Shown piece after piece: positions 1-64,000 of a DNA stretch of 64,000 nucleotides (its first letter is position 1; every line of letters begins with the position of its first letter). A model generated the notes under the pieces. It saw nothing but the letters and a program-made list of their open reading frames with translations, was not told where the DNA came from and did not search any database. Made by a program: the position numbers and the translations under genes. This DNA comes from Paramecium tetraurelia (lineage: Eukaryota): the NCBI GenBank assembly GCA_000165425.1, contig CT868005.1:1-64000 (forward strand), in the 5' to 3' direction.

Positions 1-3000
1 TAAAAAAAATTTTTTTGACCCCTTTTCCAAACTAATCCAATTCTCCCTTTTACCCATTAAATAAAATTTTAATTCCATTTTTCCAAGGCCTATTGTTTAT
101 TCCAAATTAGAAATAAAGCCAAAAATTTGGAATAAATAGAATCTGTAGTTTGAAGGAAATTATAATCTAGCTGAAATCAATTTGACGAAATATTCAAATA
201 TTATTCAATTAAATCAATCGATTTTCTTTTTATAAAATGTATTTTTGAGATTCTGTTTTAAGAAAAATTTGAGAATCATTCATTTCTAAGAAAATTCTTG
301 CAAAAGTTACAAAAGTTCTATTTTTAAAAAGTCCTTAAAGTACTAGTTATAAGGTTTCCATAGCGTAAGTAGGAGTCCTAGGATAAATTTAGAAAACGAT
401 CATTTTTTCATCAAAAATGATTATAGTTATATAATTAGAGGCACTAGAAAAGAGGAACTAAATCTTGCTGGAAGAGTTATATAAGTCCATGACGTTGAAA
501 CTTTATTTTATGCTTATCCTTGAAATGCAGGAAGAGGAACCTATTTTAATTACCTTAAATAGTAAATTATTGAATTCCCTCAAAATGGTGTACTCCATAT
601 TCGCTTAAGTAAACAAGAGAATTAAATTAATGTACACTATGTTGTAGTAGTAGATCGCTATGCTTAATCTATGAATCCGAAAAAAATGCAATGATTTTTG
701 TTATTTGTAGTTGATCCCTAATGGCGGGATCAATTTTGGGGGTGGGGGAATATATTTTAATACCTCAGCAAGTTAATTAAGAAAGAGTTGTTAATCTGAA
801 AGCGCATCGTAGTAGTGAAATTTCATTAAGAGCGCAACATAATAATATATATTATTCAAGTGATTGTAAATCGCTGAACATGACAATTCTATACTAAAAA
901 TCGAAAATTTAACCCTAATTTGATTGTGTCATCTTCTTATTGAATTAATTCTCATAAATTGTTGATATTACATTTGGGTGAAAACAGCGTTACTTAGAGG
1001 AAATATTTTAACTTAGTTTTGGTGTAATAAAAATACCATTAGTTGTCGATTATATCATACTATTTTTGATTTCCTTCTTGTATCTCAACTCTGTTTTCTT
1101 TGTTTCAATTTACTTTATCTTTTTGGATATTTGTCATTAAGATTATTATTATTTTCAGTATTTATTTCACATTAAGATAGATCTATTTTAATTCTATTAA
1201 AATTCTTTAAAACTTGACTATCTTTATATAATATGATTTAACAGTATTTTTTTGATATCTTTTATTTGTTTCTGAATTTACAAGATAAAATTGATCTAGA
1301 TGTTTCATACCAAATTGTTCTATCAGCTGTTGTTTTGGTAAAGTGGAAACAAAAATCTCAAAAAAAAATTCTAAAAGAATTGTTATTGCTGAGAGAGGAT
1401 TGTTAGTTATATAGAATAAAATTATTGAATAGTTAATATGTTGATTTATGTATCATTATGGACAACCATTTGGTATTTCGAGGTCCATATTCAATGGGCA
1501 GGAGAATTTTGAATATCTCTTCTTATTTGACGGTTATCATGCACAAAGTTGCATAGCATAACTTCATCAATTGCTATTTGAGCCATGATCTTATATCTAA
1601 AATTTTGATTTATATGACGAAGAAATGATCTCCACTCTTACACTAAATTCTCAATTTTTAGTGTCTGATTCCCTTTCTCTCATTCAATATTCACATTAAA
1701 ATTGAAACCCAATTACTATGCTCTTTATATATTACCTAAATATCCATGCCATTTTATGCAATCATATATCGACTGTATGATATATTATTTATAATTTGCT
1801 AGATTTTTCTTCATTTAATAAAAAATTTCTTAAATATTTAAGCAGACAATTGATAGACTAGAAAAACTGGCGTATAAGAGCCTCTGTTATTTAAATTTTC
1901 TAGTTTAAGCTACATGAAGTTAATATCGAAATCACTGAAGATGGCAGAATATATTTCAATCAGTCTAATGAGGAAACTTTAGTAATTGGCTTTATGGGTG
2001 ACAAGCAACTTTGAAATTCATTTCTAGGTCACATAGACAATGATAAAATAATTTTATCATTAGTTCTTGATGTGTCATAATTGAAACATGGAAGTTACTC
2101 CCTTCTTCCAATTTAGATCTATTAAAAGTAAGGGAGAGTAGATGGGAGATGTTATGACATCTATAGAGATCAAGAGAGGATAAAGGGAATGAAAGTGAAG
2201 TTTAAAAATGGGGGCTGATGACCCAACTGAGTCAAGCCACTCAGAGGAAGTTGTTGAATTATCTATCTTTGCATAGTTCAAGACAGAAAAGTTGAGCCCA
2301 ATTCAATTAAAATATCATACAGACAGACGATGAAGGACTCAATCAAGATATTAAATAATTTTTATTCACTCAGCTTTCTCAGGCTACTATTATAAAATAG
2401 ATTGGTATATCTTTCATCATGACAAATAGAGAAGCAGAGAAGCATTTGAAAACCACTATTGCAATCATAAAATATTAATAAACATTATTTCTAAAAATTT
2501 ACCCTTCTAATTTAGTTTATGTTAGAATTTATAGTCAAATTTCTTTGGAATCTAATAAGAATATTTTAGAGCTACTATTTAAGTGAGATTATCAAACGGA
2601 AAGTTGAAAATTCCCATAATAGAGAATTGTGAATGTGAATTCTGATTTGTTCAATTTAGACATTTCATCAATTATAGTATTTAGTAATTTGCAGTTAATT
2701 TTTATAATGAAAAGGAAATAGTTGGCCAATAAGGAATAGTGAAGGAACTAAAATAATAACAATACTTTTCATTAAGAACAACTTAAATTAAGGGATACAA
2801 TGCTGAATAATTGATCTCGATAGAAGTTGAAATACAAATATTGAATAACTCATATTTTGTATCTAATCTAAATTAGAAATCATCATCGATATGAATATTA
2901 AAATTATAACTTCTTTATTCGTTTAGTATTTAAAGTATTGTGCTATATATCATTATAATTCTTGACACTTCTTGCATTATTAATAAAAATTAAATCTCAA

Positions 3001-4804
3001 TGCAAATAATTTAACTCCATATTATATTAATCAAGAATAATATAAAGTCACATATAATGAAATTATTTGCCTTCCATATCTCATACTTGTGATAATTAAA
3101 ATTGCAAGTTGTAATATAAGGATCTTTAAGATTTATAATATCTTAAATTATTGTTTAGTTTTTTTTAAACACAATTTTTCTCAAGTAATTTTAGGTATTA
3201 TTTAGCCAGTCAACATAAATTGATTTGAATATATTTTAAGAAAGATATAATGGTCTTAATCCACTAAGGACACTTGTTAGAAATAAAATAAAAGTTAAAA
3301 TTATAATAAACAACATAGCCTCTGTTTGCTAAGGTCATATTTAAAGAATTGCATTTTTATAAGTTAATATTCGCATAACTAGAGGAATAAAATAGATTAG
3401 AAGCCAACCTTTGCTACTTTTAGCATACTACCTTCATCATCATCATCGAGAGAGATATTAAATATAGAATTGAGAAATTATACCTTTACAAATGAAAATC
3501 CGTTTGAACTAGAAATTCCTATTAGAGATTTGACTACGTAGTGTCGTAAATTTTTTAGATTTATATTTGAAATTTTTCTAAAATTTGATTTTTTGTGACA
3601 AAATTACCATTTTTTGAATTCTCTACTTTTTAATTAATCTAATCAAGCTCTCTTCTTAGTTTTATTTGTAGTTTTAAGAGATATTCTCAATAATCTTTTT
3701 AGTTCTGCCTACATCTCCTTAAAACCCTTATTATAGCAGTCTTAGTTAATATTACCCTGAAATTCATTTAATTTTGTATGAATTATCTCTTATTTAAAAA
3801 GTAACATCTTCTTAGTGAATTGAAGTTTATCATTTAAACATATAGAAATATTAAATTTGTAATGATCTTTAAGCTCCTTAAGAAATTTTGACCAAACGAT
3901 ATTCAAAAATAATCTAAAATTTGAAATAGGATGATTAAAAAAATTAATTTAGCACAACCTGATATTAAGATCAACAAGCAACACAAACAAGTTTAAAACG
4001 AAGTTTATTAAATTATTTCATTGAGTCAAAAAAAAAAACTTCAGTATGCATATATTTAAATTGATTCAGAAATTCATATTCGACCCAACCGCAAAAACTA
4101 ACTCAAAAAAATTTTCTTTCTTAACTCTTTTAAGTTTTAAACTTACTAAACCACTTCAATAATAAGTTACTTGCAATTTTTATCTTTACGATACCATTAA
4201 TCTCCAAGTGCTCTTTTTTAGATTCTTAATTTATTTGTTTCCATTTTCGATTATCTAAAAATAGCTTCCTTACTTTAACGTTCTTCACAGCGATTTACAG
4301 AGATTTGACAGCTACTGAAAATGAATTCAAGATCATCAAACCCTAAGAAGATAGTATCAAGAGGGTTATGGGTTTGCGTTGCTCAGATGCCTCAAAAATG
4401 TAATCGTAATCGATTTTCCTATCTTCGATTATGATATCATTACAATAAAGGTTTCAAAAATTATATGCACTAATTTTTAGTTTATTAAATTATCAAAGGC
4501 ATTCAGATAAGTGTCAAACATATAGCTTTTACATATTGAGTTCACCTCCAGAGATGATAATAAGGCTTGATCTGAAGGTTCAAAACTGAATTCTTCATCC
4601 CATAGGTGATAAAAATGAACTAATGTTGCTAATCTTGTATTTATTTTCAAGATAAGAACTGAGAATTATCCATATCTAAATTTTAACAATTGTAATTTGA
4701 ATCAAAAATTTTTAATCAATTATAAAACTATCTCACAAATTTATCGCTGATGACAATCCTTCCTATGAATTAATTTTCATTTTGCGGAACAAGTTTAGGA
4801 TCCT

Positions 4805-4954
4805 NNNNNNNNNNNNNNNNNNNNNNNNNNNNNNNNNNNNNNNNNNNNNNNNNNNNNNNNNNNNNNNNNNNNNNNNNNNNNNNNNNNNNNNNNNNNNNNN
4901 NNNNNNNNNNNNNNNNNNNNNNNNNNNNNNNNNNNNNNNNNNNNNNNNNNNNNN
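4805..4954. other. assembly gap (150 N)
   Basis: Run of N immediately upstream of the TPR array. Confidence 0.99.
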
Positions 4955-6793
4955 TAATCAATAGGAAAAAGAATGGTAATAGAAGGGTAGTTAATTGTTA
5001 ATTAATTAGCATTAGGTTTATCATTAGTATGTTTAAAGCAATATAACGAAGCAATTAAATGTTACGATGAAGCAATATCAATTAACCCTAAATATGCTTC
5101 TGCATGGTAGGGCAAGGGTAATAAATTACTACATATCAATATTAAGGTCAGGCGTTAGCAAATTTAAAACAATATTAAGAAGCAATTAAATGCTATGATC
5201 AAGCAATATCTATTGACCCTAAATATGCTTCTGCATGGTAGGGCAAGGGTAATAAATTACTACATATCAATATTAAGGTCAGGCGTTAGCAAATTTAAAA
5301 CAATATTAAGAAGCAATTAAATGCTATGATCAAGCAATATCTATTGACCCTAAATATTATCCTACATATTATTACAAGGGTAAATAAGTGTTGCTTATTA
5401 ATATTTAGGACTGTCATTAGCAGAGTTAAAAGAATATCAAGAAGCTATTAAATGTTACAATTAAACAATATCTATTAACCCTAAAGTTTTTAATGCTTAG
5501 AAGAACAAGGGTAATTAATTTTTATATATTAATATTTAGGTAATGCATTAGCAAAATTGAAATTATATCAAGAAGCAATTAAATGTTATGATGAAGCTAT
5601 ATCTATAGACCCACAAAATCAATCTGCACGGAATAAAAAGGGTAGTAATTGTGAAATATTAATATTTAGGTAACGCATTAATATGCTTAAAACAATATCA
5701 AGAGGCAATTAAATGTTACGATGAAGCAATATCTATTAACCCTAAATTTTCAAATGTTTGGAAAAACAAGGGTTATATTTTAAAAAAATAATATTAGGAA
5801 ATACATTAGCCGAATTGCATTAACATTAAGAAGCATTGAAATCTTATGAAGAATCAATATTAATCAACCCTCAATAGATTGATGCATGGTATGGCAAGGG
5901 TAATTACTTATTAAATAATAATTTTTAGGATTGGTATTAACGCAATTAAAACAATATAAACATGCAATTCAATCTTTTGATGAAGCAATATCGATTAACC
6001 CGAAATATAATGATGCATGGAATGGAAAGGGTATTTATAGGTAACATATTATCCTTAGGTAATGCATTAGCGAAATTGAATCAATATCAAGAAGCAATTC
6101 AATCTTTCAATAAAGCAATATCTATTGATCCTAAATGTGTTTATGCATTTTATAACAAAGGTAAATAATGGTTAAATTATAATATTTAGGATTGGCATTA
6201 GCTCGTTTATAACATTATCGAGAAGCAATTAAATGTTACAATGAAGCAATATCAATTAACCCTAAATATGGTTATGCATTTTATAACAAAGGTAAATAAT
6301 GGTTAAATTTTAATATTTAGGTAATTCATTAGCTCGTTTATAACATTATCAAGAAGCAATTAAATGTTATGATGAAGCAATATTTATTAACCCTAAATTT
6401 GATACTGCATGGAATATCAAGGGTAATTAATTGTTATATAAGAATACTTAGGTAAGGTATTAGTGCTTTTAACATATTATCAACATGCAATTAAATCTTT
6501 CGATGAAGCAATATCTATTAACCCATAATACAATGATGCATGGTTTAGCAAAGGTATTAATAGTTTTACATTACTATTTAGGATAGGCATTAGCACGTCT
6601 AAAACAATATCAAGAAGCAATTAAATCTTTCGACGAAGCAATATCTATTAACCCGGAATAAAATGATGCATGGTTTAGCAAAGGTATTAATAGTTTTACA
6701 TTACTATTTAGGATAGGCATTAGCAAGTTTAAAACAATATCAAGAAGCAATTAAATCTTATGACGAAGCAATATTTATTAACCCTAATTTAGA
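4955..6793 (+). CDS. TPR-repeat protein, partial (both ends in gaps); one intron per repeat
   Basis: Table-6 translation after splicing gives tandem 34-aa units, e.g. GQALANLKQYQEAIKCYDQAISIDPKYASAWQGK. Fourteen GT..AG introns: 4987-5015, 5118-5146, 5249-5277, 5380-5408, 5511-5539, 5642-5669, 5772-5797, 5900-5928, 6031-6058, 6161-6189, 6292-6320, 6423-6451, 6554-6581, 6684-6711. No in-frame TGA seen. Confidence 0.95.
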
Positions 6794-6943
6794 NNNNNNN
6801 NNNNNNNNNNNNNNNNNNNNNNNNNNNNNNNNNNNNNNNNNNNNNNNNNNNNNNNNNNNNNNNNNNNNNNNNNNNNNNNNNNNNNNNNNNNNNNNNNNNN
6901 NNNNNNNNNNNNNNNNNNNNNNNNNNNNNNNNNNNNNNNNNNN
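6794..6943. other. assembly gap (150 N)
   Basis: Run of N immediately downstream of the TPR array. Confidence 0.99.
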
Positions 6944-8599
6944 CCCAAACCCTCATGAGTGGCCGGCCATAAAGTTGAGTAATACAATTATAGTTAATTT
7001 AATGTAAAAAAAAGGTATTAAAAAGTTAAATAGAATGATAATTAAAGTTAAATATTAAAGTATTTAGTAGAATCCTTAAATGTAATAAAATCTATCATTT
7101 ATGTTGAAATATGTTTTAATCATAAACTAAATTTAATTTGTACTAGGAGTGTAATTGAAAACATAGAGGATTTGATTATAGCCTAAATACAAAATGGAAT
7201 AACCTTATCGTCAAATTACGGAGTACTTAAGAAGCAACATACAAAAATTAAAACAATTAAACATAAAAGTAGATAGGTATTATTTAAATACATTCAAAAA
7301 TAGAGGACATGGACAACACCGAACACTGTATCAACTGTTTTTAGTATAATTTTAATTTAATAAAGGTGAACGGCAACACCATATAATTGATTTAATAATA
7401 TTAATACCTTGGACTTAGAGTCTAAAATACAATTCTAAATTTTAAATTGAAATCCAAAAAATTAAGCTACCTTATTTTGCACAATTTCTCGACTCTATAC
7501 CTTTCCAAGCAAATTCACAACAATCTTCCTGCACCTTTTATGTGATTTCAGCATCCTCTTCTTTCACGATGAAATACATCCACGTCATCATTTTTTGGTC
7601 GACTTCTTACCTTCCTATTCCAAGCCATACTTTGAAACAAGGAAAAGAAAATCAACATTATGGATTAACTTATACGGTAATCCCCTTGAGAGGATCAATC
7701 TATCAATTTATGTCTATTTGAATAATTTTCCTTAATATTTGCTTATTTGACTTTTGATGGAATTTTAAATTTGAATTTTCGGGTTTTTGGTTATTTCGAT
7801 AATTGAGTTATATTTTTTAAAATAATATCATGTCCAAAAGATACAGTGTGAGGTAAAGGGAAAACCACTGATCTAGGGATCGTAAAGATAAGACATCACC
7901 CGAAGTACTTAAGCTAAATGAATCCCGGAATGCAGAGAGTTACTTGAACAGAAAAGCTTATAGGAAGACATTATAACCACCTTGTAAGAATGGATGATTT
8001 AGGACTTTTACACCATGTATGGTTAACTAGGGCAGCATTGGAAATTTTAGACTTCATCTATGAACAAGGTATGGGGTAGGTAACAGATATTAAAAATAGA
8101 CGGAAGGAATATATATAAAGGGAAGAAAAATGAGAAAAATAATTATGGTTTAGGAAAAGGAGGAGGAAGTCGGAAGAAGATATGAGTGAGTAATCAATAA
8201 ATCAATCTGTTATTTCTGTATAGGATTAGATTGAATGCTTATCATTATGTTTATCATAGATTAGCCTACCTTATATTCTTTGATATATCCTTGGCCACTT
8301 TATAAGGATGGATACCTTTTTTTGCCATTCTAAAATTCATATGTATTCTTAAAATGCCAGCTAATTTATTTATTTATTCTATTAAAACAATTTAATATCA
8401 TATATTTAATAAAGAATAAAATTATAAAGATTAAAGAGATTTTAAATACATTGGTAGGATCATTCATTACAATGGTCTGACTTCCATTAATTTAAGTGAT
8501 ATTCAAGGATTATTTATTATTTTTCTGTCAATATAATCCAATCTCACATAAAAATTTTATTTAAAAAGTATTTTTCTCTTCACAGTTAATTTTTTTCCA

Positions 8600-10640
8600 A
8601 TTCAATGAGCTTTTCCTTCATCTAGATATTCATATTTTTTAAAGGATTCTCTACATTTAATTTATTTACTTACTCATTATTCTAAAATTTACTTTATTTT
8701 GTTTTTGGATCCTTTGAAATTAGTTATTTCTAAGATTAAATAAATGTTTAAAATTAAGTAAGCACTTAGATTTAGAACAATTTATTATAAAAAGGAATAT
8801 CCTTTATTTTGCTTCTTTCTTTTGAAAAGAAGAAAAAGATAATTTTCAATCCTGCTTGATTATAATCAAATTCCGAAGAATTATCGACATCAGCAAATAA
8901 TTATATAATTCTTTTTATTCAAAGAAATTTTCGTTCATATTAAGTTCTTCTTTCATAATCGTTAAGTTCTGTCAAAAATTATGTACATTAGAATGATTGT
9001 CAAGAAATTGAGGATGAAAATCCAGCAGCAATTTAGAAAATAGTTTTTCGAGATATTCCAATAACTAATTAGATTTTTTTTTTATTTTTTATGACTTTAA
9101 TACTTAATTGTCCATGTTTTGCATACCTGCATGCATAGACAATTTTTTTATTGGATTAAAACAAACTATGATGTCTTCCAAGGCTGATTTCCTTGATTAT
9201 TTATTATAGATTTAAGATTGAATGAACAATACCTTATTTATTCTAAAATTGAATTTGTCTTTCTTTTGTACTAAATTATCTTAGAAATCTCCTTAGCAAG
9301 TTTCTCCATACATTCCATAAGCCCAGGACCATAATTCTACGTCCTTGTCTACTGCCATTATGTGATAACCACAGTAACTGAATTAACAATATTATCTTTA
9401 ACTGCTTAGAGAGTTTCTACATCTTACAAATTTTCATGACCTATGGTTAGAGATGACATTGTTCTTTCAGTTATAATCCCTCTTTTAAATGATGCAATTC
9501 AAATGAGAAATGATCCTTCTTCTCTAAACCAAGGTCCAAATGACTAATCAGAAATTAATGCTTTCTGTTTCTGAATTAACATCTCCAACTTGCACCTGCG
9601 TAATGATTATATAAGTATTTACTTCTTATAGTGTTTCCAATACTTCCATAACCTAAGTACTTCCTGCATAACACTATGATTTATGTTATAAATAGTGTAT
9701 TTTACAATTAATTAGTGCTTGCTATCTGAATGTATAAGTGATATCAATTTGAATAAGTTTCTGTTAAAAAATAAACTCTAACGTTGAAATAACTGAGGAT
9801 TATATTTTAGTTCCCTCTTATTACATGTAATCCAAGACTCTACTTGAATCGCGTGCACTATCCATCTAATTATTGCGATGCTATTAGTGAGATAGTTAAT
9901 ACTTTCTTTGTGGGTTTAGTATTCCCCTAGTCACGCTCAGCATTAATTAAAATCAGGAGATCTCAATATCAAGCACACTAATTATAGCTTGGAGAAAGTC
10001 TCGATAGTGATTAAAGTTTTTCTTTTTTTTTTAATTTGTGGGCAATGCTTATACTTAAATCAAACATTGAATTTATGTTACTTATCGTATAAGTTGTTAA
10101 TATCGCCTATGCCTATCTGATATTGATTCTGTTTTTTAGAGGATATGTTTTTTGAAATTTGCTCTACTAAAAGATAATCCAGTTAGATATAATTCTTAAG
10201 TAGCACATATATTCTGTTGATAACTTTCTCCTTATCCATGATATAATCAAAAATCCAGTTGCCTTTACTAATGTTGAATTGCTTGTGGTGTAGCGGCTAA
10301 CACTTGTACAGAGTGCAATGAATAATTAAGAGTTTTACTTTGAACCAAAAAGCAATCTTCTTACATATGCTCGTGCCTTGATTCTTTGAAATTCAGACCA
10401 TTGATCTTAAAGAAAGGAAAAATTGCAATTTTGCGCCTTCAGACCATCTCATACCTTGTTATTCCTGTAAGGAATATATCTTACTACTGTTAATTGCTGT
10501 GTTTGGAACTTTACTGAACATATGATCGTATTGGAATTGGAGGTACTTTTTTATCATCCCTTGTTATGTTAAACAATTGAATAGTTTTTCTCTCCAGTAC
10601 CTTAGTTCATCTCTCTAATATTATGGCAATACTTCTTCAT
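8600..10640 (-). pseudogene. decayed coding-like sequence, product not identified
   Basis: Protein-like stretches on the minus strand (LDEEVLPQYQRDELRYWREKLFNCL; LMECMEKLAKEISKII; LLEYLEKLFSKLLLDFHP) broken by TGA stops and frame changes. Boundaries approximate. Confidence 0.3.
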
Positions 10641-11178
10641 CTAATTTTTTAATGAAGCAAAAACCTCATAAAAAACATTTTTCGAAGAAAAAATTTGTAA
10701 CAGTTGTGCTTTTTTCACTTTTCTATTTCTTAAAAAAATTGAAATTAACCTTAATTTCTCTTCTACTTGATTTTTATACCCCTAAAATTAAAAATCCTTT
10801 CAGATTTTGTGATTGGAAACATAGAAAACAGAGTAAAGAATAGGCGTATTTTTAAATAATCATAGTGACAATTTTTATAAACTTCTACATAGACTGGTTC
10901 TAAGAAGGAATAAAAATACAAAACAAATTATTTAGCAACCACCCCAGCACAAAGAAATACAATTTCTTAGAAATTCATGGATAAATTGTTGGGGTTGGTC
11001 AAGGCTGACATATGACTGGCCATAAGACGTCAGTAATATTTTCTGCATAAGGACATGTAGATAGTACATCCCCAAATACCTTTGTTATTATTGATAATTA
11101 GGAAAATTTGTGGATGCCTAATTGTTTTGCTTGACTTGCTGTGCCTGTTGCTAGGTTGGCCTAATCTTATAGCCAGTT

Positions 11179-11290
11179 GTATTTCGGCCGTTTTGTCTAG
11201 GTGATCATTCGTATTCCGGCTGTAGGGGCTTAGGAAAACATTCGTATTCCGGTCGTCGGTGATGAGGAAAATCACTCTTATTTTGGCCAT
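11179..11290. repeat. short GC-rich degenerate direct repeat, ~33-nt period, 4 units
   Basis: gtatttcggcc (11179), gtattccggc (11211), gtattccggtc (11244), ttattttggcc (11278). The middle two share cattcgtattccgg. Confidence 0.5.
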
Positions 11291-12297
11291 CGACACAGGG
11301 TCTCTTTTATACTCTCTTCCTCCTCCTCCCCAAATAAAAAAGATCTAAAGTAGCGCTTTGAATATCTTCACAACTTATGTAGGATCTAAAGCAGACAAAC
11401 CAGCAAAAATAGAAACACTAACGAAACTATTGTATAATTTTTATGTAGAGCACCACCTCAAGTATAAATTTATCCATCATCGAATAAGCAGAACTTATGA
11501 TAATCTCTCGTTGCCCCTTAGGTCAGAAATCAAATTTCATAGACTAAACTAGATAGAATTTCAGATTAGATCGTTGATTTGCATCTTCAAACCAAGTTAC
11601 CTAAATATTATTTTTTTTTAATTTAAATTCAGACCATACTGCTGAACCACAAATAAAGAGTTGACCATCAAATTTCATAATTCCTGAATGAATCTAACCT
11701 GAATTTATTAATTAAGCTGCTTAATTCTTCAATTCTTCTATTATTTTTAGAGTATTGCATTTCTTTTGATTGCCCTCCTCACAAAATTCATATCCAATTT
11801 ACTATTGACAATTCTCTACCTTTGTTAAGTCCCCATGCAAAAAGATAACTGATATATGAATCCCCTCCAGCAAATGATGAGAATGGATATATTATATTTG
11901 AATTTATTTTATTAAAATGGATAGATGGTTGGAAGTTGAACTGCTAATATTTTAAAAGGGATTAAAATATTGACTTTTATGGAAAAATTGAAAATCAAGC
12001 CCTCAATAAGATTAATTACATTTTTCAATTTTATTTTCAGAAGTACCTTTAAAGATTGAGAAAAACTATCAAACTTGAAATAGTACAGGCTTCCTGAACT
12101 CATCCACCCACTATAAGATTTCTAAATTATTGAGTAAACAAACTATTGCAAGTAAGAGTCAGGAGCAATAAGCAATATATTGAAAAGAGCTAGCTGAACT
12201 AAAGATCTAATTGTAAAAATAGTTTTGAATTATTTATTCTTTAGTTTCTCGATTTCTGATTTTGATTGAGTTATCTTTATATCTAATTATTAAAAAA

Positions 12298-15200
12298 ATG
12301 AGTGATGATTAGCCTGAAGCAAACAGGCTATCAGTTAAACAATTGGCTGGAAGATTTCAGTCAATGATGAAAGCTGCACCTGTTTAGTAACAACAATAAC
12401 CTCCTCCTAGAAAATCTGAAGTTATTGCTAGAAATCCATAGCAGTAATTGTAAAACATGGAAGAAACGAATAAAGTTCTTAGCAAACTTGAAGTTGTTGA
12501 AAATGACGAAGATTCCAATCAAAGGTCTAGTGAAACAGTTGAATCATTGCAAAAGGTTATCGAGAATCTTTAAAAAGATTGCAACAAAAAGGATTAGAAG
12601 ATTCAGGACTTGTAAGAAAATTTAGTCATCATGTCTGATTAAATGAAATTTAGGGAATCAAAGATTCGAGAAGAGGTCTAATAGGAAACAAAAGAAACGA
12701 GTGAGTTTGGAAACGAAAGAGTGAAATTAATTACTGAATTGCGCAAGTGTTAAGTAGATCTATAAGAATCGTAAAAACAAAATGCTAATAAGTTCTCTCA
12801 AATTTAATAGTTGACAAATAAAGCAACTCAGATATAGAATTTGTCAAAACTAGAGATTGATAAATTAAAGTAGTAGAATCAAGAATTAGAGGAAAAACTC
12901 TTATAAAGCTAATAAAAAGTTGATTAATTAGCTCAAAAAATTGAAGAATTAAAAGAATTAAATAGCTAATTGAATCTCTAAAGTTAAGAGGTTGAAGATG
13001 TCAAATAAAAATTAGAAAAGGAATTTTAGTAGAGATATGATGAAGTCGAATTCGAAATTATCAATAATAGATAAATTATTGAGGATCTTTAAATTTAATT
13101 AAAGGAACTTAAGGCACTAAATTTATAATTAGAATCTGCTGCGATTAATGGAACATTTGATATGAAATAGCAAATTAGTTTATTGTAGGATTAAACAAAT
13201 GAGTTGTAAAACTAAAACCAAGAATTATAATAAAAACTTCATGCTAAATAAATTGAATTTGATCAAATGAATAAAGCCAAATCTAGAGAAATTGAAAAGC
13301 TTAAACAAGATAAAATTGAATTGCAGTAAGAATTAGAATAAACAAAACAAATATCTGAATAAACTTAGGCTGAAACTGAATCTAACTATAAAAATCAAAT
13401 GTTAATTTTGTAAGATAAATTTCAGAAAAGCGAGGAATAAACATCAAAATTAAATTAAAAAATCTAAGAATTATCTGCTGATCTCATTTAAGAAAGAATG
13501 CTCTACAAAAATAATGAATCATAGTTAAATGGAGTCATAACATAATAGAAAGATGAGCTATCCTAAAAATCAAGCCTGGTATTATAATTGACTGAAAAAA
13601 TCAGGATATTGTAAGATCACTCTATGTAATAAGAGACAAACATATCAAAAAATATTGATGACTATAAAGTTTTACTTGACTAAAATAATCAATAAATCAC
13701 ACAATTATCTGAATAAATAAAGTCGTTGAAGAAACAATAAAGATAATAGGAATAAGAAAATAAGTAGGTAATTTCTTAATATGAATAATAAATTAAGCAA
13801 TATTTGGCTGAAATTACATAAACCAAAATCCAAAAGAATGAATCAGACAACTAAAGACAAAATAGTGAGAGTTAATTAAGCTAGATTATTGAGAAATAGA
13901 AGGTCTAATTGCAATAAGCAAATGCAATTATTTAAGATTTGAATAACCAGATTGAATAATTCTAATAAAACATTTAAGATTAAGAAGAACAGAGAATGAG
14001 TGTGATATCAGTGAAATAGTCCTTGTTAATTGAGAAAGAAAGTCAAATTAATATGCTTGAATCATAAGTTATAAAATATTAAAATGAATTAACTCAAAAA
14101 TAAGACTAAATCATAATATTGCAATAATAATATGAGAAATAAAAATCAGACTTTAATTTAGCAATTTCTGAAAAGGAGAAAAATGCAAAGTTAACAAATT
14201 AATAACATTAAGAGTTATAGAATAAAGTTTCTGATTTGACTTTTGAGGTTAATTAGTTACGATCATTAGTTGATAAGGCAGAGGTGGACAAGGAATCAAA
14301 TATCCAATAGTATAATGAGGCAAATCAATAATTAAAAGATTAATTAAACACATAAAATAGTTTGATTTAAGAATTGCAAGAGTATCTAAAGGAAAGTAAT
14401 TCTAAAGAATAATTAGCCTTACAGAAGTCAACTCAATAGAGCTTAGAAATCAATTAATTATAATTGGAGATTGGAAAACTGAAAAATGATTTATCTTAAC
14501 AAGAATAAAAACAATCCTAAACTAATTTAGAGAATTCATATAAGTTGAAAGAATAATAGACCTAAAATGAAACTTTGAAGAATGACTTTAAGTAAATATA
14601 ATTAGTTTAAGACAAATTAAAATAAGAAAATTTTTAGTTGAACGAATAAATAAATGATTTGCAAATAAAACTGTAAGAGAGTCAAGAAAACCTAAAATAG
14701 ACCACATAAATAAATGAGAATTAAAAAGAATAGCTTTAAAAGTTAAATGATTAATTATATTAAGAATAGCAGAAGGAATCTGTAAATTAAACAGAGAAAT
14801 TTTATTTATAATAATTAATCTAATAGCATAAAGATTAAGTTAACGAAGTTCATGAAAAGAATAAGTTAATAACTAGCATTAGTGAGTCAAAAGATAAGTA
14901 AATAGAAGCACTTAAAAAATAAGGAGAAGATGCTCAAAAACATTATGAATAATAAAAATAAACTTAATATGAGGAGATGGTGTAATTAAAATAAAAATAC
15001 GAATAATAATTCCATATACTTGATGATGAAAAGAAGAGCTTAATAGCTGAATATACTAATAGAATTGCAAATTTAGAAGAAATCAATAATGATTATTAGA
15101 AAAATTCATCTATTGAATAGAGTCAATTCAATTAGGAGAAATTGAACTTAAAATAATAATTATTAGATCAGCAAGTAAAAATAGAAAAACAATTAAAGGA

Positions 15201-18200
15201 GATTGAATAAATGTAGGGTTAATTGGAACAGAAATAGTAGGAGATCATTTAGATTAATTTAAAAAATGAATGTGAAGTGTTATAATTGTCAGAAGAATTA
15301 GTTTAACTGAAATAATTAAACACAAAGCAAGTAGAAGAGATTAATGAAAGGGATCTAATGATCACTCTTCATTAAACATAAATTAATTTATAAGATGATC
15401 AATTTAGATTAGAAATTTCAAATTTAAATGTTAAGATAGATAATATTCTAAAGGAGAATTAAATTTAAATTGAAGATATTCATTCTAATCATCAAAAGTA
15501 ATTGTTACAAAAATAAAATGAAATTTAAGATAAAGAATATTAAATTAAGAAGCTTGATCAATAATTGTTTGATTATTAAGCTTAGATGGAATAAAGATTG
15601 GAATATATTTAATAAAAGGAGTAAGAAGTAGAAAAATTAAGTTAACATAATGATGTCTTAGAGAATGATGCTTAATAAAAGGAATAAGAAATAATTCAAT
15701 TGAAAAATCATAGTCAAAATTTAAGTGTTGAACTTGAGAAATTCAAATAATATTCTTAGTTGGAATAAGAAAAATAATAATAGGTGATTCTAGAATTAAC
15801 TGAAAATCTAAAGTAGTCAGAACAGTTGTTCAAATAATAAAACAAATCTATGGAAGATTAGATAAAGAGTTTAGAATAACAAATAACAAATTAAAATCAA
15901 AAGATAGTTCAATTATAAGATAGTATAAATCAATTGAATTAAAAGTATTAAGAATTAAAAAATGAAAAATAATTGAAAGAAGCTGAATATGAAAAGTAGT
16001 TATAAGAACTATAAAATCAGAGCGATATTCAAAATGAAGCAATCGATTCTCAAATCTAAACAAATGTTGAATAATCTGACTAGATTTCAAAATTGGAACA
16101 GAATAAGTCATAATTATTAGAAGAACTTTAAAATGTTGTTGAAGAAAAAAAACAGGTAGAATTAACATATAAATAAGCAATTGAAGATTTGAAGACAGTT
16201 CAAGATCAAAGAATAGCAGAGATCAATAAAAAGAATTAGGATTTAGTGCAACTTAAGAATATGATCTTGATATAAAAGGATGAAGAACTGGAGGAACTTC
16301 GATAATAGCTTTAATAAAGTTAAGAAGATTTTATTAAATAATAAAATCTGAATGATTCTTTATAAATCCATTCAAGAGAATTGAAAAATAAATTTGATGA
16401 ATATATAGAAACAAAGTTTTCAGAAGAGAAGCGATTAAATAATGAATTAGATTTGACTGAACAAAAAATAAATGAATTATAAGAACAAGTTGATCAACAT
16501 GCTGAAACAATACAAAACTTATAGGGAGATATTTAAAGAAAAGACTTAGAATATTTATAATTATAATCTCAATTATAGACAAAAATCCAATAGCACACTC
16601 TAGAACTTTCTGACCTTGGTGGAAAGATGAATGAGGAATAATTGAAGCATCAAATTGAAATTAATCAAAAGCAGCAAGAGATAAGTGACCTAAATTTTTA
16701 GATTTAAGAAGGTAAGGAGAAGATTGAAGAATTGTCAAATATTATTATTGATAAAGAAACAATGATTAAGTCTTTGGAGGAGACTATTGAAGGAAATACT
16801 AATTAGGTGCAATAGCAAAGTATTAAGATTCAAGAACATTAGAAATCTATCGAAGGGCTCACTTTAGAAAATCAAAATAAGCAAAAGTAGTTAGAATAAT
16901 CAGCCAAGATTATTAAAGATACATAAATAGAATTAGAAGAGTTGACAACTTAATTGACCGATTAAATTGAAAAGTTTAATCAAATTGAGGGATCGTATTT
17001 AAAATTGCAGCAATAAAATAAATCATTGGAGGAACTTTATAATAACACATTGAAATTATTAGAAACAAAGGAGGAAGATTTGACAACTACAGTAATTTAG
17101 AAGAATGAAGAGATTGCAAGCATTCACTTATCATTGGAAAAGCTAAAATAGGAGTCTGAAAAGGAGTATAAGCAATTGGAAGATTATTCATATGAGTAAT
17201 TATTGAAGAAAATGGATGATATTGCTTAAAAGGATTGGGAGATTGATCAACTCAATCAAGTGGTTCAGGATTTGAACTAGAAATTGCAGGCTGGTATGGA
17301 ATGTGTTGAGCAGTATGATAAAGAATTCGACAATCAAATAAAAGAGATTGATGAATTAAAATCTAAAATCAAATAGAAGGACAAGGAAATTAAAGAATGT
17401 AATGAGATTATTGAAAAATAGAAATTAGAAATTGAAGCTGTTAACAAATAAATGAATGAAGAACTTTAATTAGTAACCTAATCACTCTAGGAAAATTAAT
17501 CGAATTATGATCTTGAACTATAAGCTAAATTAGCTATTTTAAATAAAAAAGAAGCTCAGATCCTAAATCTAGATTTTCAGATTGCAGAATTCTAATAAAA
17601 TCTAAATTAATAGAAGGATTAAATAGAGGAATTAGTTCAAGAGAGAAATGTGCTAATTGAAAGATAAAAGCTGATAGAGGATGAAAAAAATTAGAGTGAC
17701 AAAGAATTCAAATAATAAATTTAAAGTTTGAAGGAAAGCTTATCTGAATTCGAAGAAAACTATAATTACTTGAAATAGTAACATGAAGAGGTATAAAATT
17801 AATTTGCTTCTTAAAAAGAGTTGTATAACGATTTATAATAAAAATATGAAGAGGATTAAGAGAGTAGTCAATAATTAATTTAAGATTTATAAAGTTAAAA
17901 GGATAAATAAAATATTGAATTTTAGAAGTACATAAAAGAATCAGATCTGAATATTCAGAAAGCAAATAATAAGATAAATCAAAAAGAAGAAAAAATTGCT
18001 CAATAATAACATTTGATAGAAACTCTGTAAAGTAATCTTGAAGATAAAAATTAATAGCATGATGAATAAGGATAAAGGTTATTTGAGAAATAAAATGAAT
18101 TGAATTAAGTTATTCTAGAAAAATAAACTAATGAGAAAAAGCTTAGTTAGCAAATTTAAGAATGCAATAATAAAATTGCTTCATACAATTTAGAAGTCGC

Positions 18201-20461
18201 ATAATTATCTTAATTAATAACTCTAAAGGAGTCAGAAAAGTCTTAATTATCAAAATAATTTGAGCAAACTTCAGACTAATTAAAATAACAGTTATTCTAA
18301 TAGACCTAATTCATTTAAGAACTTTAGGATTACATCAATGAAAGTTAAGAAAATGAATCAAAAGCAGGATAGAAGATTAATACTCTCAATCTATAAATTA
18401 GCACATTGGAATTTGAAATTTCTAATCTTAATTGCGAAATTCTCAAGCTGCAGAATACTATAAAATAATCGAAAGAAGAAAAATTAAGATTGGAAGAGGA
18501 TCATCAGCAAGATATTATTTAGATTCAATAATAATTGTAGGCTGCTATTAGTGCCAATCAATTATTGAAGAATGAAGCTCAAAAGAAATAAATTAATTTG
18601 TTTGAGAATGAATAAAATTTAAATAGTAAAATAGAACAATAAGTTTATGAAATTAAGATTTTAAAAGAAGAGATTTAGAGGCTCTAATTAGAAATGTAAA
18701 GGCAAGTAAAAGAAAGTGATTCTAATTTAAATAATAAAAATGAAATGATTGACCTATTGAAAAAATAGTTAATTGATATATAGAATAGCGCTGCTAATGC
18801 CGAAGAAATGAAGGATCTAATTTAAAGGCAATTACAAGACTAAAGTTAATCTCAAGCTCAATAATTAAATTAACAAATAAAAACGAGGGATGATCAAATT
18901 ACAAATCTTAAATAATAAATTTAGCAATTGTCTTAAAGTAAATAACAATAAGAATAGCTATTAACTGAATAAATTAGTGTTCTGAATTAATAAATAAGAT
19001 CAAAAAATGAATCTATGAATTAATTAGATGAGTCTATAAAATACTTTAAAAGTTAAATTGATTAATCAAATCTGACAATAACCTAATTACAATAAGAAAT
19101 ATAAAGTTTAAATAGTAAACTTCAATCTTCTAAAAACGACTAAAATCAAATTAATGAAGAGAACAAAGAATTGTAAAATAAAATTGAAATTGTATAATAA
19201 ATATCAAATACTGCGTAATCAGAATTAGAAAAGCTAAAGTAACAAATTTTGAAATTAGAAGAAGAAAAATAAAGACAAAGTGAGTAAATAAAACAACTGA
19301 GTTCTTAAATAAATGATCAAAATTCTTAAAATTTACAAATAACGCAAAAGTTGTTAAGCTAAAAGGAGGAGAAAGAGTTAATTGATCTATAATAGAAAAA
19401 TATTTAAGAATAATATTAACAACATAGAGAATAATCAGAAAAACAGATATATCAATTAACTAATAACGTTTCATAATTAGAATAGACTTTGTCGGAAATT
19501 TAAAATAATTTGTTGTTGGTGAATAAGTAAAAATCAGAATCTGAAGAAAAATTGAATAAATTAGGCCAATAATTATAAAATGTGAATTCTTAATTGTCAG
19601 ATTCAAGAGATAAATACGAAAGCGAGAATTAATAATAATTATAATAAATAAATAATCTTAGTTAAGAAAATTCAGAATTATAATAGACTCTCAATGAGAA
19701 ATTAGAGGAGTTAAGTAAGCTCTAGCTTGACAATACCAAATTAGTGTAAAATTAGAAAAAGGTTGATAAATTGGAAAGTTAAGTGTAAGAATTGAGTGCA
19801 CTAAAAGAATAAAATGGAAAGCAAATAGAATAATAAGAATTAAGACTGAAATCCTAGTAATAGGAGTTAGAGTAACTAAGAGAAAATTATAATTTATAAA
19901 AAAATCAATTGAATTCTTTGAATCAATAAATTGCATAATATGAAATAGATAAGGATAAGTTGAGCAAAGAGATCAAGTAATTATAGAGTCAGAATTAAAA
20001 TTATCTGAGTCAAGTTTAAAAGTATTAGGATTATATAAATTAATAATAATAAGAACTTGAGAAGAATACGATTTCAAACAGAAGCATAGTGATTAATGAT
20101 GCTTAAGGGTAATAATTAGAAGCAGAATTAAAGATCTTATAAGTTAAAGTATGTATTCTATTAATTAAATAGTTGGTGCAACAGTTAAATAATTATAAAT
20201 AGTTGATCTAAGATAAAAAGAATTAAGAGATAAAGGCCAAGATCAATGAGGATTTAGATTAGATAAAGAAAGATTACGTTATGGCTTTAGAGAAGATAGG
20301 AATATTCATAAGGGGCATAGAAGATTTAGAAAAAGTAAATGGACCAAAAAATTAGTAATATCATGTTTTTAATTTCTAGAAACGAATTAAATAAATCAAT
20401 AGCAGGACTTAAAGATTTTATTTCAAAGTTTGCAAGCACCATTTTGAAAGATATTAAATGA
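12298..20461 (+). CDS. giant Gln/Glu/Lys-rich coiled-coil protein (~2,700 aa)
   Basis: aaaATG at 12298 (MSDDQPEANRLSVKQLAGRFQSM...). The frame reads open with TAA/TAG=Gln to 20148, heptad-like throughout. Candidate introns at 20149-20172 and ~20355-20379; ends ...STILKDIK-TGA. Confidence 0.9.
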
Positions 20462-20594
20462 GTCATTGTGTATTTTCAATTTAATAATGTTCTTTTTTAA
20501 ACATTAATTTATTTGAATGATTCTTTAAAAGTAACTCATAATTTAAGTAAGTTTAGTACTTTTCTATTCAAAAAGGGAATTAATCGATATAATT

Positions 20595-21300
20595 ATGAGT
20601 GGGTATTTATTTTTTAGGTAATTATGAGAAGGAGAATAAGGATGCTTTTTAGAAGTGGTTATTTCTAGGTATAAAAAGAAATATGCATCTAAAAGGATTT
20701 CATTAAATTTATTTCCAGAAAGCTTTTCTAGTCACTCAAAAATTTGCAAAGTGCTCGACAATGGAATCTGTATTAATTCTGCATATTTGATCCCTTTATA
20801 AATACATTCGCAATAATTAATTGTTATTTGAGGCAATTCTATTTTACTGTCTTCGTCAAATTAGCTTTGGATTAACTACTTAAAATAATAGAGATCTAAA
20901 ATTAGTTTATTTTTATTTGAGTAAATTAGTGAAGTTACCTTAATGGGCAAATACTCTATGTTGAAGTTCAGGGTCAAAGGCTCCTGAAACCATTTAAGGA
21001 ATATCGCTATAACCACATTCTGGATTATTGGAATTTAGGTGTGTTGTTATATCATTTGTAAAATCTAGAACTTCCTTTTAAGGTCAAGACACCCTATTAG
21101 ATGTATTAGGCCATTCTGAATAGTAAAGTTGAGTTCCTCTAATGCATTAAAATTGATATTTTAATCATTCTTAGGCCTGAGAAATCATTAATTAAATAAT
21201 TATTGAATATAAATAAATCTATAGAAAGTAATCAAAATAAAGGTGAGAACTTTTTAATACATACTAGAAGAATGGGAGATGGGTTCTCCATTGTACTTAA
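20595..21300 (+). pseudogene. Ser/Thr protein kinase pseudogene
   Basis: APETIQ at ~20980 is followed, after a +1 frameshift, by EYRYNHILDYWNLGVLLYHLQNLELPFK (subdomains VIII-IX). Upstream subdomains are eroded; boundaries approximate. Confidence 0.6.
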
Positions 21301-22164
21301 ATAATTTATATATTTAAAACTATTAGGCTCCATATTATACTTGAATGAATTTAAATCAAAATTTGAAAAAAAATACACAAAAATAGCTATTTGAAGCACA
21401 ATCATCTTGCAAATTCATAAAGCCTTCTTCCCTACAATTTTGCATATTTTAATTGGCAAATTTACTATAATTAATAAAATAGTAATACTTTCTCTGTATT
21501 AGTCCATTTTTAATTATTAAATGTTCTATAAAACTTTAATACTACATCCTGATTGATAAAATTAACAAAAGCATATCCCAAATGGCCTTCATTCTTGAAT
21601 TATAAAATTTGAAATACATTGTTATCTAAAGGCAAATAGAAAAAATCATAAAGATTACGAAATTCTTTATTTAAAATATTTCTCAAATCGTTTGGCTTCA
21701 TGCTTCTGGGTATATTTTTGAGCATCAAAGTGGTTCTTTCATCTTTAAGAATCTATGTTTTTTAAAGAAAGGCTTTACATTCTCTTCTACGATCTCTAAA
21801 GATGCTTATTGCTATTATAAATATTTTTCATCGTTCAAGAATATAAGTTTGTCTTATATCAATTCTTAACTGAACTGTTCAAAATTTATTAAGCCATCTT
21901 CTTCAGGGACTAATAATTTAAACTCTAAAATGGATTATAAACTGAATACCAAAAGCACAAAGAGAAGCTTCAAATTTTTCATCAAAACTCAACAAAGGTC
22001 GTGGGATCTTAAGTTAGGAAGCTTCGAAAGATGAGTTGCTAGAACTGTTAGGAGACGCTGTTGTGTTGGTCTATGAAAACCTTCCTTTATTTGGAGTTGT
22101 TCTTAGAGTATAATCAACTAAATCACAAATCATTATTTAATAATAAAAACAATGGATCATTGTC

Positions 22165-25034
22165 TCATTGGTTTTCTAACTTTCTAATAGTAGCTCTTGT
22201 TTTAATTTATCTCTCAAAATTTGTTAAGCAATTAAGACAGTTCCACTTCCCTTACGGAACCTCCTTTAAATTAATACACTTTGGATGGAATACTTTTGGA
22301 CAAGTATCACAACAAATAACCTTTCCTCCTTTGTTACATTTCTTGCATCTGTCTTCCCATTTCGTTTCTGTCTCAGCGTACTAAGGTTTAACTTAGTTTC
22401 TTTTCCTCAAATTTTGAGTAACATACATTTATGCCTCCTAAACAAATTAAGGGGGAGGTTCGACTACCTTTTTAGCAACAACAACTACTTCTTCTACCTT
22501 TTTCTTTTCTCCAACAGGCAAAATTTATTATTGTATTTAAATCTTTTTTCTGTCAATGTAATCCTTAACTATTTAACCCAATACTTCTAAACAAATCTTC
22601 ATTTTTGCTAAATTGCAATCATATTTCAGTTGCTCAATTAAATTCTATCTTAAAGTTTCATAATAAGTGCCAAATAATTTCATAGGTAATTTCCTTACTC
22701 TTACTTTCCCAATATCCATTTATTCTAATTATTGTAACATAGTTTAAGGTTATTCATCAACAGAGGAATCATCTTCAACAACCTTTCTTCTTCTATTCGG
22801 TTATTAATAAGAATCGTCATCATTTTCATTTAATTATCTCTCATCCATATCCTCATCTAATCTGAGTTCTAACTTCTCTTGCATCATCGTATTATCTACA
22901 AAATATTCAATTGCTTTCCCTAAAGGTTTTAGATCTATTTCGTCATATTCTTGGGAACTCTTCTTTTCAATTACATTCTGAAAACTCTTTAAAAATTCAA
23001 CTCTTTATTCAGTGCTGCACCATCGTGAATTCTTCTCATTTAAATATAGTGTTAAACTTTATTCTATTTCAACGAATTCATTCACAAGTTTATCAACATC
23101 TAAATTGATTAAACTATTTAATCTCTCTATTTATTCATCACTTTAATTGTGACCTTCCTATTCAATATCATTCTCTACACCCTTCCCATTTTTATGATTC
23201 TCTTGTTCGATTTAATCATTCTATTCCTAATTTTACTCATTTATTTATAGTAATTTAGCCCTTTATAATTCAATTATGTTATTTTTTAAAGTGTTCTCTC
23301 GAACACCTTTTGGACATAAAGAATTGAGTAGATTTTAAATTTCAGTCTAATCATAAAATCCCCATTGTTATGATCGATCGTCATCAAGGATTGAATGTCT
23401 CATACATACAAAGATCTTATCAGGCTCATATAAAAAGAAGTAATAAGAACTATGTTTAGCATCCTGACCTAAGCACATGGATGGATTTAACAATAAAGCT
23501 GGCATTTAAGTAATTGCCAATTCCTAATAAGAATTTATTAATATGATTACCTTATCTTATTAATTATACCTTTCTGTTAGAGAGGCTATTTCTTTTTCTA
23601 ATTTTGAATATTGTTACTTTAACTTTTGGGCTTGTTTTTGAGCTTATTCCATTTACTTTGTGAATTTCTGTGATTCAACTCTTGTTAAGCCATCCTGTTT
23701 CAATTGAGACTAAAATATGATGTGGAACTATACTTTTGCAATTGAAATATTGCCTTCAGCTTCAATTATCTCTTTTTTAATGTCAATTTGTTGACTTCTC
23801 TATTATTTAATTTGGGTGCCTAATTATTGTTTGATTCTATTATTGGATAGGAGATTTTCAGTTCTGAATTAGTACAAAAACTGAGTCTTCTTTAGACCAG
23901 TCAATCCATCTGAAAGGGCTATAAGTAATTTACACACTTTCTTGGTGTCTGTGTAATCACAAAAATCTATCATTTCTTATTACAAAGGTAGAATTCCTTG
24001 TTTGTAGATATTGGTTGGCAATGATTTTATGTCATCCCGTAATAATTCATAATATCTGATTCTATTTGTAAACCACATGTATCCAAGGAGATGCCAATAT
24101 GGGATTTTCTAGAAGTATTGTTATATAGGTTACGTATGATTATTTTTACATCTATTCCTAATCTAAATCTTCAATAATTTGCTTAAGGTAGAAGTAGCAG
24201 AAAAAGAGGATCAATTCGTCAGGTTTGGTTTAGATTAAATTATATATCTCCTAACGAGTTTTTTAACTATAGGGCGTGTGGTTATCTTTGAAATGAATCA
24301 AGGTGCCGATGTTATTTACTTAACTTTACTCTTTTTATATAATGTATTGTAATACGTTCAGTTTACTGTTCTCCTGCGTAGAGGATGTCACTCACAATTT
24401 TATCCATATAATTATAGCTATCCCATATCTTAAGAATATCTTCAAAGAGGTTCTAGGGAATGGTTGGATCAAGTTGGAGTTGTGGCTTCTTTTTAATTTC
24501 AATGGTAAACAATTATTGATAAGCTGTCAGATATTCATCAAATATTGGAAAAATGACTCTTCCTTATTGGACATAGGTTGGATATTTTTATTGAAATTCT
24601 GTGTGTTTTTTCAATTTGTCTTCTTGTGGTTATAGGGTTTTCTGAAAGAATTCAGGGATTTGACTAGTTTTCTTCTTTTTCTATGGTTCCGAGTCTTTCA
24701 ATTTTCTCTTGGCCATTCTCTCTATACAAGAGAGACAGTACCATTTAGCACCTTCCTGGAATTATGGCTCTTTGTTTTAAGTTCGTATGCATTCCTTGTG
24801 GTATTTGAAGTGACACCTTATACAGATTATAGTTGGAGTGGATTGAGTAGTCACTTTGCATAATCGACATATAGATTTGTCACCAAATTGCTATTTACCA
24901 TCAATTGGCTTTTTCTAGTCTAGTTTCATAGCCATTTTCTTATCTTTCTTGTCCTTCTTCTTTTTTGGATTGTCTTCTACTTATGATTCCTCAATTATTT
25001 CATCCTCAATGTTTACTTCTTCCTCACTAGCCAT
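22165..25034 (-). CDS. PHD-finger / WSD (WHIM2-WHIM3) chromatin protein, BAZ/ACF1-like ISWI accessory subunit candidate
   Basis: N-terminal PHD (CRLCK..ICIRCHFKYHKEC..WYCLSC), WSD motifs LGQDAKHSSYYFF and WGFYDQTEIQNLLNSLCPKGVRENTL, C-terminal PHD (CKKCNKGGKVICCDTCPKVFHPKCINLKEVPQGKWNCLNC). Intron at ~23524-23550. Confidence 0.85.
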
Positions 25035-26895
25035 TAAGTATGTCTATGAATTATTTCAAATAATTTAAAACTGTGAATCCAAAAGAAGTGCTATTAACTT
25101 AATTACTAATATATTATAATATGCAAAATTATTTTTATAAACTCTCCTCAAGTGAGAGTGTTTTTTACCTCATTATACTTTCACTTCCTACTCATTTACT
25201 GATTTTAAACACACATCATTCCATTAATATTAATATCCAATAAAATAACAGTCCAATTAAACATCTCGTTAAACCATTTCTTTTGAACTCCCCCAATCCG
25301 AATAATTTAATCTCCTACTTTTCGACAATCTTAATTAGAATTACATTCACATCCACCTTCAATTCCTCGTATCTCTCTATTCTTTAGGCATATGGTTTAA
25401 TCTAGGCAATTTTCCAAGAACTTTGTTCAATCCACCTTCACTACAAATACAATAAGAAATATTGATTTCCTGTAATTCAAGAAAATGTTAGAGAAGTCTT
25501 AATTTACGATGAATTTCAATACTCAATTAAAAAATGGGAAGAAATAGAAATATATGAAATAGTGCAAGTCTTCAGAAACTAACAGGAATTATTAGTCAAG
25601 CTTAAAGAAATCAAAATAATATTTGGATAAGGAATCTGCTATAATAGGGAGCTCTAATTCTCAGCAAAGGCCAAGAAGGCTGAAGAAAAAGGTTTCAAAA
25701 TAGAATATCCAAATGTCATCATTGTAATCCAAATTGTCTCTCAAATAAGAATTACTCAAACATATTAATCATAAGCAAGTCGAAAAGCGAAAGGTTGATA
25801 TCACTAATCCAGAGGACTTGAGTACTATGCAATAATAATTGTTATCGCAATAAATACAATAGTAACTATCTCTGGAAGACACATAATTAAGCCTTATGAT
25901 GTAATAGCAACATGAAATCACTATGTAATTTATGCCAGATATTGTGAGGATTGTCAACCATTATATGAACAGTTAAAATAATAATAACAAATTGAAAATA
26001 TTGAGCTAAAAATAAAAGAAAGAGTAAGACAGAATTAAAAGTGAAATAAAGGAGATGAGAGATAAAGAGTCTTCGACAGTCATAAACTTGGAATTAAAAT
26101 ACTATTAGATTCTAATTATAAATGAAGAATAAATGTAGTATTTCTAATGTTATAAGAAGATTTGATTGAATAGAAAATTCAAGAAATGATCAAGTTGAAC
26201 AATGTGATTGAATCCTGACAACAAACAAATGATATCATATCAAATTTCATTCCTGAATTGAATAAATTAAAATAAATGAGATTTGTTCGAAAGTAAAATA
26301 TTATTATTCAAAGAACTCATGCTAGATCAATTAATCTAAAAATAGTGCTGAATGGAGTATATAAATTATAATTGACAAAGAAATAATGATTTAGATATTT
26401 CTAAATTCATTATAATTTTCATGAGTTAGAAACTTCAAATTCAAAGAACGAAAAAAATCATGAATATAAAATTATTCACACTCTAAAAAAAATTAGACTA
26501 TAAAGAGGTTTTTTAATCAAAAATAATCAAATAAATAAAGTATAAATTTATTTTTTTTTGGTGGTTCTGAGAGTGATAAGGAAGTGCTAAATCAAGATGG
26601 ACATGCTTCATATTTATGATCGGTATTAGGATAGTAACAAAGGGAAATTGAATAGATTGAAGTCAAATGGAAGAAGATATTCTTAAAAAAAAGGAAGAAT
26701 AAGATGAAGATGATCATGATTTGATGATTAATCGAAGAAGGAGGAACAAAATGATTGGGTTCTTAGAGGCGTCTCAAACAAATAAAGAATTATTAGAATC
26801 TTTAAATACATTTAATATTTATCTAAAGACTAATCTTGAATATTAATTATTTAGTAAACTTAAGAAGTTGTGTATTTATTGATAATTTTATATTA

Positions 26896-28402
26896 ATGAA
26901 ATCTGCAAATTCAAATTTGCCCAATTCTATTCAACCTGATTAAAATGAAATCAATGAATACATTAAAGAGTATCTTAGATATTCATCTTTTACAAACACT
27001 CTTGAATGTTTTGAAGCAGAAATAAAGAGCAAATAAGTTTCCAATAAAGTACTCATTTCAATAATTCTTACTTTTAGATGCTGAATAAATAATAATAATC
27101 TAAATAAATAGGAGATGAAGCCCCAAGACTATTTCAGTTATTTAAGAGTGACAATACAAAAACTAAAAGAGAAATCAATTTAGAAAAGGAGTAAAAAGCC
27201 TTTAATAAAAAATATTAATAAATCCTGCAGGCTGGGAGACAAATCTTCTCTGTGAGTATCAATCTACTCTAATTATTGCATTCTCTCAAAGAAACAGCCA
27301 AGAATGAGAACTTGAGTGAAACCTTAGAAAATTATAAAATTTAATTGGGGAAGTATCATAAAGTGATCATCAATGAAGGTAAGCCAGAAGGAACAGAATT
27401 GATTACTGAATAAGTTATGCATGAACACAAGACGAAACTATTTAAAAACTTTCAAGATAAACATGTGGATGGAATGATTGAGGTTTTGCTGTCTCTAAGA
27501 GTCAATGCACTGCAGATAGCACCTGAATTGAGAAAGAACCTAGTTTATGAGTTAATTAGAAATGATGTATTCAATATTGAAGCAACAGAGAAATTTGATT
27601 TTGTTGTTCATTTATTGGATATCAATAATTAGAGTCTGAGACACGCCATTACTAGTTTGATTAGTGTCATCAGCAGTACTTTGAGAGGAGTGGAATACCT
27701 AACATATAATGGGAATATGATCATTATTGAGAAAATCATTAAAATTTTGAAGGAATAAGAAAATGGTTCTGTTACTTAAAGATTTTGTTTGGCAATTCTC
27801 TAAAAAGCTAGTATTAAAGATACTGTAATACCAACCTATGTTCATAATGAAATCATCTAATGGATCATATTATTAATTCAAAAATCAATAAATACAAAAA
27901 TTCATATATTTTGTCTTGATTTTGCATCTGCTACATTAGCAAATGTAATTCACACTCCATACACATTGCAATATCTTGAGAAATAAGGGAAATTTGCTCA
28001 TTAGGTTATGGAATAACTCTTAAAGTTCATGAAAGAATAGATTTAAGTAAGTGTGTTGATGCATGTTTTAATTTGTCTATCATATTTGAGTAAGGAGAAC
28101 TTTGCCAAACAAATGGAAGAATGTAGGTTTGTGGAGAGAATCAGCGAATTCGTTGAATATTACAGTGTAATAAATACAGGTACATAATTATAGATATGAA
28201 TTGAATAGAGAATGAAGCAGCTGAGATAGACAAAAAAACAGTATTGGATTTGTGTGCTCATATGTTTCATCCTAAAGATACATCTCTGGATAATTCAGAG
28301 ACAGTTGAATTGAATGAATTAAAAACTGAGGATAGAATTAGAGAATATGAAAATGAATAAGGAGAACTGATATTTGAATGTTTTTAGGATGAAGTGAGTT
28401 GA
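26896..28402 (+). CDS. ARMC9: LisH / armadillo-type protein, ARMC9-like
   Basis: N-terminal LisH INEYIKEYLRYSSFTNTLECFEAE, ARM-like SVTQRFCLAILQKAS, two short introns (~27049-27077, ~28180-28208), ends FECFQDEVS-TGA. Confidence 0.7.
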
Positions 28403-28661
28403 TTATGAAATTTATTATTCAATCGATTAATTTTAAAATAATTCTTGTCTCCAAATAGTTAAAGAATAAATTTAAAACATCTATTTTAATGAAATAATCC
28501 ACAATTATATATGAAATTTGATCAAATTTCTCCTTGAATTTCCTATAAATTTTCAAATATCTAAACAATGCAGTCATTTTACATTAAGCAAATCATTTTA
28601 CATTAGGCAAATCATAAATGAGAGTAGAAAGTATTTTTAATAACTCTAAATACTTCTATAA

Positions 28662-29300
28662 ATGGAAGAAAATCCTGTTCCTATCCAAGAATAGACTAAG
28701 GATAAAACTAAGTAAAGAAAAGCTATTGACTGTGAGATTAAAACAAGGTTAATATTCAGTGTAGTTAATGATCGTCTCCCAATTTATTAGGTAATGAAGA
28801 ATTTCAATGATTTATTATTTTAGGCTGCTATTCTCCATAAAGTTAAATATTCATCAGCAAAACACATTCTTAGAAATTACTTCAATGACTCAGCGAACTT
28901 TTTTTCGACATAAAGAAAGAGGAAGAGAAAAATACTCTGCACCAATGTATTTATATTAATAGAAGCATGTTCTGGAAAAATCACAATAAAGAAACAATAA
29001 TTGAATTCCATGTCTTCTGCTAACAATGGACAGATTTCAGGGTTGTAACAAAAGACTTTAAGTTAACTTTCTTATGCAATATGTCAAGAAGTTTAGCCGC
29101 TTCAAAGTATAACTAAATAATTGATTGTTGTTAGAGAAGATCGTTAAAAAAGCAATAAGAAGAATTGGAAAGATTCAACAAGACTTGGATAAGTTATACT
29201 CGATCATAAAAAGGTAGCACAACGAAATGACGAATTTAAAGGAACTATATTGAAATTATCAAAATTAATAATTATTTTACATTTGAATTATAATAGGTGA
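28662..29300 (+). CDS. hypothetical protein with possible N-terminal helix-turn-helix
   Basis: MEENPVPIQE..RKAIDCEIKTRLIFSVVNDRLPIYQ|AAILHKVKYSSAKHILRNY; candidate intron 28791-28823; open frame to TGA 29298-29300. Confidence 0.6.
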
Positions 29301-29613
29301 TAATACTTATAGGCTGTTGAATTAATTTTAAATTAAATTAAAGCAGATCTTCTCTGCTAGAATGTTTAGAATTTCATGTGTTTAACATCTCAATTTGAAT
29401 TTAAGATTTGGCTAATTAAAAATATCAAATTTTGGTTTAGTTAAGAATCAATTATCATATTTTAAATTAAAAATAATTTAATCATTAAATTTAAATCAAG
29501 AAATTCTCATATTATTTGTTGCTTTCAATTTAGATGAATTAATACTTTCATTCATTAAGAATAAATATCACAACTAATAAACTATATTATATTTCAATTT
29601 TATGTAATTTTTT

Positions 29614-30440
29614 TCATGGTTATGGTAAATTGTCTCTGTCAAACAAGGGACATTTGCAGTCTGGGTGTCTATATTTTCTTCCACATCTATAGCAGAATTC
29701 GTAAAAGCATTTGCATTTCATGTGATTACATCCCTATAATCAGATAAGTCTCATACTTTTTCTTTCAAAATCCAGGCTCCACAATTGGTACATTATTTGC
29801 AATTCATATTTTCGACTAACTTCTTGAATTCTCTTTCATTGTTCTATTATTAATATAGTTTAATTGATTTTTACTTCTTTGTTTTTGGTTAATTAGAATT
29901 ATTCACAAGTGAATTATGGATGTGATTCAGATTTGCATCTCAGACAATATTTTTTAGTGCAAAATTCGCAGTAAAAGGCTGGATCTCCACTTTGATTGAT
30001 GATGAAAATATTTTAACATCCAAGTGTTGGACAACACGAGAATTTATTTTAATGTTTGATTACTAATTCATCCAATTATGCACTAAAATAGATGTTGATT
30101 TATTGAAAATTGAATCCTAATTTAGGTAGGAGTGAGGCAGATAGTTTTTCTTCTATTTATTATTTAAATCAACAATATTACTGCAGCCTTATGATGGACA
30201 TGTCAGTTATTGATATCTTTCTTTCAAGCAGTTTTCAATTAGTTTAGAGATGCAGTTTTTGTGGAAGGTGTCTCCACAGTTTGTTCTGAATATTTCATCT
30301 TCATTTGTTGTCAAATCATCAAAACAAATTTAGCATTGCATTTTAACAGAGTAGAATCTTTTGATTGGCAATCCTGTTTTATCACGAATGTTTTTCTGAT
30401 TCAAGGAAACTTCTTCGATTTGATTCATGTTGTAATTCAT
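29614..30440 (-). CDS. RBR (RING1-IBR-RING2) E3 ubiquitin ligase
   Basis: CQICFDD..CGDTFHKNC..CPSQGC (RING1), IBR cysteines, RING2 CTNCGAWILKEK|GCNHMKCKCFYEFCYRC with the catalytic GCNHM. One intron in RING2. Confidence 0.9.
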
Positions 30441-30591
30441 TTATTTAATTATAAATAATGTCTTGATTAATAGAAATTAGAAATAATTAAAGGTAATTAA
30501 TACAAATTATTTTAATGAAACAAATATATATATAAATAGTAAGAATCAAGTATTTAATAAATTATTAAATAACAAGTAAAGCAACAAAAAG

Positions 30592-31888
30592 ATGTTTCTA
30601 GACCTTGTATTTAATTTTTGCTGCTCGAAACGGCAGAGAGATGAAAAGGATACAAAATCACAAAATAGCAATAAAAGTTAGGAGGAACAATTTTTAGAGC
30701 AAAGAAGGATTGAGTTAGACATTGGGAAGACTGCGATGAATGAACTAATAAGTAGCACAAATTTATTGAAATTTTTTAAGAATCAAAGCCCGCATCATCA
30801 ATCGGATCACCAACAGATAACTATCTATAATTAAATGACGAAAAATAATAATAAAAAAAGAGTAGTTTCGAAGAAGACAACGTTTAGGAGAATTAGTTCG
30901 ATATAGAGGATGGCAATAAAGGGAATCATTATCAAATGAAAGATCATTCAGGCATGCGGTAAGAGGAAATTAATATCATCTTTATAATAGTTCCAAATCT
31001 CAGGAGAAGGTAGAGAAGGGTTTGAAGAAGAAGATAAGTAAAGCAAAGGAGAAACAAGATGGAGACAAGAGAGTTGTGAAAATTTGGTAACCTGAAGAGG
31101 ATCAACGTCTCAGAAAGTTGTATCAAGAGTATTAGGGAAATTGGAGTAAAATAATTCAGTTTATGCCTGAACGAAACATTTCATAATGTTCTCAGCGATG
31201 GAGAAGGATAAATCCTATTTAAGTTAATATGAAAATCATAATGTTTAGAATAAATAAAAATGGAATTAAGAGGAAGATGCAAAATTAGTACAATTGGTTG
31301 CTCAAGAGGGAAAGAATTGGACCAAATTGGCCAGACACTTTTAAGGAAGGTCTGGCAAATAAATCAGAGAAAGATATCTTAATAAATTGGATCCTGCACT
31401 TAATTTTGTACCTTGGACAGAATAAGAGGATTAGGAGATTGTCAAATATTATAATTAATATGGTGCCAAATGGAGTGTTGTTGCTTCCCATTTGAAGGGA
31501 CGATCTGTAAATTTATGTATTGATTTAGGAAAATATGGTGAAAAATAGATTTTACTCTCACATTTAAAAACATTTGTTGGGTCGACAAAATAAATATCAA
31601 ATTATTTTTAATTCTGGTCACAATCAACAGAATGGAAATTAATAGCAATAAGAAGGAAATCAAAATATGGATGTTGAATATTCTGATACTTCAAATAGTG
31701 AATAAAAGTTAGTGCATTCTGAAAATTATTCAGTAAACATTTATTAAATTATTATATAGTCTTCAATAGGATCGAGTACATTTACTTTCTCCTATTATGA
31801 AGATGAAGATTTTAGCGGAAATGGTTAAGATTTATTGTATGATAATTAATTTGAATAAGACTTCGATGAAAAAGCCAGAGTGTATTGA
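30592..31888 (+). CDS. three-repeat (3R) Myb transcription factor
   Basis: WQPEEDQRL..GNWSKI..SQCSQRW; WNQEEDAKL..KNWTKLA..GKQIRERYLNKLDP; WTEQEDQEI..AKWSVVA..GRS|ENMVKNRF. Five inferred introns join ATG 30592 to TGA 31886-31888. Confidence 0.85.
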
Positions 31889-32237
31889 ATATGTAATTTT
31901 TATAGAATAAATAAGTATCAATTTCTTAAAATTCTTATGTATAAATTAAAGTTGTTATTAACATGTGCATTTATCAAGCAAGCTAATTTGTGTGATTAAA
32001 TATCAATACAATCATATTTTATGATACTATAAGAGTTCTCAAACAATATCATATTTTGGTAGTCTCTAATTTTTAATTTAGGATTAACTATAGGTGTTTA
32101 GTTTTATGAATTAGCAGATAATAGATAGAAATTCAAATGAATTAGTAAGTCTTTTTTTTAATATATAAATATAATTTACAGTTTAAAATGTTTGAAATAC
32201 TAGTTTTATTAATGATATTAATTTAATTTATTCGTTA

Positions 32238-33512
32238 ATGGGAGCTGATCACAGTGATACAAATGAAATGAAGACATAATAATAGTACCAAATGTTTTTA
32301 CTGCAATATTCGAAGGAAAGAGAATATGATCACAACCAATTTGGGTAGGTGAAGTTGTACAATCACAATCAAGTAATTAAGCTGTTATAATATTAGAATA
32401 ATTCTATGATTTGCATAAAGAAGTTGTAAAGTAAGAGTGATACTGAATTAACACAGATAACAAACCATTTGAGGAAGAGGAAAATCTTTGTGCATCCAAA
32501 TTTGGTTTAATTACTGGCAGTTCGCACTTGTAATGAATAATCGATTTGTTCTGATTCCAGTTTGGTGATGGTTGTTTCAGAGTATTTTCCAGACACACTA
32601 GAAAGTGAATTGAAAAAGAGAAAGCAACCACTTAAGAAATACCCTGAATCTCATATTTGGCTATTGATTTAATAAATTGTAGATCCAATGGCATTTTTGG
32701 AAGAATAGAAGTAAGCTCATGGAGATATCCAACCATAAAACATCTATTTGGATGAGAATGGAAGTGTAAAGTTGGCAGAATATAACTATTTTCCTGGAGG
32801 TTAGCATGGGTTTCAGAAGATGCTGCTAAGCAAGGATAGAGCTTATCTCTCTCCAATATTATTAAACAATTATAGAAATATGAACTTTAAAGCTCAACAT
32901 AATGAATACAAAAGTGATGTATTTTCATTTGGAATGACGATGTTGGAAGTTCTACTCTTAGAAGAATCTTATGATTGCATGGATTTTTAGAATGGTTGCA
33001 TATCACAAAATGTTGTCGATTAAAAATTACAAAAAGTAAAGAGATCAGGATACTCACAATTATTAACAAACTTTGTGAGAGAATTGTTGTAAATTGAAGA
33101 GAATGCAAGACCAAGTTGGAATGATTTAAAACAGGTGATTGATTAATTTAGAGATAAAATTTGCAACTTGATTCCCTTCTTTCAAGAAAAACGACAAATG
33201 TCTCCAAACAAACTTGTTTATTCATAAAGTTATGTACCTCAATAACAAATACTCAGTTCACCTCAATCAAAAATACTAAGTTCTCCAAGATAACCATAAG
33301 TGTTATATCAGACATATCATCAACCATAACCATTATATTAGACTAAACAGATGCAACCAATACCAATGCAATAATCAATCTATTATGAATCAGGCTAGAA
33401 ACAAGTGCCAATTAAGAAGATAACAAAATTGGATGAAACAGTATCAAAATAAGTGCAATAACCAGAAAGCAATTTGGAAAAGACTACTATCAAATAAGCT
33501 GAAACTAAATGA
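32238..33512 (+). CDS. N-myristoylated protein-kinase-like protein (probable pseudokinase)
   Basis: MGADHS start; ICIKK, HPNLVQL, HGDIQPQNIYL, VKLAEYN in place of DFG, KSDVFSFGMTMLE, RPSW; Gln/Pro-rich tail; one intron ~32374-32397. Confidence 0.85.
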
Positions 33513-33612
33513 TATTTTTATATATTTATTTACCTATTATAACATTAATATCAAATAAGTAGATTAAAAGAGAACACACAATCCTAGAAGAGATCATATA
33601 ATTGATTTATTA

Positions 33613-34503
33613 TCATTATAATAATAATGCACCAATTAACCCAACATCTTCTACTTGAGGTTCCACAATGTAGTTTTCTGGTATTTCCACATACTTGTTC
33701 ACTAGCCTTCTTAGATGTTTATCAATGATGGGATACAAGAGCTTCCTGTTCATGACTCCTCCTCCCAACACTATCTTTTCGATTGACAATAGATATAGGA
33801 TGTTTTGACATGCTTCTGCCAAGTAAAAACCAACCAATTCCCATATTGGATGATCATCACTGATATTAGGTAATTCAGTAATAGGACAATTCAATCTCTT
33901 GGCTATTGCAACATTTGTACATAATCCCTAATGAAATCACTAATATAATAGCACTTCTAAGCAATCTCCGTGAAATGCACAAACTCCCTTGAAGTCTTTG
34001 TCCTCTTACTACTTAGCAACTAAAATATGCCCTCCTTCTGGATGCAACATTCCGTGAACACATTGTCCATTCACTATGATACCTACTCCGACTCCAGTTC
34101 CAATTGTGATGTACGCAAGAGATTGTCTCACATTATGGTTGCCCAACATAAATTCAGCCATGGCACAGGCATTAACATCAGTGTCTATAGCAAACGGTTT
34201 CTTTAATGCTTGTGACAATCTTGTTGCAATTGGGAAGTTCTACCATTTGAGTTTAGGAGTGGAGGTTATGGATCCGAATTGTGGATCATCTTTGTTCAAA
34301 CACAGAGGGCCAAAGGAAGCTATTTGGATTGAATCAAATTCGAATTGCTGCAAATATGTCACAAGATCAAGGAGAGTATCTTCTGGATCTCTAGTGTCAA
34401 ATGTCTTTTTATTGTTTAATGTCCATTTGTTGTCTGTTTTGGTGCCGATGCCAACTTGAATGAAGGTGCCTCCTATTTCTAAAGCTGCTTTTGATTATTA
34501 CAT
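33613..34503 (-). CDS. ROK-family sugar kinase (fructokinase, ScrK/YdhR type)
   Basis: ALEIGGT, ASFGP, ITSTPKLKW, DTDVNA, YITIGTGVGVG, HPEGGH, CAFHGDCLE|G, IVLGGGVM. One intron at ~33928-33954. Confidence 0.92.
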
Positions 34504-34513
34504 TTAAATTAAT

Positions 34514-37500
34514 ATGAATTATAACCATCACTAAATCGTGGAGATATGGTTGAGGAGATTCCGTGAATGCTTGAACTTCTGCTATGGAAGTGATTCATAG
34601 ATGATTACCATGGAATTACACAAAGGAAGTGTTTAATTATTGAGTGTACCTTAAAACAAAAACATTTTCAACACTAGGAAATATAGAGTATTGTTAATGA
34701 TAATGTTAGTTATATAACTTTTTACCCAAAACCCTATTCGCTGCATTGGAAAGATTCGGAAACATCTATCTTTTAGGGATTTCCTTAATAATGTTGATAG
34801 ATCCAACATTGTCTCCCTTTTATAGATGGATCACCATCTTCCCTGTCGGATTGAGTGTGATATTTTATGTCTTTATGGAATTCATACTCGACATACGCAG
34901 ATAGACTCATGATCATAAGATAAATATGCAAACAACATCCAGAGGTGCGAAAGATGGTGCATTAGAAACCATAAAATGGAGTGATATTCAAATTGGAGAT
35001 GTGCTCTATCTGATTAAAGGAGACATTGTGCCTGCAGATATCATACTATTGGACACAGGATAAGTAAGAGACAGAGAGGCAATTTGTATGGTTGACACAC
35101 AATATTATGATGGTAAATCTTCTCTGGCCAAGAAGAAATCCTCCTATTTGACTCAATTGATAGTCTTGAGAACAAGATTGAAGAATTAGTTTCCAGAATA
35201 CAGAAAAATGTTGACTGGAAAATTGGAATACGAAGCACCCAATGGAAACACCGAAAGATTTCATGGTAGATTAAAATTGAAGAAGGATCCCAAAAATGAA
35301 GAATTGACCATTGACAATTTCATCCCCAAAGGCACGAAGATTAAATAGACTTCCTGGTTATTCGGTTTAGTTGTCTACGTTGGTGAAAACACTAAAACTA
35401 TGCAAAGTAGTCATTACAATGCACAGAGACGCAGTTTTGAAGAAAAGCAGTGCAATTTCTATTCATTCCTCATGGCTTGCTTATCCCTCTTCTTCACTTT
35501 GATTTCTATCATTGTTCTATTGGCCAGATCAGATGAAGGTTACTACGCCTTATTGATTGATAACAACACCACCAATGGAATGAAGGTCTTCTAATTGGCA
35601 ATTCTGTATGCCTAATTAATTCCATCCACTCTTTATCTACTATTAGATTTCGTAAACTTCGTTTCTTTATTTAAATATGAAATCAATTAAATTGAAGATA
35701 ATATTACTAAGTATGTTAAAATCAATACTGCTAACAACCTGAGTGATTTAGGCCATGTTGATTATATGCTGATAGACAAAACAGGGACTTTGACTACTTC
35801 TTATTACAAATTGGATAATCTTTTATTTGGTTCCCTGTCATTTACTTTGAATTATGATCAATTACAAACAACTTTGAATTAAAAATCTGTCAAACCTGAA
35901 GATAATGAGGATCCAGTTAAATTTGCTAGCATCCATGATGGCAATGAATATTTGATCCCATTTGAATATGAGAAGAACACCAGTCATGCAGATGTCAAAC
36001 CCAAGTGGTAAATTGTTGCTGAAAAGTGTAAAAACATCCAATAACAATCCTGTTTTTAGTTAGATTACAGCCTAGCCTTAGAATAAGAGGATGACAATGT
36101 TAGAGAACTCAGTCTAACAACCTTTGCAATATTATATGTAGACAAGAATATTTTTACCATAACCTAAAACTAGAAATAGCCCTGGAAATAATAATGATGA
36201 GTTCATTTAGTTAGTCAACCAATTAAAAAGTAGTTCACCTCAAAAAGAGTACCAATAAACTGAAGATATAAACACATTGTATTATGATGCATTTCTGAAA
36301 TGCTTAATGTTATGCCATGAAGCTAGACCAGTATTTGGGGCTGATTCGATTACCTACGAATCCTTCTCAAAAAGTGAGGAAATAGCATTGACATTTGCTC
36401 GTTCTTGTGGTTACTCTCTTGAAAATTTCAATAAATTTGATAGTCCTGATATGTACTTATGTAAAGTAAGAGGAAATCCTATATGGTATCAAGTATTAGG
36501 ATTGAATTTGTTTACATACACTAGAAATCTGAATTCTGTTGTTATTTAGGCTCCTATGACGATGGATCTAGATTTAAAATAAAAGTTTGAAGCAATCAAT
36601 TAACTATGTGGGGAAGGATCGAAAAACAATTCATTATTAATTTGTAAAGGAGATTATGAAGCAATAAAAGCTAAATTGTAATTAAATCATAAGGAAAGGG
36701 AAGAACTAGACTCCTACATCCAGCATTACAAATAGAGAGGAATCAGAATGATTATCTATGCTACTAGAGTATTGAGTGAGAAGGAGACTGAAAATTACAA
36801 ATAGCAATTTAATCTGTTGCATAGTTCATTAACAAATTAGGATACTCTTCTTGAAAAGTTGGCCTTAGAATATGAGAAGGAGTTGAATATTTTGGGAATG
36901 ACAGGATTCAAAGAAGAATTGAAAAATGATGCTTTAGATTTCATTAGAACTGTTAAAGATTGTAATATTGATATATGGTTATTGAGTGGGGATTAGGAAG
37001 TACAAACAATCAGTTGTGCATAATCTCTAGAGATGGCTGCGACTTCTAAATATCTGAGGATTGTGGCCACTGATAAGGAATAGATATGGTTACAAATTAA
37101 TACAGCTATCGGACAGATCTAAAGTGAAATGTAGAAGATACAAGAGAAATAATAAGAAAAGCATTAGAATGAGAACATGCTGAGTAGAAGTATGATTAAA
37201 TCATGTGTGACATTTTTTGAAGGAGCATAATATTAATAGGTGTTACAATTTGCTTTGGTAGTTAATGGTCATTCCCTTTCTTTGATTAGTGAATCACCTG
37301 ATCTAATGAGTCATTTCAGGTTCTTATCTTGTGTTTGTAAGAATGTGATTGGATTCAACATGAATCCATAATAAAAGGAATTAGCATGTACTATAATTCG
37401 TAATTACTTTCCAAATAATCCTACTGTTCTTGGAGTTGGCGATGGATATAATGATGCATTGATGATGCAAGCAGCGAATGTCAGTATTGAAATCATTAAC

Positions 37501-40500
37501 AGCAAAAGAAATCATATTTATCCTCAAGTGAATGCAGGTGACATCAGTGTTAATACACTGTCTGAAATCAAAGTGTTGTTATTATAGAAATGCAAATTAC
37601 ATAGTGAAAGAGTGTCATCCATGATCATCTATCTGTTTTATTGTGCTGGTTTCTTGGGAATGACTCTATTCTTCTTTAATTGGTTCTGCCAATTCACAGC
37701 CACGTCTTTGCATGATTCAATGACGGTGTTTTTATACATTTTTATGTACACCACTCCAAATGCTTTGGTGATAGGTTTGGCCGATAAGTAAACTTAACCT
37801 TTAGTGAATACTCGATTTCCTGCATTTTATATAGATGGGCAAATAAGAACTCGTAGATTCTGGCTTTATTATCTGCTTGAAGGATTTTTGGAGTCCTTCA
37901 TTTGTGCAGCTTACACATTCTATTCTTGCATTTACATGGTTAATTATGCATGGACGAATGATAGTCACTAATCAGATTTATAAATGGTAGCTACATCAAT
38001 TATCTATTTGCTCATCACTGTGTCTACTCTAAAAGTAATGTTTAGACTCATCTGCAATAGTGTAAGTGTCGTGATCATAGCCTTTCTATTCACTTTTGGA
38101 TTATTGGTAGGATTTGTTTTCCTAAATTACAGAGGAGACTTTAGCAATTTTGATTATCAAGAATTGACATATCAATTGTTTACAAGATTTAATAGCATCG
38201 TTGCCATGGTATTTAGTCTAATTGGGTGTTACTTTATCAATTACTTTTTACATGATGTTATAAAATTGATATACTTTCCAAGTGCCTATTAGTAATTTGC
38301 ATTTCAGAATAAAAGTGGTATAGAATAAGAAGTGATTACAAACAAAGAGATCTTGTATCAATGTCTAGATTAGCATGTGTAATTATTAATTATTAAATAA
38401 TAGTAATGTTTCATCCATAATTCAGAAGGTGTTCATTGATTGTTCAGCAACTTCACCTTACATATAAGAGATTTTGAATCCGGGTGATACCAAAGTAACA
38501 GAAATGAAATTGAAGCCTCTAACTCTTGAGATGAAGGAGTTAGTTCTGGAATAAAAGTTTTTGGCTCACAAATAAGCTCAATCCCTAAAGCATTTGCGAG
38601 TATTCTTGTGCATTCTGTTATTATACTACATTGCATATTGTTTAACAGACTTACTTTTTGACAGATCAAAGAGTGTTCACAGGAGCGTATTACTTAGTTG
38701 TATTTGGTATCATCCTTATTATAATCCTCTTTTCTTTTAGTAATGCAATGGAATAATCATCATTATACATACTCACATATAATAGTGCTGATCATATTTG
38801 CAATCAAAGTAGCAATAGATTGGTTATCAGATGATTTGACTATAACACTCTCAGCTACTTTAGTGATTTTATTTAGTACATTTAATTCGATGAATATGAG
38901 TGTGATTCCAATAATGTTGTACAACATCTGTTATTTGATTCAACTCATCGTAAGAATCTTGATAGTAGTGATTTCAACTGATCTCAGCACTTCTAATGGA
39001 ACTTATTCTCAAAGTAGAGTGTCTGTGTATGCAGCCAGCACTCAGATTCTACTGGTTGTGAGTATAACGATTAGATTTTTATTCAGTTACTACAAGTCTA
39101 TCAAACATAGAAGAAATGATTATTTAGCAAAATATTCAATCGAATAAGATAATGTGGCTGCCCAAGACATATTGAGCATACTGGTGCCTAGATTTGTGAG
39201 ATAACAAATTTAGACAGGAATATTTGCAATGTAATAAGCTTAGGATGATGTTTCAATATTGTTCGCTTACATTTGTGATTTTGACACAATTATGAAGGAA
39301 GAAGGCAAAAATGTAGTATTGATGTTGGACTCATTGTTTAGACTATATGATAATTTGTGTATTCAACATGGAGTGCAGAAGATTGAAACCGTTGGATACA
39401 CATACATGGCTGCCACAGGAATTAAGGCATGTGAATAAAACATGACAGCTCATGTGACCAGGATAGAGAAGACTATGAGATTAGTTAATATGGCATTTGA
39501 TATGATGTAATAAGTGCAAGGGAGAAAGTATGGAAAGGGTAATCAAATTGAGATGAAAATTGGAATACCATGTAGGTCGTGTGCATTGCAAGGTGTGATA
39601 GGTCATCATAAACCACAATTTTCTTTGATAGGACGAATCCATGTCAATTAGACGAGTCGAGTGGGGTCTACTGGAGACACAGGAGCCATAACATTGAGTG
39701 AACAGGCTTTTAAATAGGCAAGACATGGGATCAAGTACTATTAGAAGAAATAGAAGGAAGCCAAAGGGTTAGGAATCATAGACACTTATTAAGTGTTCAA
39801 GACTAAACCAATTGGTTATTAAATACCAAAGGCATTTCAATTATGGTAGAACTGCACTAAGCTTGTTGTAAAAGAGTTAAGGTAACAGGGAAGTTCTAAA
39901 ACAAAAAAATAAAGATAGTTCCTATCATAATTACACAACTCAATATATCAGGATAACTTGAAATAGTAGAGCAGACTAGAAATATCTCCTAAAGGGCCAT
40001 ACCCTGTTCAAGGGCAATAAGGGTCCGTTCATGAAGATAATAGATCAAGATTAACATTACCAGCATAACCTGCTGAATAAGTGCCAACTGAAGATTCAGT
40101 ATTGATAACAAATGAATAAGACGAGAGAGAGTTGGACTTGGAATTGATTAAACCAAATCTTATTCTTGACATACCAGAGAATGAAATAAAATCCAATTTC
40201 AATCAAATTGTTAAGGAACAAAATGTAGATGAATCTAGAGTGGGTATGATATTTTTGTGGATCACTTATTTCGTTATTACTCTGTTATCAATAATCGTTC
40301 GTAAATTGTTTGATCATGATTTGTTGATCTTCGTATTGAGAGTATTAGATTCAATATTTATAAATAGGCTATTTTCCTGATTGTGTCATTAGTTCTATTT
40401 CCAATCCTATCCAAGGCTTATAGAAATAGAGTAGTTAACACCATGTACTACATCTTGCTTATATATGCTATCTTCACTGTGCTTTTCTAGGCTTATTTAA

Positions 40501-41544
40501 CTGACAATAGAGAAGTAGCCATCATTTGTCTACTAGAAATACTGTACATTATGATAGTGTCTTGCTAGATGAAGATGTTTTCATTTCTGTAAGTAATACT
40601 GTATATGATGATCATGTTTGGATTGTTCTTAGGGTTCTACATCTCTTCAGACTTAATCACTCATTATGCAATCTTCTATATTTGTTGTTGCATGCTGATC
40701 CTATTATTGGGATATTATCTGGCAATGAGTGAACAAATCCAAATGTTCAACAATTTGTAGATCAATGAAGAAAAGAAGGTCAAACGAATTAATCTTGTCA
40801 GTTAACTATTACCTATGCACTCCTACCTTAAAATGAAGAATAGTAACATCTACGATAAGAGTGACTTTATAGATGAGTTTGATGATGTGACTCTCCTTTT
40901 TGCTGACATTAAAGGATTCACTGAGTACTCTCATACTCAGACTCCAGAAGGTGTAGTAGTAATGTTGAGAAATCTCTTCACTGAATTCGATAAACTTTGT
41001 CAAAGATACAATGTCTACAAAATGTACACTATTGGTGATTGTTATGTTGTCATGGGATTCACTAATAGTGCCAAACGAAATGTATTCTCTCATATTCATT
41101 ATTTAGCCTATTTAAGAAGCCATTAACACTGTCAAAATGGGATTTCAGATGGTCGATATCATCATGTCAGTTAGATAGAAAATCAAATTTGATAAATTAA
41201 ATATGAGAATTGGTATCCACACTGGCTAGGTAACTGGAGGTATCATAGGAACTGATATTGTACGATATGATATCTATGGAAAAGATGTCTCCGTTGCCAA
41301 TAAAATGGAAAGCAGTGGAGTTGAGGGAAGAGTTCAAGTCTCTGAGACCACTAAGTTAATGATAGAAAGAGCTGAAAAACATGCTTTCAACTTCAAATTC
41401 CACCATGTAAATTAAGTTCATCTATTCTAGGATGTTGAGTTGAACAAATTCAATATGAATATCAAGGGATTCCTTGTAGATTGGGATAAAACAAGAGAAG
41501 AGGCTAGTCTAGATCCATATAGATCACCAAGTCACCATATATGA
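34514..41544 (+). CDS. bifunctional P4-type ATPase-like / transmembrane guanylyl cyclase (alveolate GC); assembly carries apparent frameshifts
   Basis: ATPase motifs VPADIILL, DGKS (35109), LIPSTLY, DKTGTLT (35775), LMLCHEA, WLLSGD, GVGDGYND. Two TM blocks. C1 ILFAYICDF..KIETVGYTYMA..GVIGHHKPQFSLIG; C2 LLFADIKGFT..KMYTIGDCYV..MRIGIHTG..RYDIYGKDVSVANKMES. Several short introns. The start could be 34601/34610 instead. Confidence 0.93.
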
Positions 41545-41612
41545 TACACATTTTAAACTTAATATTTAAATTATTATGCATAATAAAATCTCTACAACAT
41601 CATTTCTCAAAT

Positions 41613-42095
41613 TCAATCAGCCTTCTTTGTACTTTCAGTTGTGTGCTTTTCACCCTTTCCTTTTGTTGATACTTTAGCTGATGCCTTTCTTGCAAGCAAT
41701 TGTTTTCTGTCCTCATTTAAGTATGGTTTAGTGATAATGCATTAAGATGCTCTGATTGGTATTTGATATGGCATTCCTATTGTTATTATGATTAACTCTA
41801 CCATTGGCTTTAGTTCTTGTCAATTTCTCAATCTGAATTGTCCATCTCTTCCTGTAAACTGATGAAACCTTTCCTTTGGTTCCCTTGTGAGTGCCTTGCC
41901 TTACTATTTATTAATACCTCTGACCACTGTCACTTCATCATCCTTTCTGACTGGTAATGCTCTGACATTATATTTTTTTCTTAGATCTTTAGACAAATGA
42001 GCACTCATCAATTTATATCTGAGATTAGATGGAGCACCAAGCTAAGCTCTTCTGCCCTTTCTTCTTTGACTTGACACTTCTGTATGGGTTTTCAT
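41613..42095 (-). CDS. RPL26: 60S ribosomal protein L26 (uL24)
   Basis: [71 protein letters not shown]; two introns. Confidence 0.97.
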
Positions 42096-42173
42096 TTGAA
42101 AAAGATTTAATTAAAAATTAATTTATTGCTTTCTAATATAAATTATTTAACATCTCTTTAACACACTCTTATA

Positions 42174-43631
42174 TCACATAATCAATTTAGCATTATCTTC
42201 ATCTTCTTCGTCCTATTCAATTAAGTTTTACACTCTTCTCCATATGAATATTCCTAATATAGTAATTATCATTAGACTTAATCCAAACACTTACTCTCGA
42301 ATAAAAAATTGCAGTCCAACCAACACTGCTAAACTCAAGCCTTAACTCAGTTGGATTGGCATGAAATCATCAACGTACTGATTTATTAAGTGATTTATAC
42401 ATAATTATAGCTACTGGTGAATGAGAATAAACCCACCCCATTACTAAATATTGTCAAGATGCAAGAGATCAAAATGAAATAATAGGATTAAATTTAAATG
42501 CTTATCACCAATGCCAAGTTGATAATAATGCTCATGAACAAGCTTAATCTGTACAGTAACAATTATGGAACCTTGTAAAATAATCTACAAGGCAAGTAGT
42601 TTGCCAAAACCATTGTCAATCCAAAAATGAAGTAATGAAAAGGCATAGATTAATAGATAACACCATTGGAATCAACATTCAAACGATTAATAAAGAACAC
42701 CAACATCATGGTGCTGCTTGAATACATGATGATCTAAATGATTTTGAGAGTCTTTTATTCATCTAATTCGTACTCGTCATCTATTGATTAAATTGTAGAT
42801 TACTATCAACAAGCCGTTTTTCGTGGTACATGTCTATGACTTCTTCTACATTGGCTTTCTTGAACATATTGGCCAAGAAGTACTCAGCCTCATTCGGAGT
42901 ACAAGTCTTCAGATCATCATAATTAAATGAAAGATGCAAATTGATCAATCTAATTGCCAAAAAGACTGTTGGCAAAGAGATTAACAAATTCCACAGAACA
43001 CAATCATCATAAATCTTCAACTTGTTAAGCATCTCGATTTTGGGATAACTGTAAGCCATGAGTCCTTAAATTGTCCATCCAATTCCAAAAGCCATATATT
43101 GATACTGACATAAAAACTGACCTAGGTTTTTTACTAGTTATCATTAATATTGATTCAATTACCATTTAATTATTCTGGAAATTTTTTCTTAATATAAACT
43201 TCAATAGGCTTCATCATAGTTTTAAAATAGACATTGCTGTACTTTATGTCCAGATTGATTAAGGCTCCCATAAATACTCTCACTATCAGGGTGCCTTCTC
43301 TAAAGGGGAGAAACCATTGCAACACCAGAGCCACGATAAGCATTGTCTCACATTTAATCATTATCTGTCTCAAATTGCCTTTCATCTCAATGCCACTTGC
43401 AAGCAAATAACCTCTAAATAATCTTTGGAGAGAGTACATCAGAAATGCAACATTCATCCAATTGAAATCGATTTTGTATTTATGTTTAGTTTGATTGATC
43501 TTTAGCCAGGATGGTTCTGCTGCACTTGGGATTGTCATGAAATAACCTAAAAATGCATAGGGAGCAAAGCAATGCCAGGCGAAGTAATGGATTTACTTTT
43601 TTACCCTAAATATCTATGTTTCCTCTTTCAT
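42174..43631 (-). CDS. multi-pass membrane protein, possibly a divergent MFS transporter
   Basis: Many hydrophobic segments; LIVRVFMGALINLDIKYSNVYFKTMMKP resembles MFS TM4. Joins ORF-track pieces 43170-43538 and 42781-43059 via short introns. The 3' exon structure is not fully resolved. Confidence 0.55.
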
Positions 43632-43745
43632 TATTTATTATTTTTTGGAAAATATAATTATTAGTAAACAGAGTTGACCAATTATTTCAACTATGAGAAA
43701 GAAGGAGTTTAAATTAATTATTATTATTGTTTATATTAAACTAAT

Positions 43746-44054
43746 TCATGCTCCAAAGCCATAAAGAGTTCTGCCTTATCTCTTTAAGGAGTACACAACA
43801 TCCATTACGGTAACTGTCTTTCTTCTGGCATGCTCTGTATAGGTGATAGCATCTCTAACGACATTTTCTAAGAAGCTCTTCAAGACATTTCTTGAGTCAT
43901 CATAAAGGAAGGATGAAATTCTCTTAACACCTCCTCTTCTTGCTAATCTTCTGATTGCTGGCTTTGTAATTCCTTCAATGGATGCTTTGTTTGGTTTTCT
44001 TGCATGTCTCTTTGCGCTGACCTTGCCAATTCCTTTGCCTGATTTTCCTGCCAT
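43746..44054 (-). CDS. H4: histone H4
   Basis: [47 protein letters not shown]...LKR-TAA(Q)[12 protein letters not shown]; intronless. Confidence 0.99.
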
Positions 44055-44136
44055 TTTTATTGATTTGAATTAATGAAAATAAAAAAAGTAGGTTGTATAT
44101 TGTAATATTAATCCGAATAATCGATAAATCAACCAA

Positions 44137-46230
44137 TCATAATTTTTGTTTAGAAAAGTTAATTTATATAGGTCTATATTTATATAACAAAATATAATTA
44201 CTTTCCGTCCAATTCTAATCCATTCATTTTAGCCAAAACTGTCAATGCCACCTCAATAGTGGCATATTTCAGGATACACATATACTTATTACCAGTAGAT
44301 AGAATTCTATATAATAAAAACAACTCTTAGTACTTCAACACTTTGATTTATCCAAAATCCTGCATATATTATTACATAATATGATTTTGGCAAGAATTTC
44401 TTGTAAGATTAGAAACTTAGATTGTGTCACATGGTGGAGCAAGAGTATAAGTGGAATCAGGTTTGATACGGTGAGTTTCTTCTCCTCCCTAAAAGTATTC
44501 TTCTTGAGTTTTGAGATCGGAAGCTATTTCACCAGGTTTTGATGGTTATGTTTTTAAGGATATTTCCTCATAATTTGAAAAAAAGATCTATTTAGTAAGT
44601 GGTAGAATACTTTGATTTATTATCCATAAAACATGATATCATTCAAAGCGTCTTTGGCTATGGCTGCATGATCCTATAACACATACTGAATGAGACAACT
44701 TGATCTCTCCTTCAGATATATCATTTTATCGATGTTGCCATAGATACTAAATATATTGTAAAGCATAGCGGATGTTACAACTTTCTTGTCGAACCATCTT
44801 GCATAGATGACTTTCGATTTGCGAAGAGCTAAACAAAATCAATAAATGAAGAACCTTTAAAAAAGAGAGGATTCACATATTCTTCAATTTTTTCTTATTA
44901 TTATTGCAAAGTCTGACTTTTCGAAGTGATTTATGGATTTAAACTCTAATTTTTACCTTTGCTAATTAATTAATCAATATTGTCCACACTTCTTGATGAT
45001 TATTCAATAGTATTTTTCTGAGTTTGTTTTTCAACTTGATGTGCAACTAAGTTGTCACTTTTCTCAGATCTAATCTCCTGATTCCATTTGTTAAAGATCT
45101 CTTATTTTTCTTCATTTGACTCTTAATTTTAATCAACCAATTGGAACAATTCATTATCATCCTCGTTTTCAATGCCATTGACTCTTTAGAATAGTTCTTC
45201 TTCATATTCTTGGAGATTGTCGTCTTCGCCTTCAGAATCTCTGAGACCTAATCCATTGAAATTGAGTTCCTCTGCTTTGACAACACTCTTTCCCTCACTC
45301 TAATACATCTTCTGAACCTACATCTGATCGATCAACTTATCGGAACTATGGAACATAACATCCTTGGTCACATCAGATTCATGATAACTTTGTATGAATT
45401 CAATCTAATCTCCATTGGTGACCTTTTTGTCGTTGGGGAGTGTCAGTTTTTTCCTGTTCTGTTTGCCATTGCTACTAGATTGAACACTGGTAGATTTTTA
45501 ATCATCAAGTTGGTTGTACTCTTATAAGAAGGTTTAGTAATGGTCTGTGAGGTTGGAGAATTTAAGTTAAAAGTCGTAGATGTCCTTCAAGATGGACTAC
45601 TGCTTTTCTATTTGATTCTGGAGGTCGCTGTTTTGCTATAAGGGTGCAACAAAGCCTTCTGCACAAACCTATTGCAATTGTCCCATAAGGGAATTGATTT
45701 GCTAGATTTGTCGAGACATTTGGTGTTGGAATTGCATTTGGGATTACAAAAATTAGAAGTTTTGTTAAGGAGAGATGGGATTTGTTTTAATGGATGAAGA
45801 AGATTGTGTAACTTCATTTGGAGGGGACGACTCTTTTTTTCGTAACTAAGTGTAATCTACCAATTAATTGCACTCATACCTACTCCCCCAGTATTGTTTT
45901 CTTGGAATGTTATGTAAGTTAATTTGCTGGCATACACATTCATCAACAATGTGTTGTCATCGCAGAAGAATTTGTCATTCATCTGGGATCTAGCTTTGAG
46001 GGCAGAGTCTGGGTTGTCAAATTCAACAAAGGTTTTCCATGTGAGTGATCTCTCAAAGATGAGCATCTAAACAATTATAATTCAACAATTACTCTCTATA
46101 TGGTACCGAAAGGGCTAAACACTTTAAAATACTTATCATGACTCAGAGTCTTATTAGCCTTGTTAGTTATAACAACCAAAATCACATTAGTGCGGGGAGG
46201 ATCAGAGTTTCTTTCGATTTAAGAATTCAT
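44137..46230 (-). CDS. multi-RRM RNA-binding protein, PTBP/hnRNP L-like
   Basis: N-terminal RRM (VILVVITN..VFSPFGTIQR|MLIFERSLTWKTFVEF), low-complexity linker, C-terminal RRMs (LYNIFSIYGNIDKMIYL..CLIQY; PPCDTIQVSNL..PIQINFSK). Confidence 0.8.
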
Positions 46231-46378
46231 AATTAGATTTAGAGAAATTTAATATTTATTTAATTTTACATCAAATACAAATTATAAATGAATACTGATT
46301 TTACTATTTGTATTATTGAGCCTGAATCTTCCCCCACTTGCAATTTATTCAAAAATATCTTAACAACTATATAAAATC

Positions 46379-48109
46379 TCAAAGGAACTCCTTCTTCTAC
46401 ACCTTAAAGTACTCCTCCACCAAGTCTTGGATTGGCCCACTCTATTCTATTGTCTTGTCGGGTCTTTCTCTTTTAAACCTCGGGAATCTCACCGATATTC
46501 CTGTGTTCAACTACGAATTTTGAGCTGGGTAAAGAGGTGATGCAGAAACCGTATCGTAAGTGACCTCCCAAACGTCATTTTGAGAAAACCACACATGAGG
46601 TTGATCTTTAAATCCTATCAAATGGGAAGGACAACTGCCACTTGGTTTGGACATGTACCTCTTAGTCAACTCCTCTAATTTTTAATCACTAAACCCTGTC
46701 CCTATTTTAGCTATTGGATGCAATCGTCCATTCTCATAGATACCCAACAGAAATGAACCCAACCATTATTGTCTTTTTCCTTATCCATAATATCCACCCA
46801 GTACAACTAAATCAATATCCTTTTCTTTCTTAATCTTAAGCCAATCATTTCTTGACCCAGGGGTGTAAAAAGTGTCTCTTTTAATCATAATCCCCTCCAA
46901 TCCATCAAGCAACGCTTATTTATAAAACCTGTCCATTTCATTTTCATTCGCAAATTTATGTGATATAATGTGACTTATTACTTGTCTCTGCTTTGTTATA
47001 GGCTTTAAGATTGAATTGTATATTTATAATCTTTAGGAGTACGTTTTATTTAACAGAATTTATTTGTTGTGATACAAAATGTCAAAACAAACCAAACTCA
47101 AATACACTGAATTCTCGTAAGTTTTATTTTGCATTTCTTAAAATGGCAAGATCTCTCCATTATGATAACATATCATCTCACAATCCAAAATTACATCATC
47201 AAATTTATTGTTATCGAAATGGCCTTTCAATTAGTTAGATAGCTCTTTGAATTGGTTTGTCTTCTCCTCTAAAGACCTACCGAACAATTTGACTTCGCCA
47301 TTGGTGTAATGCACTTATAGTCTCTCCCCATCATATTTATACTCAAAATAACACCCACCCAGGTCATCATTCAAGAACTTCTTCTTTATTTTCTCCATCG
47401 TTATCTCTTCCTCCTTATTCTCCTTTTGAAAACTTTTTGCTAATTAGGGTTGTATCGGAATTCCTTTTTACAAATCTCCTGATCCCGATTGGTATCCCAA
47501 TAATCGTTTTCTTTCACTCTCATCGAGTAACTATGATACACTCTATGTACTTAAACCTATTCTCATTCTTTTCTATTCAATTCAAATGACTAATACCTTC
47601 AAGAATCTAATCAAATATTTGACCTCTTGTGCACTAGAACACAAACTTAATAAGTCCTTTACCAATACTTCCTTCTATTCTTCACAGCCTCCCCCTGATA
47701 ATTCAAAGATCTCTTGAATTTTTTAAAATAAACTCGAAAATTGTATAGAAGTTGATTTTTTATGGGCATTAAATACATCTTCGAAGTTGTTCATTGAATT
47801 GATCTCACCATACAATCTCTCAACTAGAGAAAACTCTAAGTTATAAGTCTGTGCTATTGCACTGTATAGAACATTAGCCGGCACAGCTGCTTCAATCAAT
47901 TATGATTATGAATTAACATCACAAAGAGTAAATCGAATAAATTCCTCCTTCACTTTAAATTCTTAAGCCTGTTTTAAGGCATCTTAGAATAGTGAAATTT
48001 TTATTTTTCTTCTCGATTCCTTCTCAATTTGATCGAAAACTTAACTACACCATCTGAAAGTACTAAATTATTAAAATCTATAGAGCCGTAATTACTTACA
48101 ACAAAACAT
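46379..48109 (-). CDS. ATP-dependent DNA ligase (compact DBD + adenylation + OB fold)
   Basis: EYKYDGERLQVH (motif I), EGIMIK (IV), WLKIKK (V), DLVVLGGYYGQGKR, KIGTGFSD, SVRFPRFKRERPDK (VI). The 1731-nt span is divisible by 3, apparently intronless. Confidence 0.92.
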
Positions 48110-48423
48110 ATTTATGGATAATAATAATTATTAATAAAGAATTTTTTTTATTAAATTTTAATTATCAAAATGTACTTCTGAGTATCGATTGAGATTTCAG
48201 AATTCAATTAAATATTTTCATATGCACACACACACTATTGATGATAGTCAGAATTTCTTTGATAGATTAGAGGCTATTAAGTTTCCTAAGTTTATCAATA
48301 TAATAAATAACATTAATTCATGATGATGAATTTAGCATCACGATATCTGTTTAATGACATACTTATTTGGTAATAAAGGACAGAATATCTTGATGATTGT
48401 ATTATTAATTATTTAATTAATAT

Positions 48424-49553
48424 ATGAGTGAATAATAAACTCAAAAAAGCATTTACCCATTTTATTAATTTTGTTTAGGAGGGGCATCACAAAACTTTTT
48501 GAAGTGTACTAATTGTTTTATCTTGGGTGTTATTATATTTATTTTGCTTTCTATTCTGGTTCTATAATTGCTTAGGAGATATCAAACGGGAACTAAGAAA
48601 TTGTCAAAAAAATGCATCATTTTGTACATGATTATGACCAACTTTCTAAGTAATCATGATTACCAATTCAAGTATTATTAGTAGAGTCCTTCATCATCAG
48701 CAACAAATACGTGACACAATTGGAACCTTACTTCAGAATGATGGTGTTCATCTTCTTTTACCACTACATCAGTCTTAAATTAAGCAAACTATCCACAGAC
48801 AGGAAGAGAGCATAAGCAAAATTCAGATACATTACTTTGTTCTTATTCGTTTTGGTGCTCGTTGGCTTAATATTTGTACTCATAGAATTGATTTAAGACG
48901 ACGACATTTTCTACGAATGCTATTGTAAGAAATAACTAATTCTAGTTAAATATAGTAAAATTTCAAGAATAGTGGGAGGGTGCGTAACAGCAATCCTCGT
49001 ATTCTTTAGTGTGAAGTTGTAAAAAAAAATGGATGATAAAGTTTAACCGCTATACAAGGATCTTCCACTTTTATAGATGAAGACATTCCAAAACAATGAA
49101 ACCCAAAGAGAAGACTTGAGAATACTAATTGTCATGTATAGTGCCTCCCAGTTTTTAACAATATTCTAAATGATTTACTTTATAGCAAAGGAACAGGTCA
49201 ATTCGGAATAGTAATTTCCCAATTGCACTCCATGTCAGATGATTCCTTGTCTGAAGATGTCAGTCAATAACACGATTGCATTTGAACTGTTCTTGAGATT
49301 GTGTTTCCTGACCATCATTATCATATTGCCGTACCTAGCACTAATCTCCTTCTTCTGGGTCAATTCGAATTAATTGCATAACGATTATGTATAAAATTCT
49401 ATATTCAATATATTGTAGCATAGAACCATCTCGAATGAAGAGGATATTTGGATTAATTTCTTTAAGAAAATGGGATACGAAAGATCTAAGATGGCATTGT
49501 CAGACATCACAGAATAATAAGAAAAATCTTCATCATTAGATTTTTCTAAATGA
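48424..49553 (+). CDS. seven-transmembrane-like membrane protein
   Basis: About 7 hydrophobic segments (CFILGVIIFILLSILVLQLL; ITLFLFVLVLVGLIFVLI; LCFLTIIIILPYLALISFFW); three short introns; TGA 49551-49553. Confidence 0.65.
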
Positions 49554-50122
49554 TGACTAATTAATCAAATTAATAATAATACTTACAAAAAAACATGCTC
49601 TGATTCTCCTATTGTTTTTCTAAAATCACAAAAACTATGAAGATTTTCAGTATTTGCAGTCAACTCTAATGTGGATACTGCAACTACCTGTTTGATTGTT
49701 CTAAAATCTTATAAAATATCATATTCATTATTATTTATCATTTTAATATATAACTTTAATTCTACATCTATAATAGTATAATTTTTTAGATTCTCATTAA
49801 TATTATTTAGATTAACACAAAATTTAAATAGTAAAGTTTTACATTTTCAAAATCAAATTAATTTGCTCTTAAATATGGGCGAATAGACAAAATAACATAA
49901 GAATTTTAATCAATATTTATAGACTTAATTTGATACCCATTCATATTTACTAAAATAAGATTAATTTCTTAAGTCTATTCTCAAAATCGGAATACAAGAT
50001 ATTATGTATATAGGAATTTGAAGATCTGGAATTTGATTAATAAAATACATAAATGATTTATACATTATAATTATATGCATTTTTGATATTGATAATATTT
50101 ATCACAAAATTAAATTAAAATA

Positions 50123-50861
50123 ATGAATAGTGAAAGTGGAAATGATGACAAGGGAAAATTCTTTAAAAATATACAAGCTCTATGGGATAGCTAATTAAAG
50201 GATTCAAAAGAGAAATGGTATTCTTTGGGGGATCAATATTGGAAAAAAATAGAACCAACATTGAACGGTGTATTGGGAGGATTAGATTTCTTAAATAAGA
50301 TTGATATAGAGGAATCAAACAAGTTATTGACGATGCTCTACAAGAACCCTCTTTAAAATCTAAGAGTCCTTGATTGTGGAGCAGGCATAGGAAGTAAAGA
50401 CTATGTTATATATAAAAATAGGAGTTTCGAAGGAGCTGTTGATTTAATGGTTCAAGAAAGTAGATTTGGTGGAACAGAATCCAATTTACGTGGAGAAGGC
50501 AAAGGAAGAACTTGGTGATAAAATAAGTGAGTATTATTGCGCTGGTTTGTAAAGTTTTGAGTTTCAACATAAATATGATTGTATTTGGGTGTAATGGGTG
50601 GCAAGTCATTTAACAGATGACGATTTAATATTATTCTTAAAAAAATGCAAGCTAAATTTGAATGGGAATGGTTACATAATTTTGAAGGAGAATATAACCA
50701 AATAGGGATTTAGTTATGACACCGAAGACCATAGTGTCATCAGATCAGACGCGATGTTTAAATAATTATTTTTGAAAGCTGGTTTGGATTTGAAATTCAG
50801 TGGTTTGTAGCCAAATTTTCCTAAGGATTTATACTAGGTTAATCAGTATGTATTATAATGA
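50123..50861 (+). CDS. NTMT1: alpha N-terminal protein methyltransferase 1
   Basis: YWKKIEPTLNGVLGG, VLDCGAGIGRVSKELL, VDLVEQN, YDCIWVQWVASHLTDDDL, LKEN, DTEDHSVIRS; one intron ~50394-50421. Confidence 0.95.
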
Positions 50862-51175
50862 ATCAAATTAAAACTATCAATTGTGTGTTCAATATTTATA
50901 TGATTTGACATTCATTTTATATCATACTTAAGGATTCTTGAGTCTTTGTATGAATAAGATCCATGAAATGCAAGTATGTTAGTAGTTGTATGAAAATACT
51001 TATATAAGAGTGTTGGAAAATGACAAGAATATTTGGATTCGTTTCTTACCATAATGTCTTCCATGGTCTGTTGATATATTTTCATATTTTCGAGACTTTA
51101 AAATTAATTATTTATGCAAGTTCTTTTGTTTTTGAATAAAAATATTAATTAATCTTCCAACTTGTAAATTTAATT

Positions 51176-52778
51176 ATGTAAACAAGAAATTGGAAGAAGA
51201 AAAAACAACTCCTAGAAAAACTGGCCCAAAAAAATGAAGCAAGTATGAGAGCGATAAATAATTGATAGTAGCAATAGCAAAAAATGACCAGTAGTTATTT
51301 GACAGTAATAGGGAATTTTTCTAGAGGTTCTAAAATTTCTATGAGAATGTTAAGGATATCAAGATTCCGTCCTTATAGTAATCTATTTTTGTATTCAGGT
51401 TATTGTAAGAATAATTTCATATCTCTGAATTATTAACTGATCAAGAAGTGTACAAGTTACAAAGGGATTTACATGAACAATGGACTCCAAAGCTACGCAA
51501 GAATTGGACTGACGATGATAAATAGATTCTCATCTGGGTAGTATTGAAAATTTGTTCAAAAGAGGGAATCAATATCAGAAAAATTGTAAATCATACTCTT
51601 ATTTAAAGCCTAACAAAGCTTGGGAAGATGTAGTGTAGCTGATCAGTCGCCGTACAGTTGAATAATGCAAAAATAAGTGGACCGATTTATTAAAATTATC
51701 ATTATAATAATTACCTTGGACTTAGGAGTAAGATCGATTGTTGCTCGATTTAATTAAGTAAATTTAATCAATTAATATTTAGAAAAAGCAAAGAGGAGGG
51801 CAAGTAAAACAAATGGTGCAGTTTAGCCAATTTACTCAATCTGTAGTTCAAAGAATCCCCAAGGACAGGAAAATAATGCAGAGAAAGATGGAATAATCAT
51901 TTGAATCCTGACATTAATAGATATCCTTGGAGTCTTGAGGAAGACATAGAATTGTTGGAAATAGTGAAAAAGCATCAAAGAAAATGGGCATTTATCTCAA
52001 AAAATTTAAAGACTAAAAGAAGTGAAAATGCAGTTAAAAATAGATTTAATTGTTTACTCAAAAAAAATCATTGCACCTCTATTACTGCTCTCCTGAATAT
52101 CCTCAAAAGCAGATTTAAATATGAGAATCCAACTATTCCTGTATCATCTCTTAAGAAATTGAAGGCCCATCATTATTATCCAAAATTATAGGATCATACC
52201 AAATAATTATATAATAATTAGACAAAAAATCAGACACCATTTACAATAGGGATATTTGATACTCTGAATTTCTGCGATCTCAATAATCTTCAGCCTGCAT
52301 TTTACAATCCAAATTCATAAACCGTTATTATGAGCACTAAGCAGCAATTATAAAATTACCTTAATACCCAAATGGTAAAAGTCGAAAATGATGTCGTCTT
52401 GAATTTTGTTGGTGAAATGAATAATCAATAGCCAGAACTATTGAATAATGTTTCCAGCATCCTGAATATTAATGATTCTTCCAATTGTGTGAGATATGTA
52501 CCAAGCATAATTCCAAATCTGGCTATAAATTCAATAGGAATCGATGATAAAAAGTAATCAATAATTTTATATCTAGATCTCAATTCAACATTCCTGGATT
52601 ACAAGTCTAGAATATTCAATAAAATGGACTTTTAAGAAATAAGAATTGTAGTTCATTCTCATACTTTTCAACTTAATCATAAAATGACAATACAGATAAA
52701 TCAATTCAAAATAATAGCCCAAAGCAAGATTAAAATCAAATAAATAAATAATAAATTGAGTTTGCAATTAATTAATGA
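51176..52778 (+). CDS. three-repeat Myb transcription factor
   Basis: WTDDDKQIL..RRTVEQCKNKW; WTQEQDRLL..NKWCSLA..RTGKQCRERWNNHLNP; WSLEEDIEL..RKWAFIS..RSENAVKNRF. Several short introns; termini less certain. Confidence 0.85.
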
Positions 52779-53119
52779 AATGAAAACCCATTTTTTATAT
52801 ATCATATTCAATACAAAAGTACTAAGATATAACTTCAAACTCAAATAAAAAATTTAAATATACTTCGTATTGGTATAATTGGTCTTATTATAATAAATGG
52901 CAATAAGATTTCTATTCATAGAGCATAATGTTTATAATCACATTTATGATCAATTTACATTTTAGTATCATATTAATATACATAATGATGATGATATTTT
53001 TTTTTCTATTTTGATTCTTTGGAATTAGACATCAGAAAGTTAAATTTGAAAGAATCTTTCCATCGAAATAAATTGGTAATAAGAAGGCTAATTTAATTAA
53101 TATTAAATTTAATAAAAAT

Positions 53120-54740
53120 GACTCAATATTATTAATTGTTTAATTCATAGATTTAAAATAGATCGTGCTTTTCACCTTGATATGATTACTTTTCATGTTT
53201 GCCTACCCATGTGACCAAAAACTTTCCACTATTTGATACTGTGGCAAATAATTTAAAAATATTTCTTATCTAATTGACCCATTTTTATAAATCTTCCATC
53301 TTATAATTTTAAAAAGTGAATTGATTTATTATGTTTAACAATTAATTATTTTCTGTTTTGGTCATACCAAATAGGAGTATAAGTATGATCATGTATTCCT
53401 GATTCTAAATCAAAATTAAAATTCTATAATTTATTTTTCTCTTTAATTTTAGAATAAATTAATTTACCATCCTTCTAAACCAACACAAAAGAGGAATTGT
53501 CAATAAATTTGATCCTCATACCAAAAGATGAACATTTTTCTTAATTAATTATATTAATCCCTAATCAAGTGAAAACAATCTTAAGTAGCAATCCTGTCCA
53601 CATGAAACTAAATATTTTTCATCTTCGTTGAGACTAAGTCCAAATATGGATGTTGAATTTTGATTAATTTGTTGAATTTTAGGTTATCCTAGTGTTGAGG
53701 TTTCAAAATTGACTTCAAAAATTGCAATTTATCCTTTCTAAGTTCCTATAAATAATTTATCTCTCTTTTTATTCAAAAGCATGGCTTTCACACCTCCATC
53801 CAATTTTTAAGTTTCCTTCTATAATTTCCATTTCATTTATCCAGTACACTCCCAAATTTTGATTTAACAATCAAAATCTCCTCCTCCAGATATAAGGATA
53901 TCTGAATCCTTATCAAAAAGGAGACAACTTATTTCACCCTTATGTCTCATCGTATTCCCATTAATTTTATCCATTTTGCCTTCTTAAAAGGTCCAAAGAA
54001 CTATTTCATTATGTTTTGCAGTGGCAATTAATTTATCATCCTTATTGAAGCACAAAGCTTAACATTTTTCAGATTAATTTATCTGGTTTCTTTCATTGTA
54101 AATAATTTTTTGATCCAAAAATTATAGCACTGAATTTTGAGATTCTTCATCCTCTTTTTAAGCTATACAACTAAATTATAAAACACTTAATTCATTAATT
54201 CCTTATTAATTTAAAATACCCTCTATTTTTATATTGATTGTTTTCATATTTATATTGTTTAATTATTCATCTTTAATTTCTTTCTGAAGATTTTCAAGTT
54301 CTGTTCTAATTTTTTATTTCTCATCTTCCACTTTACTTTTGGATTCTTACAAACCGTTCAAATATTTTTCCAATAAACAGGATATATATAATTGTCTTCG
54401 AATACACCCTTAACATTCTTTCCCATCTCTTAGAATTGAATCTTAGTTGGAATTCTTACTTTTAATAATTAAACTATTTTGTTATGACAAAATATTAGAT
54501 TAATTCACTCCTTCATAGAAAAACAAGCTTCTTATATTTTCTAACAGAAGCATCATGGACTTTATGTCATCTATTTTTGGATCACCATTTTTAGTTATAT
54601 TAGGGTCATTAGATGGATTTTCTATATTAGAAAAATAATCTGTATATGATTGATGTTTTTCTTTCAGTTTTCCGAAAAACTCTTAAATTAGCCTTTCAAA
54701 TTTATAAAAAATCTTCTGTGGTTAAAGCAACATTGCTTTG
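53120..54740 (-). pseudogene. WD40-repeat gene, probable pseudogene
   Basis: RHKGEISCLLFDKDSDILISGGGDFDCQIKIW; SIFGLSLNEDEKYLVSCGQDCYLRLF. Frame breaks near 53545 and 53260 with no suitable intron; 5' boundary approximate. Confidence 0.6.
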
Positions 54741-54819
54741 GCTTATTATTTTATTAACTTAAGCTTTAATAGAAATGTATTTATTAAAATAAAAACCCAA
54801 ATACGTATATTTAAACATC

Positions 54820-55400
54820 AAATTAGAAAATCATAATGAATCTGTTAATTTAATATTAAAAACTTTCTAGATTATGATGTAAGTATTACTTTCAACTATT
54901 CTTGTATAATATTTCATCTGAATATGCACTAACTTCCATGAATAGTAGTTGATGCTTTTTCTAATGAAACTTCTCTTGATTAATTATTGTCAGCCACCTT
55001 ATCAAATTTATTACAAATTAATATGATAACTTCTTCCTTGTCTAACTAAGATTTTACATCATCAAAAGTTGACATTTATGTGATATCATAAATTAAATAA
55101 ACTCCTGTTGCTTTTTATTGATGATTAAAATATATATAAGCATTTTGATACTTCAATAAAATCTCCCTGTACCTTTCCTATCCAGTTGTATCCCAATAAA
55201 GTAGACTTAATGTTTAATTATTTGATACAAAGTATTTATTTTAAGCATACTCAACTCCAAAACTTGGTTGGATTACTTTTGGCAGCCTTCTCCAAAAAGG
55301 TCTTTTATCAGGTTAAATAAAACCACAACCTATTGAATAAATGGGTTTTCCAACATCTGTATTTTCAACGCAAGTGATTAAATAATTGTAATTATATAAA
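54820..55400 (-). pseudogene. Rab GTPase pseudogene
   Basis: Eroded P-loop VENTDVGKP, PSFGVEY, YWDTTGQERYR, LIYDIT, ICNKFD; FMEVSA lies in a different frame. Confidence 0.75.
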
Positions 55401-55479
55401 TATTCTTATATGATTTAATTTCTTCTAGTATGTCTATGTGAAGTTAGAGTTTTAATTTTCTTGTAATAAATAAAGTAAA

Positions 55480-56000
55480 TTTAGGTATCAAAATGATGTT
55501 GATTTCAAAAGGAGATCAGCAATAGTATGTTTATAAATTTCTGCTTCATAACCAAGTTTTAATATTTGATCTTATAGTTTCATTTTTCTATTAATACTTT
55601 CATTAAGTAATCTTACGGTGTTATAATGATAGATTGTTTTGAGCTATTTGATTCCGTAATAAGTTATAAATATTTTACCAAATATTTTAGAGAAGTAAAT
55701 TCTGACTTTAGAATAGAAGATCTTTAGCAACATCAAATATTTATTCAACTAATTTTCTTGTAGGATGACAATGATCATATCAGCTCCATACTTTTAATAA
55801 AATTTGTTTTTTTGAGTAGTTCTAAGGCTGAAACCAAGAAATCAAAGGTTTTCCCTGAGCCAGTATTTGTAACTCCTAAAACATCTCTACCTTTGAATAA
55901 AAGTGGCGTTACTCTTGCTGGAAGGAAAGTTAGATGTATTCATAATGTTATTTTATTTAGGTTATTTTCCAATTGCTATAGATTTAGTGTTCTCAATTTT
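55480..56000 (-). pseudogene. DEAD-box RNA helicase pseudogene fragment (HAS1/DDX18-like)
   Basis: ARVTPLLFKGRDVLGVTNTGSGKTFDFLVSALELL, PTRKLVEQIFDVAKDLL and DQILKLGYEAEI in discontinuous frames with TGA stops; no helicase C-terminal domain seen. Confidence 0.75.
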
Positions 56001-56394
56001 TCTTCCTATTAAAATAATCTTTTTATTATTCAGTTACTCTTGAGAATTCGTTTAATAATTATCTCTCTTCTTATTGTAATAATCCTTTTTATTCTTATAC
56101 AAATAATTATATTTATCTCCTTATTGATTTTTACATTTGTTTATTTAATTCAGTAATTACTTTTCTTTATCTTGTTGTTAATTATCGAGTTCTTTTAACA
56201 ACCTCAGTTAGTCATCATAATAATAAAATTTATGTTTAATATGTAATAATAATACGATCATAGAATAATATAATTTGACTAATAATAAGAATTATTTGAT
56301 ATACATAGTTCCTATTTTATATTAATCAATTTCATGAAGAAATGTAATTGAATTTAAAAATTTATTAAACAAATTTTTTTAGTGGTTTTTAATA

Positions 56395-57217
56395 ATGATG
56401 AGCCCAGTTAGATCAAGAGAGAATAGAAAACATTCTCAAGCTAATAGATCATTAAATTTCAGTCTTCCTAAAAGAGCTTCATCATAAATCAAGTAAAACT
56501 TTATTTAAGAAACAGAATCCATCATTTACCAAGCATCTCAAATAATTCGACTTGCTGCAGTAATTCGAATACATCTAGTCCTCCGTAAAGCTGCTCGAAA
56601 TTAGAGGATGATTAAATTGATAGTACATCGCCATTTTGATTAATAGTGTCTCCTGTTTCCCAAAATACATTCTAAGATCCCTTGAATTACTTTGCTTATG
56701 AGGACTTCAATTCGATTCTCCCTGTCACTATTAATGGTGTCAAGATTTTAAAAGTTGATTGGAGTTACTTTTCAGCACCTCCAAACATTTTATCGCGTTG
56801 GAAAGCACATTGCTTTTGGACAGTTGGATACACGTTTGACATTAATATGAGAAAAATGAAAAAATCATAGAATATCAAATATAGATTAGTCATCCAGAGT
56901 TGGTGTTGTCTCAATAATAAGTCTTGGGTAAAAAATAAATGGGATAGATTGTTGGAACATGAAACTGGCCATTATTTGATTGGATGTCTTTGTGCCTTAG
57001 AATTCAAATAAAAGTATAACAAATTTCTAATAATAGAGCTGATAAATTCAAGTATACTAAGAATTACAGGATGGAATGTACTAAACTATTCTAAGACACA
57101 TTTTAATTCTATCTTTAGATGGAAAAACAGTATGATGAAGAAACCAATCATAGTTAAAACGTATCCAAGTAAAAGGAATGGAATTAATTCATCAAGTCTG
57201 AACTTCTAAGATATTGA
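56395..57217 (+). CDS. DUF922-like putative Zn-dependent peptidase (HExxH)
   Basis: VDWSYFSAPP..NKSWVKNKWDRLLEHETGHYLIG..MEKQYDEETNHSQNVSKQKEWNQFI; introns ~56493-56515, 56623-56646, ~57013-57035. Confidence 0.75.
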
Positions 57218-60200
57218 TCATTTATTAATAATCTATCTCATTAATCCTTTCAAATTAGATGATATTTCATTTCAGTTCTTCAGAATATCGATTTTCCTAT
57301 TATTTTTGAAGAGTGTAAATAATTGATTTTCACCTCTACAATCTTGCTAGTATAATTAATTCTAAGGTAATTAATATTTTTAAAGTTGGAATTATCAAAT
57401 TATCTATCTGCTCTCATTTAGTTCTATACCTTAAATATTTTTCTTTAAATGATTTATTGTCTAATATAAATAAATTTCCTCCATCAATTATCTTATGAAC
57501 AATTTCATTTCATATCGTTTTATCATTCATCATTTCAATTCCAACTTATAATAAAGGCAATATTATAAATCTATTGAAATTATAATTCCCATTAATTGAA
57601 AGGTTTAACAATTCATTCCATATAGGTTAAACACTGTAAGATATATAATCAATTTAAAATATATATCATCAATTTCTTCCTCCATTCCTAATTCAACGTG
57701 GATTTTATAAAAATAAAAATTATTTAAGCAAAATAAAAAGATTTTTAGAATAAGTTACTCAATTGATTGTAGTTTAGTTAAATAGCAACAGGATTTGAAT
57801 TTAGTATATTATTAAAGATATAAGAATTTGATTATTGATTAAACAGAATTAATATATAACTCTTATTATTTTAAATAAAATTCCATTTAAACTTACTATT
57901 TATTAACAACAAGTTCTCTCTATATTTATTTGTAGGAGCTATGTTAAATTCAACTGATTAAATCAGAATTAGTATAATTTAGCAACCTAAATGATCTAAG
58001 CTGCCATTATCCTCAGATTTAATATCAAAGCCTCTATTTTAATAATTATTTGAAAAATCAGTAAACAAATTACTTCTGAAACTGCAACCAAAATAAAACC
58101 TTATATTCCACTTGAGATTCAAACGAGATTTAATTATTTGATTGGAATGTATATTATTAACCCTATTTAGTGATTAAAGTGATCTCGATTGAATTTAGAC
58201 AATATAGACAAACTAAAGAGATTTGTTTAAAATCCAACTGAGGATTGACTTGAATCGAAACTAGATTTTTGACATAGAAAAATTTCAGAATATTTATTAG
58301 ATCATTATATTACGCACTATTAGCTTTGCTAGATTTATTATTAAATTATTACATATAATGATTAATTATTGTTTTGTAGTGACGAACATTATGGAAGGAG
58401 GAGGGACAGAAGTAAGATTGGAAACTCAAGGTTTTATAGATTGATTTCAGTAAATTAGTATATTAATCTATAAATATGAAAGTTGGAATAGATGTTCAAA
58501 GATATTTTATATTTAATAATGCATATTTCTTAATATATTTTGGATCACATAAAGTCTATTTATGATTAAAATATCTCATTAAATAAATTATTTTATAGAG
58601 TCCATAATGAATTTTCAATAACAACCAAATATCATCAGTGGAGATTACTTTTTGTAAACTTTCTTTCTAATCAATAACCTTTATAATCAATAAATATTTT
58701 AATACAGTACAATTTATCAATAGTCAATTAGTGAATTCTTTGGTGGATTGTGCTCCAAAAGCAGAGTATAAAGAAGAAAATACTAATATTTTGGGGGATT
58801 AAAATACTGATAGAAAAATACAGAAGCCACACTAGGTCATTAGAAATTAACCAGTTGCAAGAAAATCCTTAGAAATACTTAACTAAGCAAATACTCGTTC
58901 AGATGATGAGGACAGTTCATCAAGAGTGAATGGTATCAACAAATTGTCATGATTTGATAGGTCATTGGAGCAAACAAGAACATCAATTGTATCTTTAATT
59001 TGTCAATGACCACGAAGCTATCCTGCGATCTAAATATGATAAGAAATCAAAGAAAATCTTTAAATTGATGAGCCAATGTATATAAACAAGAACAGCCACT
59101 TAATGCAGATCGCATCACTAAAAGTTCAATCCTCTATAAAAAGGCAAAAGAAAAGCAAGAAACCTTGCACGGGCCATACCATGTGTGATTACTTAAGAAA
59201 ATTGATTTTTAGCTGTTCCTTATTCATTTAAGAATTTTTTTCATTTATTTTTAAAATTTACTACCTGATCATGAGTTTTCAAATATAGGGAGGATATTAA
59301 TAAAAGCTGAAATGTAAAAATAATATGAAGAGAAGTCTTTATTAAGAAAATCAACTCTCTCCTAGTCCATCTACCATATATTCATATACTCAACTTTTTT
59401 CAAAAAACCTCTATAACTGAATATATATAAATGTTAATTAAATGCAATTTTATATTAAAATACCCCTACTAGTCAATTAAATTATGGAAATCAAAATAAT
59501 TTTATATCTTAGAATACATAAACCAATAGATGTTTGAAGATGCCTAACAGATGTTGAATAACTGAAAAGGTTAAGAGAACCATTGTTTTTACTGAAGATA
59601 AGTATTAAGATATAAAAATAAATAGAGAGTAAAGATATACAATTGTATGTGTAAATCTAATATAGTTCATAGATCATTAGTGGTATTGGAAGACAATAAA
59701 TTGTCAACATACATTAATCCATTTATTAATATGAAAAATACTTGAAAATCTACAATTTGAGTACTTCAAGATTGATGTTAATGCAAAAATCATACATTTA
59801 TCATATAATAATTAAGAAATAAAATAACCCATTCATTGATATTAATTAGATAAGCAAATCATAAGTAATTTCTAAATGTAATAAGGATACTAATTTTTCT
59901 TGTATTATGTTGACATTTGCAACATTTAAAGACTTAGTGAAGCCTGGAAAGTCTGTGAAGTTCATGATATCATGGCACTACAATTTCCATGGATACTTAT
60001 GCTAGCCAAATAATAATTGATTTAATAATTAGGGATTATTGATAAACCAGACTAGCACAAAAATCTTTATATTGAATCTTCTGAGATAATTGCATTTCAG
60101 TTGATTATAATGATTTAATCAACATCTTTGTGTTTTGAATACAGATTTGAAGAATTTCGTTATAGGTGATAATTCCTTATGTTGCTTTTAACAAATGTTG

Positions 60201-60567
60201 ATTTCAACAATATGGTAGACATCATTTATAGAATAGAATTATGATTGCTTCATTTTACAATGATGGACTAGATTTAGTAGTATTGATGCTGTGTTAGTAC
60301 ACTCTGCCTGTTGAAAAGGAGAGACCCATCATTCAAGGCAATTCCAAATAGGGCAAACCTATGTAATAGGGGAGTGTTGAGGAAGCAGTAAAATAATTGT
60401 ATTTTTTGAGATATTTGAGCCTTATTTGTTTCTGTAATTTTTGTTAAAACATATTTTAAATGTGAAAGTCCTTTAATTTAATACATATTTCAGATTAATG
60501 TTACTTGAAAGTGACCAATAATAAGAAAGTTCAAACAACAATAATCACTAACTATATAAATCTGCAT

Positions 60568-61211
60568 ATGTACTATGTCTTATAGATATACTTTCAGTCA
60601 ATAAGGAATCGACGAAAAATTTATGATGACAATGATTTTAGAGAGGTTGTCAAAAACTTTTATAATCTGATCTCTGAATTGAATAAAAGTATTTAATCAT
60701 CACTATCTGTTTATTAGTTAGGAAAATCACCAAACCTCACATGAGAAAATAACCAAAATAGACTAAATAGAGAAATGCAATTGCAAATAAGTAGCCAACA
60801 AAGGAACTTCCAACTACAAAAAGAGATATCAATATTAGACCTGGATTATTACAAGCTCAACAATACTTTAACTCTTGTTTCAGTCAATAAATTGTTAGTC
60901 AATTAATACCCAATTTCAATCAACCAAAACATGCTCCTGTTATATATGAGAAAAACAAGCAACATCTCCACTTCCAACGCAATCAGATTCACATTCAAAT
61001 TGCTTATAACATCTACATCAAGAAGTTCGGTTCCTCCCTTGTCGAAAATTAGGATCCCACCTCAGTTGCCAAAAAAGTCATGAATACCAACTTTAATCCT
61101 AAAGTAATTATCCATTTAAGAACCAGTCCCAATTCCAGGAGGAGGACAAACAAAGTGATGCCTCCGATTAGCAAAACAAACCTATTGAAGATGGTAAATA
61201 GAAACCCTTGA
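60568..61211 (+). CDS. hypothetical basic protein
   Basis: Open table-6 frame joined by one 29-nt intron (~60689-60717); no recognised motif. Confidence 0.45.
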
Positions 61212-61296
61212 AGGACTTAGTTCGAGAATTTTAGAGTGATTAATGATTTCAAAAAAATTATAGGAAGTAAGTATATAAAATAAAATCCATCAAATA

Positions 61297-62385
61297 TCAT
61301 TAATTTTTTAGTAATCTTAATTTCAACTCCATACTTGTAGATTAAATCTCCTTATTGGGTTTTGAATTAATCATGGCATTTCTTGTATTCTGTTATTCCA
61401 ATATTTTATTCCTCAAGACATCATAATTCACACTCTTTCTCTCAGCAGAATGATCTTACAATTTTTGTGTTTAATTAAATTGCTAGGCTTTTGAAATTAC
61501 ATACCGTTTCTAATACTTTTCTTAAGACACATTAGCATTATTAGTCGTATTTCCAATTTACTATTATTTAGGAATAGGGGACACACTCAACTTTTGCAAG
61601 TGATTTCGTTTATCTCTTGTTGAAATCTCGCTATTGGGAGTTAGAGGCTTCGATATTCTCTGTTTTTCATACACTATTCCAATGATTGAATCTAGAGGAT
61701 CAACAAATTCAGTTATTGATTTTCTGATGTCTGAATAATTCAAAGAAAAGAATTACAAATATGGCAACTATTCCTTAGCCATTTGATAGGTGTAATACCA
61801 ACATAATGAGTTTTCTTAAAACGAAGCACTTTGTAATTTGAATATCGTATCATGCGAAACATATTTTGAAATCTTCTCTGGAATACCATTTATACTTATT
61901 TTTGAGTTTATTGGTATCAAGTCAGACAATTTTAAAAAGCTTTCACAATTCTCTTCATTCTACAATATGCAACATAAAAATAAACAAGAAATCTTTCTCA
62001 GAGTGATATTCTTTTTATCGTTCAAATTTTTCTAAATTTTACTCAAATCTTCATGATTAAAGGATTCAAACATCTTCCTCTTAAAACTTGGATTAGCATT
62101 CATATACTCCATTAATCTCAACATAGATTCTATGAGGGATTCAATATCCGAATCAGAGTTTTTTTTTAAATTTATCATATTTAATTAAAATATACGATAC
62201 TTTCATTATTCTTATAAGAAATGCTAGGTTTAATTACCTATTCATTCTATATATTATGGTTTATTAACTTCACTTACTATTTTGTTCTTGTATACTTTAG
62301 TACTTTAATAATGCTTATGATTTCAATCATTTATAGTTACTCTTTGATCTACTGTTATAGATAGTGGGGTAGTTTATTCCTTCAT
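61297..62385 (-). CDS. hypothetical protein
   Basis: Long open frame (..SDSDIESLIESMLRLMEYM..LCWYYTYQ..FVDPLDSIIGIVY..) ending TGA at 61297-61299; 5' exons uncertain. Confidence 0.55.
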
Positions 62386-62699
62386 TTTTAGAATCAATCC
62401 AAGTTGAAACACTTGAAATAGGTTTACTAACAACTTAGTTTATTGGATTCCTATAAATAGATATATATCTATACGTTAATATAGAATAACTTCATAGTAT
62501 TGAAAGATAATTATTTAGAATTAATAATGCGTAGATATATCTTATTAATATGAGTTATTTTATCAAGATTCTTGAATTCAGGAGCAATCAGTTAAACTAA
62601 GATATGAAGGAATTTAGAAGCTAATTTAATATTAAAAAATAGAGTTGTGGAAAATGAAAATAAAATATAGTCAATATCTAATCAAAATAAATCAGTGCT

Positions 62700-63188
62700 T
62701 CAATGCTTTCTAAAATTACTGAATTGCACCTGCTTATCAAAACTGACTTTCTTATTTGATTTAATTGATCCTATAGATTATTGATCATTTGATATGTGTT
62801 CTGAACTATGATTTCCATTTTTGTGAAGTTTGAGAATGGATTTGGGTTTGAGCAAATCAAAACTGGAACTATTTGGTTCGAATGATATATCATTTTTCAT
62901 CCCGCTCTCATTGCATTGAGGTTGTGCAAAGGTCTTTTTAAGCCAAGGATGTTGAGCATTATTATCCATTTCTTCTGATTATTGTGCTGTATATTACATC
63001 TTAGGTTCATCCACTTCGGTCTTCTAGACTTGAGCTAGCAAAGGAGAGTCTTCTCTTTCTATAACGTCGTCAACTACCATAATTTTTGAGACCTTCTCAA
63101 GTTTTACGGTACAGGGAGGACGTTTGATAAAGACTCGAACCTCGTGAATCGAAAGAGTACGCTATTTGGGACAGATGCTAATTCCCAT
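62700..63188 (-). CDS. small N-acylated protein with SILK and RVxF motifs (candidate PP1 interactor)
   Basis: Intronless 162 aa: MGISICPK...LLKPKSILKLHK...SNKKVSFDKQVQFSNFRKH-TGA. Confidence 0.75.
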
Positions 63189-63235
63189 TTGATCTATATG
63201 ATTTGAATATTAATTATATAATAACACAAGGAGAA

Positions 63236-64000
63236 ATGAATTGTAATTTTTAGCAATATCCTCAATAGAGTACAAGTTGGTTGGCAAAAAAGGAGAAGGA
63301 ACATTTTCAGAAGTGATCAAATCTCAATCATTCAAGACTGGAAATTATGTTGCAATTAAATGCATGAAAAATAAATTCACATCCATTGAACAAGTAAGTC
63401 ATACTGATTAAGTGTAGGTTAATCATTTGAGAGAGATACAGGCACTAAGAAAGCTGAGTCCTCATGATCACATTATCAAGTTGATCGAAGTTCTATAGTA
63501 TGAAAATCACATAAATTTAATTTAGTGACGAACCCACAGGACGATTGGCTTTGGTGTTTGAGTTGATGGAATAGAATTTGTATGAACATATTAAAGGTAT
63601 TATTATCAACATTTCAAATAGGGAGAAGATAACCTTTGAATCCTTAAAAAGTTAAATCATTTATGTACTAACTGCTAAAATCTATTGGACATATGCACAA
63701 AAATGGCATCTTTCACAGAGACGTTAAACCGTAATCAATATTCAAATTATTAGTGAAAACATTCTACTAAACGCAGACCATCTCAAACTTGCCGATTTCG
63801 GATCGTGCAAAGGAATCTACTCCAAACATCCTTATACTGAGTATTACTATCAATTCTATCTCTCACTCTAGATATATCTCTACTAGATGGTACAGAGCCC
63901 CTGAATGCTTATTGACAGATGGCTATTATGATCATAAAATGGATCTCTGGGGAGTAGGATGTGTCATGTTTGAAATCATAGCCTTATTTCCACTCTTCCC
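63236..64000 (+). CDS. MOK: MOK/RAGE (LF4-type) MAP-related kinase, 5' part (runs off window)
   Basis: [75 protein letters not shown]; six short introns. Confidence 0.93.

What the first reader, a model, noticed from the sequence alone, without database searches (positions are those of the whole stretch)
4955..6793. One-exon-per-repeat TPR cassette array: 13 exons of exactly 102 nt, all phase 1-1
Seen: every intron splits the same Gly codon (..K-G|G..). The 13 complete exons (starting 5016, 5147, 5278, 5409, 5540, 5670, 5798, 5929, 6059, 6190, 6321, 6452, 6582) are all 102 nt = 34 codons. Introns are 26-29 nt, none a multiple of 3. Other genes in this window have only a few irregularly placed introns. 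Established: symmetric exons can be duplicated, lost, swapped or skipped without frameshift; Tetrahymena LRR genes with uniform 90-nt exons are a ciliate precedent. Inference: this may be a TPR-based modular receptor/recognition system diversifying by exon-unit recombination. It is intact amid decayed sequence and unassembled at both ends.
Basis: partly seen in the sequence, partly recalled or inferred. Interest (0 to 1): 0.82.

Follow-up and report, generated by a model that had tools for sequence, protein, structure and literature searches.

The report
Paramecium-type TPR gene, one exon per repeat
This is a real stretch of a ciliate gene in which each 34-residue TPR repeat sits on its own 102-base exon between tiny introns, most likely an ordinary member of the large Paramecium TPR gene family that grew by copying a 131-base exon-plus-intron unit.

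Summary
Window 4955-6793, a small contig between two 150-N gaps, carries 13 complete 102-nt exons at the stated starts and a partial unit at each end. There are 14 GT..AG introns of 29, 28 or 26 nt, and all split a Gly codon after an invariant Lys. Under the ciliate code every exon is a TPR, starting at Gly8 of the motif.

The uniform exons are explained by tandem amplification of a 131-nt DNA unit:
- TRF reports 13.5 copies.
- Neighbouring units are the most alike.
- The newest duplication has its boundaries inside exons, not in introns.

The closest named relatives are TPR proteins of Paramecium aurelia species. Published work on P. tetraurelia already mentions "TPR coding exons" and DNA-level TPR tandem repeats, and reports no exon skipping.

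Coding function is inferred from intact frames, invariant splice sites and conserved framework residues. Spliced RNA from this locus was not seen. Both ends of the gene, the true unit number and any genome-wide 102-nt exon class could not be tested, because no genome is held. I rate it a new member of a known kind, of modest interest.

The parts
4805..4954 (.). assembly gap (150 N) upstream of the array
4955..4986 (+). 3' end (32 nt) of an upstream exon, divergent from the other units, ending in the same ..K-G|G junction
   Evidence: unit profile only E 3.8 here
4987..5015 (+). intron, 29 nt, GT..AG
5016..5117 (+). exon 1, 102 nt, one TPR-length unit (starts at Gly8 of the motif)
5118..5146 (+). 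intron 1, 29 nt, identical to intron 2
5147..5248 (+). exon 2, 102 nt; chimera: its 3' 33 nt equal exon 1 and its 5' 80 nt equal exon 3
5249..5277 (+). intron 2, 29 nt
5278..5379 (+). exon 3, 102 nt
5380..5408 (+). intron 3, 29 nt
5409..5510 (+). exon 4, 102 nt
5511..5539 (+). intron 4, 29 nt
5540..5641 (+). exon 5, 102 nt
5642..5669 (+). intron 5, 28 nt
5670..5771 (+). exon 6, 102 nt
5772..5797 (+). intron 6, 26 nt
5798..5899 (+). exon 7, 102 nt, the most divergent unit (TPR_1 25.6 bits, below the 27.8 cut-off)
5900..5928 (+). intron 7, 29 nt
5929..6030 (+). exon 8, 102 nt
6031..6058 (+). intron 8, 28 nt
6059..6160 (+). exon 9, 102 nt
6161..6189 (+). intron 9, 29 nt, 97% identical to intron 10
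6190..6291 (+). exon 10, 102 nt
6292..6320 (+). intron 10, 29 nt
6321..6422 (+). exon 11, 102 nt
6423..6451 (+). intron 11, 29 nt
6452..6553 (+). exon 12, 102 nt (TPR_1 18.7 bits, below cut-off)
6554..6581 (+). intron 12, 28 nt, identical to intron 13
6582..6683 (+). exon 13, 102 nt
6684..6711 (+). intron 13, 28 nt
6712..6793 (+). first 82 nt of a 14th exon, cut by the gap
6794..6943 (.). assembly gap (150 N) downstream of the array
5085..5357 (+). youngest duplication: perfect 131-nt periodicity (142 identical bases at offset 131); both boundaries lie inside exons

Best explanation
The stretch is the middle of a protein-coding gene of a Paramecium-type ciliate. It encodes a long TPR solenoid of at least 15 repeats, a protein-protein binding scaffold. 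It belongs to the expanded, fast-changing TPR gene family of Paramecium.

The array was built by repeated tandem duplication (unequal crossing-over or replication slippage) of a 131-nt DNA unit made of one 102-nt coding segment plus one tiny spliceosomal intron.
- Every copy inherits the same intron at the same place, inside the codon of Gly8 of the motif. That is why all exons have the same length and phase.
- A 131-nt unit is not a multiple of three, so the frame exists only after splicing.
- Selection then removes any length change in exons but tolerates 1-3-nt changes in introns.
- In-register exchange at any point of the period makes chimeric repeats and changes the repeat number without breaking the frame.

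Shown here: the anatomy, TPR identity, unit duplication with breakpoints inside exons, and family membership. Inferred: transcription and splicing, the scaffold function, and the mechanism of duplication.
For: Anatomy:
- 13 exons of 102 nt and 14 of 14 GT..AG inserts of 26-29 nt.
- Insert GC is 0.16 against 0.30 in exons.
- These values fit the P. tetraurelia introns described by Gnan et al. 2022: 18-33 nt, mean 25, GC about 13-16% (PMC8997360, passages).

TPR identity: every exon matches TPR_1, TPR_2 or TPR_11, always from profile position 8.

Duplication:
- TRF finds period 131 and 13.5 copies.
- Adjacent units are 0.769 identical against 0.727 for non-adjacent ones; 15 of 10000 permutations reach this.
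- Positions 5085-5357 are perfectly periodic, with boundaries at exon positions 70 and 80. A second run of 64 bases lies at offset 130.

Selection:
- There is no in-frame TGA. Only 863 of 20000 neutral simulations stay stop-free.
- All 56 splice-site bases are kept although intron interiors are only 74% alike.
- Exon length never varies, while 5 of 14 introns vary.
- dN/dS is 0.32 at 22 framework codons and 0.64 overall.
- 10 of 13 retained introns would meet a TGA within 47-353 nt.

Family:
- The best named relatives are TPR proteins of P. tetraurelia, P. octaurelia and P. primaurelia. Mean best-unit identity is 55-62%; five of the six rank above every other hit (at most 55.5%), and the sixth falls just below the best of them.
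- Two public P. octaurelia gene models contain whole TPR units read in the wrong frame. This is expected if non-3n inserts also separate their units.

Literature:
- 'TPR coding exons' in P. tetraurelia (PMC6771405, passages).
- TRF-detected TPR repeats in macronucleus-destined DNA (PMC5405496, passages).

The array's words recur at 0.86-0.89 share in 15 DNA-type runs of one organism, from several studies.
Against: - No spliced read or contig of this locus was obtained, so transcription and splicing rest on sequence logic.
- Start, stop and terminal domains are missing. The piece is a 1.8-kb contig tied to gene-poor flanks only by scaffold gaps.
- Short-read assembly of a 77%-alike tandem array can misorder or collapse units, so '13' and the unit order may be wrong.
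- The stop-codon simulation is only modestly significant (4.3%).
- Units are related by descent, so conservation partly reflects youth rather than selection.
- The margin by which Paramecium proteins beat bacterial TPR proteins is small, because this repeat is close to the universal TPR consensus.
- The organism is inferred from features and relatives. It is not named by any tool.
Confidence: 0.75

Rival explanations
1. The array is part of a modular recognition or receptor system that diversifies by swapping, losing or skipping whole exon cassettes, within and between loci, as proposed for Tetrahymena LRR genes.
For: - Symmetric phase-1 exons would allow it.
- Variation is concentrated at 11 helix-A and loop positions (pN 0.47 against pS 0.33), while 22 framework positions are conserved.
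- Exon 2 is a chimera of its neighbours.
- In a DNA run, 134 contigs match parts of the locus at 95% or more. Summed depth over the conserved words is 100-400 times that of the rest, hinting at many look-alike units elsewhere.
- TPR is among the top domains of species-specific genes in Tetrahymena (PMC6564038, passages).
Against: - Breakpoints of the youngest duplications lie inside exons, not in the 26-29-nt introns.
- The variable codon set was chosen after looking at the alignment, so its dN/dS of 1.71 is circular.
- No skipping joint was seen, and exon skipping is unreported in P. tetraurelia (PMC8997360).
- No receptor, membrane or signalling domain lies in or near the piece.
- Concentration of variation on helix A is usual for any TPR protein (recalled).
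- Exchange between loci could not be tested without the genome.
Confidence: 0.1
2. The array is a dead relic. It is a non-expressed TPR pseudogene fragment in gene-poor, possibly germline-limited or subtelomeric DNA, still looking intact only because its units were duplicated recently.
For: - Flanks 1-4804 and 6944-12300 have no recognisable genes in 84 of 85 long frames.
- A weak TPR-like remnant lies at about 8630-8850 on the minus strand.
- No start, stop or terminal domain was found.
- No transcript evidence specific to the locus was found.
Against: - Synonymous divergence between units is substantial (pS 0.35). Even so, there are no stops, no exon length change and no lost splice site, and framework dN/dS is 0.32.
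- Adjacency to the flanks is only by scaffolding.
Confidence: 0.1
3. The 26-29-nt inserts are internal eliminated sequences (IESs) removed from the DNA, not introns. Under this reading the window shows germline DNA.
For: - Their size matches the shortest Paramecium IES class (recalled).
- P. tetraurelia TPR genes carry up to 10 IESs per kb, placed at the 5' end of TPR exons (PMC6771405, passages).
Against: - GT..AG occurs in 14 of 14 inserts.
- TA-bounded deletions of the right length exist only at inconsistent offsets (1, 4, 9, 12, -7, -10).
- No such deletion exists at all for 2 of 14 inserts.
- The published pattern is an IES in addition to an intron in each unit. That would give a unit longer than 131 nt.
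Confidence: 0.03

Closest known systems
TPR-motif gene family of Paramecium tetraurelia (Vitali et al. 2019, PMC6771405; Guerin et al. 2017, PMC5405496; Arnaiz et al. 2012, PMC3464196; passages only)
   Same: - Ciliate TPR genes with separate 'TPR coding exons'.
- Repeats detectable as DNA-level tandem repeats.
- A multi-copy family.
- Function unknown.
- The closest named proteins to this array are from P. aurelia species.
   Different: - The papers do not state exon length, phase or the Gly8 junction. My searches for '102-bp exon' wording found nothing relevant.
- Their hallmark, an IES at the 5' end of each exon, cannot be seen here.
- The listed relatives have 5-7 repeats, while this piece has at least 15.
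Tetrahymena LRR genes with arrays of exactly 90-bp exons (Xiong et al. 2019, PMC6564038, passages)
   Same: - Arrays of equal-length, same-phase exons, each one repeat long.
- Intron-plus-exon units detectable as nucleotide repeats.
- Growth by ectopic or unequal recombination.
- Variable repeat number.
   Different: - TPR, not LRR.
- 102 nt and phase 1, not 90 bp and phase 2.
- Introns of 26-29 nt, not about 56-257 bp.
- A different genus. That paper says P. tetraurelia LRR genes lack such a peak.
- A genome-wide exon class and exchange between loci are shown there and untested here.
Canonical TPR solenoid proteins (Pfam TPR_1 PF00515 and clan)
   Same: - 34-residue period.
- W4, G8, A20, Y/F24, A27 and P32 are conserved.
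- The repeat is very near the universal consensus, so cyanobacterial kinase-TPR proteins score as high as ciliate ones.
   Different: Gene structure. Each repeat length is on its own exon, offset by 7 residues from the structural repeat.

Membership tests
TPR repeat (Pfam TPR_1/TPR_2/TPR_11) | Profile match above the curated score | tested here: met
   11 of 13 single exons reach the TPR_1 gathering score of 27.8 bits (30.5-38.1 bits). Exons 7 and 12 score 25.6 and 18.7 bits.
TPR repeat (Pfam TPR_1/TPR_2/TPR_11) | 34-residue period with the signature residues (W4, G8, A20, F/Y24, A27, P32) | tested here: met
   G8 13/13, A20 13/13, P32 13/13, Y/F24 13/13, A27 11/13, W4 8/13. The numbering of signature positions is recalled.
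Paramecium tiny spliceosomal introns | GT..AG ends, 18-33 nt, very low GC | tested here: met
   14 of 14 are GT..AG, lengths are 26-29 nt, GC is 0.16. Ranges are from PMC8997360.
Paramecium tiny spliceosomal introns | Removed from RNA (spliced reads) | tested here: inconclusive
   Contigs of three RNA-type runs touched only short stretches inside exons. No 26-29-nt skipping joint was reported.
Paramecium TPR-motif gene family (Vitali 2019) | Closest relatives are Paramecium TPR proteins | tested here: met
   P0309, P0017, P0259, P0302 and P0271 top the ranking by mean best-unit identity (56-62%). The best non-ciliate hit reaches 55.5%. The margin is small.
Paramecium TPR-motif gene family (Vitali 2019) | An IES at the 5' end of each TPR exon in germline DNA | not testable with these tools
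   This needs germline and somatic DNA of the same locus. It is not known which nucleus the window represents.
Uniform-exon repeat arrays (Tetrahymena LRR type, Xiong 2019) | Three or more consecutive exons of identical length with one intron phase | tested here: met
   13 consecutive 102-nt exons and 14 of 14 phase-1 junctions.
Uniform-exon repeat arrays (Tetrahymena LRR type, Xiong 2019) | LRR-coding 90-bp exons with phase-2 introns | tested here: not met
   The exons are TPR, 102 nt, phase 1. This is an analogue, not a member.
Uniform-exon repeat arrays (Tetrahymena LRR type, Xiong 2019) | A genome-wide exon-length peak and exon exchange between loci | not testable with these tools
   No genome is held. 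Only hints from contig depth are available.
Paramecium IES (as a reading of the inserts) | TA at both boundaries, with precise excision restoring the frame | tested here: not met
   There is no consistent TA-bounded deletion, and none at all for 2 of 14 inserts.

The most novel reading that the evidence does not exclude
Paramecium may hold a genome-wide class of 102-nt, phase-1 TPR exons. This would be an independent counterpart of Tetrahymena's 90-bp LRR exons. In it, in-register unequal exchange inside and between loci keeps making chimeric repeats and new repeat numbers. Change would be focused on the ligand-facing helix-A positions, and possibly further modulated by an IES in each unit. 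That would mean two ciliate lineages separately built fast-diversifying binding-protein repertoires from exon-plus-intron cassettes.
Probability: 0.2. Interest if true: 0.6.

Novelty: new member of a known kind. Interest (0 to 1): 0.33.

Why it matters
The locus shows clearly how a repeat protein can grow at the DNA level by copying a unit that is not a multiple of three. The copies stay readable only because each carries its own intron. The locus also shows why such genes break assemblies and gene predictors: the array sits between two gaps, and two public Paramecium gene models of relatives contain repeats read out of frame. If the 102-nt phase-1 exon proves to be a genome-wide class, it would parallel the Tetrahymena LRR story in a second ciliate and a second repeat type. 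It would also give a simple marker for counting TPR units. As a single locus it is ordinary.

Tried and rejected
1. RNA evidence. Runs X17 and X18 (RNA by guess) and X20 (RNA) were laid beside DNA run X1.
- They covered 9, 9 and 7 of 30 bins, only with contigs of 32-65 nt that lie inside exons.
- Some ran on into unlike sequence, so they may come from paralogues.
- No intron-skipping or exon-skipping joint was listed.
- The three joints listed skip 395, 630 and 318 nt with foreign letters between. They look like repeat mis-joins.
- Neither expression nor splicing of this locus can be concluded either way.

2. Whole genome.

3. Metagenome scan with a 20-base degenerate word from the conserved core. 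It returned 36 loci. None of the 36 carries the 131-nt array, and 4 show a single weak partial hit at the word itself.

4. Idea that the intron arose as a copy of the first 30 nt of the exon, since both often start GTAAT and end ..TAT.AAG. The mean alignment score was 1.9 against 0.83 +/- 0.63 for shuffles (maximum 3.3), and another exon offset scored higher. Rejected.

5. IES reading of the inserts. Rejected.

6. Coding on the minus strand. 0 of 9 long frames have a Pfam match.

7. Search for the missing ends. N-terminal and C-terminal parts of six Paramecium relatives found nothing convincing in the flanks, the best being E 0.026 outside the array.

8. Naming the organism through the DNA ligase exon. 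I chose 'longer' lengths and obtained only 30-36% identical ligases of other eukaryotes, which was uninformative.

9. Earlier notes of this scan. There were none for this genome or sequence, and the word search returned only unrelated TPR findings.

10. Literature wording for '102-bp/nt exon(s)' gave one unrelated paper.

Full report
WHAT IS THERE

Window 4955-6793 is a 1839-nt contig between two runs of 150 N (4805-4954 and 6794-6943). Tandem Repeats Finder reports one array there: 5032-6787, period 131, 13.5 copies, 77% matches, score 1441. The other nine rows for the window are short repeats of period 16-33.

They are separated by inserts of 29,29,29,29,28,26,29,28,29,29,29,28,28 nt.
- Upstream lies the last 32 nt of a further, divergent exon and a 29-nt insert (4987-5015).
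- Downstream, a 14th exon starts at 6712 and is cut at 6793.
- All 14 inserts begin GT and end AG: 13 begin GTA, and 12 end TTAG.
- Their GC is 0.16 against 0.30 for the exons.

With TAA and TAG read as Gln, each segment preceded by one G translates into 34 residues without a stop. The coding frame has 0 TGA; the other two frames have 3 and 21. Gly1 and Lys34 are invariant, so every insert splits a Gly codon after its first base.

WHAT IT ENCODES

Every exon matches the Pfam TPR models. Taken alone, 11 of 13 exceed the TPR_1 gathering score, and the match always begins at profile position 8. An exon is therefore one repeat long but offset by seven residues from the structural repeat. It carries the end of helix A, helix B, the loop and the start of the next helix A.

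The signature residues are kept: G8, A20 and P32 in 13 of 13 exons, Y/F24 in 13 of 13, A27 in 11 of 13, and W4 in 8 of 13.

None of 9 long frames on the minus strand has a Pfam match. A profile of the 131-nt unit hits nothing else in the window.

WHICH ORGANISM AND WHICH FAMILY

The rest of the window, from 12 kb on, is gene-dense and ciliate-like. It holds a P-type ATPase fused to two cyclase domains, a DNA ligase, Myb, WD40, PHD and kinase genes, all readable only with TAA/TAG=Gln.

A profile of the exons finds TPR proteins from all of life, because this repeat is close to the universal consensus. I ranked all retrieved proteins by the mean best identity of their units to the 13 exons.
- Five proteins of Paramecium tetraurelia, P. 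octaurelia and P. primaurelia come first (56-62%, maximum 70.6%).
- The best other protein reaches 55.5%.

Insert sizes of 26-29 nt fit P. tetraurelia introns (18-33 nt, mean 25; PMC8997360, passages). They do not fit the roughly 56-bp introns of Tetrahymena (PMC6564038, passages). I therefore treat the source as a Paramecium-type ciliate. This is an inference; no tool named the organism.

HOW THE ARRAY AROSE

The units are copies of each other. Mean pairwise identity is 0.73 for exons and 0.74 for introns.
- Neighbours are more alike than non-neighbours: 0.769 against 0.727, reached by 15 of 10000 permutations of unit order.
- The youngest event is visible directly. Positions 5085-5226 are identical to 5216-5357, a perfect 131-nt periodicity whose ends lie at position 70 of exon 1 and position 80 of exon 3.
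- Exon 2 is thus a chimera of its neighbours.
- A second identical run, 6532-6595 = 6662-6725, spans the end of exon 12, intron 12 and the start of exon 13.

The recombining unit is therefore the 131-nt DNA period in any register, not the exon. The 26-29-nt introns are not the places of exchange. Uniform exon length and phase follow automatically, since each copy inherits the same intron at the same codon. This is the mechanism proposed for the 90-bp LRR exon arrays of Tetrahymena (PMC6564038).

IS IT A WORKING GENE?

The evidence is indirect.
1. Synonymous divergence between units is sizeable (pS 0.35), yet there is no in-frame stop. In a crude neutral simulation only 863 of 20000 arrays stayed stop-free.
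2. All 56 splice-site bases are intact, while intron interiors are about 26% diverged.
3. Five of 14 introns depart from 29 nt, which is at least four events in 399 nt, but none of 13 exons (1326 nt) changed length. At equal rates about 13 events would be expected in the exons (my arithmetic). AT-rich introns may, however, be more prone to indels.
4. dN/dS is 0.64 overall and 0.32 for 22 framework codons.
5. No insert is a multiple of three, and 10 of 13 would bring a TGA into frame within 47-353 nt if retained. This is the pattern expected under the NMD-based counter-selection described for Paramecium (PMC8997360).

Against this, no spliced transcript of the locus was seen, and the gene's start, stop and terminal domains are hidden by the gaps.

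Variation is indeed concentrated at 11 positions of helix A and the loop (pN 0.47 against pS 0.33). I picked those columns after seeing the alignment, so the ratio of 1.71 is circular. Such a distribution is also common to TPR proteins in general (recalled).

There is a hint of many look-alike units elsewhere in the same DNA sample. In DNA run X1, 134 contigs match at 95% or more, and summed depth over the conserved words is two orders of magnitude above the rest. The tool warns that this is not a copy number.

Two public P. octaurelia gene models contain whole TPR units translated in the wrong frame: 40 local hits at E of 1e-3 or better, up to 80% identity to out-of-frame translations of these exons. 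This is what unremoved non-3n inserts between units would produce. It suggests that the same architecture exists at other loci and in other species. A multi-locus family with this gene structure is therefore likely.

Other parts of the interpretation find no support.
- Cassette-wise shuffling is not supported, because breakpoints lie inside exons.
- Exon skipping is unreported in P. tetraurelia and was not seen.
- Nothing points to a receptor.
- The Paramecium relatives carry a Cys/His-rich N-terminus without a Pfam match, a coiled-coil-like stretch, 5-7 TPRs and a conserved C-terminal cap. None of these termini is detectable in the flanks.

WHAT IS ALREADY KNOWN (passages only were read in each paper)

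- Vitali et al. [quoted passage not shown]
- Guerin et al. 2017 note that tandem repeats found by TRF in macronucleus-destined DNA include TPR repeats (PMC5405496).
- Arnaiz et al. 2012 mention multi-copy IESs in expanded TPR repeats (PMC3464196).

None of the passages I saw states the 102-nt length, the phase or the Gly8 junction. A search for that wording found nothing relevant, though figures and supplements were not seen.

The inserts here are not IESs. No consistent TA-bounded deletion restores the frame.

CAVEATS

The array is a short contig in a scaffold, so its orientation, neighbours, unit count and order are uncertain. Its 31-mers recur at 0.86-0.89 share in 15 DNA-type runs of one coded organism from several studies. 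The sequence itself is thus reproducible, but contigs in those runs are broken every 90-400 nt.

VERDICT

The structure is best explained as a member of the known Paramecium TPR gene family, grown by tandem duplication of an exon-plus-intron unit. It is a TPR analogue of the Tetrahymena LRR exon arrays. The diversifying-receptor reading remains a minority possibility that needs the whole genome, long reads and cDNA.

Noticed in passing
window 12229-20520 (+): One uninterrupted 2,763-codon frame with 401 TAA/TAG codons. It is very rich in Q, E, K and L, looks like a coiled coil, and has no Pfam match. It coincides with a strong GC and AT skew.
   Followed up: no
window 34701-41544 (+): P-type (phospholipid-translocating) ATPase domains are followed by two adenylate/guanylate cyclase catalytic domains in successive overlapping frames. 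This is the ATPase-cyclase fusion typical of ciliates and apicomplexans (typical by recall; domains).
   Followed up: partly
window 6944-6970: The contig after the downstream gap begins with CCCAAACCC, a fragment like a ciliate telomere repeat. It is followed by a GC-rich GGCCGGCC word that is unusual for this DNA. No telomere-like run of two or more units exists anywhere in the window.
   Followed up: partly
window about 8630-8850 (-): A weak TPR-like remnant lies in the gene-poor flank. Several exons hit 8700-8765 (best E 0.012), and the N-terminal parts of two Paramecium relatives hit 8628-8843 (E 0.45-0.9). It may be a decayed TPR gene fragment.
   Followed up: partly
proteins P0077 (residues 176-237) and P0017 (residues 1-33), Paramecium octaurelia: Public gene models contain whole TPR units translated out of frame. 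Unremoved or misplaced tiny introns are the likely cause. TPR genes of this family seem to be systematically mis-annotated.
   Followed up: partly
proteins P0259, P0271, P0302, P0309 (Paramecium aurelia species): These proteins share one architecture: a Cys/His-rich N-terminus (B-box-like by eye, no Pfam match at E of 0.01 or better), a coiled-coil-like stretch, 5-7 near-identical TPRs and a conserved C-terminal cap.
   Followed up: partly
window 9003-9743 (-): This is the only Pfam match in the 12 kb of flanks. It is a weak RCC1-like fragment (E 1.5e-5, 25 bits against a cut-off of 150).
   Followed up: no
window 11206-11271: Two copies of a 33-nt unit that is much more GC-rich than its surroundings.
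   Followed up: no
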